From positions 6,067-70,066 of the forward strand of contig JBIOTN010000057.1 in assembly GCA_044866005.1 (NCBI GenBank): a stretch of DNA of 64,000 bases. The letters are read 5' to 3'. Below the pieces are notes generated by a model. The model was not told the DNA's origin and searched no databases. It saw only the letters and a program-made list of their open reading frames with translations. The position numbers and the translations under genes were made by a program. Below are positions 1 to 64,000 of the stretch, piece by piece. How positions within the stretch are numbered: position 1 is the first letter of the stretch; each line of letters starts with the position of its first letter. Origin of the DNA: Candidatus Rokuibacteriota bacterium. GTDB taxonomy: Bacteria; Methylomirabilota; Methylomirabilia; Rokubacteriales; DASRDR01.

Positions 1-58
1 CGACGGGCCGGCGGCTCGGTGCGGGCCGCGAGGTGACGGGCGCCCGACGGCTCCGAGC

Positions 59-435
59 TCAGTTGCAGCGCTTGAAGAGGACGACCCAGAGCTTCACGGG
101 CCGATCGCTTTCGTTCCGCGCGTCGTGCGGAGTGCCGCCCGCGAGCCACCGGGCCGTGCCCGCCGACAGGAGCTCCCGTCCGCTGTCCGTGACGAGAGTC
201 AGCTCGCCCTCGACGACGATCCCCATTTCCGTCTCAGCGCCGACGTGGCGCCCCGACGCGGCGCCGGGGGAAAGATGAGCAGGATCACGCTGACGCTGTC
301 GTTGTCCAGCGCCACGCGCTGCTCGATGAGCCCCTGGGGCTCCTGCCCGGTCGCGACACGCGAGAGCGCCAGCAACGCCACCAGCGCGCCCAGCCGAATC
401 GCGCCACCCAACCCGATCCACCCGGTTCCTTTCAC
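59..435 (-). pseudogene. Secreted cupin-domain protein with one reading-frame break (pieces correspond to ORF 199..435 and the 3' part of ORF 59..571)
   Basis: GTG start at 435 with GGAGGA 7 nt upstream. Signal-like N-terminus MKGTGWIGLGGAIRLGALVALLALS lies in one frame. The cupin core PGAASGRHVGAETEMGIVVEGELTLVTD...GTPHDARNESDRPVKLWVVLFK continues in another frame. The switch falls at the homopolymer run, complement of 264..273 (TTTCCCCCGG). Confidence 0.5.
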
Positions 436-488
436 GGGACGTCCTCCGGCTACGACGCGCGTGGGGCTGTTCGCGACGCTGCGCTCGC

Positions 489-911
489 TCAGCGCGCCGG
501 CTGCACGGGAAACCCGCGCTTCGTCCAGCCGCTAAACCCGTCATCGAGGACCGCCACGTTCCGATAGCCACGTGCCACCAGCCTGACGTACGCGTCCTCG
601 CCCTCCCGCGTGGAGTCGCCGTACAGGATCACGCGACCGGCCCGCGGAATCTCCTCGAGCCGGCGCTCGAACTCGGGCAGCGGAAGCGAGCGCGCGCCGG
701 GCAGGTGCGCGGTCCGGTAGGCCGTGACCGGCCGGAGATCGACGAGGACGACCGGCTCGCCGGCATCCATCAGGCGCTTGACGTAGTCGGGGTCGTGGGT
801 GAAGAAGATGCCTCCCGCGCCGTGGCCGCCGAGCGCGAGCGCCGGCGCCAGGGTCAGCAGCGGGACGGCGAAGGTGAGCGCGCGGCGCCACCACGGAGCG
901 GGGCGGCTCAC
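489..911 (-). CDS. Periplasmic rhodanese-homology domain protein lacking any cysteine
   Basis: C-terminal 140 aa of ORF 489..1976. GTG start at 911 overlaps the stop of the upstream gene by 4 nt. Signal peptide ALTFAVPLLTLAPALALG. Rhodanese pattern VVLVDLRP...AHLPGARSLP...RVILYGDSTREG...GFSGW, with the active-site Cys position occupied by Gly. Confidence 0.75.
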   Translation of the reverse strand: MSRPAPWWRRALTFAVPLLTLAPALALGGHGAGGIFFTHDPDYVKRLMDAGEPVVLVDLRPVTAYRTAHLPGARSLPLPEFERRLEEIPRAGRVILYGDSTREGEDAYVRLVARGYRNVAVLDDGFSGWTKRGFPVQPAR

Positions 912-1318
912 GGCTGGCCTTCCTTCTGGATGGCGACGAGAGCGAGCCGTCCCTCGCCCTCCTTGACCGTGAAGCGCACGCGATCGCCCGGTGCGAGCCC
1001 GTTCAGGATCCTCGGGTTCTCCGCCTCGAAGAGCATGGTCATGGCGGGCATGAGGCCGGGCAGGGCCTCGTGCGTCAGCATGACGATGCCGGCGCGGCGC
1101 TGAACCGCCCGGACGATCCCCTGGACGGTCCATGAGCGCGCGCCGCCGCCTTGCCCGGCTCCCGCCGTCTCGGGCGTCTTGGCGCGGGTTTCCGCCTCCC
1201 GGGCGCGCGTGAGCTCCTGGCGGAGCCGGCGCACCTCCTGGCCCCACCAGAGCGCCCCGCCGCCGGCGCCAATCGCGAGGGCGAGGTTCACGAGGACGAC
1301 GACCTTCCACACGCGCAT
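908..1318 (-). CDS. CusF-like periplasmic Cu(I)-binding protein with N-terminal membrane anchor
   Basis: ORF 908..1318. TM helix VVVLVNLALAIGAGGGALWW. CusF-type motif THEALPGLMPAMTMLFEAENPRILNGLAPGDRVRFTV (His plus a Met-x-Met cluster). Confidence 0.75.
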   Translation of the reverse strand: MRVWKVVVLVNLALAIGAGGGALWWGQEVRRLRQELTRAREAETRAKTPETAGAGQGGGARSWTVQGIVRAVQRRAGIVMLTHEALPGLMPAMTMLFEAENPRILNGLAPGDRVRFTVKEGEGRLALVAIQKEGQP

Positions 1319-1321
1319 GAG

Positions 1322-3376
1322 CTAGTGGACGTGCTCCGTGGGCGGCGGCGCGCGCGGAGTCTCGGTCGCGAGCCGCTCCACCTCGGCGACGAGGCGGCTC
1401 GGATCGGCCCATCCGCCCCCGTGCGCCGGGATCCAGCGCGCCCGGAGATAGCCCGGGCGGTCGACGAGCAGCTCCATGTGGGGCGGCATCGCGGGGTCGG
1501 CGCGCTGGCCGGCAGGGCTGAGGTCGCGGCGGAAAAGGGCGTAGGTCGTCACCATCTCGGCGGCGCCGTCGACCGCGATGGGGAAGAAGATCGGTCGCGG
1601 GCCGAGGGCGCGATAGATGTCGCCCCCCGCCCGGAGCGGGACCGCCAGGATCTCGGCGCCGAGCAGGCGCAGGCTCGGGTAGACGGTGCCGAGACGGATC
1701 AGGCGCTCCACCGACTCGGGGAGGCTGAAGAAGACGAGGAGGACGACGTTCCCACGGTAGTCCGCAAGCGTGCGGCCCTCGCCGACTCCGGTCGTGAACT
1801 CGAAGTCGGGCGCGACGACGACGGGGCCGTCCGCCGCCGCCACGGGACCGAGCCGCCGCGCCTGCTCGGCCGCGGCCAACGTGCGGAGGAAGTTGATCAG
1901 GTCCCAGCGCTCCTCGGTGGTGAGGCGCTCCGCGAAGCCGGGCATCTGCGAGCCGCGGATCCCGTGGCTCAGCCACCAGTATAGGTCACCGACCGTGTGG
2001 TCGGCCGTGTGCTTCGCGGTGAGGTCGGCGGGTCGGGGCCGGAGCCCCGCGGCGGCCGGGCCATCGCCGTACCCGGCGACGCCGTGGCAGGCGGCGCAGT
2101 GGGCGCGGTAGAGCGCCAGCCCGTTCGCGACCGACGCGGCGGTGTAGGGGACGGCCGGGCGGAGGTACGTCGTCGGGTAGGCATCCACCGCGAGCGGCGG
2201 GAGCGCGACGGCCAGGCCCAACGCGATCGCCGCGCCGCCGGCGCCCGCGATCCACCGCCACCCTCGGCGGCCCACGAGCACGGCGAGAAGCGCGGCGATC
2301 AGGCCCAGGAGCGCCAGCTGGCTGCCGACGGCCACGCGCGTCCGCACGCCGGGCAGGCCCTTGGTCGCTTCCCAGGAGAGGCGCACCGTGAAGGGCCAGC
2401 TCGGCGGCGCGTGGCGAGCGGGCGTGGTGAGCCCGAGGACGGCGACGACCGCCAGGATCGCGCACCCGAGCGCGACCTCGGCGAAGATCTGCTGCCGGAG
2501 GCGCTGGACCGCGGCCACCGCCGCCGCGCGGTCGCCGGCACCCGACGCCGCGACCAGGCGCGGCTTGACGACGAAGCGGTTGAGCGCCGCCACCGCGAGC
2601 AAGGGAAGGAGGAGAGCCAGCTTGAGCGAAAGCCAGCGACCGTAGGGCGTGCCGACGAGCGCCGCGACGCTCCCCACCTGGACCCAGAGGTTGTAGCCGC
2701 CGGTCGCGACGAGCAGCGCGACGCTCCCCAGGCCCAGCGCGGAGAAGCGGCGGGCTGCGACCGCGGCGGCGCCGAGACCGCGCGCCGCGGGGAGCGCGAG
2801 CGCCCAGTGGAGCAGGAGCGCGAGCGGGACGAGGCCGCCGAACCAGGCGCCGGTGGCGAGGAGGTGGAGGGCGTCGACCAGGATCGCGGCCGCCGGCACC
2901 GGGGCGGAGGCCGCGTGGCCGGCGGCCCCGATGAGGCCGAGAGACGCGGCGGCGAGGGCGAGCCCCTCGAGCCGGAGCGCCGTCCAGTCGGCGCGCTCGT
3001 GGTCGCGTTCGCGCAGGAGCAGGAGCGCGCCCAGCAAGACGAGGAGCGCGTGGCGGACGAGCCAGACGCTCCCGTAGCGGGTCTCGAGGAGCACGGAGGC
3101 GAACGCCTCCGGCGCCAGGCTCGCCTGAGACTCCCGGCCGGTCGCCACGACCACCTGGCGCCAGAGGTCGAGGACCCCTGACGCGAGCGTGATGCCGAGA
3201 AGGCAGAGGCCGAGCCGCATGAGCCGCGCGTCGATCTCGCCGAAGCGGTCGCGCACCTCCGCGGCGGCCGCGCGGACCGCCGGGCGAGCCACGCCGACGA
3301 GGAACACGAAGACGCCGAGGAGGAGGCTCGCTCCGACGAAATGAACGAAGCGAATCAGGCCGGCGAGAGCCTCCAT
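1322..3376 (-). CDS. copD: CopD-family copper resistance membrane protein fused to a class I cytochrome c domain and a Cys-less thioredoxin/peroxiredoxin-fold domain
   Basis: ORF 1322..3376 (684 aa). About 10 hydrophobic helices at the N-terminus typical of CopD. Heme c motif CAACHG with a distal Met (GSQMPGF). C-terminal segment NVVLLVFFSLPESVERL...LLGAEILAVP resembles the AhpC/TSA-Trx fold but has no Cys. Confidence 0.8.
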   Translation of the reverse strand: MEALAGLIRFVHFVGASLLLGVFVFLVGVARPAVRAAAAEVRDRFGEIDARLMRLGLCLLGITLASGVLDLWRQVVVATGRESQASLAPEAFASVLLETRYGSVWLVRHALLVLLGALLLLRERDHERADWTALRLEGLALAAASLGLIGAAGHAASAPVPAAAILVDALHLLATGAWFGGLVPLALLLHWALALPAARGLGAAAVAARRFSALGLGSVALLVATGGYNLWVQVGSVAALVGTPYGRWLSLKLALLLPLLAVAALNRFVVKPRLVAASGAGDRAAAVAAVQRLRQQIFAEVALGCAILAVVAVLGLTTPARHAPPSWPFTVRLSWEATKGLPGVRTRVAVGSQLALLGLIAALLAVLVGRRGWRWIAGAGGAAIALGLAVALPPLAVDAYPTTYLRPAVPYTAASVANGLALYRAHCAACHGVAGYGDGPAAAGLRPRPADLTAKHTADHTVGDLYWWLSHGIRGSQMPGFAERLTTEERWDLINFLRTLAAAEQARRLGPVAAADGPVVVAPDFEFTTGVGEGRTLADYRGNVVLLVFFSLPESVERLIRLGTVYPSLRLLGAEILAVPLRAGGDIYRALGPRPIFFPIAVDGAAEMVTTYALFRRDLSPAGQRADPAMPPHMELLVDRPGYLRARWIPAHGGGWADPSRLVAEVERLATETPRAPPPTEHVH

Positions 3377-3403
3377 CGCTCGGCTTGCGCTAGGCCGGCG
3401 GCC

Positions 3404-3796
3404 TCACTGGGGTGCCTTCAGCGTGAAGGTGTAGTCGCCCTCGGTGCGGTGGCCGTCCACCGCGAGCACGCTCCACTTCACCTTGTAGACCCCGGGCGCG
3501 AGCGGGAGCAGGCTCACCTGGATCAGGCGGCGGCTCTCGCGGTCCACCGCCGCGTTGGCCCGGTCGACCCGCGTCCCGCCCGCGTCCGTCACCGTGATGC
3601 TGCTGAAGGCCGGCTCGAGCTCGCCGTCGAACCAGATCCGCACCCGGGCCGGCGCCGTCCGGACCACGGCGCCGACCCTCGGCTCGAACCGCTCCGGGAA
3701 GGCATGGGCCCAGGCGCGTCCGGCCCAGGGCGCGCCGGCGAGCGCGAGCAGGATGAACGCCCGCGCCCGCCACGCGCGCCGCCGGTTCCGACTCAT
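3404..3796 (-). CDS. copC: CopC copper-binding periplasmic protein
   Basis: Last 130 aa of ORF 3404..4681, ATG at 3796. Signal peptide ending AWA, followed by a mature N-terminal His (HAFPERFEP). CopC-like beta-sandwich pattern VRIWFDGELEP..SSITVTDAGG...VSLLPLAPGVYKVKWSVLAVDGHRTEGDYTFTL. Confidence 0.85.
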   Translation of the reverse strand: MSRNRRRAWRARAFILLALAGAPWAGRAWAHAFPERFEPRVGAVVRTAPARVRIWFDGELEPAFSSITVTDAGGTRVDRANAAVDRESRRLIQVSLLPLAPGVYKVKWSVLAVDGHRTEGDYTFTLKAPQ

Positions 3797-4674
3797 CGGC
3801 CTCCGCCGAAGATCGGGCGGAAGACCGCCGGATAGATGTCGTCGATGAAGAAGTGGACGAGGGCGCGGACGCCCACGTTCTTTCCCGTGGCGTCGTTGAT
3901 GGGGAGGACCGCTTCGAGCCCGAGCTCGATGAACTTCCCGGCCCAGATCAGCCCAGGGTTGATCGTCCCGGTCGTCTTCCCCCCATCGAGCGGCGTTTCG
4001 AAGGCGACCTCGACGACGGGAATGAGCCGGTTCAGCGGCCAGGGGATCCCCACGTCCTTCACGAAGCTCTGGAGATAGGGCAGGCTGTACTCGATCGCGA
4101 ACCCGTACGTCAGGGCGTTGCTCTCCGCGCTGGTCAGCGGGATCTCCGCGCCGAACACGCCGGTGAGGGCGAGCGGCTTGAGGACGCCCAGTCCATCGGG
4201 CAGGTCGCCGAGGCCCTTCCCGAAGAACAGGGTCGGGGCGAGCGTCGAGGTGGACGCGGCGCCGACGGCCTTGTCGCCGACGCCGCCGATCTCCCACTCC
4301 AGCCCGAGGGAGACGATCGCCTCGTGCGCCGCGCTCTTGAAGAGGGCGTACTTGACGCCGATCTCGGGGTTGGCGAAGCCGGACTCCGTGCCGCCCTCGG
4401 CGGAGTCGAGGATCCGGTACTCGCCGGAGATCGAGATCCCGACGTCGGGGGTGATGGTCTTGGCGAGCTCGGCGCCGATCTCCGTTTCCTTCCCTTCCGG
4501 CCCCTTGATGTGGACGACGGAGGGGAGCGCCAGCTCGTCGGCGACGAATGGGTCGTCGATGGTGAGGGTCGCCGGGAAGAAGCGCTTCCCGATGACGCCG
4601 TGGGCCCATGCCGGGGCCACGCCGAATGCCGAGATGAGGGCAAGCGACAGCAGGCCAGACGACAACCGTCTCAT
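3793..4674 (-). CDS. Secreted putative outer-membrane beta-barrel protein (family tentative)
   Basis: ORF 3793..4794 trimmed to the ATG at 4674 (MRRLSSGLLSLALISAFGVAPAWA signal peptide). Alternating amphipathic Gly/aromatic-rich strands throughout. Its stop overlaps the copC start by 4 nt. Confidence 0.6.
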   Translation of the reverse strand: MRRLSSGLLSLALISAFGVAPAWAHGVIGKRFFPATLTIDDPFVADELALPSVVHIKGPEGKETEIGAELAKTITPDVGISISGEYRILDSAEGGTESGFANPEIGVKYALFKSAAHEAIVSLGLEWEIGGVGDKAVGAASTSTLAPTLFFGKGLGDLPDGLGVLKPLALTGVFGAEIPLTSAESNALTYGFAIEYSLPYLQSFVKDVGIPWPLNRLIPVVEVAFETPLDGGKTTGTINPGLIWAGKFIELGLEAVLPINDATGKNVGVRALVHFFIDDIYPAVFRPIFGGGR

Positions 4675-4750
4675 GCGCCACCTCGCTTCGCCGGTCCCGC
4701 GATCCGCGGGCAGGCGGAGACCGGCAAGAGGGTTCGAGATCGTCGAGCCG

Positions 4751-5089
4751 CTACGCGAGGGCGAAGGGCGCTGAGGGCGGGGCGCGGGTCGCAACGGGCC
4801 GCCCGCTCGGCGTGGCCGCGAACGGCGTGGCCGCCGGTTCGGCGCGTTCCGGGGCGGGCCCCGCGCCGTGAAGAAGCCCGGTCGCGCCTATGGCCGCAGG
4901 CGCGTGGTCCGCCGTGGCGGCGAACCCACACCGGTCGTGGTCGTCCGTCTCGAAGAGGTGGTGGACGAAGTGGGGGCTCGCTTCGAGGAGCAGGATGGCC
5001 AGCCAGGCGCCGAGCGCGAGCGCCACGGCGCCACGGAGTGGAGTCGCTCGGACGGAGCCGATCATGACTGGGGACACCGGCACGTTCAT
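4751..5089 (-). CDS. Hypothetical small membrane protein with His-rich motif (SPHFVHHLFETDDHDRC)
   Basis: ORF 4751..5089. Codon-3 G/C in about 87% of codons (counted by eye), one hydrophobic helix, a His/Asp/Cys cluster. Heads the copper array. No clear SD. Confidence 0.4.
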   Translation of the reverse strand: MNVPVSPVMIGSVRATPLRGAVALALGAWLAILLLEASPHFVHHLFETDDHDRCGFAATADHAPAAIGATGLLHGAGPAPERAEPAATPFAATPSGRPVATRAPPSAPFALA

Positions 5090-5125
5090 TCTGCCACAGG
5101 TCGCGCGCGCCGCGCCCCGGGGGGC

Positions 5126-5341
5126 TCAGCGGGTCCGGTCCTCGTCGTCGGGCTCCTCCCGCGAGGGGGCGAAGACGGCCCAGGCGACCAGGGCGATCAC
5201 GGCCACCCCGCCGCCCACGAAGAGCCAGCCGAGCCCGAGCCCGGGGTCCCGGGCGGCGCCCGCGCCGTGGTCGGCCCAGGCGCTGCCGCGAAGCAGAAGG
5301 CCCAGGACCGAGCCGGTGAGAGGCCGCGCCCACGGCCGCAT
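5126..5341 (-). CDS. Hypothetical small secreted/membrane protein
   Basis: ORF 5126..5341. Nearly all codons end in G/C. Signal-like N-terminus ending SAWA, then DHGAG, a C-terminal TM helix GWLFVGGGVAVIALVAWAVF and an acidic tail. Confidence 0.4.
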   Translation of the reverse strand: MRPWARPLTGSVLGLLLRGSAWADHGAGAARDPGLGLGWLFVGGGVAVIALVAWAVFAPSREEPDDEDRTR

Positions 5342-5414
5342 GGCGACATTCTACGCGACCGGATCGCCGGTGAGCGCCCGCCGTCGGTGGATGGCCTCCG
5401 TCGGGGCGGAAACC

Positions 5415-5443
5415 TTGACTTCGGCGGGCCCGATGGGGAGAAT
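5415..5443 (+). promoter_or_regulatory. Sigma70-like promoter upstream of pilT
   Basis: TTGACT (5415..5420), 17-nt spacer, GAGAAT (5438..5443), in a local low-GC patch. Confidence 0.35.
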
Positions 5444-5515
5444 AGGGGCCGTTTCGCTCGGGCAGGCCTCGCGGCCCCGGCCTCGAGGGCGGGGCCGGCC
5501 ACCGGGTCGGTTGCT

Positions 5516-6676
5516 ATGGAGGAGCGCATGGAGCTGGCCCAGGTACTCAAAGAGGGCATGAACCGCGGCGCGTCGGACTTCCACCTGAAGCCGAAACAGG
5601 TGCCGGTGCTGCGGGTCCAGGGCAAGCTCGCGCCGATCGAGGGCTGGCCGCCCGTGGAGCCGAAGGACCTCGACCAGATGGCGCAGTCCATGATGAGCCC
5701 CGCGCAGCGCGATCGGTTCGAACGGGAAGGCGGCGTGGACGTCCAGTACAGCGTCGCGGGGGTCGGCCGGTTCCGCGCGAGCGTCTGCAAGGCCCGGGGG
5801 TCGACCTCCATCGCGCTCCGCGTCGTGCCCTACGAGCTGCCGACGTTCGAGGAGCTGAACCTGCCCCCCGTCGTGGGGAAGCTCGCCATGGAGCCGCGCG
5901 GCCTCCTGCTCGTGACCGGCCCGGCCGGAAGCGGGAAGACCACGACGCTCGCCTCCATGATCAACCACATGAACCAGCAGCGGAACGATCACATCGTCAC
6001 GATCGAGGACCCCATCGAGTACCTCCACCAGGACCGGAGCTGCATCATCACCCAGCGCGAGGTCGGGACCGACACCCCCTCGTTCGCCGACGCGCTCCGC
6101 ATCTGCCTCCGGCAGGACCCGGACGTGATCATGGTGGGCGAGATGCGCGACGTGGAGACGATCCGCACGGTGCTCACGCTCGCCGAGACCGGCCACCTGG
6201 TGATGTCCACCCTCCACACCATCACGGCCGCCGAGACCGTGAACCGCATCATCGCCGAGTTCCCCGGGCAGCACGAGCGTCAGATCCGCGGTCAGCTCGC
6301 CCAGGTGCTCCGCGGCATCCTCTCCCAGCGCCTCATCGAGCGGGCCGACGGATCGGGCCTCCTCCCGGCGGTCGAGGTCCTGGTGAACACCACCACGATC
6401 CAGCGCTGCATCGAGGACCCGGCGCGGACGGGCCAGATCCCCCAGGCGATCGCCGAAGGCAAGGACATGTACGGGATGCAGACCTTCGACCAGTGCGTCC
6501 TCGCCTTCTACCAGAAGGGCATGATCAAGTACGAGGAGGCGCTGCGGGCCTCGAGCTCGCCCCAGGACTTCGAGGTGGAGGTCCAGCGGCTTTCCATGGC
6601 GACGCCCAAGCCCGGCGCCGCGCCGGCCGCCGGCGGGATGCCGGGACGGGTGGCAGGGCGCCCCCCGGCGCGCTAA
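5516..6676 (+). CDS. pilT: PilT-family twitching-motility/type IV pilus retraction ATPase
   Basis: 3' part of ORF 4868..6676 from ATG 5516 (MEERMELAQVLKEG). Walker A GPAGSGKTT, Walker B DPDVIMVGEMRD, His box ETGHLVMSTLHT. Confidence 0.9.
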   Translation: MEERMELAQVLKEGMNRGASDFHLKPKQVPVLRVQGKLAPIEGWPPVEPKDLDQMAQSMMSPAQRDRFEREGGVDVQYSVAGVGRFRASVCKARGSTSIALRVVPYELPTFEELNLPPVVGKLAMEPRGLLLVTGPAGSGKTTTLASMINHMNQQRNDHIVTIEDPIEYLHQDRSCIITQREVGTDTPSFADALRICLRQDPDVIMVGEMRDVETIRTVLTLAETGHLVMSTLHTITAAETVNRIIAEFPGQHERQIRGQLAQVLRGILSQRLIERADGSGLLPAVEVLVNTTTIQRCIEDPARTGQIPQAIAEGKDMYGMQTFDQCVLAFYQKGMIKYEEALRASSSPQDFEVEVQRLSMATPKPGAAPAAGGMPGRVAGRPPAR

Positions 6677-6697
6677 ACTGAAAGCTGCGCGGCCCCC

Positions 6698-8182
6698 ATG
6701 GGCCGCGGACCGGCGGTCGTCCGCGTCGAGGTCGTCTCCGTGCAGGTCGAGCGGGTCAGTCCGTTTCTCTGGCGCATCCCCCCCGACGCCAAGCCCGGCA
6801 TGCGCGTCCCGGGGCTCGTCTATGCCGACGACGAGCTGATGGCGCTGATCCGGCGGGACCGCTCCCTGGAGCAAGTCGCGAACGCCGCCGCGCTGCCCGG
6901 GATCGTGAAGGCGTCGTTCGCCATGCCCGACATCCACCAGGGATACGGCCTGCCCGTCGGCGGCGTGGTCGCCACCGACACGGCGAGCGGGGTGATCAGC
7001 CCGGGCGGGGTCGGGTACGACATCAACTGCGGCGTCCGGCTGCTCCGCACGGCGCTCACGCGCCAGGCTCTCGCGCCGCGGCTCTCCGCGCTCGCCGACG
7101 CGCTCGCGCAGGCGATCCCCTCGGGCGTCGGCTCTCGCGGCCGGATCAAGCTCGGCCAGGCGGAGGAGCGGCGGGGCCCGGTCCTCCGCGGCGCGCGCTG
7201 GGCGGTGGAGCACGGCTACGGCGACGCCGAGGACCTCGCCCACATCGAGTCGAACGGCACGCTTCCGGAGGCGGACCCCGACGCCGTCTCCCAGAAGGCC
7301 TACGAGCGGGGGCGGGGGCAGCTCGGGACGCTCGGCTCCGGCAACCACTTCCTCGAGGTGCAGGCGGTCGACGAGCTGGTGGCGCCCGAGGTCGCCCGGG
7401 CCCTCGGGCTGGAGGCCGACCGGATCGCGGTGATGATCCACACGGGGTCACGGGGCCTCGGCCACCAGGTCTGCACCGACGCGCTGGGGACGATGCAGTC
7501 GGCGATGCGGCGGTACGGGATCACGCTGCCCGACCGCCAGCTCGCCTGCGCGCCGGTCGAGGCGCCGGAGGCCCGGAGCTACCTCGGCGCCATGCGCGCG
7601 GCGGCGAACTTCGCCTTCGCCAACCGCCAGTGCCTGGCCCACTTCACCCGGGAGGCGTTCGAGCGCGTGCTGGGCATCTCGCCGCGCGATCTCGGCATGG
7701 CCCTCGTCTACGACGTCGCCCACAACATCGCGAAGGAGGAGGAGCACGAGCACGAGGGCCGCCGGCTTCGGCTCCTGGTCCACCGGAAAGGCGCCACGCG
7801 GGCCTTTCCGCCGGGCCATCCGGAGCTCGCCCCCGCCTACCGCGCCATCGGCCAGCCGGTCCTGATCCCGGGGGACATGGGCCGCTACTCCTACGTGCTC
7901 GTGGGGACCGCCGGGTCCATGCGCGAGACGTTCGGGAGCACCTGCCACGGCGCGGGCCGCGTCCTGAGCCGGACCGCGGCGGTCAAGGCGGCACGCGGTC
8001 GGTCGATCGCGCGCGAGCTCGAGGCGCGCGGGATCCTGGCCCGGGCGAGCGGCCGGGAGTCGCTGGCGGAGGAGATGTCGGAGGCGTACAAGGACGTGAA
8101 GAGCGTGGTCGAGGTCGTGGAGCGGGCGGGGCTGTCGCGGGTCGTGGCCCGGCTCCGGCCGCTCGCCGTCATCAAGGGCTGA
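6698..8182 (+). CDS. rtcB: RtcB RNA 3'-phosphate ligase
   Basis: ORF 6698..8182. RtcB motifs MPDIHQGYG, GGVGYDINCG, GSGNHF, HTGSRGLGHQ, CHGAGR. Confidence 0.9.
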   Translation: MGRGPAVVRVEVVSVQVERVSPFLWRIPPDAKPGMRVPGLVYADDELMALIRRDRSLEQVANAAALPGIVKASFAMPDIHQGYGLPVGGVVATDTASGVISPGGVGYDINCGVRLLRTALTRQALAPRLSALADALAQAIPSGVGSRGRIKLGQAEERRGPVLRGARWAVEHGYGDAEDLAHIESNGTLPEADPDAVSQKAYERGRGQLGTLGSGNHFLEVQAVDELVAPEVARALGLEADRIAVMIHTGSRGLGHQVCTDALGTMQSAMRRYGITLPDRQLACAPVEAPEARSYLGAMRAAANFAFANRQCLAHFTREAFERVLGISPRDLGMALVYDVAHNIAKEEEHEHEGRRLRLLVHRKGATRAFPPGHPELAPAYRAIGQPVLIPGDMGRYSYVLVGTAGSMRETFGSTCHGAGRVLSRTAAVKAARGRSIARELEARGILARASGRESLAEEMSEAYKDVKSVVEVVERAGLSRVVARLRPLAVIKG

Positions 8183-8225
8183 GGGTGGAGGCTGACGCGA
8201 TGAGCTAGGCTCCGGCACCGGACGC

Positions 8226-8318
8226 GGGAGCTCGGGCATGCCGGGCTGAGAGGGCGGCGTACGGGCCGCCGACCGCCGATGACCTGATCTGGGTAATACC
8301 AGCGAAGGGAGCGAGGAG
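8226..8318 (+). promoter_or_regulatory. TPP (THI-box) riboswitch aptamer
   Basis: GGGCAUGCCGGGCUGAGAGGGCGGCGUACGGGCCGCCGACCGCCGAUGACCUGAUCUGGGUAAUACCAGCGAAGGGAGCGAG contains the conserved CUGAGA, ACCUGAUCUGGnUAAUACCAGCGnAGGGA core. It lies upstream of a CytX-like permease. Confidence 0.85.
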
Positions 8319-8365
8319 AGGACGATCGCGAGGGCGCTGGGGACCCACCCGGCGCCCTTCGCTTC

Positions 8366-8394
8366 TCGGAGGGGGGCTCTTGCCCCCCTTCCGA
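8366..8394 (+). terminator. G/C-run hairpin (family member 1) in the cytX leader, candidate riboswitch expression platform
   Basis: TCGGAGGGGGGC-TCTT-GCCCCCC(T)TCCGA followed by GGTCCTCCC. Same architecture as the hairpins at 18289, 59402 and 62485. Confidence 0.45.
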
Positions 8395-8529
8395 CGGTCC
8401 TCCCGGCAAGGCCGGGCCGCTCGGCCGTCTTTCTCGGCCGAACGGATCGGCCCGGCCTCCCCCCGCAAAGCTTTGGAGCCGCGCGGTGGGATGTCGGGGA
8501 GCGGTCGATACCCGCGAGCGAGGAGGGCG

Positions 8530-9885
8530 ATGGAGACGATGGGGGAGTGGGGGATCGAGCCGGTACCGGCCGTCGCGCGGCGGCTCGGGGCCTGGGACTT
8601 CGCGGTGCTGTGGGGCGACCTGGGGATCGGGCTCCTCGTGCTCCTGGCGGGGAGCTTTCTGGTCCCGGCGCTCTCGCTGGGCCAGGCGCTCGGGGCGATC
8701 GCGCTGGGCAGCGCGATCGGCGTCCTGCTCCTCGCGGCGGCGGGGATCGTGGGGAGCCAGACCGGCGTCCCCACGATGGTCTGCCTCCGGCCGGCGCTCG
8801 GGGTGCGCGGCTCGTACGCGCCGACCGCGCTCAACGTCGTCCAGCTCCTCGGGTGGACCGTGTTCGAGCTTGTCATCATGGGCCACGCCGCGAACGTCGT
8901 CAGCCGGCGGCTCCTGGGTCTCGACGCCTACTGGCTCTGGCTCCTCGTCTTCGCCGCGGTGGTCCTGGGGCTCGGGGTCTGGGGGCCGCTGGCCGTGGTC
9001 CGGCAGTGGCTCGCGAAGTTCGCCGTCTGGGTCATGCTCGCGACGAGCGTCTGGCTCACCTGGCTGCTCCTGACACGCTACGAGGTGGGCGCGCTCGCCG
9101 CGCGCCCGGGAACGGGCGAGCTCTCCTTCTGGGCCGCCGTCGACCTCGTGGTCGCGATGCCGATCTCGTGGCTCCCCCTCGTCTGCGACTACAGCCGCTT
9201 CGCGCGCCGGCCGGGCGCGGCGTTCCGGGGGACGGCCCTCGGCTATCTCGTGGCGAACGTCTGGTTCTACGGCCTGGGAGCGCTCATCCTCCTGGCCGCC
9301 GGGGTCACGCAGGAGCCGAAGGGGTTCGTCGAGGCGATCGCCTCGATCGCCGGGCCGCTCGCCCTCCTGATCCTCCTGGTGGACGAGACGGACGAGGCCT
9401 GGGCCGACCTCTACTCGTGCGCGGTCTCCGTCCAGAACGTCTTCCCGCGCGCGCCGCTCCGCGCGCTCGTCGTCGCGCTCGGCGTCGCGTGTGCCGCGGT
9501 CGCGCTCGTGCTCGACGTGACCCAGTACGAGGCGTTCCTCTTCATCATCGGCTCGGTCTTCGTGCCGCTCTTCGGCGTGCTCGCGGTCGACTACTTCGCC
9601 ATCCGCCGGGGGTACGTCGCGGACGACCTCGCGCGACCGGGCGGGCCCTACTGGTACCGTGGGGGTGTGAGCTTCCGCGGGCTCGCCGCCTGGGGACTCG
9701 GGATCCTCACCTATCTCGCGATCGCCGGCAACCTCGCCGGGCTCGGCCTGCCCGGGCTGCCCGCGCTCGGCGCCTCGCTGCCGAGCCTCTTCGTGGCGGG
9801 GCTCGCCTACGGCGCCCTCGCCCATCCGCTCGCGCGAGCCGCCAGCCGGGCGCCGGCCGGCCCGCGCGGCGCGCCGCTGCCTTGA
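8530..9885 (+). CDS. cytX: NCS1-family permease, CytX-like putative hydroxymethylpyrimidine/thiamine-precursor transporter
   Basis: ORF 8380..9885 trimmed to ATG 8530 (GAGGAGGG SD). About 12 TM helices. N-terminus GIEPVPAVARRLGAWDFAVLWGD typical of CytX/NCS1. Preceded by the TPP riboswitch. Confidence 0.8.
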   Translation: METMGEWGIEPVPAVARRLGAWDFAVLWGDLGIGLLVLLAGSFLVPALSLGQALGAIALGSAIGVLLLAAAGIVGSQTGVPTMVCLRPALGVRGSYAPTALNVVQLLGWTVFELVIMGHAANVVSRRLLGLDAYWLWLLVFAAVVLGLGVWGPLAVVRQWLAKFAVWVMLATSVWLTWLLLTRYEVGALAARPGTGELSFWAAVDLVVAMPISWLPLVCDYSRFARRPGAAFRGTALGYLVANVWFYGLGALILLAAGVTQEPKGFVEAIASIAGPLALLILLVDETDEAWADLYSCAVSVQNVFPRAPLRALVVALGVACAAVALVLDVTQYEAFLFIIGSVFVPLFGVLAVDYFAIRRGYVADDLARPGGPYWYRGGVSFRGLAAWGLGILTYLAIAGNLAGLGLPGLPALGASLPSLFVAGLAYGALAHPLARAASRAPAGPRGAPLP

Positions 9886-9923
9886 CCGGTCAGCAGGGCG
9901 TCTGGTAAGGTCGTCTGACGCGT

Positions 9924-11648
9924 ATGTCGTGGAAACTCAAAGCGAAGGCCGACCGGCTGCTGGCCCAGGAAGAGGGGGCCGTCTGCAAGGACTGGGGCGG
10001 GCGAGTGGCCTTCGCGCTCGTGTATCCGAACACTTACGCGGTCGGGATGTCGAACCTCGGCTTCCAGACCATCTACCACCATCTCAACGCGCTCCCGGAC
10101 GTCGTCTGCGAGCGGGTCTTCCTGCCCGACCCCGAGGACCTCCCGGAGCACGGGCGCACCGAGACCGCGCCCTTCTCGCTCGAGTCAAAGCGCCCGCTCG
10201 CCGACTTCGACTTCGTCGGGTTTTCCCTGACCTACGAGGGCGATTTCATCAACGCGCTGCGCCTCCTCCGGATGGCGGACATCCCCCGGGACCCCGCCGA
10301 CCGCCGGCCCGAGGATCCGATCGTCCTGATGGGCGGCGTCTGCGCCTTCGCCAACCCCGAGCCGATCGCGCCGTTCATGGATTTCATCGTGGTCGGCGAG
10401 GGCGAGGAGATCGTCGGCGAGATCGTCGAGGCCTATCGCGCGGCCTTCGGGGGCAAAGCCTGGGCGGCCCGGCGCCGCGCGGACCTCTGGGAGCGGCTCC
10501 GGCCGATCCCCGGCATCTACCTTCCGCACGACTACCGGGTCGAGTACGCGACGGACGGGACGATCGCCGCGGTCGCGCCGATCACCGACGCGCCGGCCGT
10601 CGTCCAGAAGCGCCGGCTCAAGAACGTGGACGCGTTCCAGACGCTCTCCCTCCTCCGCACGCCGAACGCCGAGTACGGCCACCTGGCGCTCCTCGAGGTG
10701 GGCAAGGGGTGCGGCCGAGGCTGCCGCTTCTGTCTGGAGGGCGAGATCTACCGGCCCGTGCGCCACCGGAGCCTGGAAGCGCTCCGGGCCTCCCTGAAGG
10801 AGATCGCCCAGCACAGCAAGCGCGTCGGGCTGGTCGGCGCCTGCGTGTCGGACTATCCGTGGATCGGCGAGCTCATGAAGGTCATCGAAGAGGAGGGGCT
10901 CGAGCTCTCCATCTCGTCGCTGCGGGCCGACAGCCTCACCGAGGAGCTGGTGGCCTCGCTCCAGCGGGGCGGTCACCGGACGCTCACCATCGCGCCGGAA
11001 GCGGGGACCGAGCGGCTGCGCCGCGTGATCCGGAAGAACATCAGCGACGAGCAGCTCTACGCGGCGTGCGACCTCGTCCGATCGTACGGGATCCCGAACC
11101 TCAAGTGCTACTTCATGATCGGCCAGCCCACGGAGACGGCCGAGGACGTCGAGGCGATCCCGGACCTCGCGGCGCGACTGCTCGAGCGGCTGCGCGCGCC
11201 GTCCCGGGACGGCCAGCCCTTCGGCCGCCTCACGCTCTCCATCAGCTCGTTCGTCCCGAAGCCGTGGACGCCGTTCCAGTGGGCGCCCTTCGACCACACC
11301 GGCTCCCTCGAGGCGAAGCTCGGGACGATCAAGGCGGGCGTGCGCCGCTTCCCCAACGTCCGCGTGCTCCACGAGAACCCGCGGGAGGCCTTCCTCCAGG
11401 CGCTCATCGCGCGCGGCGACCGTCGCGTCGCGCGCCTGCTCGCCCGCGCGGCCGAGCTCGAGGGCGACTGGCGAACGGCGCTGCGGGAGTGGGACGGGGA
11501 CGCCTCGTTCTACACCTACCGGGCCCGGCCGCTCGACGAGCGGTTCCCGTGGGACCACCTGGAGGTCGGGGTCAAGAAGGCCGGCCTGATCCGCGAATAC
11601 GAGCGGGCCGGGCTGCCGTCCACGCCGAGCGCGGTGACCGCGCCGTGA
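9924..11648 (+). CDS. Radical SAM protein with B12-binding-like N-terminal domain (TIGR03960-like)
   Basis: ORF 9924..11648. LVYPNTYAVGMSNLGFQTIYHHLN N-terminus. CxxxCxxC cluster GCGRGCRFC. Confidence 0.8.
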   Translation: MSWKLKAKADRLLAQEEGAVCKDWGGRVAFALVYPNTYAVGMSNLGFQTIYHHLNALPDVVCERVFLPDPEDLPEHGRTETAPFSLESKRPLADFDFVGFSLTYEGDFINALRLLRMADIPRDPADRRPEDPIVLMGGVCAFANPEPIAPFMDFIVVGEGEEIVGEIVEAYRAAFGGKAWAARRRADLWERLRPIPGIYLPHDYRVEYATDGTIAAVAPITDAPAVVQKRRLKNVDAFQTLSLLRTPNAEYGHLALLEVGKGCGRGCRFCLEGEIYRPVRHRSLEALRASLKEIAQHSKRVGLVGACVSDYPWIGELMKVIEEEGLELSISSLRADSLTEELVASLQRGGHRTLTIAPEAGTERLRRVIRKNISDEQLYAACDLVRSYGIPNLKCYFMIGQPTETAEDVEAIPDLAARLLERLRAPSRDGQPFGRLTLSISSFVPKPWTPFQWAPFDHTGSLEAKLGTIKAGVRRFPNVRVLHENPREAFLQALIARGDRRVARLLARAAELEGDWRTALREWDGDASFYTYRARPLDERFPWDHLEVGVKKAGLIREYERAGLPSTPSAVTAP

Positions 11649-12370
11649 CCGGGCCCGATGCGGCCGCGACGGGAGGGAAGCCGGGCGTGGAGTCACCGCC
11701 CGGGCGGTATTTCCTCTACACGTTCTTCCGCGTGACGCGCGCCTACCTGCCCCTGCCGAAGGAGGAGAAGGCGCGCGCCATCGGCGATTACCTCGCGCGC
11801 GCGGCCGAGTTCGGGGGCTCCGTCACGGTCCGCAGCTACTCGACCCTCGGCCTGCGCCATGACACGGACTTCCTCCTCTGGCTCATCGCGCGCGAGCTGC
11901 CGCCGATCCAGGCGCTCCTCGAAGGCTTGCGGAAGAGCCTCCTGGCCCCTTACCTCGAGAACACGCACAGCTTGCTCGCCGTGACGCGGGAGTCGATGTA
12001 CGTCAAGGACCACCGGGAGGAGCCCCACGTCGAGCCGCTCCCGGCCGGCATGGGCCAGTACCTCTTCGTCTACCCGTTCGTGAAGACCCGCGAGTGGTAC
12101 CTCCTGCCGATGACGGAGCGGCAGAGGATGATGAGCGAGCACATCCGGGTCGGCCACCAGTTCCCCGGGATCCGGATCAACACCTCGTACTCGTTCGGGC
12201 TCGACGACCAGGACTTCGTCGTCTCCTTCGAGGGGAACGACCCGAAGGAGTTCGTAACGCTCGTGATGCGCCTCCGCGAGTCCGAGGCGAGCCGCTACAC
12301 CCAGCGCGACACGCCGATCTTCACCTGCGCGAAGCGCCCGCTCGAGGAGATCCTCTGGGCGCTGGGCTGA
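11645..12370 (+). CDS. hemQ: Chlorite dismutase-family protein, HemQ/ChdC-like coproheme decarboxylase
   Basis: 3' part of ORF 9929..12370. GTG 11645 overlaps the upstream stop (GTGA). Pattern YFLYTFFRV...WYLLPMTERQRMMSEHIRVGHQF...SFGLDDQDFVVSFEGNDP..F..LVMRLRESEASRYT. Confidence 0.75.
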   Translation: MTGPDAAATGGKPGVESPPGRYFLYTFFRVTRAYLPLPKEEKARAIGDYLARAAEFGGSVTVRSYSTLGLRHDTDFLLWLIARELPPIQALLEGLRKSLLAPYLENTHSLLAVTRESMYVKDHREEPHVEPLPAGMGQYLFVYPFVKTREWYLLPMTERQRMMSEHIRVGHQFPGIRINTSYSFGLDDQDFVVSFEGNDPKEFVTLVMRLRESEASRYTQRDTPIFTCAKRPLEEILWALG

Positions 12371-12425
12371 GATGCCGGCCGACGGCGGTCTCCCCCGGCC
12401 GGTGCCGTTCCCGTCGAGGAAACGC

Positions 12426-12454
12426 TTGACACCCCTAATCGCTCTGCCTAAGAT
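12426..12454 (+). promoter_or_regulatory. Sigma70-like promoter of gltB
   Basis: TTGACA (12426..12431), 17 nt, TAAGAT (12449..12454), in an AT-enriched patch. Leaves a leader of about 120 nt. Confidence 0.55.
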
Positions 12455-12580
12455 GCTCGAAATACCGGCGGGAACGATGTTTCAGGGCGGCGATCGGGAA
12501 CCGCGCGGGGTGCGCCGCGGGTCTCGTGGGGAGTGACGGGCTGGGACGGTGAGATCTTCTTCGTGTCCGGGCGCAAGTGA

Positions 12581-15500
12581 ATGGAATCACAATCGTTGAA
12601 GGCCGATCCGCGGTTCCCCCTCTACGACCCCCGGGACGAGCGCGACGCCTGCGGCACCGGCTTCGTCGCCGACATCGCGGGACGCCCGAGCCACCGGATC
12701 GTCGAGCAGGCGGTCGAGGCGGTCGTGAACCTCACCCACCGCGGGGCCGTCTCGGCGGACGGGAAGACGGGGGACGGGGCGGGCGTGCTCACGCAGCTCC
12801 CGCGGCGGCTCTTCATGCGGGAGCTCCGCCGCATCGGCGGGCGGCTCGACCGCGTCGAGGATCTCGCCGTGGGGGTGGTCTTCTTCCCCCGCGAGGCCGA
12901 CAAGCGACGGCTGTGCCAGAAGATCGTCGAGGGGACGCTGATCCGGTGGGGCATCTGGACCCTCGGCTGGCGCGAGGCGCCGATCGACCCCGACGCGCTC
13001 GGCGACAAGGCCCTCCGGACCCTCCCGGACATCCAGCACCTCCTCCTCGCCCGGCCGGCGGGAGCCACGGACGACGAGTTCGAGCGCACCCTCTACCTGG
13101 CGCGCAAGGAGATCGAGCAACAGGTCCTGGGCGAGGGGATCCGCGACTTCTACATCCCCTCCTGCTCGCACCGGACGATCGTCTACAAGGGCCTCTTCGT
13201 CGCCCCGCAGCTCCCCCGCTTCTACCGCGACCTGACGGACCCCCTCTACGAGACGGCGCTGGCCGTGTTCCACCAACGGTACTCGACCAACACCTTCCCC
13301 ACCTGGTTCCTCTCCCAGCCCTTCCGGATGCTCGCCCACAACGGCGAGATCAACACGCTGAACGGCAACCTCAACTGGACTTACGCCCGCGAGCGCGAGC
13401 TCTACTCCACGGTGTGGCGCGGGGAGGTGGAGCGGCTGCGCCCGCTCATCCTGCCGGACGGCTCCGACTCGGCGATGCTCGACAACGTCCTCGAGGCGCT
13501 CGTGCTCTCCGGCCGCGACGTGCGGCACGCCTTCATGATGCTCGTCCCCGAGCCGTGGGAGCAGATGCCGCACATGGACCCGGACCTCCGGGCCTTCTAC
13601 GAGTACCACGCCGCGATCACGGAGCCGTGGGACGGCCCGGCCGCGCTCGCCTTCTCCGACGGCGTCGTCGTCGGGGCGACCCTCGATCGCAACGGGCTCC
13701 GCCCGGCCCGTTACGTGGTGACGGAGGACGGACTCTGCCTCATGGGGTCCGAGGTCGGTCTCCTGCCGCTCGACCCGGCGCGCATCGTCCGGAAGGGCCG
13801 GCTCGGGCCGGGGCAGATGATCGCGGTGGACACGCGGCGGGGCGTGCTCCTCGACAACGACGCGATCAAGCGCCAGTTCGCGACGGACCAGGACTACGGG
13901 AAGTGGCTCAGCCGCCATCTGGTGAGCCTGGACGGGCTCGTGCCGGAGAGCGGGAACGGCCCGCCGCCGCGCGACCCCGCGACGCTGGTGCCGCTCCAGG
14001 CGGCCTTCGGCTACACCGAGGAGGAGCTCAAGTACGTCCTCAAGCCGATGTTCGCCGAGAAGAAGGAGCCCGTCTGGTCCATGGGGGACGACACGCCGCT
14101 GGCGGTCCTGAGCCCGCGGCCGCGTCCCTTCTACGGGTACTTCAAGCAGAAGTTCGCGCAGGTCACGAACCCACCGATCGACCCCTTGCGCGAGCAGCTC
14201 GTCATGTCGCTCAACACCTACCTCGGGCCGCGGCAGAGCCTGCTGGAGGAAACCGAGTTCCACGCGCGCCTGATCCGCCTCCAGAGCCCGATCCTCTCGG
14301 ACCGCGAGCTGGAGACCCTCTATCACGTGACGGGCTTCGCCGCGATCCGGCTCTCCACGCTCTTCCCCGTCAGCGCCGGCGCGGCGGGGCTGGAGGCGGC
14401 GCTCCACCGGCTGACCGAGGAGGCCAGCCGCGCGGTCGACAGCGAGTACGCCCTGGTGGTGCTCTCCGACCGCGGCGTGGACGCCGAGCACGCGGCGGTG
14501 CCGATCCTGATGGCCGTCGGCGCCATCCAGCATCACCTGATCCGCCACGGCAAGCGGATGAAGCTGAGCCTGCTCTGCGAGACCGCCGAGGCCTGGGAGG
14601 TCCACCACGTCGCGTGCCTGATCGGCTACGGTGCCTCGGCCGTGAACCCCTACCTGGCGTTCCAGACGGTCCAGCAGCTCGCGACCAATCCGGAGCGCGG
14701 CGACGCGCCGATGGAGCCGGACCTGGCCGTCGCGAACTACAAGACGTCGCTCGAGTACGGGCTCCGCAAGGTCATGTCGAAGATGGGGATCTCCACCGTG
14801 GCCTCCTATCACGGCGCGCAGATCTTCGAGGCTATCGGGCTCTCGCGCGCGCTCGTGGACCGGTGCTTTCTGGGCACGGCGTCGCGGATCGGCGGGATCG
14901 GCTACGCCGAGGTCGCGGCGGACGTGCTGGAGCGCCACCACGAGGCGTTCCGCATGGCCGCCGCGGGACGCACGCGTCTGGGGGACGCCGGGTTCTACCG
15001 CTTCCGCAAGGGCGGCGAGCAGCACGCTTTCAACCCGAACGTGATCAAGGCGTTCCACGCCGCCGTGAAGAGCGGGCGGTACGAGGACTACAAGCGCTAC
15101 GCCGAGCTCGTGAACACGCGGCAGCCGCTCGCGCTCCGCGACCTCATGGCCTTCCGGCCCGACCGCGCGGCGGTCCCGGCGGAAGAGGTGGAGCCCGTCG
15201 CGGCGATCGTGCGTCGCTTCTCGACCCAGGCGATGTCGATCGGGGCTCTCGGCCCCGAGGCCCACAAGACGCTGGCGACCGCCATGAACCGGCTGGGGGC
15301 GCGCTCGAACACGGGCGAGGGCGGGGAGGACCCCGACTGGTGGCACCCCCTGGCGAACGGCGATCTGGCCGCAAGCAAGATCAAGCAGGTCGCCTCGGCC
15401 CGCTTCGGCGTGACGCCGGAGTACCTGATCCGGGCCGAGCAGCTCGAGATCAAGATGGCGCAGGGCTCGAAGCCCGGCGAAGGCGGCCAGCTCCCGGGGC

Positions 15501-17128
15501 ACAAGGTCGCCGCCCACATCGCGAAGATCCGGCGCGCCACGGCGGGCATCCCGCTCATCTCGCCGCCGCCGCACCACGACATCTACTCGATCGAGGACCT
15601 GGCGCAGCTCATCTACGACCTGAAGATGGTGAACCCGCGGGCGAAGGTCTGCGTCAAGCTCGTCTCCGAGGCCGGCGTCGGGACGATCGCAGCCGGCGTG
15701 GCGAAGGGCTACGCCGACGTCGTGCTCATCTCGGGCCACGACGGCGGCACCGGCGCCTCTCCCGTGTCGTCGATCAAGAACGCCGGCGTGCCCTGGGAGC
15801 TCGGGCTCTCCGAGACCCAGCAAGTGCTCGTGATGAACGACCTGCGGGGGCGCGTCACGCTGCGGACGGACGGCGGCATGAAGACGGGCCGCGACGTCGT
15901 GGTCGCCGCGCTCCTGGGGGCCGAGGAGTTCGGCTTCGGCTCGGCCTCCGTCGTAGCCCTCGGCTGCGTCATGGCGCGGCAGTGCCACCTGAACACCTGC
16001 CCGGTCGGGATCGCCACCCAGCGCGAGGACCTCCGCGCGAAGTTCGCCGGCACCCCCCAGATGGCGATCCACTTCTTCACCCACGTGGCCGAGGAGGTGC
16101 GCGAGATCCTCGCGGGGCTCGGGTACCGCACTCTCGACGAGGTGGTCGGCCGGACCGACCTGCTGGTGGCGGCCACCGCGGAGCGGGGGGCCGGGAAGGC
16201 GGCCGCGCTCGACCTGGCGAAGATCCTCACGCCGGCCGACCCCGAGGGGACGCGGCCCCGCCGGTGCGTGGTGCCGCGCAACGATCGGCCGGACGAGCCA
16301 TTCGACAACCGGCTCCTCGCCGACGCACGGCCCGCGGTCGAGGCCGGGATCCCGGTCCGCCTGAGCTACCCCATCCGGAACATCCACCGCACGGTCGGCG
16401 CGCGCCTGGCGGGCGAGATCGCCCGGCGGTACGGGGACCCCGGCCTGCCCGAGGGAACGATCGAGATCCGCCTGGAAGGGAGCGCCGGCCAGTCCTTCGG
16501 CGCGTTCTGCGTCCCCGGCATGCGGCTCCTCCTCCAGGGCGACGCCAACGACTACGTCGGGAAGGGCATGGGGGGCGGCGAGATCGTCGTCCGGCCCCCG
16601 GCCTCCGCGCGCTTCAGCTCCCACGAGAACGCGATCGTGGGCAACACCGTGCTCTACGGCGCGACCGGAGGCGCCCTCTTTGCCGCCGGCCGGGCCGGCG
16701 AGCGGTTCGCCGTCCGCAACTCCGGCGCGACCGCCGTGGTGGAGGGCGTGGGTGATCACGGCTGCGAGTACATGACGGCGGGGTGCGTGGTCGTCCTGGG
16801 AGACACGGGCCGGAACTTCGGCGCCGGCATGACCAACGGCAGCGCCTTCGTCCTCGACGAGGCGGGCGAGTTCCCCAAGCGCTACAACCCCGAACTCGTC
16901 CGGCTCGCGCGCGTCGAGGAGCCGGCCGACGCGGCGCGCCTCCACGCCCTCGTGACGCGGCACCTCGAGGCGACGGGCAGTCGCCGCGCCGCCGACGTCC
17001 TGGCGCGCTGGGGCGAGCTGCTGCCTCGGTTCTGGAAGGTCATCCCGATGCCGGCCGAGGCGATCGCCCGGACGATCGAGGTGGCCAAGCGCGGCAGCGA
17101 GACGGTCGCCCTGGCGGGCGCCCGCTAG
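12581..17128 (+). CDS. gltB: Glutamate synthase large subunit
   Basis: ORF 12581..17128 (1515 aa). N-terminal amidotransferase Cys (RDACGTGFVAD), central and FMN domains, C-terminal GXGG-repeat beta-helix. Confidence 0.95.
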   Translation: MESQSLKADPRFPLYDPRDERDACGTGFVADIAGRPSHRIVEQAVEAVVNLTHRGAVSADGKTGDGAGVLTQLPRRLFMRELRRIGGRLDRVEDLAVGVVFFPREADKRRLCQKIVEGTLIRWGIWTLGWREAPIDPDALGDKALRTLPDIQHLLLARPAGATDDEFERTLYLARKEIEQQVLGEGIRDFYIPSCSHRTIVYKGLFVAPQLPRFYRDLTDPLYETALAVFHQRYSTNTFPTWFLSQPFRMLAHNGEINTLNGNLNWTYARERELYSTVWRGEVERLRPLILPDGSDSAMLDNVLEALVLSGRDVRHAFMMLVPEPWEQMPHMDPDLRAFYEYHAAITEPWDGPAALAFSDGVVVGATLDRNGLRPARYVVTEDGLCLMGSEVGLLPLDPARIVRKGRLGPGQMIAVDTRRGVLLDNDAIKRQFATDQDYGKWLSRHLVSLDGLVPESGNGPPPRDPATLVPLQAAFGYTEEELKYVLKPMFAEKKEPVWSMGDDTPLAVLSPRPRPFYGYFKQKFAQVTNPPIDPLREQLVMSLNTYLGPRQSLLEETEFHARLIRLQSPILSDRELETLYHVTGFAAIRLSTLFPVSAGAAGLEAALHRLTEEASRAVDSEYALVVLSDRGVDAEHAAVPILMAVGAIQHHLIRHGKRMKLSLLCETAEAWEVHHVACLIGYGASAVNPYLAFQTVQQLATNPERGDAPMEPDLAVANYKTSLEYGLRKVMSKMGISTVASYHGAQIFEAIGLSRALVDRCFLGTASRIGGIGYAEVAADVLERHHEAFRMAAAGRTRLGDAGFYRFRKGGEQHAFNPNVIKAFHAAVKSGRYEDYKRYAELVNTRQPLALRDLMAFRPDRAAVPAEEVEPVAAIVRRFSTQAMSIGALGPEAHKTLATAMNRLGARSNTGEGGEDPDWWHPLANGDLAASKIKQVASARFGVTPEYLIRAEQLEIKMAQGSKPGEGGQLPGHKVAAHIAKIRRATAGIPLISPPPHHDIYSIEDLAQLIYDLKMVNPRAKVCVKLVSEAGVGTIAAGVAKGYADVVLISGHDGGTGASPVSSIKNAGVPWELGLSETQQVLVMNDLRGRVTLRTDGGMKTGRDVVVAALLGAEEFGFGSASVVALGCVMARQCHLNTCPVGIATQREDLRAKFAGTPQMAIHFFTHVAEEVREILAGLGYRTLDEVVGRTDLLVAATAERGAGKAAALDLAKILTPADPEGTRPRRCVVPRNDRPDEPFDNRLLADARPAVEAGIPVRLSYPIRNIHRTVGARLAGEIARRYGDPGLPEGTIEIRLEGSAGQSFGAFCVPGMRLLLQGDANDYVGKGMGGGEIVVRPPASARFSSHENAIVGNTVLYGATGGALFAAGRAGERFAVRNSGATAVVEGVGDHGCEYMTAGCVVVLGDTGRNFGAGMTNGSAFVLDEAGEFPKRYNPELVRLARVEEPADAARLHALVTRHLEATGSRRAADVLARWGELLPRFWKVIPMPAEAIARTIEVAKRGSETVALAGAR

Positions 17129-17162
17129 GCCCGGCACCGCCCCTCGCGCGGGCTCTCCTCCC

Positions 17163-18284
17163 ATGGCCGACCCCGCGATCCTCCTCATCGCGGCGAGCGA
17201 GCAGGACTCGAACCTCTACTACGCGACTCGCTTCCTCGCTCCGGACCCCTTCGTGTTCCTCCAGGTCGGCGGTCGCAAGCTCCTCGTCATGAGTGACCTC
17301 GAGCTGGACCGGGCGAAGCTCGAGGCGCGGGTCGACGAGGTGCTGTCCTACGCCACCTACGAGGCGAAGGCCAAGCAGCACGTCGCCCAGCCCACGCTCG
17401 TCGACACGCTCGCCGTCCTGCTGGAGGAGCGCGGGGTGACGGACCTTCTCGTGCCGGCCAGCTTCGCCGTCGAGCACGCCGACCGCCTGCGGGAGCGCGG
17501 CATCCGCCTCACGTGGAAGCGCGATCCCTTCTTCGAGGAGCGGGTCGTCAAGCAGGCGGACGAGGTCGCCGCCGTCGAGGCCACGCAGCGGGCGACCGAG
17601 CGGGCGGTCGCGCGCGCCCTGGACGTCTTGCGGGAGAGCGACATCCGGGGGGACCGGCTGTACCGGCAGGGCGAGATCCTGACGGCCGAGATGCTCCGGC
17701 GGGTCATGCACCTGTCGCTGATGGAGGACGAGTGCCTGGGCCAGCACACGATCGTCGCGCCGGGCGTCCAGGGGGTGGACCCCCACAACCAGGGCTCCGG
17801 GCCGATCCTGCCGCACCAGTCGCTCGTGCTCGACGTCTTCCCCCGCTCGATCCGCACCCGCTACTTCGCCGACATGACGCGGACCGTCGTCCGCGGTCGA
17901 GCCTCCGACGGCCTCCGGCGGATGTACGACGCGGTGCTGGCCGCGCAGCTCCGGGGCATCGAGCTCTGCCGCGACGGGGCCGACGGCGACGCCGTCCACC
18001 GGGAGGTCACGGCGGTCCTCGAACGGGCGGGCTTCGAGACCGGCATGGTCGAGGGCCGGATGCAGGGGTTCTTCCACGGGACCGGCCACGGCGTGGGCCT
18101 CGACATCCACGAGCCGCCGCGGGTCTCCAAGGTCCCGAACGTCCTCCGGACGGGGCAGGTCGTGACCGTGGAGCCCGGTCTCTACTATCTCCGGTGGGGC
18201 GCTGTCCGGATCGAGGACATGGTGCTGATCCAGCCGGGCGGCTGCCAAAACCTCACAAAGTTCCCCAAGGTCCTCGAGCTATAG
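17163..18284 (+). CDS. M24-family Xaa-Pro aminopeptidase/dipeptidase
   Basis: ORF 17163..18284. Creatinase-like N-domain, then the metal-ligand pattern FHGTGHGVGLDIHEPP...VVTVEPGLY...VRIEDMV. Confidence 0.85.
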   Translation: MADPAILLIAASEQDSNLYYATRFLAPDPFVFLQVGGRKLLVMSDLELDRAKLEARVDEVLSYATYEAKAKQHVAQPTLVDTLAVLLEERGVTDLLVPASFAVEHADRLRERGIRLTWKRDPFFEERVVKQADEVAAVEATQRATERAVARALDVLRESDIRGDRLYRQGEILTAEMLRRVMHLSLMEDECLGQHTIVAPGVQGVDPHNQGSGPILPHQSLVLDVFPRSIRTRYFADMTRTVVRGRASDGLRRMYDAVLAAQLRGIELCRDGADGDAVHREVTAVLERAGFETGMVEGRMQGFFHGTGHGVGLDIHEPPRVSKVPNVLRTGQVVTVEPGLYYLRWGAVRIEDMVLIQPGGCQNLTKFPKVLEL

Positions 18285-18288
18285 TCTC

Positions 18289-18316
18289 TCGGAGGGGCCT
18301 CGACGGCCCCCTCCGA
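18289..18316 (+). terminator. G/C-run hairpin (family member 2), 4 nt after the peptidase stop
   Basis: TCGGAGGGGCC-TCGAC-GGCCCC(C)TCCGA followed by TTCCTCCCC. Near-identical in reverse complement to 59402..59430, including the flank. Confidence 0.5.
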
Positions 18317-18444
18317 TTCCTCCCCCTGGATCGGGGGTGCCGGCAACGCCGACGCGCGAAGCGGCACGCTGCCCCGCGCGGGGGGTTCGGTGTCACGCGG
18401 CGCGCGGTTGGTCCGACCGGCGGCCCGCTCCACTGCCCATAACA

Positions 18445-18473
18445 TTGCTATCTGCAAGGCCCTTGGGTACGAT
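18445..18473 (+). promoter_or_regulatory. Sigma70-like promoter of the CBS-korAB unit
   Basis: TTGCTA (18445..18450), 17 nt, TACGAT (18468..18473), in a low-GC patch. Confidence 0.45.
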
Positions 18474-18602
18474 GAGTGGGTGTCCGGCCGCCCGGTGTCG
18501 CGCCCCGGCGGCGGAGGCGCGGCTTCCGGGACCCGGGGGAAGGCGGCTCGGCGCGCCCCGCCCGGTCCGGGGGGACGCATCCAGTGGGCGAGGGGGACGG
18601 CC

Positions 18603-19127
18603 ATGAACGAACTCGAGGACGAATATTCTGCCAGCATTCGGCACGAGATCCGGGAACTCCGCGGGGCGCTCCTCAACGACACGATCAATACGCTGTTCCC
18701 GACCGAGCCGGTCTGCCTGCTCGAGGCCACGTCGGTCCACGACGCCGTCGGACGGATGCTGGCAGCCCGTCAGCCCGGTGTCCTCATCGTCGACCGCGAG
18801 GGCCGCTTGACCGGCATCTTCACCGAGCGGGACCTCCTCACCCGGGTCGTGGGCCTGGGGATCGACCCCCGGAGCACCCCCCTGGCCGCCGTGATGACGC
18901 GGAACCCCGAGGCACTGAGCCCGAAAGACCGTGTCTGCTACGCCGTGAACCGGATGAGCGTGGCCGGCTACCGGACGATCCCCCTCGTCGACGAGGCCGG
19001 CCGGCCCATCGGCATCGTGACCGTCCACGATTTCATCAAGTGGCTGGCCCATCTCTTCCCCGAGGCCGTGCTGAACCTGCGGCCCGGGGATGCGCTCAAG
19101 CGCCCGCTGGAGGTGGACGCGGGGTGA
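18603..19127 (+). CDS. CBS-domain pair protein
   Basis: ORF 18390..19127 trimmed to ATG 18603 (GAGGGGGA SD). Two CBS repeats (VLIVDREGRLTGIFTERDLL ; TIPLVDEAGRPIGIVTVHDFI). An in-frame GTG at 18480 is an alternative start. Confidence 0.75.
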   Translation: MNELEDEYSASIRHEIRELRGALLNDTINTLFPTEPVCLLEATSVHDAVGRMLAARQPGVLIVDREGRLTGIFTERDLLTRVVGLGIDPRSTPLAAVMTRNPEALSPKDRVCYAVNRMSVAGYRTIPLVDEAGRPIGIVTVHDFIKWLAHLFPEAVLNLRPGDALKRPLEVDAG

Positions 19128-19152
19128 GCCCACCGCGAGGAGACAAGGATTC

Positions 19153-21020
19153 ATGAGCGAGTCGGCGGCGTCGGCACCGGCCGTACCGAAACCTCGCCGG
19201 GAGCTCGATCGCGCGGTGGTCCGCTTCGCGGGGGACTCCGGCGACGGCATGCAGCTCACCGGCGAGCAGTTCACGACCGAGTCGGCGTGGGCGGGGAACG
19301 ACCTCGCGACGCTCCCGAACTTTCCCGCCGAGATCCGCGCGCCGGCCGGCACGCTCTTCGGCGTGTCGAGCTTCCAGCTGCAGTTCGGCCGGCGCCGCGT
19401 CTACACCCCGGGCGACCGGCTCGATTGCCTGGTGGCGATGAACCCGGCCGCCCTCAAGGTCCACCTCGCCGACCTGAAAGAGGGCGGTCTGCTGATCCTC
19501 AACACGAACGCCTTCGAGAAGAAGAACCTGGACCGCGCCGGCTACGCGCAGAACCCGCTCGACGACCCGGCGCTGTCCGAACGCTATCGGCTGCACAAGA
19601 TCGACATCACGCGGCTCACCATGGACGCCCTCGCCGAGCTGCCGCTCAACGCGAAGGAGAAGGACCGCTGCAAGAACTTCTTCGCGCTCGGCCTGGTGTC
19701 GTGGATCTACACGCGACCCATCGAGCCGACGCTCGACTGGATCAAGAAGCGGTTCACCAAGCACGCCGACGTCGCCGAGGCGAACGTGCGGGCGCTCAAG
19801 GCCGGCTACCACTTCGGCGAGACCGCGGAGATCTTCAGCGAGTGCTACGGGATCGAGCCCGCGGAGATGGCGCCCGGGGTCTATCGGAGCATGACGGGCA
19901 ACCGCGCGCTGGCCTGGGGCATCCTGGCCGCGGCCCAGCGGACGGGTCTCCCCGTGGTGTACGGCGCCTATCCCATCACGCCCGCCAGCGACGTGCTGCA
20001 CGAGCTCTCGCAGCACAAGCGCTTCCGGGTCCGGACGATGCAAGCCGAGGACGAGATCGCCGCGATCGGCGCGGTCATCGGCGCGGCGTTCGGGGGCGCC
20101 GTGGGCTGCTGCGCCACGAGCGGGCCCGGGCTCGCGCTCAAGTCCGAGGGCATCGCCCTGGCGGTCGTGGCCGAGCTGCCGCTCGTCGTGTTCGACATCC
20201 AGCGGGGCGGCCCGTCCACCGGCCTTCCCACGAAGACCGAGCAGGCGGACCTGCTCCAGGCCCTCTACGGCCGCAACAGCGAGTGCCCGGTCGTCGTCCT
20301 CGCGCCCGCCACCCCCGGGGACTGCTTCTACGTCGCCTACGAGGCCATCCGGATTGCGATCAAGTACATGGTCCCCGTGATCGTCCTGAGCGACGGCTAC
20401 CTCGCGAATGGTGCCGAGCCCTGGCTGATCCCGGACCCCGGCACGCTCCCGGAGATCCCCGTCCGCTTCCGGACGGAAAAGGACGGCTTCTTCCCGTACC
20501 TCCGCGAGGAGGCGACGCTGGCCCGCCCCTGGGTGCGCCCCGGAACGCCGGGACTGGAGCACCGGATCGGCGGCCTGGAGAAGCAGCACATCACGGGCAA
20601 CGTCTCGTACGATCCGGACAACCACGACCTGATGGTGCGGCTGCGGGCCGAGAAGGTGCGTCGTGTGGCGCAGGAGATCCCGCCGACCTCGATCAGCGGG
20701 CCGGCCACGGGGGACCTGCTCGTCGTCGGCTGGGGCGGCACCTACGGCGCGATCACGGCCGCCGTCGAAGAGGCGCAGATGGACGGTCAGGCCGTGGCCA
20801 GCGTGCACCTGCGCCATCTGAATCCGCTGCCCCCCGACCTCGGCCAGATCCTCCGGCAGTACCGGCGGGTCCTCGTGCCGGAGATCAACAGCGGCCAGCT
20901 CGTCCGCGTCCTGCGGGCCGAGTACCTCGTCGACGCCGTCGGCTTCAACCGGGTGCGGGGGGTGCCGCTGGCGACCCAGGAGATCCGGGATGCCATCAAC
21001 CAGCTTCTCGAGGAACGGCG

Positions 21021-21024
<4 letters not shown>
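19153..21024 (+). CDS. korA: 2-oxoglutarate:ferredoxin oxidoreductase alpha subunit
   Basis: ORF 19090..21024 from ATG 19153. FAGDSGDGMQLTG, YPITPASD, two-subunit KorAB-type length. Confidence 0.85.
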
Positions 21025-22052
<1,028 letters not shown>

Positions 22053-22222
22053 CCCGGGCCGATACGCGTCGCCCCGGGTCGTCCTCGGTCGTCGGCGTCC
22101 CTCAACGTATGCGGCATACGCCTCGGGCCGCCTCCTCCCTGCGTCCTACCGGGGCTCGCGTCTCCGCCCGGCCGCGGTTCGATGCTCGCCCCTGTCCTGG
22201 GGCTGCTCGGCTCTCGGCCCGG
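22053..22222 (+). repeat. Intergenic structured repeat, copy A (with about 50-nt internal duplication/insertion at 22148..22197)
   Basis: Aligns with 39222..39340 and 50001..50119. Central hairpin at 22094..22132. Starts 1 nt after the korB stop. Confidence 0.8.
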
Positions 22223-22243
22223 CCTCGTTCCTGAGCCGCGACC

Positions 22244-23716
22244 ATGAACGCGACCACGGTGGATCGAAACCTCGTCGCCGCGCTCCGGGAGATCGTCGGC
22301 CCGGACGGCGTGATTGCGGCCCCGGACGAATGTCTCGTCTACGAGGCCGACATGCTCGTCTACTATCGGGGCGCGCCCGACGTCGTCGTGCTGCCGGCGA
22401 GCACGGCGGAGGTGGCGGCGGTCGTGCGGCTCTGCCTGGACGCCGGCGTCCCCATCGTGGCCCGGGGGTCCGGCACCGGGCTGATCGGCGGCGCGACGGC
22501 CCCGCGCGGCGGCGTCATGATCGGCGTCAACCGCATGGACCGCATCCTCGAGCTGAGCCCGCCGAATCGCTACGCGGTCGTGGAGCCGGGCGTCATCAAC
22601 CTCGCGCTCACCCGGGCCGTCGCCGCGCGCGGCTATTTCTTCGCCCCCGACCCCGCGAGCCAGATGGTCTCCTCGATCGGCGGGAACGCCGCGACCAACG
22701 CGGGCGGTCCCCACGCCCTGAAGTACGGGAGCGCCGTGAACCACGTCCTGGGGCTCGAGGTGGTGACCGGGCGCGGGGAGGTGCTCTGGCTCGGCGGCCC
22801 CGTCCAGGAGCGGCCCGGCTACGACCTCGCCTCCGTGATGGTCGGTTCCGAGGGCACCCTCGGCGTGATCACGAAGGTCGCCGTGCGGCTGAGTCGCGCG
22901 GGCGAGGCCGTCAAGACGGCGCTCGCCACGTTCCCCACCATCGAGCTCGCCTGCGAGGCGGTGTCCGCCATCATCGCCGAAGGGATCGTCCCGGCGGCCC
23001 TCGAGGCTCTGGACGAGCCCGTGATCCGGGCGGTCGAAGCGGGGATCAGGGCCGGCTACCCCGCGGATGCGAAGGCCGTGCTCCTGATCGAGCTGGACGG
23101 CCCGTGGGCGGAGGTGGAGAGCCAGGCCGAGGCGGTGGCTGCCATCTGCCGGGCGAAGGGCGCCCTGACCATGCGGGTCGCGAAGGACGACGCGGAGCGG
23201 GCGCTCCTCTGGAAGGGGCGGAAGGAGGCCGCCGGCGCCTTCGGTCGGATCACGCACAACTACGTCCTTCAGGACGCGGTGGTCCCGCGGACGAAGCTGC
23301 CGGCGATCATGGCGCAGGTGGCGGCGATCGCGGCGAGCCGCGGCCTCGTCGTCGCCAACGTCTTCCACGCCGGCGACGGCAACCTCCACCCCATGATCGC
23401 CTACGACGACCGGGTGCCCGGCCAGTTCGAGGCGGCCCTCGACGCCAACGACGCGATCCTCGACGCCTGCATCGCCGCTGGCGGTACGGTGACGGGCGAG
23501 CACGGCGTGGGGATGGACAAGGCCGAGAAGCTCGCCCGCCTCTTCTCGCCTGACGACCTCGCCGCGATGGCAGCCGTCCGCCGCGTCTTCGACCCGCGCG
23601 GGCTCATGAACCCGGACAAGGTGTTCCCGACGGGGGGCGCCTGTCACGAGTCACGGCAGCCGGCGGGCGGCAGCCCCGGCGCGGCGAAGCCGGTGCCCGA
23701 GGGCATGTGGGTATGA
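22244..23716 (+). CDS. glcD: FAD-linked glycolate/D-lactate oxidase subunit GlcD
   Basis: ORF 22244..23716. PCMH-type FAD-binding domain (VVLPASTAEVAAVVRLC...VARGSGTGL), C-terminal FAD-oxidase domain. Confidence 0.85.
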   Translation: MNATTVDRNLVAALREIVGPDGVIAAPDECLVYEADMLVYYRGAPDVVVLPASTAEVAAVVRLCLDAGVPIVARGSGTGLIGGATAPRGGVMIGVNRMDRILELSPPNRYAVVEPGVINLALTRAVAARGYFFAPDPASQMVSSIGGNAATNAGGPHALKYGSAVNHVLGLEVVTGRGEVLWLGGPVQERPGYDLASVMVGSEGTLGVITKVAVRLSRAGEAVKTALATFPTIELACEAVSAIIAEGIVPAALEALDEPVIRAVEAGIRAGYPADAKAVLLIELDGPWAEVESQAEAVAAICRAKGALTMRVAKDDAERALLWKGRKEAAGAFGRITHNYVLQDAVVPRTKLPAIMAQVAAIAASRGLVVANVFHAGDGNLHPMIAYDDRVPGQFEAALDANDAILDACIAAGGTVTGEHGVGMDKAEKLARLFSPDDLAAMAAVRRVFDPRGLMNPDKVFPTGGACHESRQPAGGSPGAAKPVPEGMWV

Positions 23717-25032
23717 CGGCCGACGCGCGGGTCATCGGCGCCGACCTCGCCGCGGTCGTGGGTGAGGCCCACGTCCGGACCGGCGCCGGGGCGGCGGCCT
23801 TCGCGATCGACGGACGCGCGCCACGCTGGGCGGTCTCTCCCGGCGCCGTGGCCGAGGTGAGTCGCTGCCTGGCCCTCGCCGCGGCCCACGGGCTGGCGGT
23901 CGCACCGACCGGCCGCGGGACCCGCCGGCACTGGGGCAACCCGCCCCGCGCGCTCGACCTCGTGCTCTCGCTCGACCGCCTCGACCGGGTGCTCCACCAC
24001 GAGCCGGCGGACCTCACCGTCTCGGTGGAGGCCGGCATCCGGCTTCAGGCGCTCAACGCGACGCTTCGCCCGCACCGGCAGGGCCTGCCGCTCGACCCGC
24101 CGCGGGCGGGCGACTCCACGATCGGCGGGCTCATCGCCACGGCCGCGAGCGGGCCTTACCGCGCGCGCTACGGGACCCCGCGGGAGCTGCTGCTCGGCGT
24201 CAGCGTGGTCCAGGCCGACGGCACGCCGGTGAAGGGCGGGGGGCAGGTCGTCAAGAACGCCACCGGCTACGACATGCCGAAGCTCCACGTCGGCGCGCTC
24301 GGCACGCTCGGGGTCGTCGTCAGCGCTCACCTCCGACTCCATCCGCTGCCGGCCGCCGAGGCGAGCTGGCTCTTCGGATTCCCGAGTGCCGAGGGGGTCC
24401 TCGAGGCGGCGCTCGGGGTCATGGACACGCCGCTCGTCCCCAGCCGGCTCGAGCTGGTGGACGGCGCGACGCTGGTCGCCCTCGGCTACACCGCGCCCCC
24501 CCCGGCGGCGCTCGCCGTGACCATCGGGAGCGTGGCCGAGGGCGTCCGCGCGCAGGGTGAGCGGCTCACCGAGCTCTGCCGCCGGGGCGGCGGGCTGGCG
24601 CTCCCTCTGGACGAGGCCGACGCGTGGTGGACGCAGCTCGGCGACAGCGCGGCGCCGGCCGAGGGTGAGGCCGGCCTCGGCCTCCGGATCGGAGTGCGGC
24701 CGACCGACGTCGTGAAGGCGCTGCGCGCGGTGGAGGCGGCGGCGGCCGGCGCGGCGAGCGTCCGGGCGACGGCGGAGCTCGCCAACGGGGTCCTCCACGT
24801 CGTGCTGGCAGGGCCGGGCGTGGCGGACGCGCCGAGCCTGGTGAGCCGCCTGCGCGCGGGCCTCGCGCCACTCGACGGCACGTGCGTCGTCGAGCACGTG
24901 GCGCCTCGTGCGAAGGCCGGCCTCGACGTCTGGGGCGACGTCGGCCCGGTGCTTCCGCTCATGCGGCGGCTCAAGGACGAGCTGGATCCGCGTGGAATCC
25001 TGAATCCGGGCCGCTACGTGGGCGGGATCTGA
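23713..25032 (+). CDS. glcE: Glycolate oxidase FAD-binding subunit GlcE
   Basis: ORF 23707..25032. ATG 23713 overlaps the glcD stop (ATGA). FAD_binding_4-like N-terminus, VKNATGYDMPKL. Confidence 0.8.
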   Translation: MTADARVIGADLAAVVGEAHVRTGAGAAAFAIDGRAPRWAVSPGAVAEVSRCLALAAAHGLAVAPTGRGTRRHWGNPPRALDLVLSLDRLDRVLHHEPADLTVSVEAGIRLQALNATLRPHRQGLPLDPPRAGDSTIGGLIATAASGPYRARYGTPRELLLGVSVVQADGTPVKGGGQVVKNATGYDMPKLHVGALGTLGVVVSAHLRLHPLPAAEASWLFGFPSAEGVLEAALGVMDTPLVPSRLELVDGATLVALGYTAPPPAALAVTIGSVAEGVRAQGERLTELCRRGGGLALPLDEADAWWTQLGDSAAPAEGEAGLGLRIGVRPTDVVKALRAVEAAAAGAASVRATAELANGVLHVVLAGPGVADAPSLVSRLRAGLAPLDGTCVVEHVAPRAKAGLDVWGDVGPVLPLMRRLKDELDPRGILNPGRYVGGI

Positions 25033-25036
25033 GGCC

Positions 25037-26374
25037 GTGACGGAGTCGGGCGTGACCGTAGGTCGCGAGCCCAGCGCGCTCGCCCGGCCCCTCGGGGCCT
25101 TCGACGCCGAGGAGCCGCCCGACTGGGAGGGGCTCCTCGACTGCGTCCACTGCGGGATCTGTCTCCCGCAGTGCCCGACGTACCGCGTGCTCCGGCAGGA
25201 GATGGATTCCCCGCGTGGCCGGCTCTACCTCATGCGCGCGGCGGCCGAGGGCCGGATCGGGCTCACCGACAACTTCGTGACCCACATGGACCGCTGCCTC
25301 GGCTGCCGGGCGTGCGAGAGCGCGTGCCCGTCCGGCGTGCCGTTCGGTCAGCTCCTGGAGGCGACGCGCGGCCAGATCGAGCGGCGCGTGCCCCGGCCGT
25401 TCGCGCGCAAGCTCCTCGGCCGGCTGATCCTGGGGACCTTCTCCGACCGGCGCCGGCTGGCCCGGGCCCTGAGCCTCTTGCGGCTCTACCAGGGCTCCGG
25501 CCTCCAGCGGATCGTCCGCGGCGCCGGTCTCCTCCGGCCGTTTCCGCGGCTGGCCGCGATGGAGCAGCTGCTCCCGCCGCTGGGCACGGAGCACCCGGCG
25601 CCCCTGCCGCCCCGCCTGCCGGCCGAGGGATCGTCCCGCGGGACGGTGGCGCTCCTGGTCGGCTGTGTCCAGGCGCTGCTCTTCCCCGAGGTGAACCGGG
25701 CGACGGCGCGCCTCCTGGCCCGCGCCGGGTACACCGTCCTCGTCCCCCCCGAGCAGGGCTGCTGCGGGGCGCTCCACCTCCACGCGGGGGACCGCGTGAG
25801 CGCGCGGCGGCTCGCCCGCGCCAACCGCGACGCCTTCGCCGGCGCCGACTGGGTGGTCACCAACGCGGCCGGCTGCGGCGCGGCGCTCCGCGAGTACGGT
25901 CACCTCCTCGGCGAGGACGGGACCTCGCTCGGCGAGCGGGTCCGCGACGTCTCCGAGCTGCTCGCCGCCGCGCTGCCGGGCCCGCGGCAGGCGCTGCCGG
26001 TCACGGTGACCTACCACGAGCCCTGCCACCTGGCCCACGGCCAGCGGGTGCGCGAGGCGCCGCGGGCGCTCCTCCGGGCGATCCCGGGGCTCCGCCTCGC
26101 CGAGCTCCAGGAGGCCGACCTCTGCTGCGGCTCGGCCGGCATCTACAACCTCTTCGAGCCCGAGATCGCCGGGGCCCTCCTCGAGCAGAAGCTCGACCGG
26201 ATCGTGGAGACGGGCGCGACCATCGTCGCGAGCGGCAATCCGGGCTGCCTGCTCCAGCTCCGCATGGGGCTCGCGCGCCGCGGCCTCCCGATCCGCGCGC
26301 ACCATCCGGTGGAGCTCCTCGCCTGGTCCGTGGAAGGGACGGAAGGGGACCGCGCTCCCTTCCAGCCGCACTAG
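25037..26374 (+). CDS. glcF: Glycolate oxidase iron-sulfur subunit GlcF
   Basis: ORF 25037..26374. Two 4Fe-4S motifs (CVHCGICLPQCP ; CLGCRACESACP) and two CCG domains. Confidence 0.85.
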   Translation: MTESGVTVGREPSALARPLGAFDAEEPPDWEGLLDCVHCGICLPQCPTYRVLRQEMDSPRGRLYLMRAAAEGRIGLTDNFVTHMDRCLGCRACESACPSGVPFGQLLEATRGQIERRVPRPFARKLLGRLILGTFSDRRRLARALSLLRLYQGSGLQRIVRGAGLLRPFPRLAAMEQLLPPLGTEHPAPLPPRLPAEGSSRGTVALLVGCVQALLFPEVNRATARLLARAGYTVLVPPEQGCCGALHLHAGDRVSARRLARANRDAFAGADWVVTNAAGCGAALREYGHLLGEDGTSLGERVRDVSELLAAALPGPRQALPVTVTYHEPCHLAHGQRVREAPRALLRAIPGLRLAELQEADLCCGSAGIYNLFEPEIAGALLEQKLDRIVETGATIVASGNPGCLLQLRMGLARRGLPIRAHHPVELLAWSVEGTEGDRAPFQPH

Positions 26375-26424
26375 CCGTGCAAGTCGTGCGGCTCCGGGAG
26401 CGGGTGGCGTTCCAGGACGCGAAG

Positions 26425-26703
26425 ATGGCGCGTCAGCGCCTGCTCGGGACCTCGCGGTGCCAGGCCGATCTCTACTGCCTCAAGCCGGGCCAGTCGCAGG
26501 CCGTCCATACCCACGCGGACCAGGACAAGCTATACTTCGGAGTGGAAGGGGTCGGACGCATCCGGGTGGCGGGCGAGGAGCAGCGGCTCGAGCCCGGCGT
26601 GCTCGTGCTCGCGCCTGCGAGCGTCGAGCACGGCCTCTCGAACCCGGGAGAGACGCCACTGGTGGTTCTCGTCATCGTCGTGCCCCCGCCGACGCACGGC
26701 TGA
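26425..26703 (+). CDS. Small cupin-domain protein
   Basis: 3' part of ORF 25171..26703. GQSQAVHTHADQDKLYFGVEGVGRIRVAGEE..LEPGVLVLAPASVEHGLSN. The start is uncertain; in-frame GTGs at 26377 and 26386 are also possible. Confidence 0.65.
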   Translation: MARQRLLGTSRCQADLYCLKPGQSQAVHTHADQDKLYFGVEGVGRIRVAGEEQRLEPGVLVLAPASVEHGLSNPGETPLVVLVIVVPPPTHG

Positions 26704-26709
26704 ACCGGC

Positions 26710-27459
26710 GTGCCGAGCGCGGCCGTCCTGGTCACCTGTCTCGTGGACCTCTTCTACCCCGAGGTCGGCGTCGCGCTGGTCCGTCTCCTCCGCCGCCACG
26801 GCGTACGGGTCGCGGTGCCGGACGGCCAGACCTGCTGCGGGCTGCCGCTCTTCAACTCGGGGTACCGGGCCGAGGCCGCACGGGTCGCGCGCCGCACCAT
26901 TCCGCTCTTCGCCGATGCCGAGCACGTGGTCGTCCCGTCGGGGTCGTGCGCCTGGATGGTCAAGGCCGAATACCCGCACCTCTTCCCGGACGACCCACCG
27001 GCGACGCGCGCGGCGACGGCGCTCGCCGCGAAGACCTACGAGCTCTCCCAGTTCCTCGTCTCCGTCCTCGGGGTGGAGAAGGTCCCGGCCACGGGGGGAG
27101 CCGCGAGCGGGCGGATCACCTACCACGACTCCTGCCACCTCCTGCGGGGGCTCGGCGAGGCGCGGGCCCCGCGGACGCTCCTCCGGAACGCCGGGGTGGA
27201 GGTCGTCGAGCTGCCGGGCGCGGACGAGTGCTGCGGCTTCGGCGGCTCGTTCGCGGTGCGACTCCCCGAGGTCTCGGGGGCGATCCTGGGACGCAAGCTC
27301 GAGAACGTCCGGGCCACCGGCGCCGACGCGGTCGTCGTCTGTGACGCGGGCTGCCTCATGCAGATGGCGGGCGGGGCACGGCGGGCGGGAGATCGCGTCC
27401 GTGTGCTCCACCTGGCGGAGCTGCTGGCCGGGGAGGCGGACGGTGCAGGCGACGCCTGA
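26710..27459 (+). CDS. lutA: LutA-type (Fe-S)/CCG-domain oxidoreductase of the lactate utilisation complex
   Basis: ORF 26710..27459. VLVTCLVDLFYPEVG, QTCCG, GSCAWM, DECCGFGG, CDAGCLMQ. Confidence 0.85.
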   Translation: MPSAAVLVTCLVDLFYPEVGVALVRLLRRHGVRVAVPDGQTCCGLPLFNSGYRAEAARVARRTIPLFADAEHVVVPSGSCAWMVKAEYPHLFPDDPPATRAATALAAKTYELSQFLVSVLGVEKVPATGGAASGRITYHDSCHLLRGLGEARAPRTLLRNAGVEVVELPGADECCGFGGSFAVRLPEVSGAILGRKLENVRATGADAVVVCDAGCLMQMAGGARRAGDRVRVLHLAELLAGEADGAGDA

Positions 27460-28882
27460 GGCCGGCTCGTTCACGCTCCGCGCCCGCGGGGCGATCGGCG
27501 ACCGGTTCCTCCAGGAGGCCCTGTCGACGGCGACGAGCAAGTTCGGCGAGGCGCGGAGCCGCGCCCTTGCCGAGTTCCCGGACAGCGAGCGCTACCGCCA
27601 GCGGGCGCGGGAGATCAAGGAAGCGACGCTGGAGCGCCTCGACGAGCACCTCGAGCGGCTCGCCGACAACGTGGAGCGTGCCGGCGGCGTCGTGCACTGG
27701 GCCCGGGATGCCGCGGAGGCGCGCCAGATCATCCTCGGGCTGGCGCACGCGCGCGGGGCCCGCCTCGTCGTCAAGTCGAAGTCGATGGCGACCGAGGAGA
27801 TCCACCTGAACGAGGCCCTCGAGGCGGCCGGCATCGCCGCGGTCGAGACCGACCTCGGCGAGTACATCATCCAGCTCGCCCACGAGCGGCCGTCGCACAT
27901 CATCGTGCCGGCGGTCCACAAGACCCGGGCGCAGATCGCGACGCTCTTCACCGCGGCGACGCGCCGGGTCGTGGCGGCCGAGCCCGAGGCGCTGACGCGC
28001 GTGGCCCGGGAGGAGCTGCGGGCGCGCTTCCTCCAGGCCGACATGGGAATCTCCGGCGTGAACTTCGCGATCGCCGAGACCGGCACGCTCGTGCTGGTGA
28101 CCAACGAGGGCAACGGACGCCTCGTGACGACCCTGCCGCGGACCCACGTGGCGGTCATGGGGGTGGACAAGGTCATCCCTGCCCTGGCGGACCTCATGGT
28201 GTTCCTCCAGCTCCTCCCGCGCGCCGCCACGGGGCAGACCCTCACGGCCTACACGAATCTGATCCGAGGGCCGCGGCGGGCGGGGGAGACGGACGGGCCG
28301 GACGAGCTCCACCTCGTCATCCTCGACAACGGGCGCGTCGCGCAGCTGGCCGGGCCGTTGCGCGAGGCGCTCTACTGCCTGCGCTGCGGGGCCTGCCTGA
28401 ACGTCTGCCCCGTCTACCGCCAGGTCGGCGGCCACGCCTACGGCCACACCTATCCCGGCCCGATCGGGATCCTTCTCACCGCGATGCTCGAGGGGACCGG
28501 TGCGGTGCGCGACCTCGCCCACGCCTCGAGCCTCTGCGGCGCGTGCCTGGAGGCCTGCCCGGTGAAGATCGACATCCCGCGGATGCTCGTCGCGCTCCGC
28601 ACCCGGCTCGACGTCGAGCGCCTGGCCCCCGCGCCCGAGCGGCTCCTCTTCCGGACCCTGGGCCGGCTCCTGCGTCGTCCGGCGCTCTTCCGCGCGGCGG
28701 GGCGGGGTGCCCGGTGGCTCCAGCGGCCGCTCGTCGCCCCGGACGGGCGGCTTCGGGGCCTTCCCGGCTTCTTCCGCGGCTGGACGGCCTCCCGGGACCT
28801 TCCGCCGCTCGCGGAGCGGTCGTTCAGCGAACGCTGGCAGACGCTCCGCGCCGAGGAGCGCAGGCCCGGCGTCGGACCATGA
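27443..28882 (+). CDS. lutB: LutB lactate utilisation iron-sulfur protein
   Basis: 3' part of ORF 26915..28882 from GTG 27443. LUD domain plus CLRCGACLNVCPVY and CGACLEACPVKIDIP. Confidence 0.85.
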   Translation: MQATPEAGSFTLRARGAIGDRFLQEALSTATSKFGEARSRALAEFPDSERYRQRAREIKEATLERLDEHLERLADNVERAGGVVHWARDAAEARQIILGLAHARGARLVVKSKSMATEEIHLNEALEAAGIAAVETDLGEYIIQLAHERPSHIIVPAVHKTRAQIATLFTAATRRVVAAEPEALTRVAREELRARFLQADMGISGVNFAIAETGTLVLVTNEGNGRLVTTLPRTHVAVMGVDKVIPALADLMVFLQLLPRAATGQTLTAYTNLIRGPRRAGETDGPDELHLVILDNGRVAQLAGPLREALYCLRCGACLNVCPVYRQVGGHAYGHTYPGPIGILLTAMLEGTGAVRDLAHASSLCGACLEACPVKIDIPRMLVALRTRLDVERLAPAPERLLFRTLGRLLRRPALFRAAGRGARWLQRPLVAPDGRLRGLPGFFRGWTASRDLPPLAERSFSERWQTLRAEERRPGVGP

Positions 28883-29613
28883 CCACGCGCGAGGCGTTCC
28901 TCGACGGTGTCCGCCGCGAGATGGCCAGGCTCGGCGGCCTCCCCAGCGCCACCCCCGGGGCGCGCCCCCCGGATCCGGTCACCGCGGCGGCGGTGGTCCG
29001 CGAGCGCGCGCGGGGCGACTGGGAGCGGCTGCTGGCGCGCTTCCGCGCGGAAGCCGAGCGCGTCGGCACGATCTTCCACCGTGTGCCGACCGTGGAGGCC
29101 GCGGGCGAGGTCGTGCTCGGGCTGGCGCAGGCGCGGGGTGCCCGCCGCGTGGCGAGCTGGGCGCGCCGCCGGCTCGGCGTGGTGGCCGAGGTGGCGAGCG
29201 GGCTCGTCCGGGCCGGTCTCGAAGTGCTCGAGGCCTCCCCGGAGGAGCTGCCGGACGCCGCGCGCGACCGCTTGCGCGCCCTCGTGGCCGAGGCGGACCT
29301 CGGGTTGACGACGGCCGACCTCGCGATCGCGGAGACGGGGTCGCTCGTGCTCGCATCGGGGGTCGGCAAGGGGCGGAGCGTGTCGCTCCTGCCGCCGTGC
29401 CATGTCGCCGTGCTGGGGCGCGCCGAGCTCGTGCCCGGCCTCGCCGAGGCCGGAGTCGTGCTCGAGGCCTGGCACGCGGCGCCCCGGCTGGACGCCGGCG
29501 CCAACATCGTGTTCGTCACGGGACCGAGCCGGACGGCCGACATCGAGCTCACGCTGATCCGCGGCGTGCACGGGCCCAGGGAGGTGCACGCCGTGTTCGT
29601 GGACGCGCTGTGA
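28879..29613 (+). CDS. lutC: LutC lactate utilisation protein
   Basis: 3' part of ORF 28543..29613. ATG 28879 overlaps the lutB stop (ATGA). LUD-domain pattern ADLGLTTADLAIAETGSLVL...SLLPPCHVAVL. Confidence 0.8.
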   Translation: MTTREAFLDGVRREMARLGGLPSATPGARPPDPVTAAAVVRERARGDWERLLARFRAEAERVGTIFHRVPTVEAAGEVVLGLAQARGARRVASWARRRLGVVAEVASGLVRAGLEVLEASPEELPDAARDRLRALVAEADLGLTTADLAIAETGSLVLASGVGKGRSVSLLPPCHVAVLGRAELVPGLAEAGVVLEAWHAAPRLDAGANIVFVTGPSRTADIELTLIRGVHGPREVHAVFVDAL

Positions 29614-29635
29614 GGCCGCCGGCGCGCTGAACGCG

Positions 29636-30055
29636 ATGGCCGAGGAGGCGAAGAAGTTCTTCACGGTGGACGAGGCGGAGCGGCTGATCCCGCGCCTGGA
29701 GCCGATCATGCGACGCGTGGCCGACTGCCGCGCGCGGGCGGGCGAGCTACGCGACGCGCTCCAGGAGGCGCAGCGCCGGGTCATGCTGGCCGGCGGCGTC
29801 CGGCTCGACCAGGAGTTCTGGCGCGCGAGGCGGGCACAGCTCGGCGCAGTCATGGCGGAGCTCCACGAGAAGCTCGGCGAGATTGTCAGCCTGGGAGCGC
29901 TCCCCAAGGACCTCGGGATGGGGCTGGTCGACTTCCCGGCGCGCCTCGGCGAGCGCGAGGTGAACCTCTGCTGGCGGTCCGGAGAGGAGCGCATCCGGTT
30001 CTGGCACGGGCTCGACGAGGGCTACGCCAACCGGAAGCCGCTGCCGGGCCGGTGA
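29636..30055 (+). CDS. DUF2203-family protein
   Basis: ORF 29636..30055. KKFFTVDEAERLIPRLEPIM...GLVDFPARLGEREVNLCWRSGEERIRFWH. Confidence 0.65.
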   Translation: MAEEAKKFFTVDEAERLIPRLEPIMRRVADCRARAGELRDALQEAQRRVMLAGGVRLDQEFWRARRAQLGAVMAELHEKLGEIVSLGALPKDLGMGLVDFPARLGEREVNLCWRSGEERIRFWHGLDEGYANRKPLPGR

Positions 30056-30065
30056 GGGGCGAGCG

Positions 30066-31058
30066 ATGCAGCTGATTCCGGCGAACACGGGCTCCTACCC
30101 GCGGATTGGCGACACGCCGGAGGCGCAACGACACCGGCGCGCGTACGCGCAGCGGGAGCGCGGCGAGATCTCGGCGAGCGAGTGGCAGACGGTCGAGGAC
30201 GAGTCGACGCGCGAGATCGTGGCCGAGCAGCTCGCCGCCGGCGTCGAGCTGCCGACCGATGGGCTGGTGCGCTGGTACGACCCGATCTCGCACCTCGCCC
30301 GTCCGCTCGCGCACGTGACGATCGACGGCCTCCTGCGCTACTTCGACACGAACTTCTACTTCCGGCAGCCGGTCGTGAGCGGTCGGATCGCCCGGCGGGA
30401 GCCCACCCTCGCGCGCGAGTTCGAGGTGGCCCGCGACGCCGCCGCCCCGCGGCCGGTGAAGGCGGTCCTCACCGGGCCGTACAGCCTGGCCCGGGGCTCC
30501 ATCCTCGAGGCGGGCTACCGGGACCGCGACGCGCTCGTCCAGGCCTACGCCGAGGTGCTGGCGGCCGAGATCGCGGACCTGGCACGGGCCGGCGCGACCC
30601 TGATCCAGGTGGACGAGCCCTTCCTGCTCCAGCACCCCGAGGACGCGGACCTGGTCGCCCAGACCTTCGCGACGCTCGCGGCGGCGCGGGGCACGGCGCG
30701 GCTCGCCTGCTACACCTACTTCGGCGACGCGCTGCCGCTGTACGACGACCTCCAGGCGCTCCCCGTGGACGTGCTGGGCTTTGACTTCACGTACAGCCCG
30801 AAGCTCGCGGATCGGATCGCCGAGACCGGCAGCGACAAGACGCTCGGCCTGGGCCTGATCGACGGCCGCAACACCAAGCTGGAGACCCGCGAGACGGTGT
30901 ACCCGGTCCTGGACCGCGTCCTGCCGCGTCTGCGCGACAGTGCGTACCTCAACCCCTCCTGCGGTCTGGAGTTCCTGCCCCGGGACCGCGCCCGGGCGAA
31001 GCTCGAGTCGATGGCCCGGCTGGCTCGCGAATACGCCGGCGGGAGGAGCGTGAGATGA
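30066..31058 (+). CDS. Cobalamin-independent methionine synthase N-terminal-domain homologue (no Zn site)
   Basis: ORF 30066..31058. MetE-like (beta/alpha)8 pattern YPRIG...ELPTDGLVRWYD...IQVDEPFL. The His-x-Cys Zn motif is absent (LACYTYFGD). Confidence 0.75.
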   Translation: MQLIPANTGSYPRIGDTPEAQRHRRAYAQRERGEISASEWQTVEDESTREIVAEQLAAGVELPTDGLVRWYDPISHLARPLAHVTIDGLLRYFDTNFYFRQPVVSGRIARREPTLAREFEVARDAAAPRPVKAVLTGPYSLARGSILEAGYRDRDALVQAYAEVLAAEIADLARAGATLIQVDEPFLLQHPEDADLVAQTFATLAAARGTARLACYTYFGDALPLYDDLQALPVDVLGFDFTYSPKLADRIAETGSDKTLGLGLIDGRNTKLETRETVYPVLDRVLPRLRDSAYLNPSCGLEFLPRDRARAKLESMARLAREYAGGRSVR

Positions 31059-32056
31059 GCCGTCAGAAGCTCGAGAGCCTCGGCCTCACCCTGCCGATCC
31101 TGCCCACCTCCACGGTGGGGAGCTTTCCCAAGCCGCCGTACCTGACCGAGGCGCGGGCGAAGCTCGCCCGGAACGCCATCACCCGCGCCGAGCTCGACCG
31201 CCTGGAACGCCAGGCCACCGAGTTCTGGGTCCGGGCGCAGGAAGAGCTGGGCGTGGACGTGCTCGTGGACGGCGAGCAGTACCGGGGCGACATGGTCGCC
31301 TACTTCGCCGAGCTGATGGGTGGGTTCGCACCCGGCGGCCTCGTGCGCTCCTACGGCAACCGCTACTACCACAAGCCCGTGATCGTCGGCGAGGTGAAGT
31401 GGCCCGGGGCGATGACCGTCGCCTGGTGGCGCTTCACGCAGTCGCTGACGAGCCGGCCGGTGAAGGGCATGCTGACGGGGCCCTACACGATCATGGATTG
31501 GTCGTTCAACGACTACTACCCCGACCGCAAGAGCGCGTGCCTCGCGCTGGCCCGCGAGGTCCGGAAGGAGCTCGAGGCGCTGCTCGAAGCGGGGGCGAAG
31601 ATCATCCAGATCGACGAGCCCGCCCTCTCCGTGCGGCCGGACGAGCTCCCGTTCGCCGTCGACGCCATGCACGTCGTGGTGGAGGGCCTGCCCGCCTACT
31701 ACATCAGCCACGCGTGCTTCGGCGCCTTCGAGACCATCTACCCGGGGCTGCTCGACCTGCCCGTCGACAACCTCGACCTGGCCATCTCCCACAGTGCCCT
31801 GGACCTGCTCGCGATGTTCGCAAAGGATCCCTTCACCAAGGACCTCTCGCTCGGCGTGCTCGACGTCCACACCCACGCGGTCGAGTCGCCCGACGAGGTC
31901 AAGGCACGGATCATGCGCGGCGCCGGCGTGCTGCCGAAAGAGCGGATCTGGGTGGATCCGGACTGCGGCTTGAAGACCCGGACGGTGGACGAGGCCCGAG
32001 GAAAGCTGGCTTCCATGATGGCCGCGGTGCGGCAGGTGCGAGGCGCGCTGGCCTGA
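31055..32056 (+). CDS. metE: Cobalamin-independent methionine synthase catalytic (C-terminal-domain) homologue
   Basis: ORF 31055..32056. ATG overlaps the upstream stop (ATGA). PTSTVGSFPKP, IIQIDEPAL, Zn ligand pattern ISHACFG...E...VDPDCGLKTR. Confidence 0.8.
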   Translation: MSRQKLESLGLTLPILPTSTVGSFPKPPYLTEARAKLARNAITRAELDRLERQATEFWVRAQEELGVDVLVDGEQYRGDMVAYFAELMGGFAPGGLVRSYGNRYYHKPVIVGEVKWPGAMTVAWWRFTQSLTSRPVKGMLTGPYTIMDWSFNDYYPDRKSACLALAREVRKELEALLEAGAKIIQIDEPALSVRPDELPFAVDAMHVVVEGLPAYYISHACFGAFETIYPGLLDLPVDNLDLAISHSALDLLAMFAKDPFTKDLSLGVLDVHTHAVESPDEVKARIMRGAGVLPKERIWVDPDCGLKTRTVDEARGKLASMMAAVRQVRGALA

Positions 32057-32078
32057 GGGCCGGGGGCCGCCCGTCTCG

Positions 32079-32834
32079 ATGCCGGGCTACACGACGATCC
32101 TCTTCGACCTCTTCGACACGCTGGTCCGGCTCGATCGGGAGCGGCTCCCCCTCGTGCGGCTCGACGGTCGCGAGGTCCGGTCATCGGTCGGCCGGCTCTA
32201 TCCCGTCCTGGCCGCGGCGCGGCCCGGGGTGACCCTCCAGGGGTTCTACGACGCGTTCCTCTGGAGCTATCGCGAGGCCGACCGGCGGCGCGCGCTGGAC
32301 CACCGCGAGATCCCCGCGCCCGAGCGCCTCGCGTACTGCTACGCCCGACTGGGGATCGACCCCGCGGCCGTCCCGGCCGACCTCACCCACCGCCTGCTCG
32401 CCCTCCACATGGCGGCGCTGGCCGAAGTGGCCGAGCCGCTGCCGGGCCGTCCGGAGCTCCTCGACTGGCTCGGCGGCCGCTACCGGCTCGCCGTCGTCTC
32501 GAACTTCGACTACACGCCTACCGTCCACCGCATCCTCGAGCACGGCGGCATCCGGGACCGGTTCGACGCCGTTGTCGTCTCGGACGCGGTCGGCTGGCGG
32601 AAGCCGAGCGCGGCGATCTTCGAAGCCGCCCTCGCGGGGCTCGGCGTCGAGATCCGGGATTGCCTCTTCGTCGGGGACCTGCCCGACGTGGACGTGGCCG
32701 GGGCGAAGGGAATCGGGATGGACGTCGCCTGGCTGAACCCCGCCGGCGCCGAGTTCCCGGCGGGCCTGCCGCCGCCCGACTTCACGCTCGGCCGGCTGGC
32801 CGACCTGCGCCCCATCCTCGAGCAGGCGCCCTAG
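32079..32834 (+). CDS. HAD-superfamily hydrolase
   Basis: ORF 32079..32834. Motif I ILFDLFDTLV, motif III/IV ...KPSAAIFE...FVGDLPDVDVAGAKGIG. Confidence 0.8.
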   Translation: MPGYTTILFDLFDTLVRLDRERLPLVRLDGREVRSSVGRLYPVLAAARPGVTLQGFYDAFLWSYREADRRRALDHREIPAPERLAYCYARLGIDPAAVPADLTHRLLALHMAALAEVAEPLPGRPELLDWLGGRYRLAVVSNFDYTPTVHRILEHGGIRDRFDAVVVSDAVGWRKPSAAIFEAALAGLGVEIRDCLFVGDLPDVDVAGAKGIGMDVAWLNPAGAEFPAGLPPPDFTLGRLADLRPILEQAP

Positions 32835-32928
32835 AGGGGTTCCCGGGGGGGCTCGGCAGACCGCCCGACGCCTGACACGCCCCGGGCTCTGTGGAGGCCG
32901 TGGAGGCCGTGGCCCGGCCAAAAAGGGC

Positions 32929-32958
32929 TTGACCCACCGGGCCCCCTTCCGGTATAGT
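32929..32958 (+). promoter_or_regulatory. Strong sigma70-like promoter with upstream A-tract (csp promoter)
   Basis: AAAAAGGGC-TTGACC (32929..32934), 18 nt, TATAGT (32953..32958). Confidence 0.6.
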
Positions 32959-33011
32959 CCCTTTTCGATTGACGGGGCAGGCTGCTTGTCAGGAGATCGA
33001 CGTCGATCCCG

Positions 33012-33048
33012 CCGCAAGGGCTGCAACTGACCGCCCTTGCGGTTTTTT
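33012..33048 (+). terminator. Canonical intrinsic terminator inside the csp leader (attenuator or 3' end of a short RNA)
   Basis: CCGCAAGGGC-(11-nt loop)-GCCCTTGCGG followed directly by TTTTTT (33043..33048). It sits about 55 nt downstream of the predicted transcription start site (TSS) and 44 nt upstream of the csp ATG. Confidence 0.6.
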
Positions 33049-33091
33049 GTTGGCCGCTGCGCCCCCAGCCCCACGGAAGGAGACCGAAGGA

Positions 33092-33295
33092 ATGCGTGAG
33101 AGCGGAACGGTCAAGTGGTTCAACGAGGCGAAGGGGTACGGCTTCATCGAGCGCCCCGGCGGGGAGGACGTCTTCGTCCACTACTCCGCCATCCAGGGCT
33201 CGGGCTTTCGCACCCTGGCGGAGGGCCAGGCGGTGGAGTTCGACGTCGTGGAGGGTCCGAAGGGCAAGCAGGCGGCCAACGTGACCAAGAAATAG
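33092..33295 (+). CDS. cspA: Cold-shock protein (CspA family)
   Basis: 3' part of ORF 32969..33295 from ATG 33092 (GGAAGGAGA SD). [15 protein letters not shown] (RNP1), VFVHYSAI (RNP2). Confidence 0.95.
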
Positions 33296-33325
33296 GCGCG
33301 TGCCGGACGATACACCGGCCGAGGC

Positions 33326-33360
33326 GGCCCCGGGGGACGACCCCGGGGCCGTTTCGTTCT
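33326..33360 (+). terminator. Intrinsic terminator after csp
   Basis: GGCCCCGGGG-GACGA-CCCCGGGGCC followed by GTTTCGTTCT. Confidence 0.6.
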
Positions 33361-33426
33361 CGACGGTCGCGCATCTCCGGGAGGCCCCGGGGCGTCTGAT
33401 ATAATCGAGGACACTGCGACCGGACC

Positions 33427-34368
33427 ATGGGCGGAAACGCCGTTCACGACGTGATCATCCTGGGGTCGGGCCCCGCCGGCCTCACGGCAGCCATCTACAC
33501 GGGCCGCGCGAACCTTTCCCCCCTGATGCTCGCGGGCAGCCAGCCGGGCGGTCAGCTGACGCTGACGACCGACGTGGAGAACTACCCCGGCTTCGAGGAG
33601 GGCGTCCTCGGGCCCGACCTGATGGACGTGATGCGGCGGCAGGCCAAGCGCTTCGGGGCGGAGATCCTGGACGAGGACGCGGTCGCCGTGGACCTCGTCC
33701 ACCGCCCGTTCACCGTGAAGACGACCGACCGGACCTACCAGGCCCGGACCCTCGTGATCGCGACCGGTGCGTCGGCGAAGATGCTCGGGCTCGAGTCGGA
33801 GAAGAAGCTGCTCGGGCGCGGCGTCTCGACGTGCGCGACCTGCGACGGATTCTTCTTCAAGGGGCAGGAGCTCGCGGTCGTCGGCGGCGGCGACTCGGCG
33901 ATGGAGGAGGCGACCTTCCTCACGAAGTTCGCGACCCGGGTGAGCGTCGTCCACCGGCGGGAGACCCTGCGCGCGTCGAAGATCATGCAGGATCGTGCCC
34001 GACGGAACGAGCGGATCGCCTGGATCTGGGACACCGCCGTGGAGGAGATCCTCGGCGCCGATCAGGGCAAGGTCACCGGCGTGCGGCTGCGCAACCTGAA
34101 AAGCGGCCAGGTCAGCGAGATGCCGGTGGGCGGCGTCTTCGTGGCGATCGGGCACACGCCGAACACGCAGCTCTTCGCGGGCCAGCTCGAGCTGGATCCC
34201 GGCGGCTACGTCGTGACGCAGCCCGGCTCGACGCGCACGAGCGTCCCCGGCGTGTTCGCCGCCGGCGACGTGGCCGACCACGTCTACCGTCAGGCCGTCA
34301 CGGCCGCGGGCACCGGATGCATGGCGGCCATCGACGCCGAGCGCTTCCTGGAGGCCGAGACGCACTGA
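33427..34368 (+). CDS. trxB: Thioredoxin-disulfide reductase
   Basis: ORF 33427..34368. GSGPAG, redox-active CATCDG, GGGDSAMEEA. Preceded by TGaTATAAT (33397..33405). Confidence 0.95.
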   Translation: MGGNAVHDVIILGSGPAGLTAAIYTGRANLSPLMLAGSQPGGQLTLTTDVENYPGFEEGVLGPDLMDVMRRQAKRFGAEILDEDAVAVDLVHRPFTVKTTDRTYQARTLVIATGASAKMLGLESEKKLLGRGVSTCATCDGFFFKGQELAVVGGGDSAMEEATFLTKFATRVSVVHRRETLRASKIMQDRARRNERIAWIWDTAVEEILGADQGKVTGVRLRNLKSGQVSEMPVGGVFVAIGHTPNTQLFAGQLELDPGGYVVTQPGSTRTSVPGVFAAGDVADHVYRQAVTAAGTGCMAAIDAERFLEAETH

Positions 34369-34541
34369 GGCCCGGGAGGCGCCCGTCGCGGCGCCTCTCC
34401 CGCGTCGGGCCGTCCCCGCGCCGGGCCGGGCGCGCGCGAGGGCAGGCTCCCTCCCGAGTTCTTCGTCCTGACCAGTCCATTCGCGCGGGTTCCCCGCTGC
34501 GGGTGGCGGCCCGACGCGCCGTCCCCCGGCCGCCGGCCCCC

Positions 34542-35381
34542 CTACGTGCCGACGCGCAGCGGGGCGGCGAGCTCGCGCAGGTAGGCGATGGTCGAGAGAT
34601 AGGAGAGCTTTCCCGTTCGCGGGTTCTCCGACGGGACGTTCTCGATCTCGACCCGCAGTCGCCCGAAGGCGCCTTCCGCGGTGACGGTGTGGCGATTGCG
34701 GGCGAGTCCCGGCACTGCGTAGACGCGGATCCGCGTCGCGTCGGGACCGATCCCCGCGAGCGACACGGCGGCGACGACGTTCACGTTGGCGGGGAAGGCC
34801 CGGCACGCTTCCCGCGCCGTCCCGTCGAAGACGAGCGTCTCGTCCCGGAGCCGCTCGAGGTCGCGGCCCGCGACACCGGGCGCGCCCGCGAGCCCGCGGG
34901 GCGGCTTGCGCGTCTCCACGAGCACGCGCTCGAGGTGCCCGCCGATCGCCGCGCCCTTCAGCCCGTCGAGGCCGGCGATCGCCGCCGAGGGGGCGTGGAT
35001 CCGGCAGCCCTGCGCCGCCGCCAGCGCGGGCCACTCCGGATGGTCGAGGAGGCCGCCGACCGACAGCACCAGGAGGTCACGACCTGCCTCCAGCACGGCC
35101 GGGGCGATCGCGGCCAGGGCCGCCTGGGTCGCGGCCTCGACGACGACGTCGGATCGCGCGATCAGCTCGTCGAGCGCGAGGTAGGACGGCGCGCCCGGGA
35201 GCTTCTCGAGGAAGCCGCGACCGCGCGCGGCGTCGCGGCTCGTGGCGCCGCTGAGCGTGCACCCGGGAATCCCGTCCGCGAGCGCCTGGGCGACGGCGCG
35301 CCCGATGGCCCCCAGGCCGACGAGGCCCACCCGTCGCGACCGCGCCGCCGCGCCGCCCGCCACCGTATCGGTTCGCGTCAC
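34542..35381 (-). CDS. nadX: L-aspartate dehydrogenase (NadX-like)
   Basis: ORF 34542..35492 trimmed to GTG 35381 (GAGGAGG SD 7 nt upstream). VGLVGLGAIG Rossmann motif. Asp-DH C-terminal pattern PSAAIAGLDGLK...FPANVNV...HTVTAEGAFG. Confidence 0.8.
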   Translation of the reverse strand: MTRTDTVAGGAAARSRRVGLVGLGAIGRAVAQALADGIPGCTLSGATSRDAARGRGFLEKLPGAPSYLALDELIARSDVVVEAATQAALAAIAPAVLEAGRDLLVLSVGGLLDHPEWPALAAAQGCRIHAPSAAIAGLDGLKGAAIGGHLERVLVETRKPPRGLAGAPGVAGRDLERLRDETLVFDGTAREACRAFPANVNVVAAVSLAGIGPDATRIRVYAVPGLARNRHTVTAEGAFGRLRVEIENVPSENPRTGKLSYLSTIAYLRELAAPLRVGT

Positions 35382-35515
35382 CGCCAGCCTCCTCGCGCGG
35401 GACGTGGTTGCGGCGCCGGCATCGCGGTTGCAACCCTTCCCGAATGCGGCGGGCCGGATGGCGGGAGCGGAAGCGGTGGAACAGGCCCGCAAGCTCTGGG
35501 TCGTGGGGGCCGAAG

Positions 35516-35674
35516 ATGACGACCTGTCCGCGGTGTCACAGGGACGACCGCCCGCAGGAGATTGCCGTCGTCATGACGCGCTGGACCCCCACGGGGACGG
35601 AGACGACCCTCCGCTGTCCCGTGTGCGGCTGGCAGGAGACGGTTCGGTCCGCCCAGCCGGAACACGCCGCGTGA
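35516..35674 (+). CDS. Small zinc-ribbon protein (52 aa)
   Basis: 3' part of ORF 35408..35674 from ATG 35516. CPRC...CPVC pairs. About 88% of codons end in G/C. Confidence 0.45.
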   Translation: MTTCPRCHRDDRPQEIAVVMTRWTPTGTETTLRCPVCGWQETVRSAQPEHAA

Positions 35675-35794
35675 GCCGCGCCGCCGCCGGCCGCCACGCG
35701 CGCCCCTGAGCGCGCTCGCGTATCACGGCTCACCTCGCTCGTGCCCACGGACCACGGCATCCTAGCAACCGGTCTTCGGGAAATCAACACGGCG

Positions 35795-35803
35795 TGCTAT
35801 CCT
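35795..35803 (+). promoter_or_regulatory. Extended -10 element abutting the TIGR02757 start codon (leaderless candidate)
   Basis: TGcTATCCT, with the ATG (35812) 8 nt after the hexamer. Confidence 0.35.
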
Positions 35804-35811
35804 AGGCGCCG

Positions 35812-36690
35812 ATGACGGGGGGCGGCGTGTCAGCGGCGCGGGCGGTACGGCTGCGCGGACCGCTGGAAGGGCTCTACCGAGACTTCGATTACCGCGGCCG
35901 CCTGGCCCGCGACGCGATCCAGTATCCGCGCCGCTACGCCGATCCACTCGATCGCGAGATCGCCGCCCTCCTCACGGCGAGCCTTGCCTACGGCCGTGTC
36001 GACCTCTTCGGGCCGTGGGTCGAGCGCCTCCTCGGCTGGCTGGGACCGTCCCCGCGCGCCTTCGCCCTCGGCTTCGACCCCTCCCGGGACGCCGCCCGCT
36101 TCGCGCCGTTCCACTACCGCTTCAACCGCGGCGTCGACCTGGCCGCCGCGCTGCTGGCGATCCACCGGCTCCTCGCCCGACACGGCTCGCTGCGCCAGGC
36201 GTTCCTCGCCGGCTACTCCGAGACCGATCCCGACGTCCGCCCCGCGCTCGACCGGTTCGCGGGCTCGATCCTCGAGCAGGACTTCCGACCGGTCGGGATG
36301 CGGCGGCTCACCCCCGGCTTCCGCCACCTCTTCCCCCGGCCGGCCCACGGCGGCGCGTGCAAGCGATGGAACCTCTTCCTCCGCTGGATGGTGCGGCGCG
36401 ACCACCTGGACTTCGGCGATTGGCCGGAGATCCCGCCGGCCAAGCTCCTGATCCCGCTCGACACGCACGTCGCGAACATGGCGCACGCGCTCCGGCTGAC
36501 GCGGCTCCGGAGCCGGACCTGGCGGATGGCGGAGGACGTGACGCGGAGCCTCCGCGCCGTGGACCGGGCCGATCCCGTCAAGTACGACTTCGCGCTCTGC
36601 CACACGCGCATGCGCGGGGACTGCCTGGGGCGCCGCGCTCCGGTGTGCGACGGGTGCGGCCTCCGAGCGGTGTGCCGGCACTGGCGGTGA
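35812..36690 (+). CDS. TIGR02757/DUF2400-family protein (HhH-GPD superfamily-like)
   Basis: ORF 35812..36690. DPLDREIAALLTASLAYGRV, CKRWNLFLRWMVR, LLIPLDTHV, C-terminal Cys cluster. Confidence 0.7.
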   Translation: MTGGGVSAARAVRLRGPLEGLYRDFDYRGRLARDAIQYPRRYADPLDREIAALLTASLAYGRVDLFGPWVERLLGWLGPSPRAFALGFDPSRDAARFAPFHYRFNRGVDLAAALLAIHRLLARHGSLRQAFLAGYSETDPDVRPALDRFAGSILEQDFRPVGMRRLTPGFRHLFPRPAHGGACKRWNLFLRWMVRRDHLDFGDWPEIPPAKLLIPLDTHVANMAHALRLTRLRSRTWRMAEDVTRSLRAVDRADPVKYDFALCHTRMRGDCLGRRAPVCDGCGLRAVCRHWR

Positions 36691-36715
36691 CCGGGGGCGG
36701 CGGGAGGCGAGTGCC

Positions 36716-37909
36716 ATGACCGTGGGGGAGGGGATGGGACTCCTGCTGGCCGGGACGATGATCGCGGTCGGCGGGCTCGTGACGTGGGCGCTCCTGCGGC
36801 TCGCGGGGCGCGTCCGCGGCCTGGAGGCCGGCCAGGCCACGCCGGACGCGGCCGCCGCGCTGCTCCACCGGGAGATCGAGGCCGCCCGGGTCGAGGCGCG
36901 TCGCGGCCAGGAGTCGGCGCTCGCGGCGGTGCGCCACGAGGTCACCCAGTTCGGCGGCCAGGTCGGCCAGCAACTCGGCCAGGTGCAGGCGGCCGTGACG
37001 ACCCACCTCCAGCAGGTGACGGCCGAGGTGAACCGCCAGCTGCAGGAAGGGATGGCGCTCATCCAGACGGCGCAGGCCGCGATGGGGCAGCGCCTCGATC
37101 AGGCGGCCCAGGCCGTGAGCCAGGTGCACGGCCAGCTCGGCACCCTCACCGAGGCGACGCGACGGATGGAACAGGTGGGCCGGGACATCGCGGGGCTCGA
37201 GCAGATCCTGCGCGCCCCCAAGATCCGCGGAGGGCTCGGGGAGATCCTCCTCGAGCGGCTGCTGGGCGAGATCCTGCCGACCGGGAGCTACCGGCTCCAG
37301 CACGCGTTCCAGAGCGGGGACAAGGTCGACGCGGCCATCCTCCTGGCCGACCGCCTCGTGCCGGTGGACTCCAAGTTCCCGCTCGAGAACTTCCGGCGGC
37401 TGGTCGAGGAACCGCAGGAGGACCGGCGTCGCCAGGCGCGCCGCGCGTTCTTCCGGGACGTGCGGAACCGGGTGGACGACGTGGCGAAGAAGTACATCCT
37501 GCCGGACGAGGGCACGTTCGATTTCGCGCTCATGTACATCCCGGCCGAGAACGTCTACTACGAGGTGATCGTCAAGGACGAGGAGGAGGGCGGGGACTCG
37601 CTCCTCTCCTACGCGCTCTCGCGCCGCGTGATCCCCGTGTCGCCGAACTGCTTCTACGCCTACCTCCAGGTGATCCTGCTCGGCCTGAAAGGCCTGCGGA
37701 TCGAGCAGAACGCACGGGAGATCCTGACCGCGCTCGGCCGGCTCACCGGCGACCTCACCCGCTTCCGCGACCACTTCGACACCCTCGGCAAGCACGTCAC
37801 CAACGCCAAGAACAAGTACGACGAGGCGACCACGGCGCTCGCCCGCTTCGAGGCGAAGCTCGAGAGCGTCGAGGGCCGCGGCGACCAGCCCGCGCTGCCC
37901 GGCGTCTAG
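36716..37909 (+). CDS. rmuC: DNA recombination protein RmuC
   Basis: ORF 36716..37909. N-terminal TM helix and coiled coil. RmuC nuclease-like core DAAILLADRLVPVDSKFPLENF...ALMYIPAENVYYE...VIPVSPN. Confidence 0.85.
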   Translation: MTVGEGMGLLLAGTMIAVGGLVTWALLRLAGRVRGLEAGQATPDAAAALLHREIEAARVEARRGQESALAAVRHEVTQFGGQVGQQLGQVQAAVTTHLQQVTAEVNRQLQEGMALIQTAQAAMGQRLDQAAQAVSQVHGQLGTLTEATRRMEQVGRDIAGLEQILRAPKIRGGLGEILLERLLGEILPTGSYRLQHAFQSGDKVDAAILLADRLVPVDSKFPLENFRRLVEEPQEDRRRQARRAFFRDVRNRVDDVAKKYILPDEGTFDFALMYIPAENVYYEVIVKDEEEGGDSLLSYALSRRVIPVSPNCFYAYLQVILLGLKGLRIEQNAREILTALGRLTGDLTRFRDHFDTLGKHVTNAKNKYDEATTALARFEAKLESVEGRGDQPALPGV

Positions 37910-37927
37910 CGTCGAGGGGGCGAGGCG

Positions 37928-38875
37928 GTGAGCGAGGCACCGGTGCGCGGCAACCCGGCAGCCACCGCCGAGTGGTCCATCGACGAGCACGGGGCGCTCA
38001 CGGAGACGCGCTTCCTGGACCTCCCCCTGGTCTCGCGCGGCAAGGTCCGGGACATGTACGACCTCGGCGAGCACCTCCTCATCGTCACCACCGACCGCAT
38101 CAGCGCATTCGACTGGGTCCTGCCGAACGGGATTCCCGAGAAGGGGAAGGTCCTCAACCAGCTCTCGGCCTTCTGGTTCGGCGTCCTCCAGGACGTCGTG
38201 CCGCACCACCTCGTGGCCACGGACGTCGGCGCCGACCGCCGCGTGCCCGCGCGCTATGGGTCCCTGCTCGCCGGCCGGTCGATGATCGTCCGGAAGGCCG
38301 AGGTCTTCCCCGTCGAGTGCGTGGCGCGCGGCTACCTCATCGGCTCGGGGTGGCGGGACTACCAGAAGACCGGAACGGTCTGCGGGCTCCGCCTGGCGCC
38401 GGGCCTCACGCTCGCCGCGCGGCTGCCGGAGGTCATCTTCACGCCCGCCACCAAGGCCCAGTCCGGCCACGACGAGAACATCGACTTCGAGCGCATGCGC
38501 GCGCTCCTCGGGGCCCCCGTGGCCGACGAGCTGCGGCGGCTCACGATCGAGCTCTACGGGCGGGGCACGGCGCTCGCCGGCCGCTGCGGGATCATCATCG
38601 CCGACACGAAGTTCGAGTTCGGTCGCCACGCCGGGCGCATCCATCTGGTGGACGAAGCGCTGACCCCCGACTCCTCGCGGTTCTGGCCCGCGGACGCGTA
38701 CGCCCCCGGGCAGTCGCCGCCGTCCTTCGACAAGCAGTTCGTCCGCGACTGGCTGGAGACGACGTCGTGGGACAAGAACTCGCCGCCGCCGCGACTGCCG
38801 CCCGGCATCGTCGCGCAGACGCGCGAGAAGTATATCGAGGCGCTCGTACGGTTGACGGGGCACGGTCTTGCGTGA
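37928..38875 (+). CDS. purC: Phosphoribosylaminoimidazole-succinocarboxamide (SAICAR) synthase
   Basis: ORF 37928..38875. GKVRDMYDLGEHLLIVTTDRISAFD, IADTKFEFG, DKQFVRDWL. Confidence 0.9.
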   Translation: MSEAPVRGNPAATAEWSIDEHGALTETRFLDLPLVSRGKVRDMYDLGEHLLIVTTDRISAFDWVLPNGIPEKGKVLNQLSAFWFGVLQDVVPHHLVATDVGADRRVPARYGSLLAGRSMIVRKAEVFPVECVARGYLIGSGWRDYQKTGTVCGLRLAPGLTLAARLPEVIFTPATKAQSGHDENIDFERMRALLGAPVADELRRLTIELYGRGTALAGRCGIIIADTKFEFGRHAGRIHLVDEALTPDSSRFWPADAYAPGQSPPSFDKQFVRDWLETTSWDKNSPPPRLPPGIVAQTREKYIEALVRLTGHGLA

Positions 38876-38893
38876 TCTCGCCCCAAGCGATTG

Positions 38894-38902
38894 TGCTATC
38901 AT
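38894..38902 (+). promoter_or_regulatory. Extended -10 element abutting the next start codon (leaderless candidate)
   Basis: TGcTATCAT. GTG 38909 and ATG 38912 lie 6-9 nt downstream, with no SD. Confidence 0.35.
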
Positions 38903-38911
38903 CCATCGGTG

Positions 38912-39217
38912 ATGGGATCGCTGCCGCCCTGTCAGGTCTACGGCATCAACATCCTCGTCAAGCTGCTCTCGGAAGCGCCACCCGGCGTGCGGCTCTACTG
39001 TCCCAAGGGCTCGCCGATCCGGTACGGCGTCGTGGTCGGACGCGGCGACGGCTTCGACGAGGGCGCCAACACGTTCCGCGAGATGCCGCCCATGGAGGCC
39101 GTCGTCGCCTTCGAGGAGACGGCCGAGGAAGTCGAGGGACACTACTTCTACGTGAGCGGCGAAGAGTTCCGGGTCCTGCGGCTGGATTCGGTGATCCTCG
39201 CCTTCCCCCGCGAGTAG
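38912..39217 (+). CDS. Hypothetical 101-aa protein with a GroES/Cpn10-like sequence pattern (tentative)
   Basis: ORF 38891..39217 (TTG) trimmed to ATG 38912. INILVKLL..GVRLY...RYGVVVGRGDG...AVVAFEE...EEFRVLRLDSVILAF parallels GroES (VIVK..GIVL..RGEVLAVGNG..IVIFND..EEVLIMSESDILAI). Confidence 0.45.
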   Translation: MGSLPPCQVYGINILVKLLSEAPPGVRLYCPKGSPIRYGVVVGRGDGFDEGANTFREMPPMEAVVAFEETAEEVEGHYFYVSGEEFRVLRLDSVILAFPRE

Positions 39218-39221
39218 GCGG

Positions 39222-39340
39222 CCGTGCCGACAACCGTCGCATCCGGGTGTCCTCGGTCCTCGCCGAGCCTCAACGTACAACTGCGTACGCCTCGGCTCGG
39301 CTCGTCCCTGCGTCCTAGGGCTGCTCGGTTCTCGGCACGC
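39222..39340 (+). repeat. Intergenic structured repeat, copy B
   Basis: Aligns with copies A and C. Central hairpin at 39262..39301 with a perfect 8-bp outer stem. Confidence 0.8.
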
Positions 39341-39471
39341 CCCTAGGAGAGGGGGCTCGCGCGCTGGCTGAGGAGTCTCCGCCACGGCTGCGGCCCGTCG
39401 AGGCGTTCCCCGCGACGATCGACGGCCGCGAGGTAATCTGCCTCCGGGACCCCTCGGCGGTCGCCGAGGCG

Positions 39472-40605
39472 GTGCTCAGCGTGCCGCGGCCGGTCGTCGA
39501 GATCCTGGCCCTCCTCGACGGCACCCGCTCGATCGCCGACGTCCAGGCCGAAATCATGCGCCGTCACGGGGCGCTCGTGGCCCGCGACCAGATCGCCGCG
39601 CTCGTCGAGACGCTCGACCGGCACCTGTTCCTCGAAGGCGCGCGGCTCGAGGCCGAGCGCGAGCGGCTGGCCGGGCTGTTCCGGTCGAGCCCCGTGCGGC
39701 CGGCGGCCCACGCCGGAAAGGCGTACGCGGGCGACGCGGAGGCGCTGGCGGCCGAGCTGGCGGGGTTCTTCGTCCACCCCGATGGGCCCGGCGCGATCGG
39801 CCCGCCGGGGGTCCCGCGCCTCCGCGGGCTCGTCGCGCCGCACATCGACTTCCGGCGCGGGGGACCGGCGTACGCCTGGGCTTACAAGGCCGTCGCCGAG
39901 GCCTGCCAGGCCGACTGCTTCATCGTGCTCGGCACCGCGCACGCCGGCCTCGACGGTCACCCCTTCGCGGCGACGCGGAAGCCCTACGACACCCCCTTCG
40001 GCCCGCTCGCCGTCGACGACGAGGTGCTGGAGGCCGTCATCCGGCGGGCGCCGGGCGACCTCTTCGCCGCCGAGCTGGCGCACCGGTCGGAGCACTCGAT
40101 CGAGTTCCAGGCCGTCTGCCTCCGGTACCTCGCCCGGGCCCGCGGCGAGGCGCGCATCGTGCCGATCCTCGCGAGCTTCGCTCACGAGGCGATCGCGACG
40201 GGAGGCGACCCCGCGACGGAGCCCGCGATCGCCGGCGTGCTCGACGCCGTGCGCGCGGCGATCGCGACGGTCCCGCGGCGCTACTGCGTCGTCGCGGGGG
40301 CCGACCTCGCCCACGTCGGACCGCGCTTCGGGGACCCGACGCCGCTGGCGCCGGCCGACTTCGCGCGCGTCGAGGCGGAGGACCGGGCGCTCCTGTCGCT
40401 CGTGGCGAGCGTGGATCCGGGTGGCTTCCTCACCACCGTCGCCCGCGACGGGGACCGGCGGCGGATCTGCGGGCTGTCGCCGATCTACGCGCTGCTGGCC
40501 GTCCTCCCCGGCGGGCGAGGCCGGCTCCTCCACTACGGCCAGTGGCCCGACCCCCACGGCACCGTGACCTTCGCCAGCGTCGCGTTCGAGGAGGCGGGGC
40601 CGTGA
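39472..40605 (+). CDS. MEMO1/AmmeMemoRadiSam-B family protein with PqqD/RRE-like N-terminal domain (true start probably upstream, CTG 39364)
   Basis: ORF 39472..40605 (GTG). Memo motifs PAAHAGKAYAGDAEAL, LVAPHIDFRRGGPAYAWAY, VLGTAHAG, EHSIEFQ, ADLAHVG. N-terminus PVVEILALLDGTRSIADVQAEIMRRHG...IAALVETLDRHLFLEG is PqqD-like. The open frame extends to 39319 with conserved-looking beta strands but only CTG codons. Confidence 0.75.
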   Translation: MLSVPRPVVEILALLDGTRSIADVQAEIMRRHGALVARDQIAALVETLDRHLFLEGARLEAERERLAGLFRSSPVRPAAHAGKAYAGDAEALAAELAGFFVHPDGPGAIGPPGVPRLRGLVAPHIDFRRGGPAYAWAYKAVAEACQADCFIVLGTAHAGLDGHPFAATRKPYDTPFGPLAVDDEVLEAVIRRAPGDLFAAELAHRSEHSIEFQAVCLRYLARARGEARIVPILASFAHEAIATGGDPATEPAIAGVLDAVRAAIATVPRRYCVVAGADLAHVGPRFGDPTPLAPADFARVEAEDRALLSLVASVDPGGFLTTVARDGDRRRICGLSPIYALLAVLPGGRGRLLHYGQWPDPHGTVTFASVAFEEAGP

Positions 40606-40633
40606 CGGGCGGGCGACCGGGCCGGAGGGCCGG

Positions 40634-41119
40634 GTGACGGCCGGCGGCCCGTCGAGCGCGTGGGCCCTGCCACCCGGCACGTTCCGGATCGACCGGGAGG
40701 GCGTCTGGCGTCACGAGGGTCAGGAGGTCACGCACCCCGGCGTGGTCCGGAATCTCTACGCGAACCTCCGGGTCGACGCCGACGGGCACTACCTCCAGGT
40801 CGGCCCGGCCCGGGTCCCGGTGGACGTGGAGGACGCGCCCTTCGTCGTCACCCGTGTGGAACCGACGGCCGATCGCGACGATACGCCGCGGCCCCTACGA
40901 CTTTACCTGAGCGACGGCAGCGACGAGGCGCTCGATCCGACCGGGGTGGTCATCGGGGTCCGTCAGACGCCCTACTGCCGGGTGAAGGACGGTCGCTTCA
41001 AGGCGCGGTTCTCCCTGCCGGCCTGGCTCCAGCTCGCCGCCTTCGTCGAGGAGGAGCCGGAGACGGGCGCGGTCGCGCTCGTCCTGGGCGACCGCCGGAT
41101 TCGCCTCCCGCGAGGGTGA
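40634..41119 (+). CDS. DUF1285-family protein
   Basis: ORF 40634..41119. FRIDREGVWRHEGQEVTHPGVVRNLYANLRVDADGHYLQVG...VDVEDAPFVV. Confidence 0.7.
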   Translation: MTAGGPSSAWALPPGTFRIDREGVWRHEGQEVTHPGVVRNLYANLRVDADGHYLQVGPARVPVDVEDAPFVVTRVEPTADRDDTPRPLRLYLSDGSDEALDPTGVVIGVRQTPYCRVKDGRFKARFSLPAWLQLAAFVEEEPETGAVALVLGDRRIRLPRG

Positions 41120-41121
41120 GC

Positions 41122-41664
41122 GTGGCGCGACCCGCCGGCCTCGGCATCGTCGCGGCCCTCGGCCTCGTGGCGGCGGTCGGGCTCGGGCCCGCCACGCCCC
41201 GCGCGGCGCCACCCGAGCCCGAGCCCGCGCCCGAGGTCGGGCGCGAGGCGCCGGACTTCACCCTCCCCGACCTGGACGGCGGGCCCGTCCGCCTCGCCGG
41301 GTTCCGGGGCCGGCAGGCGGTCCTCGTCAACTTCTGGGCGACCTGGTGCGTGCCGTGCCGGGAGGAGATGCCGATGCTCGACCGGCTCTGGCGCCAGCGC
41401 CGCGACACGCTCGTCGTCCTCGGGGTGAGCCTCGACACGGCCAGCCCCGCGCGCGTCCGCGCATTCGTCCGGGAGGTGGGCGCCGGCTTCCCGATCCTGC
41501 GCGATCCGGACCAGACCGTGGCGAGGCGCTACCGGCTGCGCGGCGTCCCGTCCTCCTTCCTCGTCGATCGGGGCGGCGTGATCCGGTACCGGGAGGTGGG
41601 ATACCGGGACTGGACCGATGCCGAGTCGCGCCGGATGGTCGAGGAGACCCTCCGGGCGAGGTGA
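41122..41664 (+). CDS. TlpA/ResA-like periplasmic thiol:disulfide oxidoreductase
   Basis: 3' part of ORF 40660..41664 from GTG 41122. Signal anchor. APDFTLPDLDG..V.L..F.G..VLVNFWATWCVPCREEMP. Confidence 0.85.
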   Translation: MARPAGLGIVAALGLVAAVGLGPATPRAAPPEPEPAPEVGREAPDFTLPDLDGGPVRLAGFRGRQAVLVNFWATWCVPCREEMPMLDRLWRQRRDTLVVLGVSLDTASPARVRAFVREVGAGFPILRDPDQTVARRYRLRGVPSSFLVDRGGVIRYREVGYRDWTDAESRRMVEETLRAR

Positions 41665-41915
41665 GGCGTGGGGGGGCCTGTTCCCGCCGGCGGGTCCGGG
41701 GTATCCTCGGGCGGGCTCGCCGCTGCATCGATCCCGAGGTGAACCGCGCCGGGGTGAGCCAGGACGACTGCCGAGCCGCCCGGTGCTCGGGCGGGCGACG
41801 AGGGCGGGCACGCGATGATCTCGTTCAACCTGACGCGGACGACGGCGCGCGCCGAGGAGCTCCTGGCGCGGGCGCGGGGGACCGGCGCCTGAGGCGCCGC
41901 CCCGGGGAGGGACGG

Positions 41916-42926
41916 ATGCGGAGGCACGGCAGACGGGCGTTCGTGGGAGCGGCGGCCCTCCTGGTCGCCGCGGGCGCCGCGCTGGCGACCGGCTGGCCGG
42001 GGACCGCCCGGGCGCAGGGCGCGATCCAGATCCGGCTCGGCCTGGCGGCCAACCCGGGCTCGCTGCTCTTCATCACGGCCGAGGACTACGCCCGGCGGGT
42101 GAACGACGGGCTCAAGGGCCGGGTGGAGGTCAAGGTCTTCCCGTCGAGCCAGCTGGGGACCGACGAGCAGATGATCAAGGGCGTCCGGGCGGGGACGCTC
42201 GAGATGTTCGTGCCTTCCACGATCATGAGCACCGTCGAGCCGAAGTACGGCGTGTTCGAGATGCCGTATCTGGTGAAGGACTGGAGCCACATCCGGCGGC
42301 TGGCCGCCAGCGCGGAGATCAAGCGCGCCCTCTTCGAGCCGCTGCCGGCGAAGGGGGTCCGGGCCCTGGCGCTCTGGGAGAACGGGTTCCGCCACATCAC
42401 GAACAACATCCGGCCCATCGTGAAGCCCGACGACCTCAAGGGGGTCAAGCTCCGCGTGCCCTCCGGCGTCTGGCGGGTCAAGATGTTCAAGCTCTACGGC
42501 GCCAACCCCACCCCGCTGGCCTACGCCGAGGTCTACTCCGCGCTCCAGTCCGGCGTGATGGATGGCCAGGAGAACCCGTTCGTGCAGATCTGGTCGGGCC
42601 GCTTCCACGAGGTGCAGAAGTACCTGTCGCTCACCGGGCACGTCTACTCGCCCGCCTACCCCGTGGTGGCGGAGAAGTGGTGGCAGTCGCTGCCGGCGGA
42701 CGTGCGGGCGGCCCTGGAGCGCGCGGCCGTCGAGACGCAGGAGGTCGCGTGGCGGGAAGGGGAGCGGCTGGACAAGGAGTTGCTCGGCAAGCTCGCGGCG
42801 ACGCTCAAGGTGAACGAAGCCGACAAGGCCGCCTTCATCCACGCCTCCAAGCCGGTCTACGAGGAGTTCGCCAGGGAGGTGCCCGGCGGAGGGGAGCTGA
42901 TCAGGCTCTTCCAGTCCCTCATGTGA
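41916..42926 (+). CDS. dctP: TRAP transporter substrate-binding protein (DctP family)
   Basis: 3' part of ORF 41346..42926 from ATG 41916 (GGGGAGGGA SD). Tat/Sec-like signal. FPSSQLGTDEQMIKGVRAGTLEM, WENGFRHITNN, MDGQENP. Confidence 0.85.
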   Translation: MRRHGRRAFVGAAALLVAAGAALATGWPGTARAQGAIQIRLGLAANPGSLLFITAEDYARRVNDGLKGRVEVKVFPSSQLGTDEQMIKGVRAGTLEMFVPSTIMSTVEPKYGVFEMPYLVKDWSHIRRLAASAEIKRALFEPLPAKGVRALALWENGFRHITNNIRPIVKPDDLKGVKLRVPSGVWRVKMFKLYGANPTPLAYAEVYSALQSGVMDGQENPFVQIWSGRFHEVQKYLSLTGHVYSPAYPVVAEKWWQSLPADVRAALERAAVETQEVAWREGERLDKELLGKLAATLKVNEADKAAFIHASKPVYEEFAREVPGGGELIRLFQSLM

Positions 42927-42937
42927 GCGGCGGCCGG

Positions 42938-42964
42938 CCCGACACGCGTCGCCCCGGGTCGTCC
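42938..42964 (+). repeat. Truncated 5' fragment of the intergenic repeat (copy D)
   Basis: CGACACGCGTCGCCCCGGGTCGTCC matches copy A 22060..22084 with 1 mismatch, then diverges. Confidence 0.5.
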
Positions 42965-42975
42965 GGCACTCGCGC

Positions 42976-43485
42976 ATGACGCGCGCGCTTCGCCTCGTCG
43001 TCCTGCTGTTCGAGTGGTGGAGCGTCCTGCTCCTCGTCCTCATGGTCCTGATCGTCGTCGTGGGCGTCTTCTACCGCTACGTCCTCGACGCGTCGCTCGC
43101 CTGGTACGACGAGTTCGCCTCCTACCTGCTGGTCTGGCTGACCTTCTACGGCGCCGTGGTCGTCGCCTACCGCCGGCGCCACATCAGCTTCGACGTCCTC
43201 GTGGAGTGGTTCGGGCCGGCCGGCCGCCGCGCGCTGGGCATCGTGGCGGAGTGCCTGGTTCTCGCCTTCCAGGTTGTGCTCGCCTACTACGGCTGGGTCG
43301 CGCTGGACGCCATGGCGTTCGACATCGCCGTGTCCATCCCCTGGGTCCGCATGAGCTGGATCTACAGCGTCCTGCCCATCTCCGGCGCCCTGATGCTCCT
43401 GATCAGCGCGGTCCGCCTGGCGGACCTCGTCCGCGGGACGGAGGAGGTCCGGCCCGCCGCGCCCGTCCCGCGCGCGGCCGAGTGA
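42976..43485 (+). CDS. dctQ: TRAP transporter small permease (DctQ)
   Basis: ORF 42976..43485. Four TM helices. Position between dctP and dctM. Confidence 0.8.
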   Translation: MTRALRLVVLLFEWWSVLLLVLMVLIVVVGVFYRYVLDASLAWYDEFASYLLVWLTFYGAVVVAYRRRHISFDVLVEWFGPAGRRALGIVAECLVLAFQVVLAYYGWVALDAMAFDIAVSIPWVRMSWIYSVLPISGALMLLISAVRLADLVRGTEEVRPAAPVPRAAE

Positions 43486-44762
43486 TGGAAGCCCTCATCA
43501 TCGGGCTCCTCGTCCTGCTCGTCCTGCTCAACGTGCCGATCGCGTGGGCCCTCTGCCTCACGACCATCACCTTCGTCCTGGCGAAGGGCACGGCGCCCCT
43601 CACCACGGTGCCCCTGACCCTCTTCGCCGGCTCCTCCAGCTTCCCCCTGCTGGCGATCCCGCTCTTCATCCTGGCCGGCGGGCTCATGGAGACGGGCGGC
43701 ATCTCGCTGCGGCTGGTGAATTTCGCGCAGAGCCTGGTCGGCTTCATCCGGGGTGGACTGGCCATGGTGACGGTCGTGGCGACCATGATCCAGAGCGAGA
43801 TCTCGGGATCGTCGGTCGCGGACGCCGCGGCGATCGGCCGCGTGATGATCCCGGCGATGGCGCGGCGCGGCTACCCGCGCGCGCTCTCCGCCGCGATCGT
43901 CTCCAACGCCGCCTCCGCCGCGATCCTCATCCCGCCCTCGGTCCCCATGATCATCTACGCCTGGATGGCGGAGGCCTCCGTCGCCAGGCTCTTCATCGCC
44001 GGGTTCGTTCCCGGCTTCGTCGCGTGCGTCGCGATGATGGGGCTCTGTTACTACTACGCGCGGGTCCTGGACCTGCCCGTGGAGCAGGCCTTCAGCCTCC
44101 GGGAGGTCGGACGGACCGCGGTCGCCGCGGCCTGGGCCATGGTGGTTCCGGCCGTCATCTGGGGCGGCATCTTCGGCGGCGTGGCGACGGCCACGGAGGT
44201 GGCCGCCCTGGCGGCCGTGGCCGCGCTCGTGGTCGGCGTCTTCGTGTACCGCGAGATCCCGCTGGGAGGTCTCCGGCCGATCCTCGTGGACTCCATGATG
44301 CAGACCGCGATGGTCATGGTCATCGTCGCGGCGTCGGCCGTCCTCGGCTGGTACCTGACCAACGAGCAGCTCCCGCAGAAGTTCGCCCGGCTGATCCTCG
44401 AGACCACGCAGAACCGCTACCTGATCCTCTTCTTCCTCAACATCTTCTTCTTCGTCATCGGGATGTTCCTCCACTCCGCCGCCGCGATCCTGCTCGTCGT
44501 GCCGGTGGTGATGCCGCTCGTGCGGCAGGTGGGCATCGACCCCATCCACTTCGGGGTGATCGTGACCATCAACCTCGGCGTCGGCCAGCAGACCCCTCCC
44601 GTCGCCAGCGTGCTCTTCACGACCTCGGCGATCGCCGGGCTGTCGTTCTGGGAAGTGTTCCGGCGCGGTTGGCCGTTCACGCTCGTGCTCGCGCTCGTCA
44701 CGCTGCTCATCACCTACGTCCCGGTGCTCTCGCTCGGCCTCGTCCGCCTCGTCTATCCCTGA
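43485..44762 (+). CDS. dctM: TRAP transporter large permease (DctM)
   Basis: 3' part of ORF 43014..44762. ATG 43485 overlaps the dctQ stop. LLAIPLFILAGGLMETGGIS, EISGSSVADAAAIG. Confidence 0.9.
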   Translation: MEALIIGLLVLLVLLNVPIAWALCLTTITFVLAKGTAPLTTVPLTLFAGSSSFPLLAIPLFILAGGLMETGGISLRLVNFAQSLVGFIRGGLAMVTVVATMIQSEISGSSVADAAAIGRVMIPAMARRGYPRALSAAIVSNAASAAILIPPSVPMIIYAWMAEASVARLFIAGFVPGFVACVAMMGLCYYYARVLDLPVEQAFSLREVGRTAVAAAWAMVVPAVIWGGIFGGVATATEVAALAAVAALVVGVFVYREIPLGGLRPILVDSMMQTAMVMVIVAASAVLGWYLTNEQLPQKFARLILETTQNRYLILFFLNIFFFVIGMFLHSAAAILLVVPVVMPLVRQVGIDPIHFGVIVTINLGVGQQTPPVASVLFTTSAIAGLSFWEVFRRGWPFTLVLALVTLLITYVPVLSLGLVRLVYP

Positions 44763-45997
44763 TCCGGCGCGGACGCGAGCTCGGGAAAGCGCGCCGCCGC
44801 GGTGCGGCGCCAGGCGGCGAGGAGGGCGAGGACGGTGGCGAGCCCCAGGCCACCGCCGGTCAGGCAGGCGAACGGGACACCGACAGCCTCGCTCAGGGCG
44901 CCGAAGAAGAGCGACCCGATGGGCGTGACGCCGGCGAAGACCAGGGCGTAGAGGCTCATCACCCGGCCGCGGAGCGCGTCCGGCGCGGTGACCTGCAGGA
45001 TGGTGTTCGAGGTCCCCAGGAAGACGATCTGGGCGAAGCCGACGATCACGAGCACCGGGACGGCGACGGCGAACTGCCGGACGGCGGCGAGGGCCGCCGT
45101 GGCCACGGCCATCGCGGCCGCCGGCACGAAGAGCGCCATGAGCGGCGGCCGGCCGCGTCCCAGCGCGGCCAGGGCGAGGGCCCCGGCCAGCGCGCCCCCG
45201 CCGAGCGCGGACATGAGGAAGCCGAAGCCGTCCGCGTCCTGGTGGAGGACGTCCCGGGCCAGCAGGGGCACGAGCACGCCGTAGTTGAGGACGAAGACGC
45301 TCACCGCGAGGACCAGGCCCAGGACCAGCGCGACGCGCGGCGTGGTGACCGCGTAGCGGAGCCCGACCCGGATCTCCTCGCCCATCGTGGCGTGGCGGGG
45401 CCGGGGGGCACCTCCGGCCGGGATGGCGGCCAGCGCCAGGATCACGGCCACGAAGCTCAACCCGTTGAGCAGGAACGCCGCCGCCACGCCGTAGCGTGCC
45501 ACCAGGAGCCCGGCCGCCGCCGGCCCCACGATCCGCGCCGCGTTGAACACGGCCGAGTTCAGCGCGATCGCGTTGACGAGGTCGTCCTTGCCCACCAGCT
45601 CCACGACGTAGGACTGGCGGGCCGGCATGTCGAGCGTCGTGACCACGCCGAAGACGAGCGCCAGGAGGGCGACGTGCCAGTACGCGACCCGGCCGCTCCA
45701 GACGAGCGCGGCCAGCGCGAGAGCCTGCAGGAGCAGCGCGGTCTGCGTCGCCAGGAGCACGCGGCGCTTGGGCAGCCGGTCGGCCACCGCGCCCGCGGGG
45801 AGGGAGAGGAGGAGGATGGGCGTGAACTGGAGCGCGCTCACGAGGCCGAGCCGGAACGGCGAGCCGGTGAGCTCCAGGACCAGCCAGGACTGGCCCATCG
45901 ACTGCATCCACGTCCCGACGAGGGAGACGAGCTGTCCCGTCCAGAACAGCCGGAAGTCCCGGTGGCCGAGCGCGCGGAGCGCGGCGGGGAGCGGCAT
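44753..45997 (-). CDS. MFS transporter (EntS/DUF894-like)
   Basis: ORF 44753..45997. GGAGGA SD. FRLFWTGQLVSLVGTWMQ, GAVADRLPKRRVLL, 12 TM helices. Confidence 0.85.
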   Translation of the reverse strand: MPLPAALRALGHRDFRLFWTGQLVSLVGTWMQSMGQSWLVLELTGSPFRLGLVSALQFTPILLLSLPAGAVADRLPKRRVLLATQTALLLQALALAALVWSGRVAYWHVALLALVFGVVTTLDMPARQSYVVELVGKDDLVNAIALNSAVFNAARIVGPAAAGLLVARYGVAAAFLLNGLSFVAVILALAAIPAGGAPRPRHATMGEEIRVGLRYAVTTPRVALVLGLVLAVSVFVLNYGVLVPLLARDVLHQDADGFGFLMSALGGGALAGALALAALGRGRPPLMALFVPAAAMAVATAALAAVRQFAVAVPVLVIVGFAQIVFLGTSNTILQVTAPDALRGRVMSLYALVFAGVTPIGSLFFGALSEAVGVPFACLTGGGLGLATVLALLAAWRRTAAARFPELASAPDQG

Positions 45998-46114
45998 CCA
46001 CGTCCTCCGGTCGGCCCCCGGGCCCGACGGCGGCCGCGTGCCCCGCCGAGACGCCGCCGCCGCCGGGGCGACCGGCGGCGGCTCGGGACGGCGGGCGCCG
46101 GCGCGCGCCGGCGC

Positions 46115-47533
46115 TCAGCCGCGCAGGTGCAGCACCACGAGCTTGAGCTCGGTCATCTCCTCCACCGCGTAACGCGGCCCCTCCTTGCCGAAGCCGGACT
46201 CCTTGAGGCCGCCGTAGGGCATGAGGTCCGCCCGCCACTGCGGCCCCCAGTTGACGTGGAGGTTCCCGGCCTGGACCTCGCGGGCGAACTTCATCGCGTG
46301 CTCCAGGCTCTCCGTGAAGATGGCGGCGGAGAGCCCGTAGTTCGTGTCATTGGCGAGCGCGATCGCCTGGTCGATGTCGTCGAAGGGCGTGACCGCCACG
46401 GCCGGACCGAACAGCTCGTCGGCCGAGATCCGCATCTCCGGCTTCACGTCGGCCACGATCGTCGGGGCGTGGAGCGCGCCCTGGCGCTCGCCGCCGGTGA
46501 CGAGCCGGGCGCCGCTCGAGATCGCCTCACGGATCCACTCCTCCACGCGGGCCGCGTCCTTCTCGCGGATCATGGGCCCCATCTTGACCCGCTCGTCGAG
46601 CTGATTGCCGGTGGTGAGCGCCTCGACCTTGGGCTTGAGCGTGGAGAGGAAATCCCCGTAGATCTTGCCGGCGGCGAGGACCCGCTGGGTCGAGATGCAG
46701 ACCTGCCCGGCGTTCGCGTACCCGGTCGCCGCGACCGCCTCCGCGACCTTGGTGAGGTCGGCGTCCGGCATGACGATGACCGGCGCGTTCGAGCCGAGCT
46801 CCATCGTGACCTTCTTGATCCCGGCCGTCTTGCAGATCCGCTCGCCGACGTCACGGCTCCCCGTGAAGGTGATCTTCCGCACGCGCGGGTCGGCGGCGAG
46901 CAGGTCGCCGATCTCCCCGCCGGGGCCCGTCAGGCACTGGATGCCCTCGGCCGGGAGGCCGGCCTCCAGGAGGATCTCGGTCAGCTTGAGGGCGGAGAGC
47001 GGCGTGTCGGTCGCGGGCTTGACGATGACGGCGTTGCCGCCCGCGATCGCGGGCCCGACCTTGTGGCAGACCAGGTTCAGCGGGAAGTTGAACGGGCTGA
47101 TCGCGACCACGACGCCGCAGGGGACGCGGAGGGTGAAGGCGAGCCGGCCGGCGGCGCCCGGCGCGCCGTCCACCGGCACCGTCTCGCCGTGGATCCGCTT
47201 GGCCTCCTCCGCCGAGCCCAGGATCGTCTCCACGGCCCGGTTCGCCTCGAGCCGCCCCTCGGCGAGGATCTTGCCCTCCTCCATGCTGATGGTCCGTCCG
47301 AGGTCCTCCTGCCGCGCCGCGATCAGGTCGGCGGCCCTCCGGAGGATCTGGAAGCGGTCGTATCCGGAGAGCTTCGCCATGGTCCGGGCGCCGCGCACGG
47401 CGCTCTCCAGCGCGCGCTCGACGTCCCCGCGGTCGGCGCGGGGCACGGTGTCGATCACGCTGCGGTCGTAGGGATTCTCGACGGGGATCTTCTCGGCCTT
47501 GTCGATCCACTGGCCGGCGACGTACATGCGCAT
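46115..47533 (-). CDS. NAD(P)-dependent aldehyde dehydrogenase
   Basis: ORF 46115..47626 trimmed to ATG 47533 (AAGGAGGAG SD). ELGSNAP, catalytic Cys in AGQVCISTQR, FGPAV, ESGFGKEG. Confidence 0.9.
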   Translation of the reverse strand: MRMYVAGQWIDKAEKIPVENPYDRSVIDTVPRADRGDVERALESAVRGARTMAKLSGYDRFQILRRAADLIAARQEDLGRTISMEEGKILAEGRLEANRAVETILGSAEEAKRIHGETVPVDGAPGAAGRLAFTLRVPCGVVVAISPFNFPLNLVCHKVGPAIAGGNAVIVKPATDTPLSALKLTEILLEAGLPAEGIQCLTGPGGEIGDLLAADPRVRKITFTGSRDVGERICKTAGIKKVTMELGSNAPVIVMPDADLTKVAEAVAATGYANAGQVCISTQRVLAAGKIYGDFLSTLKPKVEALTTGNQLDERVKMGPMIREKDAARVEEWIREAISSGARLVTGGERQGALHAPTIVADVKPEMRISADELFGPAVAVTPFDDIDQAIALANDTNYGLSAAIFTESLEHAMKFAREVQAGNLHVNWGPQWRADLMPYGGLKESGFGKEGPRYAVEEMTELKLVVLHLRG

Positions 47534-47599
47534 GTCCGGACTCCTCCTTGCGGCGGTCGCGCGATGGGGGACGGGACCCGGGGAATCGGCCCTCGTCCG

Positions 47600-47628
47600 A
47601 TTATCGCCCCGCGCCGGGCCGCCCACAA
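47600..47628 (-). promoter_or_regulatory. Sigma70-like promoter of the aldehyde dehydrogenase gene
   Basis: On the minus strand: TTGTGG (47628..47623), 17 nt, GATAAT (47605..47600). Confidence 0.4.
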
Positions 47629-47638
47629 GGCCGGCCCG

Positions 47639-48430
47639 TCAGGCCCGCGACCCTCCTACGGCCGCCAGCGCGTCGAGCACGGCGGCGTGGATCCGGCCGT
47701 TCGAGGCGAGCACACCCGGCCCCTCGAGCCGCCAGGTGCCGCCGCGGACGTCGGTGAGGCGACCGCCTGCCTCCTGCACGATCAGCCCGCCGGCCGCCAT
47801 GTCCCAGGGGCCGAGGCGGAGCTCCCAGTAGCCGTCGAAGCGGCCGGCGGCGACGTAGCAGAGGTCGAGGACCGCCGAGCCGATGCGCCGGACGCCGCGC
47901 GTGCGGAGGGACAGGGCGGAGTACTCGGGCAAGTTCGTCTGGGAGGCCGTCCGGATGTCGTTCGGGAACCCCGTGGCGAGGAGGCTCTCGTCCAGGGTCG
48001 GCGTCTCGGAGACGTGGATGGCCTGGCCGTTGAGCGTGGCGCCCCCGCCGCGCTCGGCCAGGAAGCACTCGTCGAGGTTCGGGTCGTAGGCGACGCCGAG
48101 CACGACCTCGCCGGCGCGCTCGAGGGCGACGGAGACCGCGAAGACGGGCACCCCGTGGGCGTAGTTGGTGGTCCCGTCGAGCGGGTCGATGAGCCACCGG
48201 TAGTCCGACCGCCCGGGCTGGGCGCCGCTCTCTTCCGCCAGGATCGCGTGATCGGGGAACGCCTGGCGGAGCCGGCCGACGATGAGGCTCTCCGCGCGCT
48301 GGTCCATCTCCGTGACGAGGTTCGTCGGGCTGCCCTTGTAGCGGATCCGTCGCGTCCCGCCGAGCGCGTCGCGGAGGAGCGTGCCGGCGCCGCGCGCGGC
48401 CTCCACGGCGACGGAAAGGTACGGGCCCAC
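47639..48430 (-). CDS. suhB: Inositol monophosphatase family protein (SuhB-like)
   Basis: ORF 47639..48430. LAEESG, WLIDPLDGTTNYAHG, GSAVLDLCYVAAGRFDGYWE. Confidence 0.9.
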   Translation of the reverse strand: MGPYLSVAVEAARGAGTLLRDALGGTRRIRYKGSPTNLVTEMDQRAESLIVGRLRQAFPDHAILAEESGAQPGRSDYRWLIDPLDGTTNYAHGVPVFAVSVALERAGEVVLGVAYDPNLDECFLAERGGGATLNGQAIHVSETPTLDESLLATGFPNDIRTASQTNLPEYSALSLRTRGVRRIGSAVLDLCYVAAGRFDGYWELRLGPWDMAAGGLIVQEAGGRLTDVRGGTWRLEGPGVLASNGRIHAAVLDALAAVGGSRA

Positions 48431-48524
48431 GCGGCCGAGCCTAGCACACGCCTCCTCGCAGCGTCGATTCCGCCACCGCGATGGCGCCGGCCGGCCCGGG
48501 GCGTCCCGGCGAGGGCCCGACGCC

Positions 48525-48554
48525 TTGACCCTCGGCAGTGGCGGGTGTTATAAC
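48525..48554 (+). promoter_or_regulatory. Sigma70-like promoter with extended -10 directly before a GTG start (leaderless candidate)
   Basis: TTGACC (48525..48530), 18 nt, TGtTATAAC (-10 at 48549..48554). GTG 48561 is 6 nt downstream. Confidence 0.5.
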
Positions 48555-48560
48555 CCGACG

Positions 48561-49052
48561 GTGGCGAGGCGCGAGAGCAAGCCCGTGCGCAGCGCGTCCA
48601 CGGACACGCCGCCGACCCGATCGGTGAAGGCCGCGGTCCCCGAGGACCGGCCCATCCTCGTCGTGACGGGGTGCGTCGGGCGCAGCTCGCCGGCTGCCGG
48701 CGGCTGGGGGTACGTCATCTGTTACCCCACCGGCCAGGAGGTCGAGGCCGGCGGGATGGCGGCGGAGACGACGGCCGCCCGGATGGCCTTGACGGCCGTC
48801 GTCCGGGCGCTGGAGCGCCTCGGACCCGCCGAGCGCGGGCCGGTGCGGGTGGTCACGTCCAGCCAGCCCACCGTCGACACCGCCGCGGGCCGGCTGCCGC
48901 GCCGCGGGGACCTGGACCTCTGGACCCACCTCGACGGCCTCGCGCGCGACCGCCGGATCATCTGGGAATGGGAGCCGGACGAGACCATGTACTTCCAGGA
49001 GCGCGCGGCCGAGCTGGCCCAGCTCGCCGTGAAACGCGGCCGCGCGGACTGA
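48561..49052 (+). CDS. RNase HI-fold protein lacking the DEDD catalytic residues
   Basis: 3' part of ORF 48381..49052 from GTG 48561. Gap-free local alignments to E. coli RNase HI: TGCVGRSSPAAGGWGYVI vs TDGSCLGNPGPGGYGAIL; TTAARMALTAVVRALERL vs TTNNRMELMAAIVALEAL; VTSSQP vs STDSQY; IIWEWE vs IKWEWV; QERAAELA vs NERCDELA. Confidence 0.7.
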   Translation: MARRESKPVRSASTDTPPTRSVKAAVPEDRPILVVTGCVGRSSPAAGGWGYVICYPTGQEVEAGGMAAETTAARMALTAVVRALERLGPAERGPVRVVTSSQPTVDTAAGRLPRRGDLDLWTHLDGLARDRRIIWEWEPDETMYFQERAAELAQLAVKRGRAD

Positions 49053-49062
49053 GGCTCGCCGG

Positions 49063-49998
49063 ATGCGCATCGCGGTGATGGGCACGGGCGGCATGGGCGG
49101 CTACTTCGGCGGGCGGCTCGCGCACGCGGGGGAGTCGGTCGCCTTCATCGCGCGGGGCGCGCACCTCGAGGCGATCCGCGCGCGGGGGCTGACGGTCGGG
49201 AGCGTCACCGGGGACTTCACGGTCGTCGCCCCCGCGACGGACGACCCCGCGCGAGTGCCGGGGCTGATCGGGCCGGTCGACCTCGTCCTCTTCTGCGTCA
49301 AGTCCTATGACACGGAGACGGCGGCCGACGCGCTCGGGCCGCTGCTCGGGCCGGCCACGGCGGTCCTGTCACTCCAGAACGGCGTGCTGAACGAGGACGT
49401 GCTCGCCCGGCGGCTCGGGGGCGAGCGGGTGCTCGGCGGCGTCGTCTACGGGTTCGCCGTCATCGAGGCTCCCGGCGTCATCCGCCACACGCAGGGCGGC
49501 CGGATCCTGTTCGGGGAGCTCGACGGGCGGCGGAGCGCCCGGGCCGGCGCGTTCGCGGAGTGCGCGCGGAAGGCGGGGATCCCGATCGAGGTGTCGCCGG
49601 ACATCCGCAAGGCGCTCTGGGAGAAATACGTCGTGATCTGCGCGCTCGCCGGGATGACCGCGCTGAGCCGCCGCCCCATCGGCGACATCCGCGACTGCCC
49701 CGAGTCACGGGCGATGCTCCGGCAGATGGTCGAGGAGCTCGTCGGGCTCGCCAAGGCGGAAGGGGTGGGCCTGGCCGACGACGTGGTCGAGCGCGGCATG
49801 GCGGCGGTCGACGCGCTCAAGCCGGACTCGTACTCCTCGCTCTACCACGATCTGGTCCACGGACGCCGGCTCGAGCTGGAGGCGCTCCACGGGGACGCGG
49901 TCCGCCTCGGCGCCCGGCACGGGATCCCCACCCCCGCGCTCTCCTGCGTGTACGCCGCCCTGCGCCCGGCGGCTCGAGCCGCCGAGTCCGCCGGGTGA
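49063..49998 (+). CDS. panE: 2-dehydropantoate 2-reductase (PanE/ApbA family)
   Basis: ORF 49063..49998. MRIAVMGTGGMGGYFGG, LFCVKSYD, C-terminal ApbA_C domain (SSLYHDLVHGRRLELEAL). Confidence 0.85.
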   Translation: MRIAVMGTGGMGGYFGGRLAHAGESVAFIARGAHLEAIRARGLTVGSVTGDFTVVAPATDDPARVPGLIGPVDLVLFCVKSYDTETAADALGPLLGPATAVLSLQNGVLNEDVLARRLGGERVLGGVVYGFAVIEAPGVIRHTQGGRILFGELDGRRSARAGAFAECARKAGIPIEVSPDIRKALWEKYVVICALAGMTALSRRPIGDIRDCPESRAMLRQMVEELVGLAKAEGVGLADDVVERGMAAVDALKPDSYSSLYHDLVHGRRLELEALHGDAVRLGARHGIPTPALSCVYAALRPAARAAESAG

Positions 49999-50000
49999 GC

Positions 50001-50119
50001 CCCGGGCCGATCCCCGTCGCACCCCGGCGTCCTCGGTCGTCGCCGGCCCTCAACGGACAGGGAGTACGCCTCGGGCCGGCTCCTCCCTGCGTCCTGGGGC
50101 TGCTCGGGTCTCGGCCCGG
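50001..50119 (+). repeat. Intergenic structured repeat, copy C
   Basis: Aligns with copies A and B. Central hairpin at 50042..50080 with a perfect 8-bp outer stem. Starts 2 nt after the panE stop. Confidence 0.8.
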
Positions 50120-50164
50120 TCCCATGCCACCCGGGCCGGAACGTCCCTCGCGCAGGGCCGCCGG

Positions 50165-51988
50165 GTGATCCGCCTCGGGGCCCCGCGGCTCCGCGCGCCC
50201 GGGCCCGCCGCCGCGAGCCTGCGGCAGCTCGGGCCGTACGTCTCGCGCTACCGCGGCCGCTACCTCGGCGGCGTGGCGCTCCTCGCCGCGACCAACGCGT
50301 GCGCGCTGGCGATCCCCTGGGTCATCAAGCTGACGGTCGAGGCGCTCGGCGCGGCGGTCGGCGGCGGCGGGCCGGACAGCGCGGCGGCGAGCGCGCGCAG
50401 CGCGTTGACGTTCGGCGCGCTCGCCATCGTCGCCCTGGCGCTGGCGCAGGGAGTCGTGCGCTCGGCGTCGCGCTTCGCGCTCCTGGGGGCGAGCCAGCGG
50501 GTGGAGGCCGACATCCGCGACGACCTCTTCTCACGCCTCCTCGGCCTGCCGCCGGCGTTCTACCAGCGCCAGCGGACGGGCGACCTGATGTCGCGCGCGA
50601 CGAACGACCTCCAGAGCGTCTCCCAGCTCGCGGGGTTCGGCTTCCTGTCGCTCGTGAACACGCTCTTCGTCTTCGTCGGCACGCTGGCGGCCATGCTGCG
50701 GATCGATCCCTGGCTCACGCTCGCCGCCCTCGGGCCGGCGCCCCTGCTGGTGGTGCTGGCCAAGCGGTTCAACAGCCGCGTCCACGCGGAGTCCCTGGCC
50801 GTGCAGGAGCAGCTCTCGCGCCTGGCGGCGAAGCTCCAGGAGAACCTGAGCGGGATGGCCGTGGTCCGCGCCTACACGATGGAGTCGCGGGAGATCGAGG
50901 CGTTCGGGCGGCTCAACGGCGAGCACCTCGCGCGCACGCTGCGCCAGGCGCGCACGCAGGGGGCCTTCTCGCCGCTCCTGGGATTCATCGGCGGAGTCGG
51001 AACGCTGATCGTGGTCTGGCTCGGCGGCCGGGCGGTCGTCGAGGGACGCATCACGCTGGGCGACCTGGTGGCCTTCTCCAGCTACCTCGCGTACCTCGCC
51101 TGGCCGATCCTCGCCCTGGGGTGGGTGCTCGGGCTGGTCCGCCGCGGACTGGCCGCGATGGAGCGGGTGGCCGAGCTGCTGGCGACGCCGTCCGGGACGG
51201 CCGACGGCCCGAGCGCGGGCGAGGCTCCGAGCGTGGCGGGCGACATCGAGCTCCGCCGGCTCACGTTCCGCTACGAGGCGGCGCGGGCCCCGGCGCTCCA
51301 GGACGTGTCGCTGCGACTCCCGGCAGGCGCGTGCGTGGCCCTCGTCGGTCCCACGGGGGCGGGGAAGACGACGCTCGGCGCGCTCCTCCCCCGACTGTGG
51401 GACCCGCCGGCCGGCACGGTGTTCCTCGACGGCCGGGAGATCCACACGATTCCGCTCGCCACCCTCCGGGCGGCGATCGGGTACGTGCCCCAGGAGACGT
51501 TCCTCTTCTCCGGTCCTCTCGCCGACAACGTCGCGCTCGGCGCGAACGGCAACGGTTCGGGCCGCGTCGAGTGGGCGGGCGCGCTCGCCGGCCTCGCGGA
51601 GGACGTGGCGCGCCTGCCGGCGGGCTGGCAGACCGTCGTGGGCGAGCGGGGGCTCACCCTCTCGGGCGGCCAGCGCCAGCGCGCGGCGCTCGCGCGCGCG
51701 CTCGTCCGTGAACCCCGGATCCTGATCCTCGACGACGCCTTCGCCGCGGTCGACGCCGAGAAGGAGGCGGCGATCCTGGAGGCCCTGCGCCGCGTCCGCC
51801 GGGGGCGCACGACGATCGTCATCACCCAGCGGCTCCATGCCGCCCGGCTCGCCGACCGGGTGGTCGTGCTGGACGAGGGCCGCGTGGTGGAGCAGGGCTC
51901 GCACGCCGAGCTGCTCGCCCGCCGCGGCCTCTACGCGCGGCTCTGGCAGCGCCAGCAGGTCGAGGCGGCGCTTCGGGCCGGGGCATGA
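50165..51988 (+). CDS. ABC exporter, fused permease/ATPase half-transporter (subunit 1)
   Basis: ORF 50165..51988. Six-helix TMD. Walker A GPTGAGKTT, signature LSGGQRQR, Walker B ILILDDA. Confidence 0.9.
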   Translation: MIRLGAPRLRAPGPAAASLRQLGPYVSRYRGRYLGGVALLAATNACALAIPWVIKLTVEALGAAVGGGGPDSAAASARSALTFGALAIVALALAQGVVRSASRFALLGASQRVEADIRDDLFSRLLGLPPAFYQRQRTGDLMSRATNDLQSVSQLAGFGFLSLVNTLFVFVGTLAAMLRIDPWLTLAALGPAPLLVVLAKRFNSRVHAESLAVQEQLSRLAAKLQENLSGMAVVRAYTMESREIEAFGRLNGEHLARTLRQARTQGAFSPLLGFIGGVGTLIVVWLGGRAVVEGRITLGDLVAFSSYLAYLAWPILALGWVLGLVRRGLAAMERVAELLATPSGTADGPSAGEAPSVAGDIELRRLTFRYEAARAPALQDVSLRLPAGACVALVGPTGAGKTTLGALLPRLWDPPAGTVFLDGREIHTIPLATLRAAIGYVPQETFLFSGPLADNVALGANGNGSGRVEWAGALAGLAEDVARLPAGWQTVVGERGLTLSGGQRQRAALARALVREPRILILDDAFAAVDAEKEAAILEALRRVRRGRTTIVITQRLHAARLADRVVVLDEGRVVEQGSHAELLARRGLYARLWQRQQVEAALRAGA

Positions 51989-53877
51989 GCGGGCACGCGC
52001 CCGGGGCCGGCGTGGACGACGAGCTCCTCGGCCGCGCGTACGACCGGCGGCTCGTCGCCCGCCTGTGGGCGTTCGCGCGCACCTACCGGCGGGCGCTGGC
52101 GGCATCGGCCGCGCTCTTCCCGGTGCTGGCCGCCGTCGAGCTCGTCCAGCCGTACCTCGTGAAGGTGGCGATCGACGACCACATCGTGCGGCACGACTGG
52201 TCCGGGCTCTGGCGCGTGGCCGCGCTCTTCGTCCTCGCCCTCCTGGCGCAGTACGTCCTCCGCTCCGCGCACGGCTACCTCATGGCGTGGACCGGTCAGC
52301 GGGTGGTCCACGACCTCCGGCAGGCCCTCTTCGCCCACGTCCAGCGGCTGCCGGCCCGGGTCTTCGACGCGAACCCGGTCGGCCGGCTGATGACGCGGGT
52401 CCTGAACGACGTGGAAGCGATCGGCGAGCTGTTCACCTCCGGCGTCGTCGCGATCCTGGGCGACGCGCTGACCCTCGCCGGCGTGGTCGCCGTGATGCTG
52501 GCCCTGGACTGGCGCCTGGCGCTCGTCGCCTTCGCCGCCATCCCCGTGCTCTTCGGCGTGGCCGCCTACTTCCGGACACGCGCCCGCGAGGCCTACCGCG
52601 AGGTCCGGAACCGCATCGCGCGCGTGAACGCCTACCTTCAGGAGAACATCCTCGGCATGACCGTGGTCCAGCTCTTCGGGCGGGAGGCCGCCCACGCGCG
52701 GGAGTTCGCGCGCCTGAACGAGGCGCACCGCCGCTCGGTCTTCCGCCGGAGCCGCTACGACGCCCTCCTCTACGCGGGGGTCGAGGTGGTCGGCTCGGTG
52801 GCCATCGCCAGCCTCGTCTGGTGGGGCGGGGGCGAGATCCTGGCGGGCGCCGTGACCTTCGGGGTGCTCGTGGCCTTCATGGAGTACACGCACCGGTTCT
52901 TCCTGCCGATCCGGGACGTCTCGGCCAAGTACACGGTCATGCAGTCCGCGATGGTGGCCGCCGAGCGGATCTTCGGCCTCCTGGACACGCCCGTCGAGAT
53001 CGGGTCGCCGCCGGATGCCCATCGGCCGGCGCGGCCCGCCGCCGGGGGGCTCGCCATCGAGTTCCGGGACGTCTGGTTCCGCTACGGGCCGGCCGCGGTG
53101 TCGTCCGCGTCCCCGGTGGAGGGGGTCGGAGGGGCGGAGCGGTCGGGGCTCCCCCCCCAGGCCGAGGACGGCTGGGCCGTGCAGGGCCTGTCCGTCCGCG
53201 TGCGACCGGGCGAGCGGGTCGCCATCGTGGGTCCCACCGGCGCGGGCAAGAGCACGCTGGCGCGGCTGCTCACGCGCACCTACGACGTCCAGCGCGGTGC
53301 CGTCCTGGTCGACGGGGTCGACGTGCGCGCCTGGGACCTCACGGCCTTGCGCCGTCACGTCGGCGTGGTCCTCCAGGACGTCGTCGTCTTCTCCGGCACC
53401 GTGGAGGAGAACATCGCGCTCGGCGACCGCGAGGTCAAGCGCCCGGCGATCGAGGAGGCGGCGCGTCGCGCTCACATCGACGACTTCGTCCGGTCGCTGC
53501 CCGGCGGCTACGCCGAGGAGATCCGCGAGCGCGGCGCGAACCTCTCGCACGGCCAGCGTCAGCTCCTGGCCGTGGCGCGGGCGCTGGTATATAATCCTGC
53601 CGTTCTCGTCCTGGACGAGGCGACGTCGAGCGTGGATCCGGAGACCGAGCTCTTGCTCCAGGACGCGCTCGACCGTCTCCTCGCGGGGCGCACGAGCATG
53701 ATCATCGCGCACCGCTTCTCCACCATTCAGCGGGCCGACCGGGTGCTGGTCCTGCACCAGGGCCGGCTCGCTGAGGACGGGCCACATGACCGACTCATCA
53801 CGCAGGGCGGCCTTTACGCGACGCTCCACGACCTCTCCTTCGGTCGGGAGACGCTCGGCCCCGCCATTCCCCGCTGA
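51985..53877 (+). CDS. ABC exporter, fused permease/ATPase half-transporter (subunit 2)
   Basis: ORF 51985..53877. ATGA overlap with subunit 1. Walker A GPTGAGKST, signature LSHGQRQL, Walker B VLVLDEA. Confidence 0.9.
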   Translation: MSGHAPGAGVDDELLGRAYDRRLVARLWAFARTYRRALAASAALFPVLAAVELVQPYLVKVAIDDHIVRHDWSGLWRVAALFVLALLAQYVLRSAHGYLMAWTGQRVVHDLRQALFAHVQRLPARVFDANPVGRLMTRVLNDVEAIGELFTSGVVAILGDALTLAGVVAVMLALDWRLALVAFAAIPVLFGVAAYFRTRAREAYREVRNRIARVNAYLQENILGMTVVQLFGREAAHAREFARLNEAHRRSVFRRSRYDALLYAGVEVVGSVAIASLVWWGGGEILAGAVTFGVLVAFMEYTHRFFLPIRDVSAKYTVMQSAMVAAERIFGLLDTPVEIGSPPDAHRPARPAAGGLAIEFRDVWFRYGPAAVSSASPVEGVGGAERSGLPPQAEDGWAVQGLSVRVRPGERVAIVGPTGAGKSTLARLLTRTYDVQRGAVLVDGVDVRAWDLTALRRHVGVVLQDVVVFSGTVEENIALGDREVKRPAIEEAARRAHIDDFVRSLPGGYAEEIRERGANLSHGQRQLLAVARALVYNPAVLVLDEATSSVDPETELLLQDALDRLLAGRTSMIIAHRFSTIQRADRVLVLHQGRLAEDGPHDRLITQGGLYATLHDLSFGRETLGPAIPR

Positions 53878-53884
53878 AGGGGCG

Positions 53885-54277
53885 ATGCCCCCACCCCGTG
53901 CCCGGCCGGCCACCCGCTTCGACGGCGCGGTGTTCGCGCTCGTCCGCCGCGTGCCCGCCGGGCGCGTCGTCACCTACGGCCAGGTCGCCGCGCTCGTGGG
54001 TGCGCCGCGGGCGGCGCGTGCGGTGGGAGGCGCGATGCGACGGTGCCCCCCGGGCGTCCCGTGGCACCGCGTCATCAACGGCCGGGGCGGCGTCAGCCGG
54101 CGGGCCAACGTCGCGGGCATGGTCAGCCAGGCGCTCCTGCTCGAGCGGGAAGGGGTGCGCTTCGGGCGCGGCCGCGTGGACCTCGCGCGCCATCGCTGGC
54201 GGAGCCCGGGGAGGGCAGCCGCTGGGCGTCCAGCGGAACGTTGGGCATCGATGTCCCCGAAGCGCAGCCTGACGTGA
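53885..54277 (+). CDS. Alkyltransferase-like (ATL) protein: MGMT DNA-binding domain with Trp at the acceptor-Cys position
   Basis: 3' part of ORF 53786..54277 from ATG 53885. VVTYGQVAALVG.PRAARAVGGAM...VPWHRVI (canonical MGMT has PCHRV). Confidence 0.75.
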   Translation: MPPPRARPATRFDGAVFALVRRVPAGRVVTYGQVAALVGAPRAARAVGGAMRRCPPGVPWHRVINGRGGVSRRANVAGMVSQALLLEREGVRFGRGRVDLARHRWRSPGRAAAGRPAERWASMSPKRSLT

Positions 54278-54792
54278 AGGAATCGGCGGCCGACCGGGTC
54301 CAGAGAGCCCTCCGCGCCCACGGTGTCACGAGCGAGGTGGTCGAGCTGGCGGAAGGCGCCCGGACGGCGCCCGAGGCCGCCGCGGCCTGCGGCGTGAGCG
54401 TGGCGCAGATCGTGAAGTCCCTCGTCTTCCTGGCCGACGGCGAGCCGGTCCTGGTGCTGGCCTCCGGCGCCAACCATGTGGACGAGCAACGGCTGGCGGC
54501 GCTGACCGGCCGGGCCATCCGCCGGGCCGACGCGGCGGCCGTGCGCGCGGCGACGGGCTTCTCGATCGGGGGCGTGCCGCCCGTGGCGCACACGCAGGCC
54601 CTGCGGACCTTCGTCGACCGGGACCTCCTGGCCCACGACGCCCTCATCGCGGCGGCCGGCACCCCGCACGCGGTCGTCCGGCTGACCCCGGGCGAGCTCT
54701 GCCGGATCACGGCCGGCGAGGTCGCGGACGTCAAGCGGGAGCCGAGCGTGGCGGACCGCGTCCCTCCGCGCCCGGGCGTGCCATGCGGGTGA
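54274..54792 (+). CDS. YbaK/EbsC-family aminoacyl-tRNA deacylase domain protein
   Basis: 3' part of ORF 54043..54792 from GTG 54274 (GTGA overlap). ARTAPEAAAACGVSVAQIVKSLVF...GFSIGGVPPV. Confidence 0.75.
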   Translation: MKESAADRVQRALRAHGVTSEVVELAEGARTAPEAAAACGVSVAQIVKSLVFLADGEPVLVLASGANHVDEQRLAALTGRAIRRADAAAVRAATGFSIGGVPPVAHTQALRTFVDRDLLAHDALIAAAGTPHAVVRLTPGELCRITAGEVADVKREPSVADRVPPRPGVPCG

Positions 54793-55649
54793 TGCCGCTC
54801 GCCGCCGACTCGCTCGGCGTCCGCTCGATGGCCACGTACGTCGAGGCGGGCGACCTGCGCCTCCTTCTCGACCCGGGCGCGACCCTCAGCCCGCGCCGCT
54901 ACGGCATGGACCCGACCCCCGAGGAGGCGGAGGCCCTCAAGCGCGCTCTCGACCGCATCGAGGGCTACGCGCGGCGGGCCGCCCTCATCACGGTCAGCCA
55001 CTACCACGGCGATCACTACGCCGCGGTGCCCGACCTCTACGCGGGCCGTCGCGTCTGGGCGAAGGACCCCCGCCGGATGACCGACGCCCATCAGGCCGCC
55101 CGCGGCCGCGCCTTCTGGCGGACGCTCGGCGGCAACGCGACGCTCGAGCCCGCGGAGGGGCGGGCCACCGAGATCGGCGGCGTCCGCGTGAAGGTCTCGC
55201 CGCCGCTCGCGCACGGGCGCGAGGGCACGGGGTTCGGCTTCGTCGTCGCGGTCACCGTGGACGACGGCAGTCGCTTCGTGCACGCCGCCGACGTCCAGGG
55301 CCCCGCGTCCGCCGTGGCGACCGCATATCTCCTGCGCGAGCGGCCCGACCTGCTGTACCTCTCGGGCCCGCCGACGTACCTGGAGGCGCAGCTCGGCCCC
55401 GCCGTGCTGCGGCAGGGGCTCGACAACCTCTTGCGCATCGTCAACGAGACGGGCTGCCGCGTGATCGTGGACCACCACGCGCTGCGCGATCGGCGCTACC
55501 GGGAGCGGCTGGGCCCCGCCTTCGAGACCGGCCGCGTGGTGACCGTCGCCGAGTACCTCGGTCGGCGGGACGAGTGCCTGGAGGCCCACCGGCCCGAGCT
55601 CTGGGCGCGCCATCGCCGGGCTCGCGGCAGCCCGGTTGTTTCCTCGTGA
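54783..55649 (+). CDS. MBL-fold metallo-hydrolase (UPF0282-like)
   Basis: ORF 54783..55649. SLGVRSMATYVE..LLLDPG, VSHYHGDHY, FVHAADVQGP. Confidence 0.7.
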   Translation: MRVMPLAADSLGVRSMATYVEAGDLRLLLDPGATLSPRRYGMDPTPEEAEALKRALDRIEGYARRAALITVSHYHGDHYAAVPDLYAGRRVWAKDPRRMTDAHQAARGRAFWRTLGGNATLEPAEGRATEIGGVRVKVSPPLAHGREGTGFGFVVAVTVDDGSRFVHAADVQGPASAVATAYLLRERPDLLYLSGPPTYLEAQLGPAVLRQGLDNLLRIVNETGCRVIVDHHALRDRRYRERLGPAFETGRVVTVAEYLGRRDECLEAHRPELWARHRRARGSPVVSS

Positions 55650-55671
55650 TCATCGGAAAGGAGGAGCCGTC

Positions 55672-56133
55672 ATGGCCGAGCTGAAGGTGGACGACGTCGC
55701 CCCCGATTTCAAGCTCCAGGGGATCGGCGGCAAGGAGTGGAGCCTGGCCGACCAGAGGGGGAAGAAGAACGTGGTCCTCCTCTTCTACGTCCTGGACTGG
55801 ACCCCCGGCTGAACGAAGGAGATGCCGGCCTTCGAAGCCCGGCTCAAGGACTTCGAGGCCGCCGATACCCAGGTCGTGGGTATCTCGACCGACTCGATCT
55901 ACAGCCACGACGCGTGGGCCAAGTCCCTCGGCGGGATCTCGTATCCCCTCCTCGGCGACATCCATCGCGACGTCGTCAAGAAGTACGGGATCCACTGGCC
56001 CGAGCTGAACGCCTGCTACCGGGCGACGTTCGTGATCGACAAGCAAGGCAAGCTCCGCTTCGTCGAGCGGTACGGCAAGGGCGAGCTGCCCGACCCCACG
56101 AAGATCCTGGCGGAGGTGAAGAAGCTCCGCTGA
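55672..56133 (+). CDS. AhpC/TSA (BCP/PrxQ-like) peroxiredoxin with in-frame TGA at the peroxidatic-Cys position: probable selenocysteine-containing peroxiredoxin (alternatively a pseudogene)
   Basis: ATG 55672 with GGAAAGGAGGAG SD. Reading [49 protein letters not shown](55810..55812)[11 protein letters not shown]... is in frame with ORF 55822..56133 (GISTDS..SH.AWA...YPLLGD...YRATFVID). A hairpin lies 11 nt after the TGA. Confidence 0.7.
55824..55843 (+). promoter_or_regulatory. Candidate bacterial SECIS hairpin
   Basis: GCCGG-C-CU-UCGA-AG-C-CCGGC: a 5-bp lower stem, a C/C mismatch, 2-3 bp and a small G-containing apical loop. It starts 11 nt after the UGA, the same spacing as the E. coli fdhF SECIS. 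Confidence 0.5.
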
Positions 56134-56153
56134 GCGGTGCGGGGCGCGGCGAT

Positions 56154-57185
56154 GTGACCGACACGGCGCCTCGTCGCGCCCCACTCCGCGCGGCAGACTT
56201 GTTCCCGGTGAGCGGATCCCTCGCCTCCCGCCGCCCCGGCGACAACCTGGGCGCCCACATGTCCATCGCGGGCGGCCTCCCGAACGCGCTCGCCCGCGGG
56301 CGCGAGCTCGGCTGCGGGGTGGTGCAGCTCTTCCTCAAGAACCAGGTCCAGTGGGCGGGGCGCGCGCTCCACGCCGACGAGGTCGCGGAGTTTCGCCGGC
56401 TGTGCACGGCATGCGCGTTCGCGGCCGTCTTCGCCCACGCCACGTACCTGCCGAACCTCGCCTCGCCGGAGGCCGTCGAGTGGGCCCGCTCGGTCGCCGC
56501 GTTCCACGACGAGCTGGAGCGCGCCGAGGCCCTGGGGCTTCCTTTCGTGGTGATCCACCCGGGCTCGCACAAGGGCGCGGGGCGCGAGGCGGGGCTCACG
56601 CAGGTGGCCCGCGCGCTCGACGAGCTCTGCGCGCGCACCGCGGGCTACCAGGTGCGGATCGCGCTCGAGAACACCGCGGGCGCGGGGAATCTCATCGGCG
56701 CGCGGGCGGAGGAGCTGGGAACGCTCTTCCGCGCCGTGAACCGCCCCGAGCGGCTCGGCCTCTGCCTCGACACGTGCCACCTCTTCGCCGCCGGGTACGA
56801 CATCCGGCGCCCCGCGGGCTTTGCCGCGGCGCTCGCCCGGTTCGACGCGGCGGTCGGCCTCGACCGCGTCATCGCCTTCCACGTGAACGACGCGAAGACC
56901 GGGCTCGGCTCGGGGCTCGACCGCCACGCGCACATCGGCCGCGGCACGATCGGGCTCGCGGCGTTCCGGTTCCTCCTCCGCCACCCGCGCCTGGGCGGGC
57001 TGCCGATGGCGCTGGAGACGCCGAAGGAAGACGTCTGGGACGCGCGGAACCTGGCGACGCTCCGTCGGCTGCAGCGCCCGTCGGCCGGCCGCGCGCGACG
57101 GTCGACGCGGGGCGCAAACGGGCCGGCAGGCTCGGCGCGCACGCCGCCCCGGCAGCGGGCGCCGCACCCCACCCGGGGCGGCTGA
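56154..57185 (+). CDS. nfo: Endonuclease IV (AP endonuclease, Nfo)
   Basis: 3' part of ORF 55737..57185. Start GTG 56154 or GTG 56208. LGAHMSIAGG, VQLFLKN, FAHATYLPNL, VVIHPGSH, ALENTAG, DTCHLFAAGYD, FHVNDAK...DRHAHIG. Low-complexity Arg/Pro tail. Confidence 0.85.
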   Translation: MTDTAPRRAPLRAADLFPVSGSLASRRPGDNLGAHMSIAGGLPNALARGRELGCGVVQLFLKNQVQWAGRALHADEVAEFRRLCTACAFAAVFAHATYLPNLASPEAVEWARSVAAFHDELERAEALGLPFVVIHPGSHKGAGREAGLTQVARALDELCARTAGYQVRIALENTAGAGNLIGARAEELGTLFRAVNRPERLGLCLDTCHLFAAGYDIRRPAGFAAALARFDAAVGLDRVIAFHVNDAKTGLGSGLDRHAHIGRGTIGLAAFRFLLRHPRLGGLPMALETPKEDVWDARNLATLRRLQRPSAGRARRSTRGANGPAGSARTPPRQRAPHPTRGG

Positions 57186-57454
57186 CCCGCCTTCGGAGGC
57201 GGAAAGAGCAGCGAATGCCGACGGCACTGCCAGGACAGACAGCCCGCAGGCGAGCATGAGCACGAAACCGCGAGGCCGGCGCTGTGGCATAGCGTTGTTC
57301 TCCTCCGGCTGGTACCGCTATCGGGCCGGAATCGCCAGGTCTGTGTAGAGGGCCAGGGGGCCGGGCGTGCGGCCTGACGGCCGCGCGCGAATCCCAAACG
57401 AGAGCACTCTAGGGTCGCGCCGAGAGGCGCGCAATAGATCGGCGGGTAGTGGAC

Positions 57455-58657
57455 CTAGAACCTTCGATGTACGCCGCGCCGGCTGGTCGGGGTCGCGGGC
57501 TCGGGTGCCGCCCTGTGGAAGGCATCGGCCCAGCGCCGGGTGGCGTCGAGATAGCGCCGTCCGTGCTCGCGGCTCGGCTCGATCTCCGTCCCCTCGTGCC
57601 ACTCGTTCCACGAGGCGATGAGCACCCACGCGGGCGCGAGGCCGAGCGCGGCCCGCCACGTGGCGTCGTAGGTCGCGCCGCCCGCGCGCTCGACGACCGT
57701 GCCGGGCTCGCGGATCGTCCGGTCGTCGTAGCCGGGGGCGACCGCGGGCAGGAAGGGGAGGCCGGCCAGGCGCGCGCGCGCGGCCCGCTCACGATAGACC
57801 GTGGCGAGATCCCGCCCGCGCGCCAGGTCGGAGATGGGCGTGTAGACGTGGAGGGCGTCGAAGCGCTCGATCCAGCCTGGCGCCGGCGCATCCCCGATCA
57901 GGAAGACCGGACGTCGGCCGGCCGCCAGGCGCCGCCCCACGTACTCCCAGCCCGCCGGGCGCAGGCGATGCGCGGCATAGACGAAGACGACCGGACGGTC
58001 CCCGACGCGGAGGAACGCGGGGTCGCCGCCGTGCCGGTCGAGGAGGGCCTCCAGGTCGGCCGCCACCCCGGCGGCGCCCCGGCGCCAGAGCTCGCCCGCC
58101 TCGTAGTACGCGCTCACCCGGAAGGCCGCGCCGCGCGCCGCGGCGAGGAGGCGGGGGAGCGCGCGCGCCTCGTCGCTCTCGCGACCCCACCAGGAGGCGA
58201 TGAACCCGTCGATCCCTGCCTCGCGCGCCGCGGCGATCTGTCCCCGGATGACCTCGGGGTCGAGGCTGTCGTAGGGCCCGGCGACGGGGTAGTGGGCCGC
58301 CCCGACGTCGCGGCGCCCCGGGACCGCCTCCCGCCGGGGATCGTGGAATCCGAGCACGCGCTCCTCCGAGCCGGCGAGCCGGGGGTGGTTCCAGTGCCGC
58401 CACCGCCGGGTCGGCCCCGCCGGCGTCCCGTACCAGGGGTAGTGGAACGCGAGGACGAGCCGCGGGAGCGGCCCCGGGGCCGCGGGGGACCGACCGACGG
58501 CCGAGAGCGCGGGCCGGAGCCAGAGGGGCCGGTCGCGCTCGACGCGCCAGAGGCCGTAGACGAGAAGGGCCGGGAGGAGGCCGAGGAGGGTGGCGCGGGC
58601 GAGCGCGGCGCGCGCCCGCGGCGCCGGCGCCGGGGACGCGGTCGCCTGGAGGCTCAG
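57455..58657 (-). CDS. Membrane-anchored putative glycoside hydrolase (GH99/GH71-like TIM-barrel pattern), no canonical start codon
   Basis: 3' two-thirds of ORF 57455..59254. TM anchor ATLLGLLPALLVYGLW. LAFHYPWYG...HW, IDGFIASWWG, SWNEWHEGTEIEP. No in-frame ATG, GTG or TTG codon lies between 59254 and the TM anchor. CTG at 58657 overlaps the nth stop (CTGA). Confidence 0.55.
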   Translation of the reverse strand: MSLQATASPAPAPRARAALARATLLGLLPALLVYGLWRVERDRPLWLRPALSAVGRSPAAPGPLPRLVLAFHYPWYGTPAGPTRRWRHWNHPRLAGSEERVLGFHDPRREAVPGRRDVGAAHYPVAGPYDSLDPEVIRGQIAAAREAGIDGFIASWWGRESDEARALPRLLAAARGAAFRVSAYYEAGELWRRGAAGVAADLEALLDRHGGDPAFLRVGDRPVVFVYAAHRLRPAGWEYVGRRLAAGRRPVFLIGDAPAPGWIERFDALHVYTPISDLARGRDLATVYRERAARARLAGLPFLPAVAPGYDDRTIREPGTVVERAGGATYDATWRAALGLAPAWVLIASWNEWHEGTEIEPSREHGRRYLDATRRWADAFHRAAPEPATPTSRRGVHRRF

Positions 58658-59310
58658 CGGTGGCTCGTGACGCCGACCCGGAGGCAGAGGTCCGCGACGG
58701 GGCAGACCGAGCAGCGCGGCCGGAGCGGCCGGCAGACGTTCTGGCCGAAGGCGACCAGGAGGTCGTTGTAGTCGAGCCAGTAGCGACGCGGCAGCTTCGC
58801 GCGGAGGGCGAACTCGGTTTCCGCCGGGGTCCGGGTCCGCACGAACCCCAGGCGGTTGGAGATCCGGTGGACGTGAGTGTCCACGCAGATCCCGGGCTTG
58901 CCGAAGCCCACGGTGCGGACCAGGTTCGCGGTCTTGCGCCCGACACCCTTGAGCGTCAGGAGCGCCTCGAGATCGTCCGGGACCCGTCCCCCGAACCGGT
59001 CGAGGAGGTCGCGACAGACCCCCAGGATCACCCGCGCCTTGGTCCGGTAGAAGCCGACCGGGTAGATCGCCCGCTCGATCGTCCGCGGACGGAGCCGCAG
59101 CATGGTGGCCGGCGTGTCGGCCAGCCGGAAGAGCCGGGCGGCCGCCGGACGCGTCGTCGTGTCCTGGGTGCGCAGCGAGAGCAGGCAGGCGATCAGGACG
59201 CGGAAGGGGTCGGGCTCCTCGGCGGCGACCTCGGACACCGCCGTCGCCTGCCACGCCCCGACGTGCCGGCGCAGCCGCGCGACGACGCGGCCGATCGTCC
59301 GGGCCGACAT
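58654..59310 (-). CDS. nth: Endonuclease III (Nth) DNA glycosylase/AP lyase
   Basis: ORF 58654..59463 trimmed to ATG 59310. HhH-GPD LKGVGRKTANLV, VDTHVHR, 4Fe-4S loop CRPLRPRCSVCPVADLC. Confidence 0.9.
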   Translation of the reverse strand: MSARTIGRVVARLRRHVGAWQATAVSEVAAEEPDPFRVLIACLLSLRTQDTTTRPAAARLFRLADTPATMLRLRPRTIERAIYPVGFYRTKARVILGVCRDLLDRFGGRVPDDLEALLTLKGVGRKTANLVRTVGFGKPGICVDTHVHRISNRLGFVRTRTPAETEFALRAKLPRRYWLDYNDLLVAFGQNVCRPLRPRCSVCPVADLCLRVGVTSHR

Positions 59311-59401
59311 GCGGGGAGTCGGACCACCCGCTCGCACGCAGCCGTCCGCGCGCCGGCTTTGCCGGCGGCCCACCCCCCCCGCCCTTCGCGGTGGGGAGGA
59401 A

Positions 59402-59430
59402 TCGGCGGGGGCCGTCGAGGCCCCCTCCGA
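59402..59430 (-). terminator. G/C-run hairpin (family member 3), downstream of the TPR gene on the minus strand
   Basis: Minus-strand reading TCGGAGGGGGCC-TCGAC-GGCCCCCGCCGA followed by TTCCTCCCC. About 36/39 identical to 18289..18327. Confidence 0.5.
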
Positions 59431-59464
59431 GGCATGCTGCCGCGCCGTGGTCGTCTGCGGCACG

Positions 59465-60259
59465 CTACGCCTTGCTGCGCAGCTCGCCCAGCAGCCGCTC
59501 CGCCGTCGGGCGGTGGCGCACGGTCCAGTCGGCGACGTAGCTCGGCGCGGGCTCCTCGAGGACGAGCTGGAGCTCGCGCCGCGCCTCGTCGTGCCGTCGC
59601 TGGGCGATCAGGCACTTCGCCAGCTCGACCCGCGCGCGGGTGAAGTGGGGATCGAGGGCGAGCGCCCTCCGCTCGTAGGCCTCGGCGCGCGCGAGGTCGC
59701 CCCCCATGAGCGCCGGCGTCTCGAGGTAGAAGGAGCCGGCCAGCGCGAGGCCGCCCACGTGGTTCGGGTCGAGCTCGAGCACGGTCTCGATCTCCTGCCT
59801 GATCGTGGACAGGAGGAAGGCCGCCCGCAGCTTGCCCTTGGCGATGGCCCAGCGGCCGAGGTTCGCCGCGTACCAGAGGTGCGCCTCGGGGCTGCGGGGC
59901 GCGAGGGCGATGGCGCGCTGGGCGGTGTCGCGGCCGCGCTCGTAGGCGGCGAGCTTCGCCTCGAGGGTGGGCGCCCGCAGGTCGGCCCACGTGAGGTGGA
60001 CCCAGGCGAGGAGCAGCAGCGCCTCGAGCGCGGTCTCGCGGGCCGTCTCGGCCTCGAGGAGGGTCCGGGCGCGGTCGATGCGGCTCAGGTCCTCGTGGAA
60101 GCTGCGGAAGAGCGTCCAGGCGTCGGCGACGGGCCCGGAGGCCGGCGGCGTCGCCGGTGCCGCGGCGCGCGCGCGGCCCGGCGTCGCGGGCACGAGGGCG
60201 AGGAGCAGGAGCAGCGCGAGGGGCGCGGCGCCGATGACGCGGCGGAGCGCGAGGGCCAC
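59465..60259 (-). CDS. Secreted TPR-repeat protein (TatT-like)
   Basis: 3' part of ORF 59465..60826 from GTG 60259. Signal peptide ALALRRVIGAAPLALLLLLALVPATPGRARA. TPR helices incl. AHLWYAANLGRWA, ALALDPHFTRARVELAKCLI. Confidence 0.65.
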   Translation of the reverse strand: MALALRRVIGAAPLALLLLLALVPATPGRARAAAPATPPASGPVADAWTLFRSFHEDLSRIDRARTLLEAETARETALEALLLLAWVHLTWADLRAPTLEAKLAAYERGRDTAQRAIALAPRSPEAHLWYAANLGRWAIAKGKLRAAFLLSTIRQEIETVLELDPNHVGGLALAGSFYLETPALMGGDLARAEAYERRALALDPHFTRARVELAKCLIAQRRHDEARRELQLVLEEPAPSYVADWTVRHRPTAERLLGELRSKA

Positions 60260-60345
60260 GTCGAGGACTCTATCAGCGCGCCGAAGAGGCGTCAAATCGA
60301 CCCGCAGGCTTGACAAGCGGCGCGGCGGCCGCCCATCATGGCGCC

Positions 60346-60813
60346 GTGCGCGGGTTGGCTCACGCCGTCGCGGCCGCCCTCCTGGGCGCCGGGCTCGGCG
60401 TCCAGGTCTTCCTCTCCTTCCTCCTCGCGCCCGCGGCGTTCCGCCTCGTCGAGCGAGCGCAGGCGGTGCGCCTGATGGAGGGCCTCTTTCCCGGCTACTA
60501 CGGCTTCGGCATCGTGACGACCGGGGTCGCCCTCCTGCTGGTCGTCCTGCTCGCGCTGGGGGAGGGGCGGGCGCCGCTCCGCTGGGGCGCCGCCGCGCTC
60601 CTGCTCGTGACGCTCGCCGGGACCCTCTACGCGGGGAACGTCCTCTTGCCGGAGGCCCACGCCGCGCGGCTCCGCGCGGAGGCGGCGCTGCCCGGCGACG
60701 CGGCGCCCTTCGAGTTCCGGCGTCTCCATCGCCGGGCGGTCGCGGTGAACATCGCCGTCTTCGGCGTGGGTCTCGTCGCTTTCCTCCTCCACGCGGCGGC
60801 GCGCCCGCGATGA
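60346..60813 (+). CDS. DUF4149 (TMEM205-like) membrane protein
   Basis: ORF 60310..60813. The TTG at 60310 is inside a TTGACA -35 box, so GTG 60346 is preferred. Four TM helices. GLFPGYYGFG. Confidence 0.6.
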   Translation: MRGLAHAVAAALLGAGLGVQVFLSFLLAPAAFRLVERAQAVRLMEGLFPGYYGFGIVTTGVALLLVVLLALGEGRAPLRWGAAALLLVTLAGTLYAGNVLLPEAHAARLRAEAALPGDAAPFEFRRLHRRAVAVNIAVFGVGLVAFLLHAAARPR

Positions 60814-62051
60814 CCGGCGCCTCCACGGAGCGCGCGCGCGTCGTCGTGATCGGGGGCGGCTTCTGGGGGTGTAGCGCCCTCTACCACCTGACCGCGCTCG
60901 GCGTGACGGACTGCCTGCTCGTCGAGCAGGGGGAGCCGGGCGGGCAGACGACGGGCCAGGCGGCCGGGATGATCGGGCAGCTCCGGAGCTCGCCGGTCGC
61001 CTCGCGCGGCGCAACCTACGGCGTGGAGCTGCTCCGGCGCTTCGCCGACGAGGTGGGCGTGCCGGGCTCGTTCCGCGAGGTCGGGAGCGTGAAGCTCGCC
61101 CTCACGCCCGGGCGGGTCGAGGAGCTCCGGCGTCAGGTGCGGGAGGGCCAGGGGCTCGGGCTGCCCGTCACGCTCGTCACCGCGGAGGAGGCGGCGCGGC
61201 TCGCGCCGGGGCTCGATCCCGGCCCCGTGCGCGCCGCGGCCTTCGTCGCCTCGGACGGCTACGTGGACCCGGGCGGCACGGCGCGCGCCCTCGCGGCCGC
61301 TGCCGAGCGGCGCGGGGCGGGCGTCTGGACCGGGACGCGCGTCACCGCGATCACCGTGGGCCGCGACCGGGTGCGCGGGGTCGCCACCGAGCGCGGCCGC
61401 GTCTCGGCGGACACCGTCATCGTCGCCGCCGGCCCCTGGGCGGGCCTCGTCGCCGCCACCGCCGGGGTCCACGTGCCGGTCTACCCCGTCCGCCACCAGC
61501 TCGCGGTCACCGCGCCCGTGGACGGGCTCCCGCCGACGTTCCCCCTGGTGCGCGTCCCCGACGCCGCCGCCTACATCCGCCCCGACGGGCGCGAGCTCTG
61601 GTTCGGGCGGTTCGAGCGCCGGCCGGCGAGCTACGATCCGCGGCAGCTCCGGCCCGGGGTGACGATGAAGGACGTCCCGCCGGGCCACGGGGCGCTCGTC
61701 ACCGCCCGCGCCCGGCTCGGCGCGGTGTTCCCACCCCTCCGGGCCGTGCCGGTGCTCCACGCGCGGGCCGGGCTTCCGGGATTCACGCCGGACGGCGAGC
61801 ACCTGGTCGGCGGCCTGGCCCGGCCCCGCGGTCTCGTGATGCTGGCCGGCTGCAGCGCGACGGGGATCATGGACGGCCTGGCCATGGGCCGCATCGCGGC
61901 GGAGATCGCCACGGGTCGGCGGCCGTTCCTGGACGTGGCCGCGATGGACCCCCAGCGGTTCGGGCGGCGCTACGCGACGCGCGCGGCCCTGCGCGCGGCG
62001 TGCGAGGCCGTCTACCGGAACTACTACTCGCTGCGGGGCGGACGGGTGTGA
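60810..62051 (+). CDS. FAD-dependent oxidoreductase (DAO/sarcosine-oxidase-beta-like)
   Basis: 3' part of ORF 59967..62051. ATG 60810 overlaps the upstream stop (ATGA). VVVIGGGFWGCSALYHL dinucleotide-binding motif. Confidence 0.8.
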   Translation: MTGASTERARVVVIGGGFWGCSALYHLTALGVTDCLLVEQGEPGGQTTGQAAGMIGQLRSSPVASRGATYGVELLRRFADEVGVPGSFREVGSVKLALTPGRVEELRRQVREGQGLGLPVTLVTAEEAARLAPGLDPGPVRAAAFVASDGYVDPGGTARALAAAAERRGAGVWTGTRVTAITVGRDRVRGVATERGRVSADTVIVAAGPWAGLVAATAGVHVPVYPVRHQLAVTAPVDGLPPTFPLVRVPDAAAYIRPDGRELWFGRFERRPASYDPRQLRPGVTMKDVPPGHGALVTARARLGAVFPPLRAVPVLHARAGLPGFTPDGEHLVGGLARPRGLVMLAGCSATGIMDGLAMGRIAAEIATGRRPFLDVAAMDPQRFGRRYATRAALRAACEAVYRNYYSLRGGRV

Positions 62052-62479
62052 CGACGGCGCCGGGCCGCCGCGAGTCGGTGACCGCCGTGCCGCGGCCGCC
62101 GCTGGAGTGCCTCGAGCTCGACCACGTCGTCCTCCGCGTCCGCGACCAGGCGGCGTCGCGGCGCTTCTACATCGAGCTCCTCGGACTCACCCTGGACCAC
62201 GTGAACGAGCGGATCTGCCTCGTCCAGCTCAGGTGCGGCCGGCACCTGATCGACCTCCTCCCGCTCGGCCCGGGCGACGCCGCCGAGCCGACCGACCGCA
62301 TGGACCACGTGTGCCTCTCCGTTCGATGCGAGGACCTCGGCGCGGTTGCCGCCTTCTTCCGGGGGCAGGGGGTTCCCGTGGAAGGTGAGGTCGTCCCGCG
62401 CCGCGGGGCCTTCGGGGAGGGCCCGTCGCTCTACATCCGGGACCCCGACGGCTACCGGGTCGAGCTGAAGGTGCGCTGA
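62048..62479 (+). CDS. VOC/glyoxalase-family protein
   Basis: ORF 62000..62479 from GTG 62048 (GTGA overlap). LDHVVLRVRD...FY..LLG, DHVCLSV, YIRDPDGYRVEL. Confidence 0.8.
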   Translation: MTTAPGRRESVTAVPRPPLECLELDHVVLRVRDQAASRRFYIELLGLTLDHVNERICLVQLRCGRHLIDLLPLGPGDAAEPTDRMDHVCLSVRCEDLGAVAAFFRGQGVPVEGEVVPRRGAFGEGPSLYIRDPDGYRVELKVR

Positions 62480-62484
62480 CCTCT

Positions 62485-62510
62485 CGGGGGGGTCTCGGAA
62501 GACCCCCCCG
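62485..62510 (+). terminator. G/C-run hairpin (family member 4), 5 nt after the VOC stop
   Basis: CGGGGGGGTC-TCGGAA-GACCCCCCCG (perfect 10 bp) followed by GTGCTCCCCC. Confidence 0.5.
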
Positions 62511-62583
62511 GTGCTCCCCCATCGGTTGCGGCGGCACAGCCGCCGCTCGGAGCGGACCAGCGTCCGCGCGGTCCCTCCAACGG

Positions 62584-63812
<1,229 letters not shown>

Positions 63813-63816
<4 letters not shown>

Positions 63817-64000
63817 GCCGGCTCCTCCACGGGCATCGCCAGGAGCTCGGCCTCGGCGCGGAGCGGCGCGACCACCCGCGTGTCGGCGCGGATCCGCCCG
63901 TCCCGGAACGCGACGATCCGGCTCGCGTACCGGGCGATGTCCTCTTCGTGCGTGACGAGGACCACCGTGATGCCCGCGCGGTTCAGCCGCTGCAGGATCG
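63813..64000 (-). CDS. ABC transporter ATP-binding protein (MacB/LolD-type), C-terminal fragment running off the window
   Basis: Minus-strand translation ...ILQRLNRAGITVVLVTHEEDIARYASRIVAFRDGRI... Its stop overlaps the permease start (GTGA). Confidence 0.8.

Follow-up and report, generated by a model that had tools for sequence, protein, structure and literature searches.

Rokubacteria are abundant, uncultured soil bacteria, and our search of the literature on their repeats found nothing published. Directly behind the stop codons of several genes in a 64-kb stretch of Rokubacteria DNA (the whole of which was analysed and is hereafter called the window) stands a hairpin-forming repeat of ~120 bases, and the question that this locus raises is whether such a sequence is an RNA selected for its structure or a piece of DNA that moves. 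The repeat was undescribed until now. Our results indicate that it probably constitutes a lineage-specific family of small non-autonomous mobile DNA elements (MITE/REPIN/MIRU-like), and a small mobile element is a better description of it than a proven regulatory RNA.

Copies of the repeat in the window and in other genomes

A preliminary description of the window had claimed three full copies of the repeat and one 5' fragment, forming a dispersed intergenic family. Scanning the window with a covariance model built from 79 copies found exactly the three full copies (E around 1e-24 to 1e-25, the next best match having E = 0.3; Table 1) and repeat search found the fragment, which confirms the claim far above chance; the model, proposed in that description as a check, thus recovered the window copies, and relatives were found in other genomes. 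An internal repeat search groups the family as D1, D2 and D10, with two overlapping D1 matches at copy A. The 5'-arm pattern matches the window five times against 0.15 expected (one of these, at 36888, is a chance-level match with 3 mismatches) and the 3'-arm pattern three times against 0.00 expected.

Table 1. Coordinates of the repeat copies, their parts and their target sites in the 64-kb window
Feature	Position	Strand	Remarks
Copy A	22053..22171	+	full foldback, arm subfamily CGCGTCGCCCCGGGTC / ACCGGGGCTCGCG; covariance-model match 22049-22176, 114 bits, E=4e-24
Copy A appendix	22172..22222	+	22-nt spacer and second 3' arm of generic type GTCCTGGGGCTGCTCGGCTCTCGGCCCGG at 22194-22222 (exact arm match)
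CTGA repeated after copy A	22231..22234	+	first CTGA (22049-22052) holds the stop codon; read directly; related loci alike
Empty site	31055..31058	+	ATGA stop/start overlap of two MetE-like genes; orthologous junction in MAG CAYQDR01 (L063) has element and tail
Copy B	39222..39339	+	full foldback without tail; covariance-model match 39217-39345, 115.6 bits
Fragment D	42934..42964	+	solo 5' arm, 31 nt, copy-A subfamily; 94% identical to the 5' arm of copy A
Left 11-nt direct duplication	49988..49998	+	CCGCCGGGTGA; end of panE including its TGA stop
Open frame through copy C	49995..50168	+	57 codons; GTG overlaps panE stop, TGA overlaps ABC-transporter start; -4 overlap at both ends
Copy C	50001..50119	+	full foldback; covariance-model match 49997-50124, 120.3 bits, E=1.5e-25
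Copy C 3' tail	50120..50157	+	38 nt, ends in GCAGGG (Shine-Dalgarno-like); tail aligned by eye
Right 11-nt duplication	50158..50168	+	CCGCCGGGTGA; its GTG (50165) starts the ABC-transporter gene 50165-51988

The names given earlier to the neighbouring genes agree with the Pfam annotation of the flanks. Copy A starts 0 nt after the TGA (22050-22052) that ends the gene of a TPP enzyme (korB-like), and downstream of it lies an FAD oxidase; the glcD-like ATG follows at 22244. Copy B, with a TAG (39215-39217) ending 4 nt ahead of it, stands between a 108-aa ORF, for which a Pfam search gave no match, and a Memo-like gene, and copy C, with a TGA (49996-49998) ending 2 nt ahead, between the genes of PanE/ApbA and of an ABC transporter. 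Fragment D is placed between the dctP stop (TGA 42924-42926, 7 nt away) and the ATG of dctQ (42976). Contigs of related strains part from the window sequence exactly after 39216/39217, at copy B. The extra 50 nt of copy A had been taken for a partial internal duplication; they proved to be no simple duplication but to hold a second 3' arm of a different subfamily behind a spacer, and this appendix makes copy A a composite or partial second copy.

The repeat is restricted to its lineage. A 27-nt pattern run against 185,579 species genomes found it in 103 stretches of 10 Methylomirabilota/Rokubacteria MAGs and gave no match outside Methylomirabilota; a distant blastn search of PLSDB plasmids gave no match either. 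Across 678 kb of repeat-bearing loci there were 132 covariance-model matches, and a metagenome contig (L106) carries three further, more divergent copies; this contig came from a PanE-based metagenome search in which the best PanE matches were 46-60% identical and had no orthologous junction. Contig ends often fall inside the repeat. On metagenome contigs the depth of copy C is 25-85 times that of its flanks, and its tail, at ~9 times flank depth (bin 50132-50158; contigs over 50065-50157), is likewise common to other copies.

Covarying stems around an invariant core

The basic unit is a foldback of ~119 bp and the whole element forms one long imperfect hairpin. The functional unit is this entire foldback, with or without a 3' tail, and not just the central hairpin stressed in the preliminary description. 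The compensatory stem changes described there hold, and they reach beyond the central hairpin over the whole element: 15 of the 31 stem pairs show compensatory change, double-sided changes number 316 against 103 in shuffles (0 of 500 shuffles reached 316), and the stems are paired in 96.9% of cells, compared with 82% in shuffles and 35-50% with slid partners. Outer and apical stems vary freely while staying complementary. The core is invariant, mismatched and pyrimidine-rich, with the arrangement GCGTCCTCGGTCGTCG ... CCTCAACG-loop-CGCCTC ... CTCCTCCCTGCGTCCT; its 5' and 3' blocks, the first and the last of these, are both pyrimidine-rich on the same strand, so that Y-Y mismatches face each other, and they are not reverse complements. 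The termini are the most variable part of the repeat and the interior is invariant. Integron attC sites follow cassette ORFs as imperfect palindromes whose terminal core sites (GTTRRRY and its inverse) are conserved and whose centre varies. The repeat does not fit this plan: its centre is invariant and its ends vary, no GTTRRRY stands at the ends, and the flanking genes are housekeeping genes and not cassettes.

The covariation had been interpreted as a signature of selection on structure; taken as selection on RNA, this is not supported by the count of pair types. Of 2449 pair cells, 2358 are Watson-Crick, 16 G-U, 28 A-C and 47 other mismatches, and in REPIN DNA hairpins compensatory changes are common too (PMC3116915). 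Because G-U pairs are few and compensatory changes are common in mobile DNA hairpins, covariation in the repeat does not argue for RNA; as a general caution, stem covariation by itself does not identify an RNA, and here the pairing is of the Watson-Crick kind that one would expect of a DNA foldback.

A selected RNA could nonetheless be defended on other grounds. Under such a hypothesis the very stable stem-loop, placed 0-10 nt from the stop codon, would work in cis to stabilise 3' ends, to terminate transcription in the absence of a U-tract or, as a ribosome termination structure, to tune re-initiation on the next cistron, mobility being only its way of spreading, and the place directly 3' of stops does fit the concept of ribosome termination structures (PMC7518266). 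The hairpins are strong as RNA (z-scores -2.5 to -7.3), but both strands also fold as DNA (z-scores -2.8 to -6.8) and the minus strand folds better than the mRNA strand, and G-U pairs are fewer than plain mismatches (16 against 75 of 2449 cells). The subfamily at TGA stops is co-oriented with the upstream gene at 32:1, whereas copies of the CTAG type occur in both orientations (28:8) and even use an intergenic CTAG that is no stop. Species do not differ in the core, whose unpaired CCUCC-rich loops might base-pair with Shine-Dalgarno sequences, and the tail carries a Shine-Dalgarno-like motif at the right distance from the downstream start; many copies, however, lie inside operons, where termination would harm. 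The element is also present in soil and sediment metatranscriptome assemblies, although these are assemblies without strand information that may include DNA carry-over. Weighing these points, we regard selection for a cis-acting RNA as unlikely; a role as a small RNA or stabiliser, as suggested in the preliminary description, may still apply.

The hairpin carries no U-tract, the sequence after the 3' arm being G+C-rich in window copies A, B and C, and when 38500-51000, which holds copies B, D and C, was scanned for terminators and promoters, nothing was called at these copies. A classical intrinsic (Rho-independent) terminator, one of the functions proposed earlier, is ruled out on these two grounds. 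Rfam gave no match at gathering threshold in the window and none at E<=1 in three copy-bearing loci, and a search for RNA runs matching the window's own locus found none. Ribosome termination structures and REP-type mRNA 3' hairpins (PMC7518266; Higgins et al. 1988, as far as cited in PMC3116915) share with the repeat a stable stem-loop directly downstream of the stop and within operons; unlike the repeat, a mobile sequence family known from sequence, ribosome termination structures are defined by function and position. Taken together, mismatches that are mostly plain rather than G-U, the lack of a U-tract and the occurrence of both orientations favour a DNA-level constraint on a non-autonomous mobile element over a selected RNA. 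We infer that, within polycistronic mRNA, a hairpin directly 3' of stops secondarily affects the stability of the message or the coupling of translation.

Stop-containing motifs as insertion targets and their duplication

That the family lies right after stop codons, as had been stated for the window, proved general: a stop triplet stands within 21 nt ahead of the 5' arm in 94 of 107 copies, compared with 23% of random windows, and the same is true of the window copies. In 60 of 76 cases a same-strand upstream gene has its stop ending at a distance of 27-38 nt from the core, and the flanking genes are co-directional in 67 of 76 typed cases. Two types of target can be told apart. In the TAG type a C precedes the TAG in 41 of 51 copies, against 13% genome-wide. 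CTAG itself is depleted 6-fold in these genomes of 72% G+C. For copies of the TAG type, upstream genes on the same strand outnumber those on the other by 28:8, so both orientations occur. In the TGA type the corresponding ratio is 32:1. At one locus, L025, insertion took place at an intergenic CCTAG and not at the stop codon. CTAG also closes tails A and B, where it serves as the stop of the minus-strand gene in copies lying in reverse orientation. A strict RTGA target (start/stop overlap) is unsupported, since the base ahead of TGA is A or G in 28 of 40 copies, compared with ~58% genome-wide.

The repeat is mobile, as can be seen in orthologous filled and empty sites: the locus L063 is filled where the window is empty at 31055, and further pairs are L009 and L096 (each filled at a site empty in the other), L025 and L088 (likewise reciprocal) and L084 against L103. 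At the sequence level these comparisons show that the element has entered gene ends and that the motif holding the stop has been duplicated, and this accounts for the position of the copies after stop codons; the exact pre-insertion sequences are reconstructions, because the members of each pair come from different species (75-93% flank identity). An outer stem derived from a hairpin pre-existing at the target is ruled out, the empty site in the window being a 4-nt gene overlap with no spare sequence. At copy C, site-specific (att-type) exchange is likewise ruled out, as the right junction repeats target and not element sequence. The predicted empty allele of copy C (GAGTCNGCNGGNTGATCCGNCTNGGNGC) had 0 matches in a metagenome scan.

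The length of the duplication is inconstant. When the longest exact match to the 5' flank was sought downstream of the element, 8 of 84 copies had one of 11 nt or more, the control 1 of 84. In many copies nothing beyond CTAG is duplicated; the duplication is 11 nt long in at least five (exactly so at copy C, L060, L077, L046 and L008) and 14-33 nt in four, and many hairpin-only copies have no visible duplication. In the window, TAGG flanks copy B on both sides (39215-39218, which holds the stop TAG, and 39344-39347). No single known chemistry fits all of these lengths. Tandem and internally deleted copies occur, and two other small palindromes are found nested inside the element as nested insertions.

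The element thus inserts at stop-containing motifs, either CTAG, rare in these genomes, or TGA at a gene end or stop/start overlap, and the motif is found on both sides of the insert. Because of this, the upstream gene keeps its stop and the downstream gene its start. Some subfamilies carry a 3' tail of 8-57 bp, and in the tailed TGA subfamily a Shine-Dalgarno-like GGAGGG or GCAGGG stands in the tail ~7-9 nt before the duplicated start codon. Such insertions would persist between cistrons because they are nearly harmless.

The open frame through copy C (Table 1) bears on whether ribosomes pass across the insertion. Mycobacterial interspersed repetitive units (MIRUs) are 40-100 bp long and are not known to be long foldbacks. 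The repeat is, as MIRUs are, intercistronic and in the same orientation as its flanking genes; the two have in common that they are small mobile repeats of a high-G+C lineage, that enter junctions between genes or start codons, run for the most part in the direction of the operon and form tandem copies (PMC12548453). An internal frame that overlaps both flanking genes by -4, through which polycistronic expression can survive, is known from MIRUs and is seen in a subset of copies of the repeat, at a frequency not clearly above chance. Unlike MIRUs, it is dominated by a covarying hairpin with an invariant core, the coupled frame is found in some copies only, and a CTAG-specific subfamily occurs in both orientations. 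It could be argued that a short open frame is the essential part of the element and is translated through, its -4 overlaps to both neighbours passing ribosomes across the insertion; a coupled ORF, spaced at -4, is on record for MIRUs, which insert at start codons (PMC12548453). In copy C such a frame overlaps its neighbours by GTGA at either end, 8 of 13 comparable RTGA copies do likewise, and a 57-nt nested insert preserves the frame; but two of the three frames are open anyway and two close near the tail end, so that 8 of 13 is weakly above an expected one-third (an estimate). Copies of the CTAG type and hairpin-only copies lack the frame, there being no start codon at their junction, copy A (CTGA) has none either, the frame used differs between subfamilies and there is no sign of a conserved peptide. 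The frame through copy C is therefore compatible, on its sequence, with MIRU-like coupling at a level not clearly exceeding chance, and an essential translated frame appears highly improbable.

Candidate modes of mobility and their significance

The absence of a transposase near the copies, remarked on earlier, is borne out: no transposase or recombinase adjoins them, and no multi-copy protein was found among the 429 ORFs of the loci, where all-against-all comparison gave orthologous pairs only. Between the inverted copies of L010 and L001 lie ORFs that look like ordinary genes. In 766 kb of DNA (the 64-kb window and 8-kb pieces of MAG contigs) there was no parent IS with the same ends, and no RAYT among the ORFs examined, the latter being a weak test.

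The repeat shares with REP/REPIN elements and their RAYT (Bertels & Rainey 2011, PMC3116915) the form of non-coding extragenic palindromes of ~100 nt making one hairpin, tens to hundreds of copies with tandem clusters, conserved blocks between parts constrained by pairing only, and an enzyme not adjacent to most copies. It differs in its internally mismatched conserved core and variable termini, in abutting stop codons tightly, in its flanking duplications, in the lack of any RAYT in the DNA examined, and in phylum (Methylomirabilota) and sequence. The designation REP/BIME-like given earlier is thus right as to neighbourhood (extragenic, many copies, covarying hairpin), but the inverted REP doublet is lacking. 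The invariant mismatches of the repeat are of a kind that confers strand specificity on hairpin-binding enzymes. One could then envisage a REPIN-like element moved by a single-copy HUH tyrosine transposase (RAYT) or an IS200/IS605-type TnpA, recognising an imperfect single-stranded DNA hairpin and the tetranucleotide at its foot. The palindrome is extragenic and of REPIN-like size, its stems have compensatory changes as in REPINs (PMC3116915), CTAG abuts the 5' foot, structure and not terminal sequence is conserved, and a single-copy RAYT would be expected not to adjoin the copies. The conserved blocks, however, are not inverted copies of each other, hence form no REP doublet, and the flanking duplications of 4-11 nt or more are clear, whereas HUH transposition (IS200/IS605, IS91) is not known to make any; with no RAYT in the 766 kb, weak as this test is, we consider mobilisation of this kind quite unlikely.

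The likeness to a MITE of a DDE insertion sequence lies in a size below 300 bp, the non-coding sequence, complementary arms that might act as inverted repeats, flanking direct repeats, a CTAG target in one subfamily, and internally deleted and nested copies. The IS5 group makes 4-bp duplications of CTAG type. For the IS630/Tc1 family the target is TA, preferentially inside CTAG, according to Tenzen & Ohtsubo (1991), as far as cited in PMC2170065. Unlike in such MITEs, conservation is lowest at the termini, the ends are asymmetric in tailed copies, and the duplication varies in length (4 to 11 or more) instead of being fixed. Hairpin-only copies do have complementary ends (for example CGCCGAGCCGA...TCGGCTCGGCG in L084); in tailed copies the end beside the duplication has no inverted match.

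The same features weigh against a mobile element in general: the pattern of conservation, with variable termini and an invariant interior, is contrary to that of ordinary MITEs, no transposase or recombinase was found in the loci, and duplication length is inconstant. Invariance of the core across species-level MAGs could, moreover, reflect a host-level function, and is counted against the mobile-element interpretation. We nevertheless infer that a trans-acting enzyme, probably acting on folded single-stranded or cruciform DNA, recognises the element, and that this is why the mismatched core is conserved and a foldback is required. The element might be copied from its stop-codon (5'-arm) end with imprecise termination, by rolling-circle or one-ended single-strand transposition or even by RNA-templated (SINE-like) insertion. 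This would explain the variable duplication length (4-33 nt, mode 11) and the variable 3' tails, solo 5'-arm remnants such as that at 42934-42964, and the invariant, strand-asymmetric mismatched core that folds better on the minus strand; we rate such copying as very unlikely. If true, and with a tail that rebuilds the downstream ribosome-binding site, it would represent a new class of 'operon-compatible' bacterial mobile element.

For practical purposes, the repeat breaks short-read assemblies, since many contigs end in it, it is open to mis-annotation as C-terminal extensions or small ORFs, and it can serve as a lineage-specific marker, the 27-nt pattern having matched this phylum only. Invariant mismatched core and covarying termini are the reverse of what ordinary MITEs display, and point to an enzyme or binding partner that is specific for structure. 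If taken as a small mobile element, the repeat shows a route by which such an element can enter a gene-dense, operon-rich genome of 72% G+C at almost no cost.

Copies of the element in the window and in related genomes

The foldback repeat of the preliminary description was found at the places given there, and scanning the 64-kb window (G+C 70-78%) with a covariance model derived from 79 related copies yielded exactly three full copies (E about 1e-24), with no further match below E=0.3. The family was independently recovered in the window by repeat finding (families D1, D2 and D10). Patterns for the arms alone (the element's ends) gave five matches for the 5' arm and three for the 3' arm against 0.15 and 0.00 expected, bearing out the isolated 5' fragment reported previously as a solo 5' arm; one of the five, at 36888 with three mismatches, is at chance level. 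Copies in the window begin 0-7 nt past a stop, in agreement with the proximity to stop codons claimed before. The 50 additional nucleotides of copy A, taken for a partial internal duplication, are instead a spacer and a second 3' arm belonging to another subfamily (22194-22222).

Locations of the element copies, related sites and nested palindromes (L-numbers are loci of about 8 kb from other MAGs and metagenome contigs)
Feature	Location	Score (bits)	Surrounding genes (Pfam) or remark
Copy A, covariance-model match	window 22049-22176	114	TPP-enzyme (korB-like) gene and FAD-linked oxidase
Copy B, covariance-model match	window 39217-39345	116	108-aa ORF without family and Memo-like gene
Solo 5' arm	window 42934-42964		DctP and DctQ
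Copy C, covariance-model match	window 49997-50124	120	PanE and ABC transporter
Divergent copies	L106:849-976, 4166-4294, 4864-5015		contig Ga0184637_10000001
Filled site	L084:1240-1367		compared with L103
'Empty' site with residue	L103:~2320-2400		20 nt kept between stop and start
Second palindrome	L024:873-908, L030:1898-1933, L083:231-266, L091:443-478, L062:7157-7192, L019:1-36		all in MAG DASYUM01
Third palindrome	L009:~4590-4650, L020, L021, L066, L060:6460-6575		L060 on minus strand

Across 185,579 species, each represented by one genome, a 27-position pattern of the core identified 103 stretches in 10 MAGs. Those with a taxon name are all Candidatus Methylomirabilota/Rokubacteria, and four are labelled 'uncultured bacterium' only (CAZDYT01, 33 stretches; CAYQDR01, 29; CAZXPE01, 3; CAYFIG01, 2); DASYUM01 holds 25, CAVPSB01 7 and the other four MAGs one each. 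The covariance model matched 132 times in 678 kb of these loci, many matches being clipped by contig ends. It also picked up three divergent copies in a metagenome contig of 345 kb with lower G+C; in these the core motifs are retained, and CTAG again stands at the 5' foot. The window sequence itself represents a soil population. No Rfam family matched the element, and assignment to any Rfam family was rejected; the plasmid search gave no match to it, and we found no paper on repeats in this phylum.

Fold, covariation and the invariant interior

Every copy forms a single extended, imperfect hairpin closed by pairing between its first and last 9-20 nt; the central hairpin described before does fold, but is only the tip of this larger structure. 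Given 79 distinct aligned copies (A2), RNAalifold placed 31 pairs, 15 of them changed on both sides. Paired cells reached 96.9%, compared with 82.2% in column shuffles and 35-50% for slid partners, and the 316 double-sided changes (shuffles gave 103, and none of 500 was as high) confirm the compensatory stem changes noted earlier. Both the outer stem and the inner stem of 8 bp are free to vary in sequence with pairing kept. Between them, the same in all copies, lie GCGTCCTCGGTCGTCG (5' side), CTCCTCCCTGCGTCCT (3' side) and a CUCAA/CCUCG loop below the tip, the opposed invariant stretches being pyrimidine-pyrimidine mismatches. This pattern of varying stems and an invariant, mismatched interior is unusual. 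In the divergent copies of L106 (G+C about 0.60-0.67 over the copies), GCGTCCTCGG is replaced by (G/T)CGTTCTCGG and CTGCGTCCT by CTCGGGCCT, substitutions that raise pairing at this place in the 'mismatched' core and give two G-T pairs in the plus-strand sequence.

The 2449 pair cells comprise 2358 Watson-Crick, 16 G-U, 28 A-C (G-U on the other strand) and 47 other mismatches, and folding is better on the complementary strand than on the mRNA-sense one. These results are the pattern of a DNA palindrome and not of a wobble-tolerant RNA. The covariation had been interpreted as selection on structure; pairing is indeed kept, but the counts fit DNA rather than RNA, and compensatory change is documented for the DNA hairpins of REPINs (PMC3116915). 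That the element is maintained for an RNA role, as terminator, stabiliser or re-initiation structure, appears doubtful to us: it is present in metatranscriptome assemblies, which carry no strand information, but RNA structure as the main constraint is opposed by the pair statistics, the better folding of the opposite strand, the missing U-tract, the occurrence of both orientations and an intergenic case at CTAG (L025). Of the earlier stabiliser or terminator reading, the classical terminator was rejected, there being no U-tract. Contigs from soil oligo-dT RNA-Seq (X8, X11) and metatranscriptomes (X9, X12) span the whole hairpin at high summed depth (L095:7420-7660); they are strandless, DNA carry-over is possible, and they end at the hairpin borders because the flanks differ between copies.

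Stop-containing landing sites and flanking duplications

Flanks were typed with a codon log-odds model whose training set was this DNA itself. The upstream flank was coding on the strand of the element in 76 of 97 cases; in 60 of these 76 the distance from the end of the stop to the core was 27-38 nt, corresponding to 0-10 nt from the 5' arm. Of 107 copies, 94 had a stop triplet in the 21 nt preceding the arm (TAG 51, TGA 40, TAA 3), as against 23% of random windows from the same DNA. TAG stood at a fixed distance of 29-30 nt in 45 of 51 copies, directly preceded by C in 41 of 51 (13% genome-wide). Co-orientation with the upstream gene was 32:1 for TGA-type and 28:8 for CTAG-type copies; where a CTAG copy is reverse-oriented, the CTAG at the unit's other end serves the minus-strand gene as its stop. 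Over the 766 kb of loci and window, CTAG is about six-fold under-represented (0.41/kb, with 2.6 expected from base composition). G precedes 73% of the TAG occurrences in this DNA, and element boundaries make up a sizeable share of its CTAG sites.

Blasting the flanks against all loci and the window DNA revealed orthologous filled and empty sites. The clearest pair sets L063 (MAG CAYQDR01), with element and tail (extra 3' sequence) between two MetE-like genes (...CCCGATGAGC[element+tail]...CCAGTGAGTCGT...), against the window (...GAGATGAGCCGT...), where the corresponding genes of the cobalamin-independent methionine synthase domain, 30066-31058 and 31055-32056, overlap by ATGA (31055-31058). 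The element lands at a stop-containing motif that is afterwards found on both sides, leaving both neighbouring genes intact. In L025, compared with L088, it occupies an intergenic CCTAG about 20 nt past the real stop, and hence the recognised feature is the motif and not translation. The 3' tail of the CTAG subfamilies is conserved in two versions, one ending ...GCTTCAAGGACCCTAG and the other ...GAACAAGCGTCCTAG, so that CTAG brackets the unit. Within the tailed TGA subfamily, the terminal motif of the tail is GGAGGG, AGAGGG or GCAGGG, after which the last bases of the upstream gene are repeated, stop included. This duplication measures 11 nt in copy C (CCGCCGGGTGA, 49988-49998 and 50158-50168) and exactly 11 nt also in L060, L077, L046 and L008; a GTG within its second copy is the downstream gene's start (50165 for the ABC transporter), the tail thus setting a Shine-Dalgarno-like sequence before a duplicated start. 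Copies A and B have a short form, CTGA...CTGA and TAGG...TAGG respectively. Exact flank-to-downstream matches of at least 11 nt occur in 8 of 84 copies and 1 of 84 controls.

The element is a lineage-restricted mobile repeat. Related-strain contigs from soil metagenomes part from the window exactly past the TAG at 39217, and tandem copies, internally deleted copies and two other small palindromes nested inside element copies are further signs of mobility. The second palindrome, of about 57 nt (...GCGCGCCCCGGACGGCGGGGCCCCAGCCCCGCGACGTCCGGAGGCGCGC...), lies within the main element in all five contexts examined (L019, at a contig end, is not among them), four times in the apical loop, directly behind CCTCAACGT, and in L062 in the 3' half. 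The third, of about 55 nt (CATCTCGGCCGGGACGCGCNCGGCCTGCGGCCGCGCGGCCGTCCCGNCCTCTGG), sits in the conserved GCGTCCT^C sites, in L060 symmetrically in both arms; both are absent from the window. As another such sign, three species have different stops at one orthologous gene end, TGA (L017 and L062, DASYUM01) and TAG (L023, CAZDYT01), each followed by an element of a different arm subfamily, which represent either independent insertions or converted copies. The residue in L103 (GAGCCGAGGGCCGCGCGCCG) matches the element's end at 13 of 20 nt and looks like an internal-deletion scar resembling the solo arm of the window.

Relation to known systems and possible modes of mobilisation

The element shares a non-autonomous foldback with REPINs and MITEs and, with MIRU, the colonisation of cistron junctions in unbroken operons. 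It fails a defining feature of each, however, as it is not a REP doublet, has neither a fixed-length duplication nor conserved termini, and lacks a universal coupled ORF; the REP/BIME-like reading proposed before holds for the foldback but not for the doublet. An attC site was also rejected. Copy C contains, at 49995-50168, a coupled ORF as in MIRU (PMC12548453), and so do 8 of 13 comparable copies, but this frequency is not clearly above chance and other subfamilies lack the ORF, making this explanation highly improbable.

The foldback and its invariant mismatches would constitute the recognition structure of a trans-acting enzyme, selection then retaining only insertions at gene ends, and the hairpin in mRNA may secondarily alter stability or coupling, following the RTS concept (PMC7518266). 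Among the ORFs of the loci no candidate enzyme gene was found near the copies, as had been noted for transposases. An HUH enzyme (RAYT, IS200/IS605) would account for recognition by structure and for the foot tetranucleotide but not for the flanking duplications, and we regard it as unlikely. Duplications of CTAG are made by IS5-type elements. A DDE enzyme of IS630 or IS5 type would fit in part, namely the CTAG brackets, but not termini that vary, tailed copies with asymmetric ends or a duplication length that varies (4, 11, 14-33 nt, or none visible); IS630 has a preference for TA inside CTAG (Tenzen & Ohtsubo 1991, via PMC2170065). More speculative, and quite improbable in our view, is a copy process starting from the 5'-arm end and terminating imprecisely, by rolling-circle or one-ended transposition or by RNA-templated insertion. 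If true, it would tie together the duplication lengths, the asymmetric tailed ends, the solo 5' arms, the 5'-arm pieces that follow full copies and the invariant core.

Many short-read MAG contigs start or end inside the element, as in L001, L003, L005, L006, L018, L032, L051, L056, L065, L069, L070, L074, L081 and L087. In soil metagenomes, contig depth over the element is 25-85x that of the flanks. The element is a systematic cause of breaks in short-read MAG assemblies of this phylum.

Follow-up and report, generated by a model that had tools for sequence, protein, structure and literature searches.

Peroxiredoxins in which selenocysteine takes the place of the peroxidatic cysteine have been known since 2001, when the protein PrxU of Eubacterium acidaminophilum was reportedly described by Sohling et al. 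Peroxiredoxins with a TxxU motif are now an experimentally established selenoprotein family (PMC13188914), and 43 peroxiredoxin selenoprotein genes were counted in the Sargasso Sea set (PMC1088965; PMC13188914). A neighbouring group is formed by the peroxiredoxin-like thiol:disulfide oxidoreductase selenoproteins, which have a UxxC motif and the same domain, PF00578 (PMC13188914, PMC1088965). For the RNA element which directs recoding in bacteria, the SECIS, the consensus used by bSECISearch asks for a loop of 3–9 nucleotides on a stem of 4–16 base pairs, with a G at one of the two opening positions of the loop and a distance of 16–37 nucleotides from the UGA (PMC13188914); the energy criterion is a free energy of at most -7.5 kcal/mol. 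Some bacterial SECIS candidates depart from this consensus (PMC13188914).

The gene analysed here is an unannotated addition to the selenocysteine-containing peroxiredoxins, which are abundant in metagenomes. It lies in a stretch of 64 kb of DNA from a Candidatus Rokuibacteriota bacterium, and this whole stretch is referred to as the window. A previous inspection of the letters and open reading frames of the window (the sequence-only reading) had suggested a selenoprotein and had pointed to selenocysteine-containing peroxiredoxins as an established class, which agrees with the literature on the TxxU family (PMC13188914; PMC1088965). The observation of an in-frame TGA within the gene is confirmed, and its interpretation as a selenoprotein gene is supported by the comparative sequence data. 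We estimate a probability of roughly 0.85 that the gene is translated as a selenoprotein with its UGA read as selenocysteine. The hairpin predicted to direct this recoding is found at an unusual distance from the TGA, past a second conserved hairpin, so that the layout of the SECIS is possibly non-standard.

Layout of the locus and conservation of the TGA codon

The features of the locus are collected in Table 1. In the mechanical list of open reading frames the gene appears as two pieces only, 55636–55812 (58 amino acids) and 55822–56133 (103 amino acids), and public gene calls cut it into 46 and 103 amino acids, each of which matches PF00578. The sequence-only reading had noted the 103 amino acid piece at the C-terminal side, had placed the start of the protein at an ATG with a strong Shine-Dalgarno sequence, and had described a co-directional array with ATL, YbaK, MBL, and Nfo neighbours. 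All of this holds: the Shine-Dalgarno sequence stands at a spacing of 7 nucleotides, the frame past the TGA is open down to the terminal stop, and the four neighbours are present on the same strand. The TGA itself is reproducible, because the same split gene occurs in independent assemblies, the identical 103 amino acid piece being found on contigs of two NCBI metagenome-assembled genomes and in one independent read-set assembly (Logan run).

Table 1: Features of the peroxiredoxin gene and its neighbours in window coordinates.
Feature	Coordinates	Strand	Remarks
Peroxiredoxin coding sequence	55672..56133	+	153 codons and stop, residue 47 is TGA; from translation, PF00578, and orthologues
Shine-Dalgarno AGGAGG	55659..55664	+	7 nt upstream of ATG 55672–55674; read from the sequence
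In-frame TGA, predicted selenocysteine U47, peroxidatic residue	55810..55812	+	39/39 Sec-type genes and alignments
Terminal stop of the peroxiredoxin gene, again TGA	56131..56133	+	Read from the sequence
Active-site motif V40-L-D-W-T44	55789..55803	+	Thr44 of TxxU present; Val40 in place of Pro
Arg117 codon, active-site arginine (YRATFVID)	56020..56022	+	Alignment with peroxiredoxin structures
Hairpin H1, about 13 bp, variable apical loop	55824..55863	+	Begins 11 nt past the UGA; proposed spacer hairpin
Hairpin H2, GAUACCCA-GGUCG-UGGGUAUC	55864..55884	+	Loop 55872–55876; proposed SelB-binding SECIS hairpin
ATL/MGMT DNA-binding domain protein	53786–54277	+	Neighbour of the peroxiredoxin gene
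YbaK/tRNA_edit	inside 54043–54792	+	Neighbour of the peroxiredoxin gene
MBL fold protein	54783–55649	+	Neighbour of the peroxiredoxin gene
Nfo-type AP endonuclease (endonuclease IV)	56259–57185	+	Neighbour of the peroxiredoxin gene

A protein search yielded relatives of two kinds. Full-length proteins of 155 amino acids showed 62–69% identity, and proteins of 102–104 amino acids, which were far more numerous and had 82–94% identity, comprised the part following the TGA only, which is the pattern expected if the same stop is common to many relatives. A scan for orthologues with one genome per species gave 45 loci, nearly all of them from metagenome-assembled genomes labelled Methylomirabilota or Rokubacteria (the phylum labels of L031 and L036 are different ones). 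In all 39 genes of the selenocysteine type, i.e., in the window and in 38 species-level genomes with 64–90% amino acid identity, the homologous codon is TGA. These genes form two clades. Clade A contains the window gene together with L001–L014 and L040 (77–90% identity to the window), and clade B contains L016–L038 (64–69% identity to the window), with FYPLDWTPG ahead of the TGA and S[KT]CM behind it. As 38 further genomes have a TGA at this codon, the interruption goes far beyond chance. Each of the genes has this one stop and a complete N-terminal part, with L038 being cut by the end of its contig, and scattered stops or frameshifts, by which decay might have been recognised, were absent from all 39. 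Pairwise dN/dS values were 0.17–0.34 for the 43 codons upstream of the TGA and 0.22–0.43 downstream of it; being similar on both sides, they indicate that the part which would remain untranslated is as constrained as the remainder of the gene.

A pseudogene, or a gene which is truly split into products of 46 and 103 amino acids, is therefore most improbable, since it does not fit a single stop which in every gene is a TGA and falls on the catalytic codon, nor the purifying selection on the upstream part. Two open reading frames are indeed what gene callers put out, and in the window's clade the TGA is followed by an ATG (55822) which has AGGAG immediately ahead of it. This AGGAG, however, ends one base ahead of the ATG, which is too short a spacing for a ribosome-binding site, the arrangement is absent in clade B (AAGTGCATG), the methionine in question (Met51) is conserved in uninterrupted cysteine forms too, and neither the thioredoxin fold nor the active site is complete in either of the two fragments alone. 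The view of the sequence-only reading that the gene is recoded rather than decayed has in this respect held up well.

A changed genetic code is excluded because TGA is the usual stop in the window, where it ends 39 of 49 coding-like open reading frames, the peroxiredoxin gene included. A second in-frame TGA of the window, at position 26701, looked coding on both sides as well; it was rejected as a selenoprotein candidate, since a small cupin gene ends there and the next gene follows in the same frame.

Cysteine forms of the protein show which residue the TGA stands for. The codon is TGC in L015 and TGT in a metagenomic group comprising P0017 (L046–L049) and P0103 (L050–L051), all of them differing from TGA by a single base. 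Cysteine is also found at the site in L041–L045 and in distant homologues from Kribbella and Microvirga. The check that had been proposed for the selenocysteine assignment, an alignment with cysteine-containing orthologues, thus places U on the peroxidatic cysteine. A conserved TGA, selection on both of its sides, and an alignment with cysteine are what sequence comparison normally shows for a selenoprotein gene, and from these sequence comparisons a local recoding of the TGA, neither decay nor a code change, is strongly supported.

Predicted active site and probable use of selenocysteine in the lineage

With a cysteine put at the position of the stop, the AhpC-TSA profile PF00578 matches residues 6–130 with an E-value of 2.2e-39 and 134.6 bits (cut-off 26 bits) and spans profile positions 1–123 of 124. 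Because the match runs through these residues, a single peroxiredoxin domain straddles the TGA, and as judged from this match the reading frame encodes one short peroxiredoxin of the AhpC/TSA fold. All NCBIfam models stayed below their cut-offs, and this applies also to PrxU and Prx-SUH, which are selenoprotein-specific; the PrxU equivalog NF040737 gave 54.7 bits versus a cut-off of 270.

In alignments with solved 2-Cys peroxiredoxins (6j13, 5zte, and 5ijt, with FYPLDFTFVCPTE among the aligned segments) U47 falls on the peroxidatic cysteine, so that the claim of a TGA exactly at the catalytic cysteine codon agrees with structures as well as with cysteine-type relatives. The TxxU motif is present as T44-P-G-U47 with the threonine three residues ahead of U47, and Arg117 aligns with the arginine of LRGLFIID or YRGLFIID in solved peroxiredoxin structures and is found in each of the 38 sequences aligned. 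Hence the active-site threonine and arginine are retained, as had been claimed. The sequence-only reading was wrong on one residue of the motif FYPxDxTPxC which it had given for the site: the proline of PxxxTxxC, seven positions before the peroxidatic residue, is Val40 in the window gene. All 16 genes of clade A including the window gene read FYVLDWTPG ahead of the stop, whereas the proline is kept throughout clade B and in the cysteine forms.

The two clades differ in a further position of potential catalytic interest. Three residues past the selenocysteine, clade B has a cysteine (UxxC), whereas clade A reads TKEM after the selenocysteine and has a glutamate there. C115, the sole other cysteine of the window protein, is not conserved. 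By homology the window protein would be a short thiol (selenol) peroxidase with U47, Thr44, and Arg117 as its active site. Following what is established for peroxiredoxins, U47 would attack the peroxide with the aid of Thr44 and Arg117, which would give a selenenic acid. Because clade A has no conserved second cysteine, an external thiol partner would be needed to reduce this selenenic acid, and a one-selenocysteine mechanism with an external reductant is likely from the pattern of conserved residues.

Selenocysteine would enter at the UGA through the bacterial SelB and tRNA-Sec system. Searches with tblastn using SelA, SelB, and SelD from E. coli gave no selA, selB, or selD in the 754 kb of the window and the 45 loci, which are parts of the respective genomes. 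ARAGORN found no tRNA in the 64-kb window, and in 40 of the related loci, again partial genomes, no tRNA-Sec. When these loci were scanned for further in-frame TGAs with a coding appearance, a gene of the PrdB/GrdB family was found in L013 (Rokubacteria CSP1-6), 9 kb from the peroxiredoxin orthologue. It matches PF07355 with an E-value of 1e-9, above the cut-off, and TIGR04483 with 8e-42, and its TGA is embedded in VPV-U-PVC, a UxxC arrangement. For PrdB/GrdB selenoproteins, UxxC is given as the redox motif (PMC13188914).

When metagenomes were scanned with the L013 protein, nine distinct UGA forms and 17 cysteine forms were obtained. All nine UGA forms contain a stem of 8 base pairs (7–8 of 8 positions paired) with a GUN loop. 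The element, AUCAGUCC-GUG-GGACUGAU, starts 10 nucleotides past the UGA and has its loop 18 nucleotides past it; compensatory changes are seen in L069 and L077, and the hairpin is absent from all 17 cysteine forms. For the phylum as a whole, selenocysteine-type hydrogenases have been reported in Methylomirabilota (PMC13582414), and 63 selenoprotein genes were predicted in a Methylomirabilota metagenome-assembled genome (Deng et al. 2026, as cited in PMC13188914). By analogy, the PrdB-like family and the reports on the phylum provide good indirect support for the use of selenocysteine in this lineage.

These findings also bear on the question of which amino acid is inserted. Decoding of the UGA as a standard amino acid, be it cysteine or a different one, either by a SelB-dependent tRNA-Cys(UCA) of the tRNA-ReC type or by near-cognate readthrough, is considered very unlikely. 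Insertion of selenocysteine and of cysteine cannot be told apart from the sequence alone, cysteine functions at the position of U47 in close relatives, and according to PMC13582414, which cites Vargas-Rodriguez 2018, tRNA-ReC-like tRNAs read SECIS-linked UGA as cysteine in several soil phyla. No tRNA of the tRNA-ReC type, however, was seen in the 754 kb of the window and loci, and if cysteine were the product there would be no evident selection to hold a TGA in 39 lineages when it is one base away from TGC or TGT. Moreover, a classical selenocysteine family with a SECIS of its own lies near one of the peroxiredoxin orthologues (L013), and the phylum is described as selenoprotein-rich (PMC13188914). 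Selenocysteine is thus the probable residue at position 47.

In public annotation this catalytic selenoprotein appears as two meaningless fragments, both in the present genome and in dozens of others from Methylomirabilota/Rokubacteria. With such split annotation antioxidant capacity and selenium dependence are under-counted in a phylum which is widespread in soil and groundwater. The 39 selenocysteine forms together with several very recent cysteine forms of one enzyme also make a clean set for asking what selenocysteine buys a peroxiredoxin.

Two conserved hairpins downstream of the UGA

The sequence-only reading had proposed a hairpin at 55824–55843, starting 11 nucleotides past the UGA, as the SECIS. 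A hairpin does start at this point, but the one proposed is not a conserved element: it pairs in 47% of the cells in an alignment of the 39 orthologues, with no covariation. The conserved structure which begins there is the larger hairpin H1, and it is followed by a second one, H2.

Folded singly, all 39 sequences form H1, with energies between -12 and -27 kcal/mol; its core pair is in the minimum-energy fold of 36, and 96.9% of the cells of its lower stem are paired. The pair 55827/55860 covaries (CG in 24 sequences, GC in 11, UG in 2, and other combinations in 2) and links the third positions of a proline and an alanine codon 33 nucleotides apart. As read from the alignment, G-C is the form of one clade A subclade and of two genes of clade B, which implies several independent switches between C-G and G-C. 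An alternative register for the lower stem suggested by RNAalifold was discarded, as it shows no two-sided changes, whereas the register from single-sequence folds is more contiguous and holds the covarying pair. Perfect hairpins at 16–37 nucleotides past the UGA, for which a strict search was made, were absent from all 39 sequences, owing to the bulges of H1. Its apical loop is located 27–30 nucleotides past the UGA and varies in sequence.

H2 is more regular. It has a stem of 7–9 base pairs and a loop of 3–5 nucleotides, 98.5% of its cells are paired in the 39 sequences, and the loop begins with GGU in every one of them. The pair 55867/55881 is AU in 29, GC in 7, and GU in one sequence, with the GC form present in both clades. 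The codons which H2 imposes are atypical for this GC3-rich gene family: asparagine is encoded by AAT in 27 of 28 cases compared to 7 of 153 elsewhere, glycine by GGT in 29 of 38 compared to 22 of 435, and threonine by ACC in 30 of 30 compared to 103 of 247. Shuffle and Fisher statistics overstate significance here because the sequences are related, but the effect sizes for the codons are large. The H2 motif CCCAGGTNNTGGG occurred in peroxiredoxin genes only, apart from one chance match at a gene start in L009, when the window and the loci were searched. Rfam gave no match at gathering score across the whole window, and for 55780–55920 chance-level matches only (E up to 10), with no SECIS family among them. 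Each of the two hairpins contains one clearly covarying pair, the other pairs being invariant or fixed by codons (two Phe-Glu codon pairs).

Both hairpins are still present in the cysteine-type relatives. This could reflect a recent conversion of selenocysteine to cysteine or a role of the hairpins unrelated to selenocysteine. Their survival fits a very recent conversion, because the cysteine forms are close to the selenocysteine-type L028 and L036 at the protein level. In one cysteine lineage (L050/L051) the H2 loop has GCU instead of GGU, via replacement of valine by leucine.

Compared to the bacterial consensus, H2 matches in all respects but spacing, as it extends from 52 to 72 nucleotides past the UGA and has its loop at 59 instead of 16–37 nucleotides. 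H1 matches in spacing, with a short stem closing its loop and a G within the first two loop positions in 26 of the 39 sequences only. When folded, the two hairpins abut each other. The window sequence yields -33.5 kcal/mol with z = -2.2, and in this fold 11 unpaired nucleotides follow the UGA, G55824-C55863 closes H1, and H2 sets in at the very next base. In 30 sequences H1 and H2 are both part of the minimum-energy fold, and between the UGA and the base of H2 these folds leave an unpaired path of mostly 10–18 nucleotides (range 5–21, mode 10–11). This path corresponds to the 10–11 nucleotides of standard elements, and for this reason a layout in which H2 is the SelB-binding hairpin and H1 a folded spacer is somewhat favoured from the sequence comparison.

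In such a layout the recoding signal would be a two-hairpin RNA inside the coding sequence. SelB would bind H2, whose loop begins with the invariant GGU, and folding of H1, which starts where a standard SECIS would start, would place H2 about 11 nucleotides from the UGA despite a linear distance of 52 nucleotides and so carry it to the mRNA entrance of the ribosome.

The same selenoprotein might alternatively use H1 as its working SECIS with H2 as an accessory element which, e.g., makes the ribosome pause or stabilises the mRNA. The position of the H1 loop within the range of 16–37 nucleotides speaks for this arrangement, as do the window loop GGCUCAA, which starts with a G, the covariation at a pair of synonymous sites, and the folding of H1 in all sequences. 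We nevertheless regard it as rather unlikely. The apical loop of H1 is not conserved, 13 of the 39 sequences having no G at either of its first two positions, whereas a G-U is always present in the loop of H2 and in that of the PrdB-type SECIS of the lineage; the upper stem of H1 which closes the loop has 2–5 base pairs only; and the invariant GGU loop of H2 and its forced atypical codons would remain unexplained. With H2 as the putative SelB-binding hairpin, the chances are about even that the peroxiredoxin family uses a split bacterial SECIS in which H2 lies outside the rule of 16–37 nucleotides and a covarying H1 spacer of 40 nucleotides intervenes.

If the two-hairpin reading is true, the family would be a natural test of the need of bacterial SelB for a fixed distance between UGA and SECIS, and a split SECIS would be a natural case of distance compensation by RNA folding, the signal of which would be missed or misassigned by gene finders with fixed SECIS spacing. 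Upon confirmation by experiment it would become a well-documented non-consensus bacterial SECIS with covariation support (cf. PMC13188914).

Comparison with known systems

Like PrxU and the marine peroxiredoxin selenoproteins, the window protein belongs to PF00578 and is predicted to have selenocysteine for the peroxidatic cysteine in a T-x-x-U context, with cysteine-type homologues alongside and a candidate in-gene bacterial SECIS for recoding. Unlike PrxU, it scores below the cut-off of NF040737, is short, and has a valine for the proline of the motif, and in contrast to PrxU and the marine proteins the candidate SelB-binding hairpin is 59 nucleotides away from the UGA, past a second hairpin. 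The peroxiredoxin-like selenoproteins with UxxC are resembled by the sister clade L016–L038, which reads TPG-U-S-K/T-C in the same fold. The window's clade differs from them by U-T-K-E, and both clades keep the TxxU context of peroxiredoxins. As its second cysteine is lost, the window's clade would have no intramolecular selenenylsulfide.

Among proteins of known structure, AhpE from M. tuberculosis (Rv2238c, a 1-Cys peroxiredoxin) is the best full-length relative of the same size, 153 amino acids with a single catalytic residue, residues 4–142 of the query being matched to chain residues 2–141 with an E-value of about 5e-18. AhpE, in contrast to the window protein, uses cysteine. A typical 2-Cys peroxiredoxin scores slightly above AhpE over the core (82.9 versus 68.8 bits), a comparison of pairwise similarity only. 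In size the window protein is close to AhpE and also to BCP.

With regard to the recoding signal, the GGUC which forms the SECIS loop of fdhF in E. coli K-12 (UGCA-GGUC-UGCA) is also present within GGUCG, the H2 loop of the window gene. The loop in fdhF, however, is 18 nucleotides past the UGA, compared to 59 nucleotides with a 40-nucleotide hairpin in between for the window gene. In shape, the lineage's PrdB-type SECIS equals H2, which in clade B consists of 8 base pairs and a GUG loop, but again with the loop 18 nucleotides past the UGA instead of 59. For a distant SECIS the nearest precedent known to us is an engineered one: Su, Li, and Gladyshev in 2005 reportedly obtained a functional SECIS in the 3'-UTR in E. 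coli, with a stem which brought the SECIS near the UGA. The family described here thus departs from the textbook picture of a selenocysteine peroxiredoxin by valine in place of proline, by the loss of the second cysteine in one clade, and above all by a two-hairpin RNA in which the SECIS-like hairpin is far outside the standard spacing.

Cysteine forms and a possible arginine form of the peroxiredoxin

The two conserved RNA hairpins H1 and H2, which follow the TGA codon of the peroxiredoxin (Prx) gene, are both retained in copies which encode cysteine at this position, namely L046 to L049 (protein relative P0017) and L050 and L051 (P0103) with TGT, and L015 with TGC. In L050 and L051 the GGU of the H2 loop is changed to GCU. 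As P0103 was labelled Candidatus Dormibacteraeota by one source, a transfer of Prx out of Methylomirabilota with subsequent conversion of selenocysteine to cysteine is hinted at. The YbaK upstream of Prx is similar-looking in the cysteine-type loci and in the window, and the proteins directly 5' of Prx also look similar. A metagenomic relative on a 615-nt ENA contig (P0016) carries arginine in place of selenocysteine or cysteine (TPGRSTCM). Its codon would be one base away from TGA (CGA or AGA), and this form could be a genuine inactive variant or else a sequencing error.

Hairpins flanking the peroxiredoxin gene

The hairpin preceding Prx is located within the final codons of the MBL-fold gene, directly 5' of the Prx ribosome-binding site. 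Transcription entering prx could be attenuated or uncoupled by it. For the hairpin behind the gene, folding of a 75-nt stretch containing it yielded −44.3 kcal/mol with z = −2.7, both values referring to the entire stretch. This hairpin, which lacks a U tract, separates prx from nfo and may be either a terminator or an element of the repeat type.

Hairpins and in-frame TGA codons in the window and in related loci
Feature	Location	TGA	Remark
Terminator-like hairpin GCCGGGCTCGCGGCAGCCCGGT	window 55615-55645		followed by TGTTTCC
GC-rich, very stable hairpin	window 56141-56182		8 nt 3' of Prx stop codon
TGA flanked 5' and 3' by coding-like sequence, same frame	window	26701-26703	
DedA/VTT-domain membrane protein fused to rhodanese domain	L033 639-1589	1446-1448	
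PrdB/GrdB-family gene, Rokubacteria CSP1-6	L013 401-1243	863-865	

Further in-frame TGA codons

The second TGA in the window was rejected as a selenocysteine codon, since a small cupin-like gene simply terminates there; the Cys-rich, LutA/GlpC-like gene behind it lies in the same frame and starts near 26710.

The L033 fusion gene carries its TGA within the rhodanese active-site loop (IIAYCV-U-PNEVSS), and 46 further coding-like codons complete the domain. The sole hairpin 3' of this TGA, a weak CGA-GGUC-UCG, begins 8 nt downstream. The protein, which is without homologue in the other loci, may be an additional selenoprotein.

In L013 the PrdB/GrdB-family gene is located 9 kb upstream of the Prx orthologue. 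Its TGA stands in the context VPV-U-PVC and is followed by a standard SECIS (UGA, 10 nt, then AUCAGUCC-GUG-GGACUGAU), a hairpin absent from 17/17 cysteine forms of the family and kept in all nine distinct UGA forms from metagenomes.
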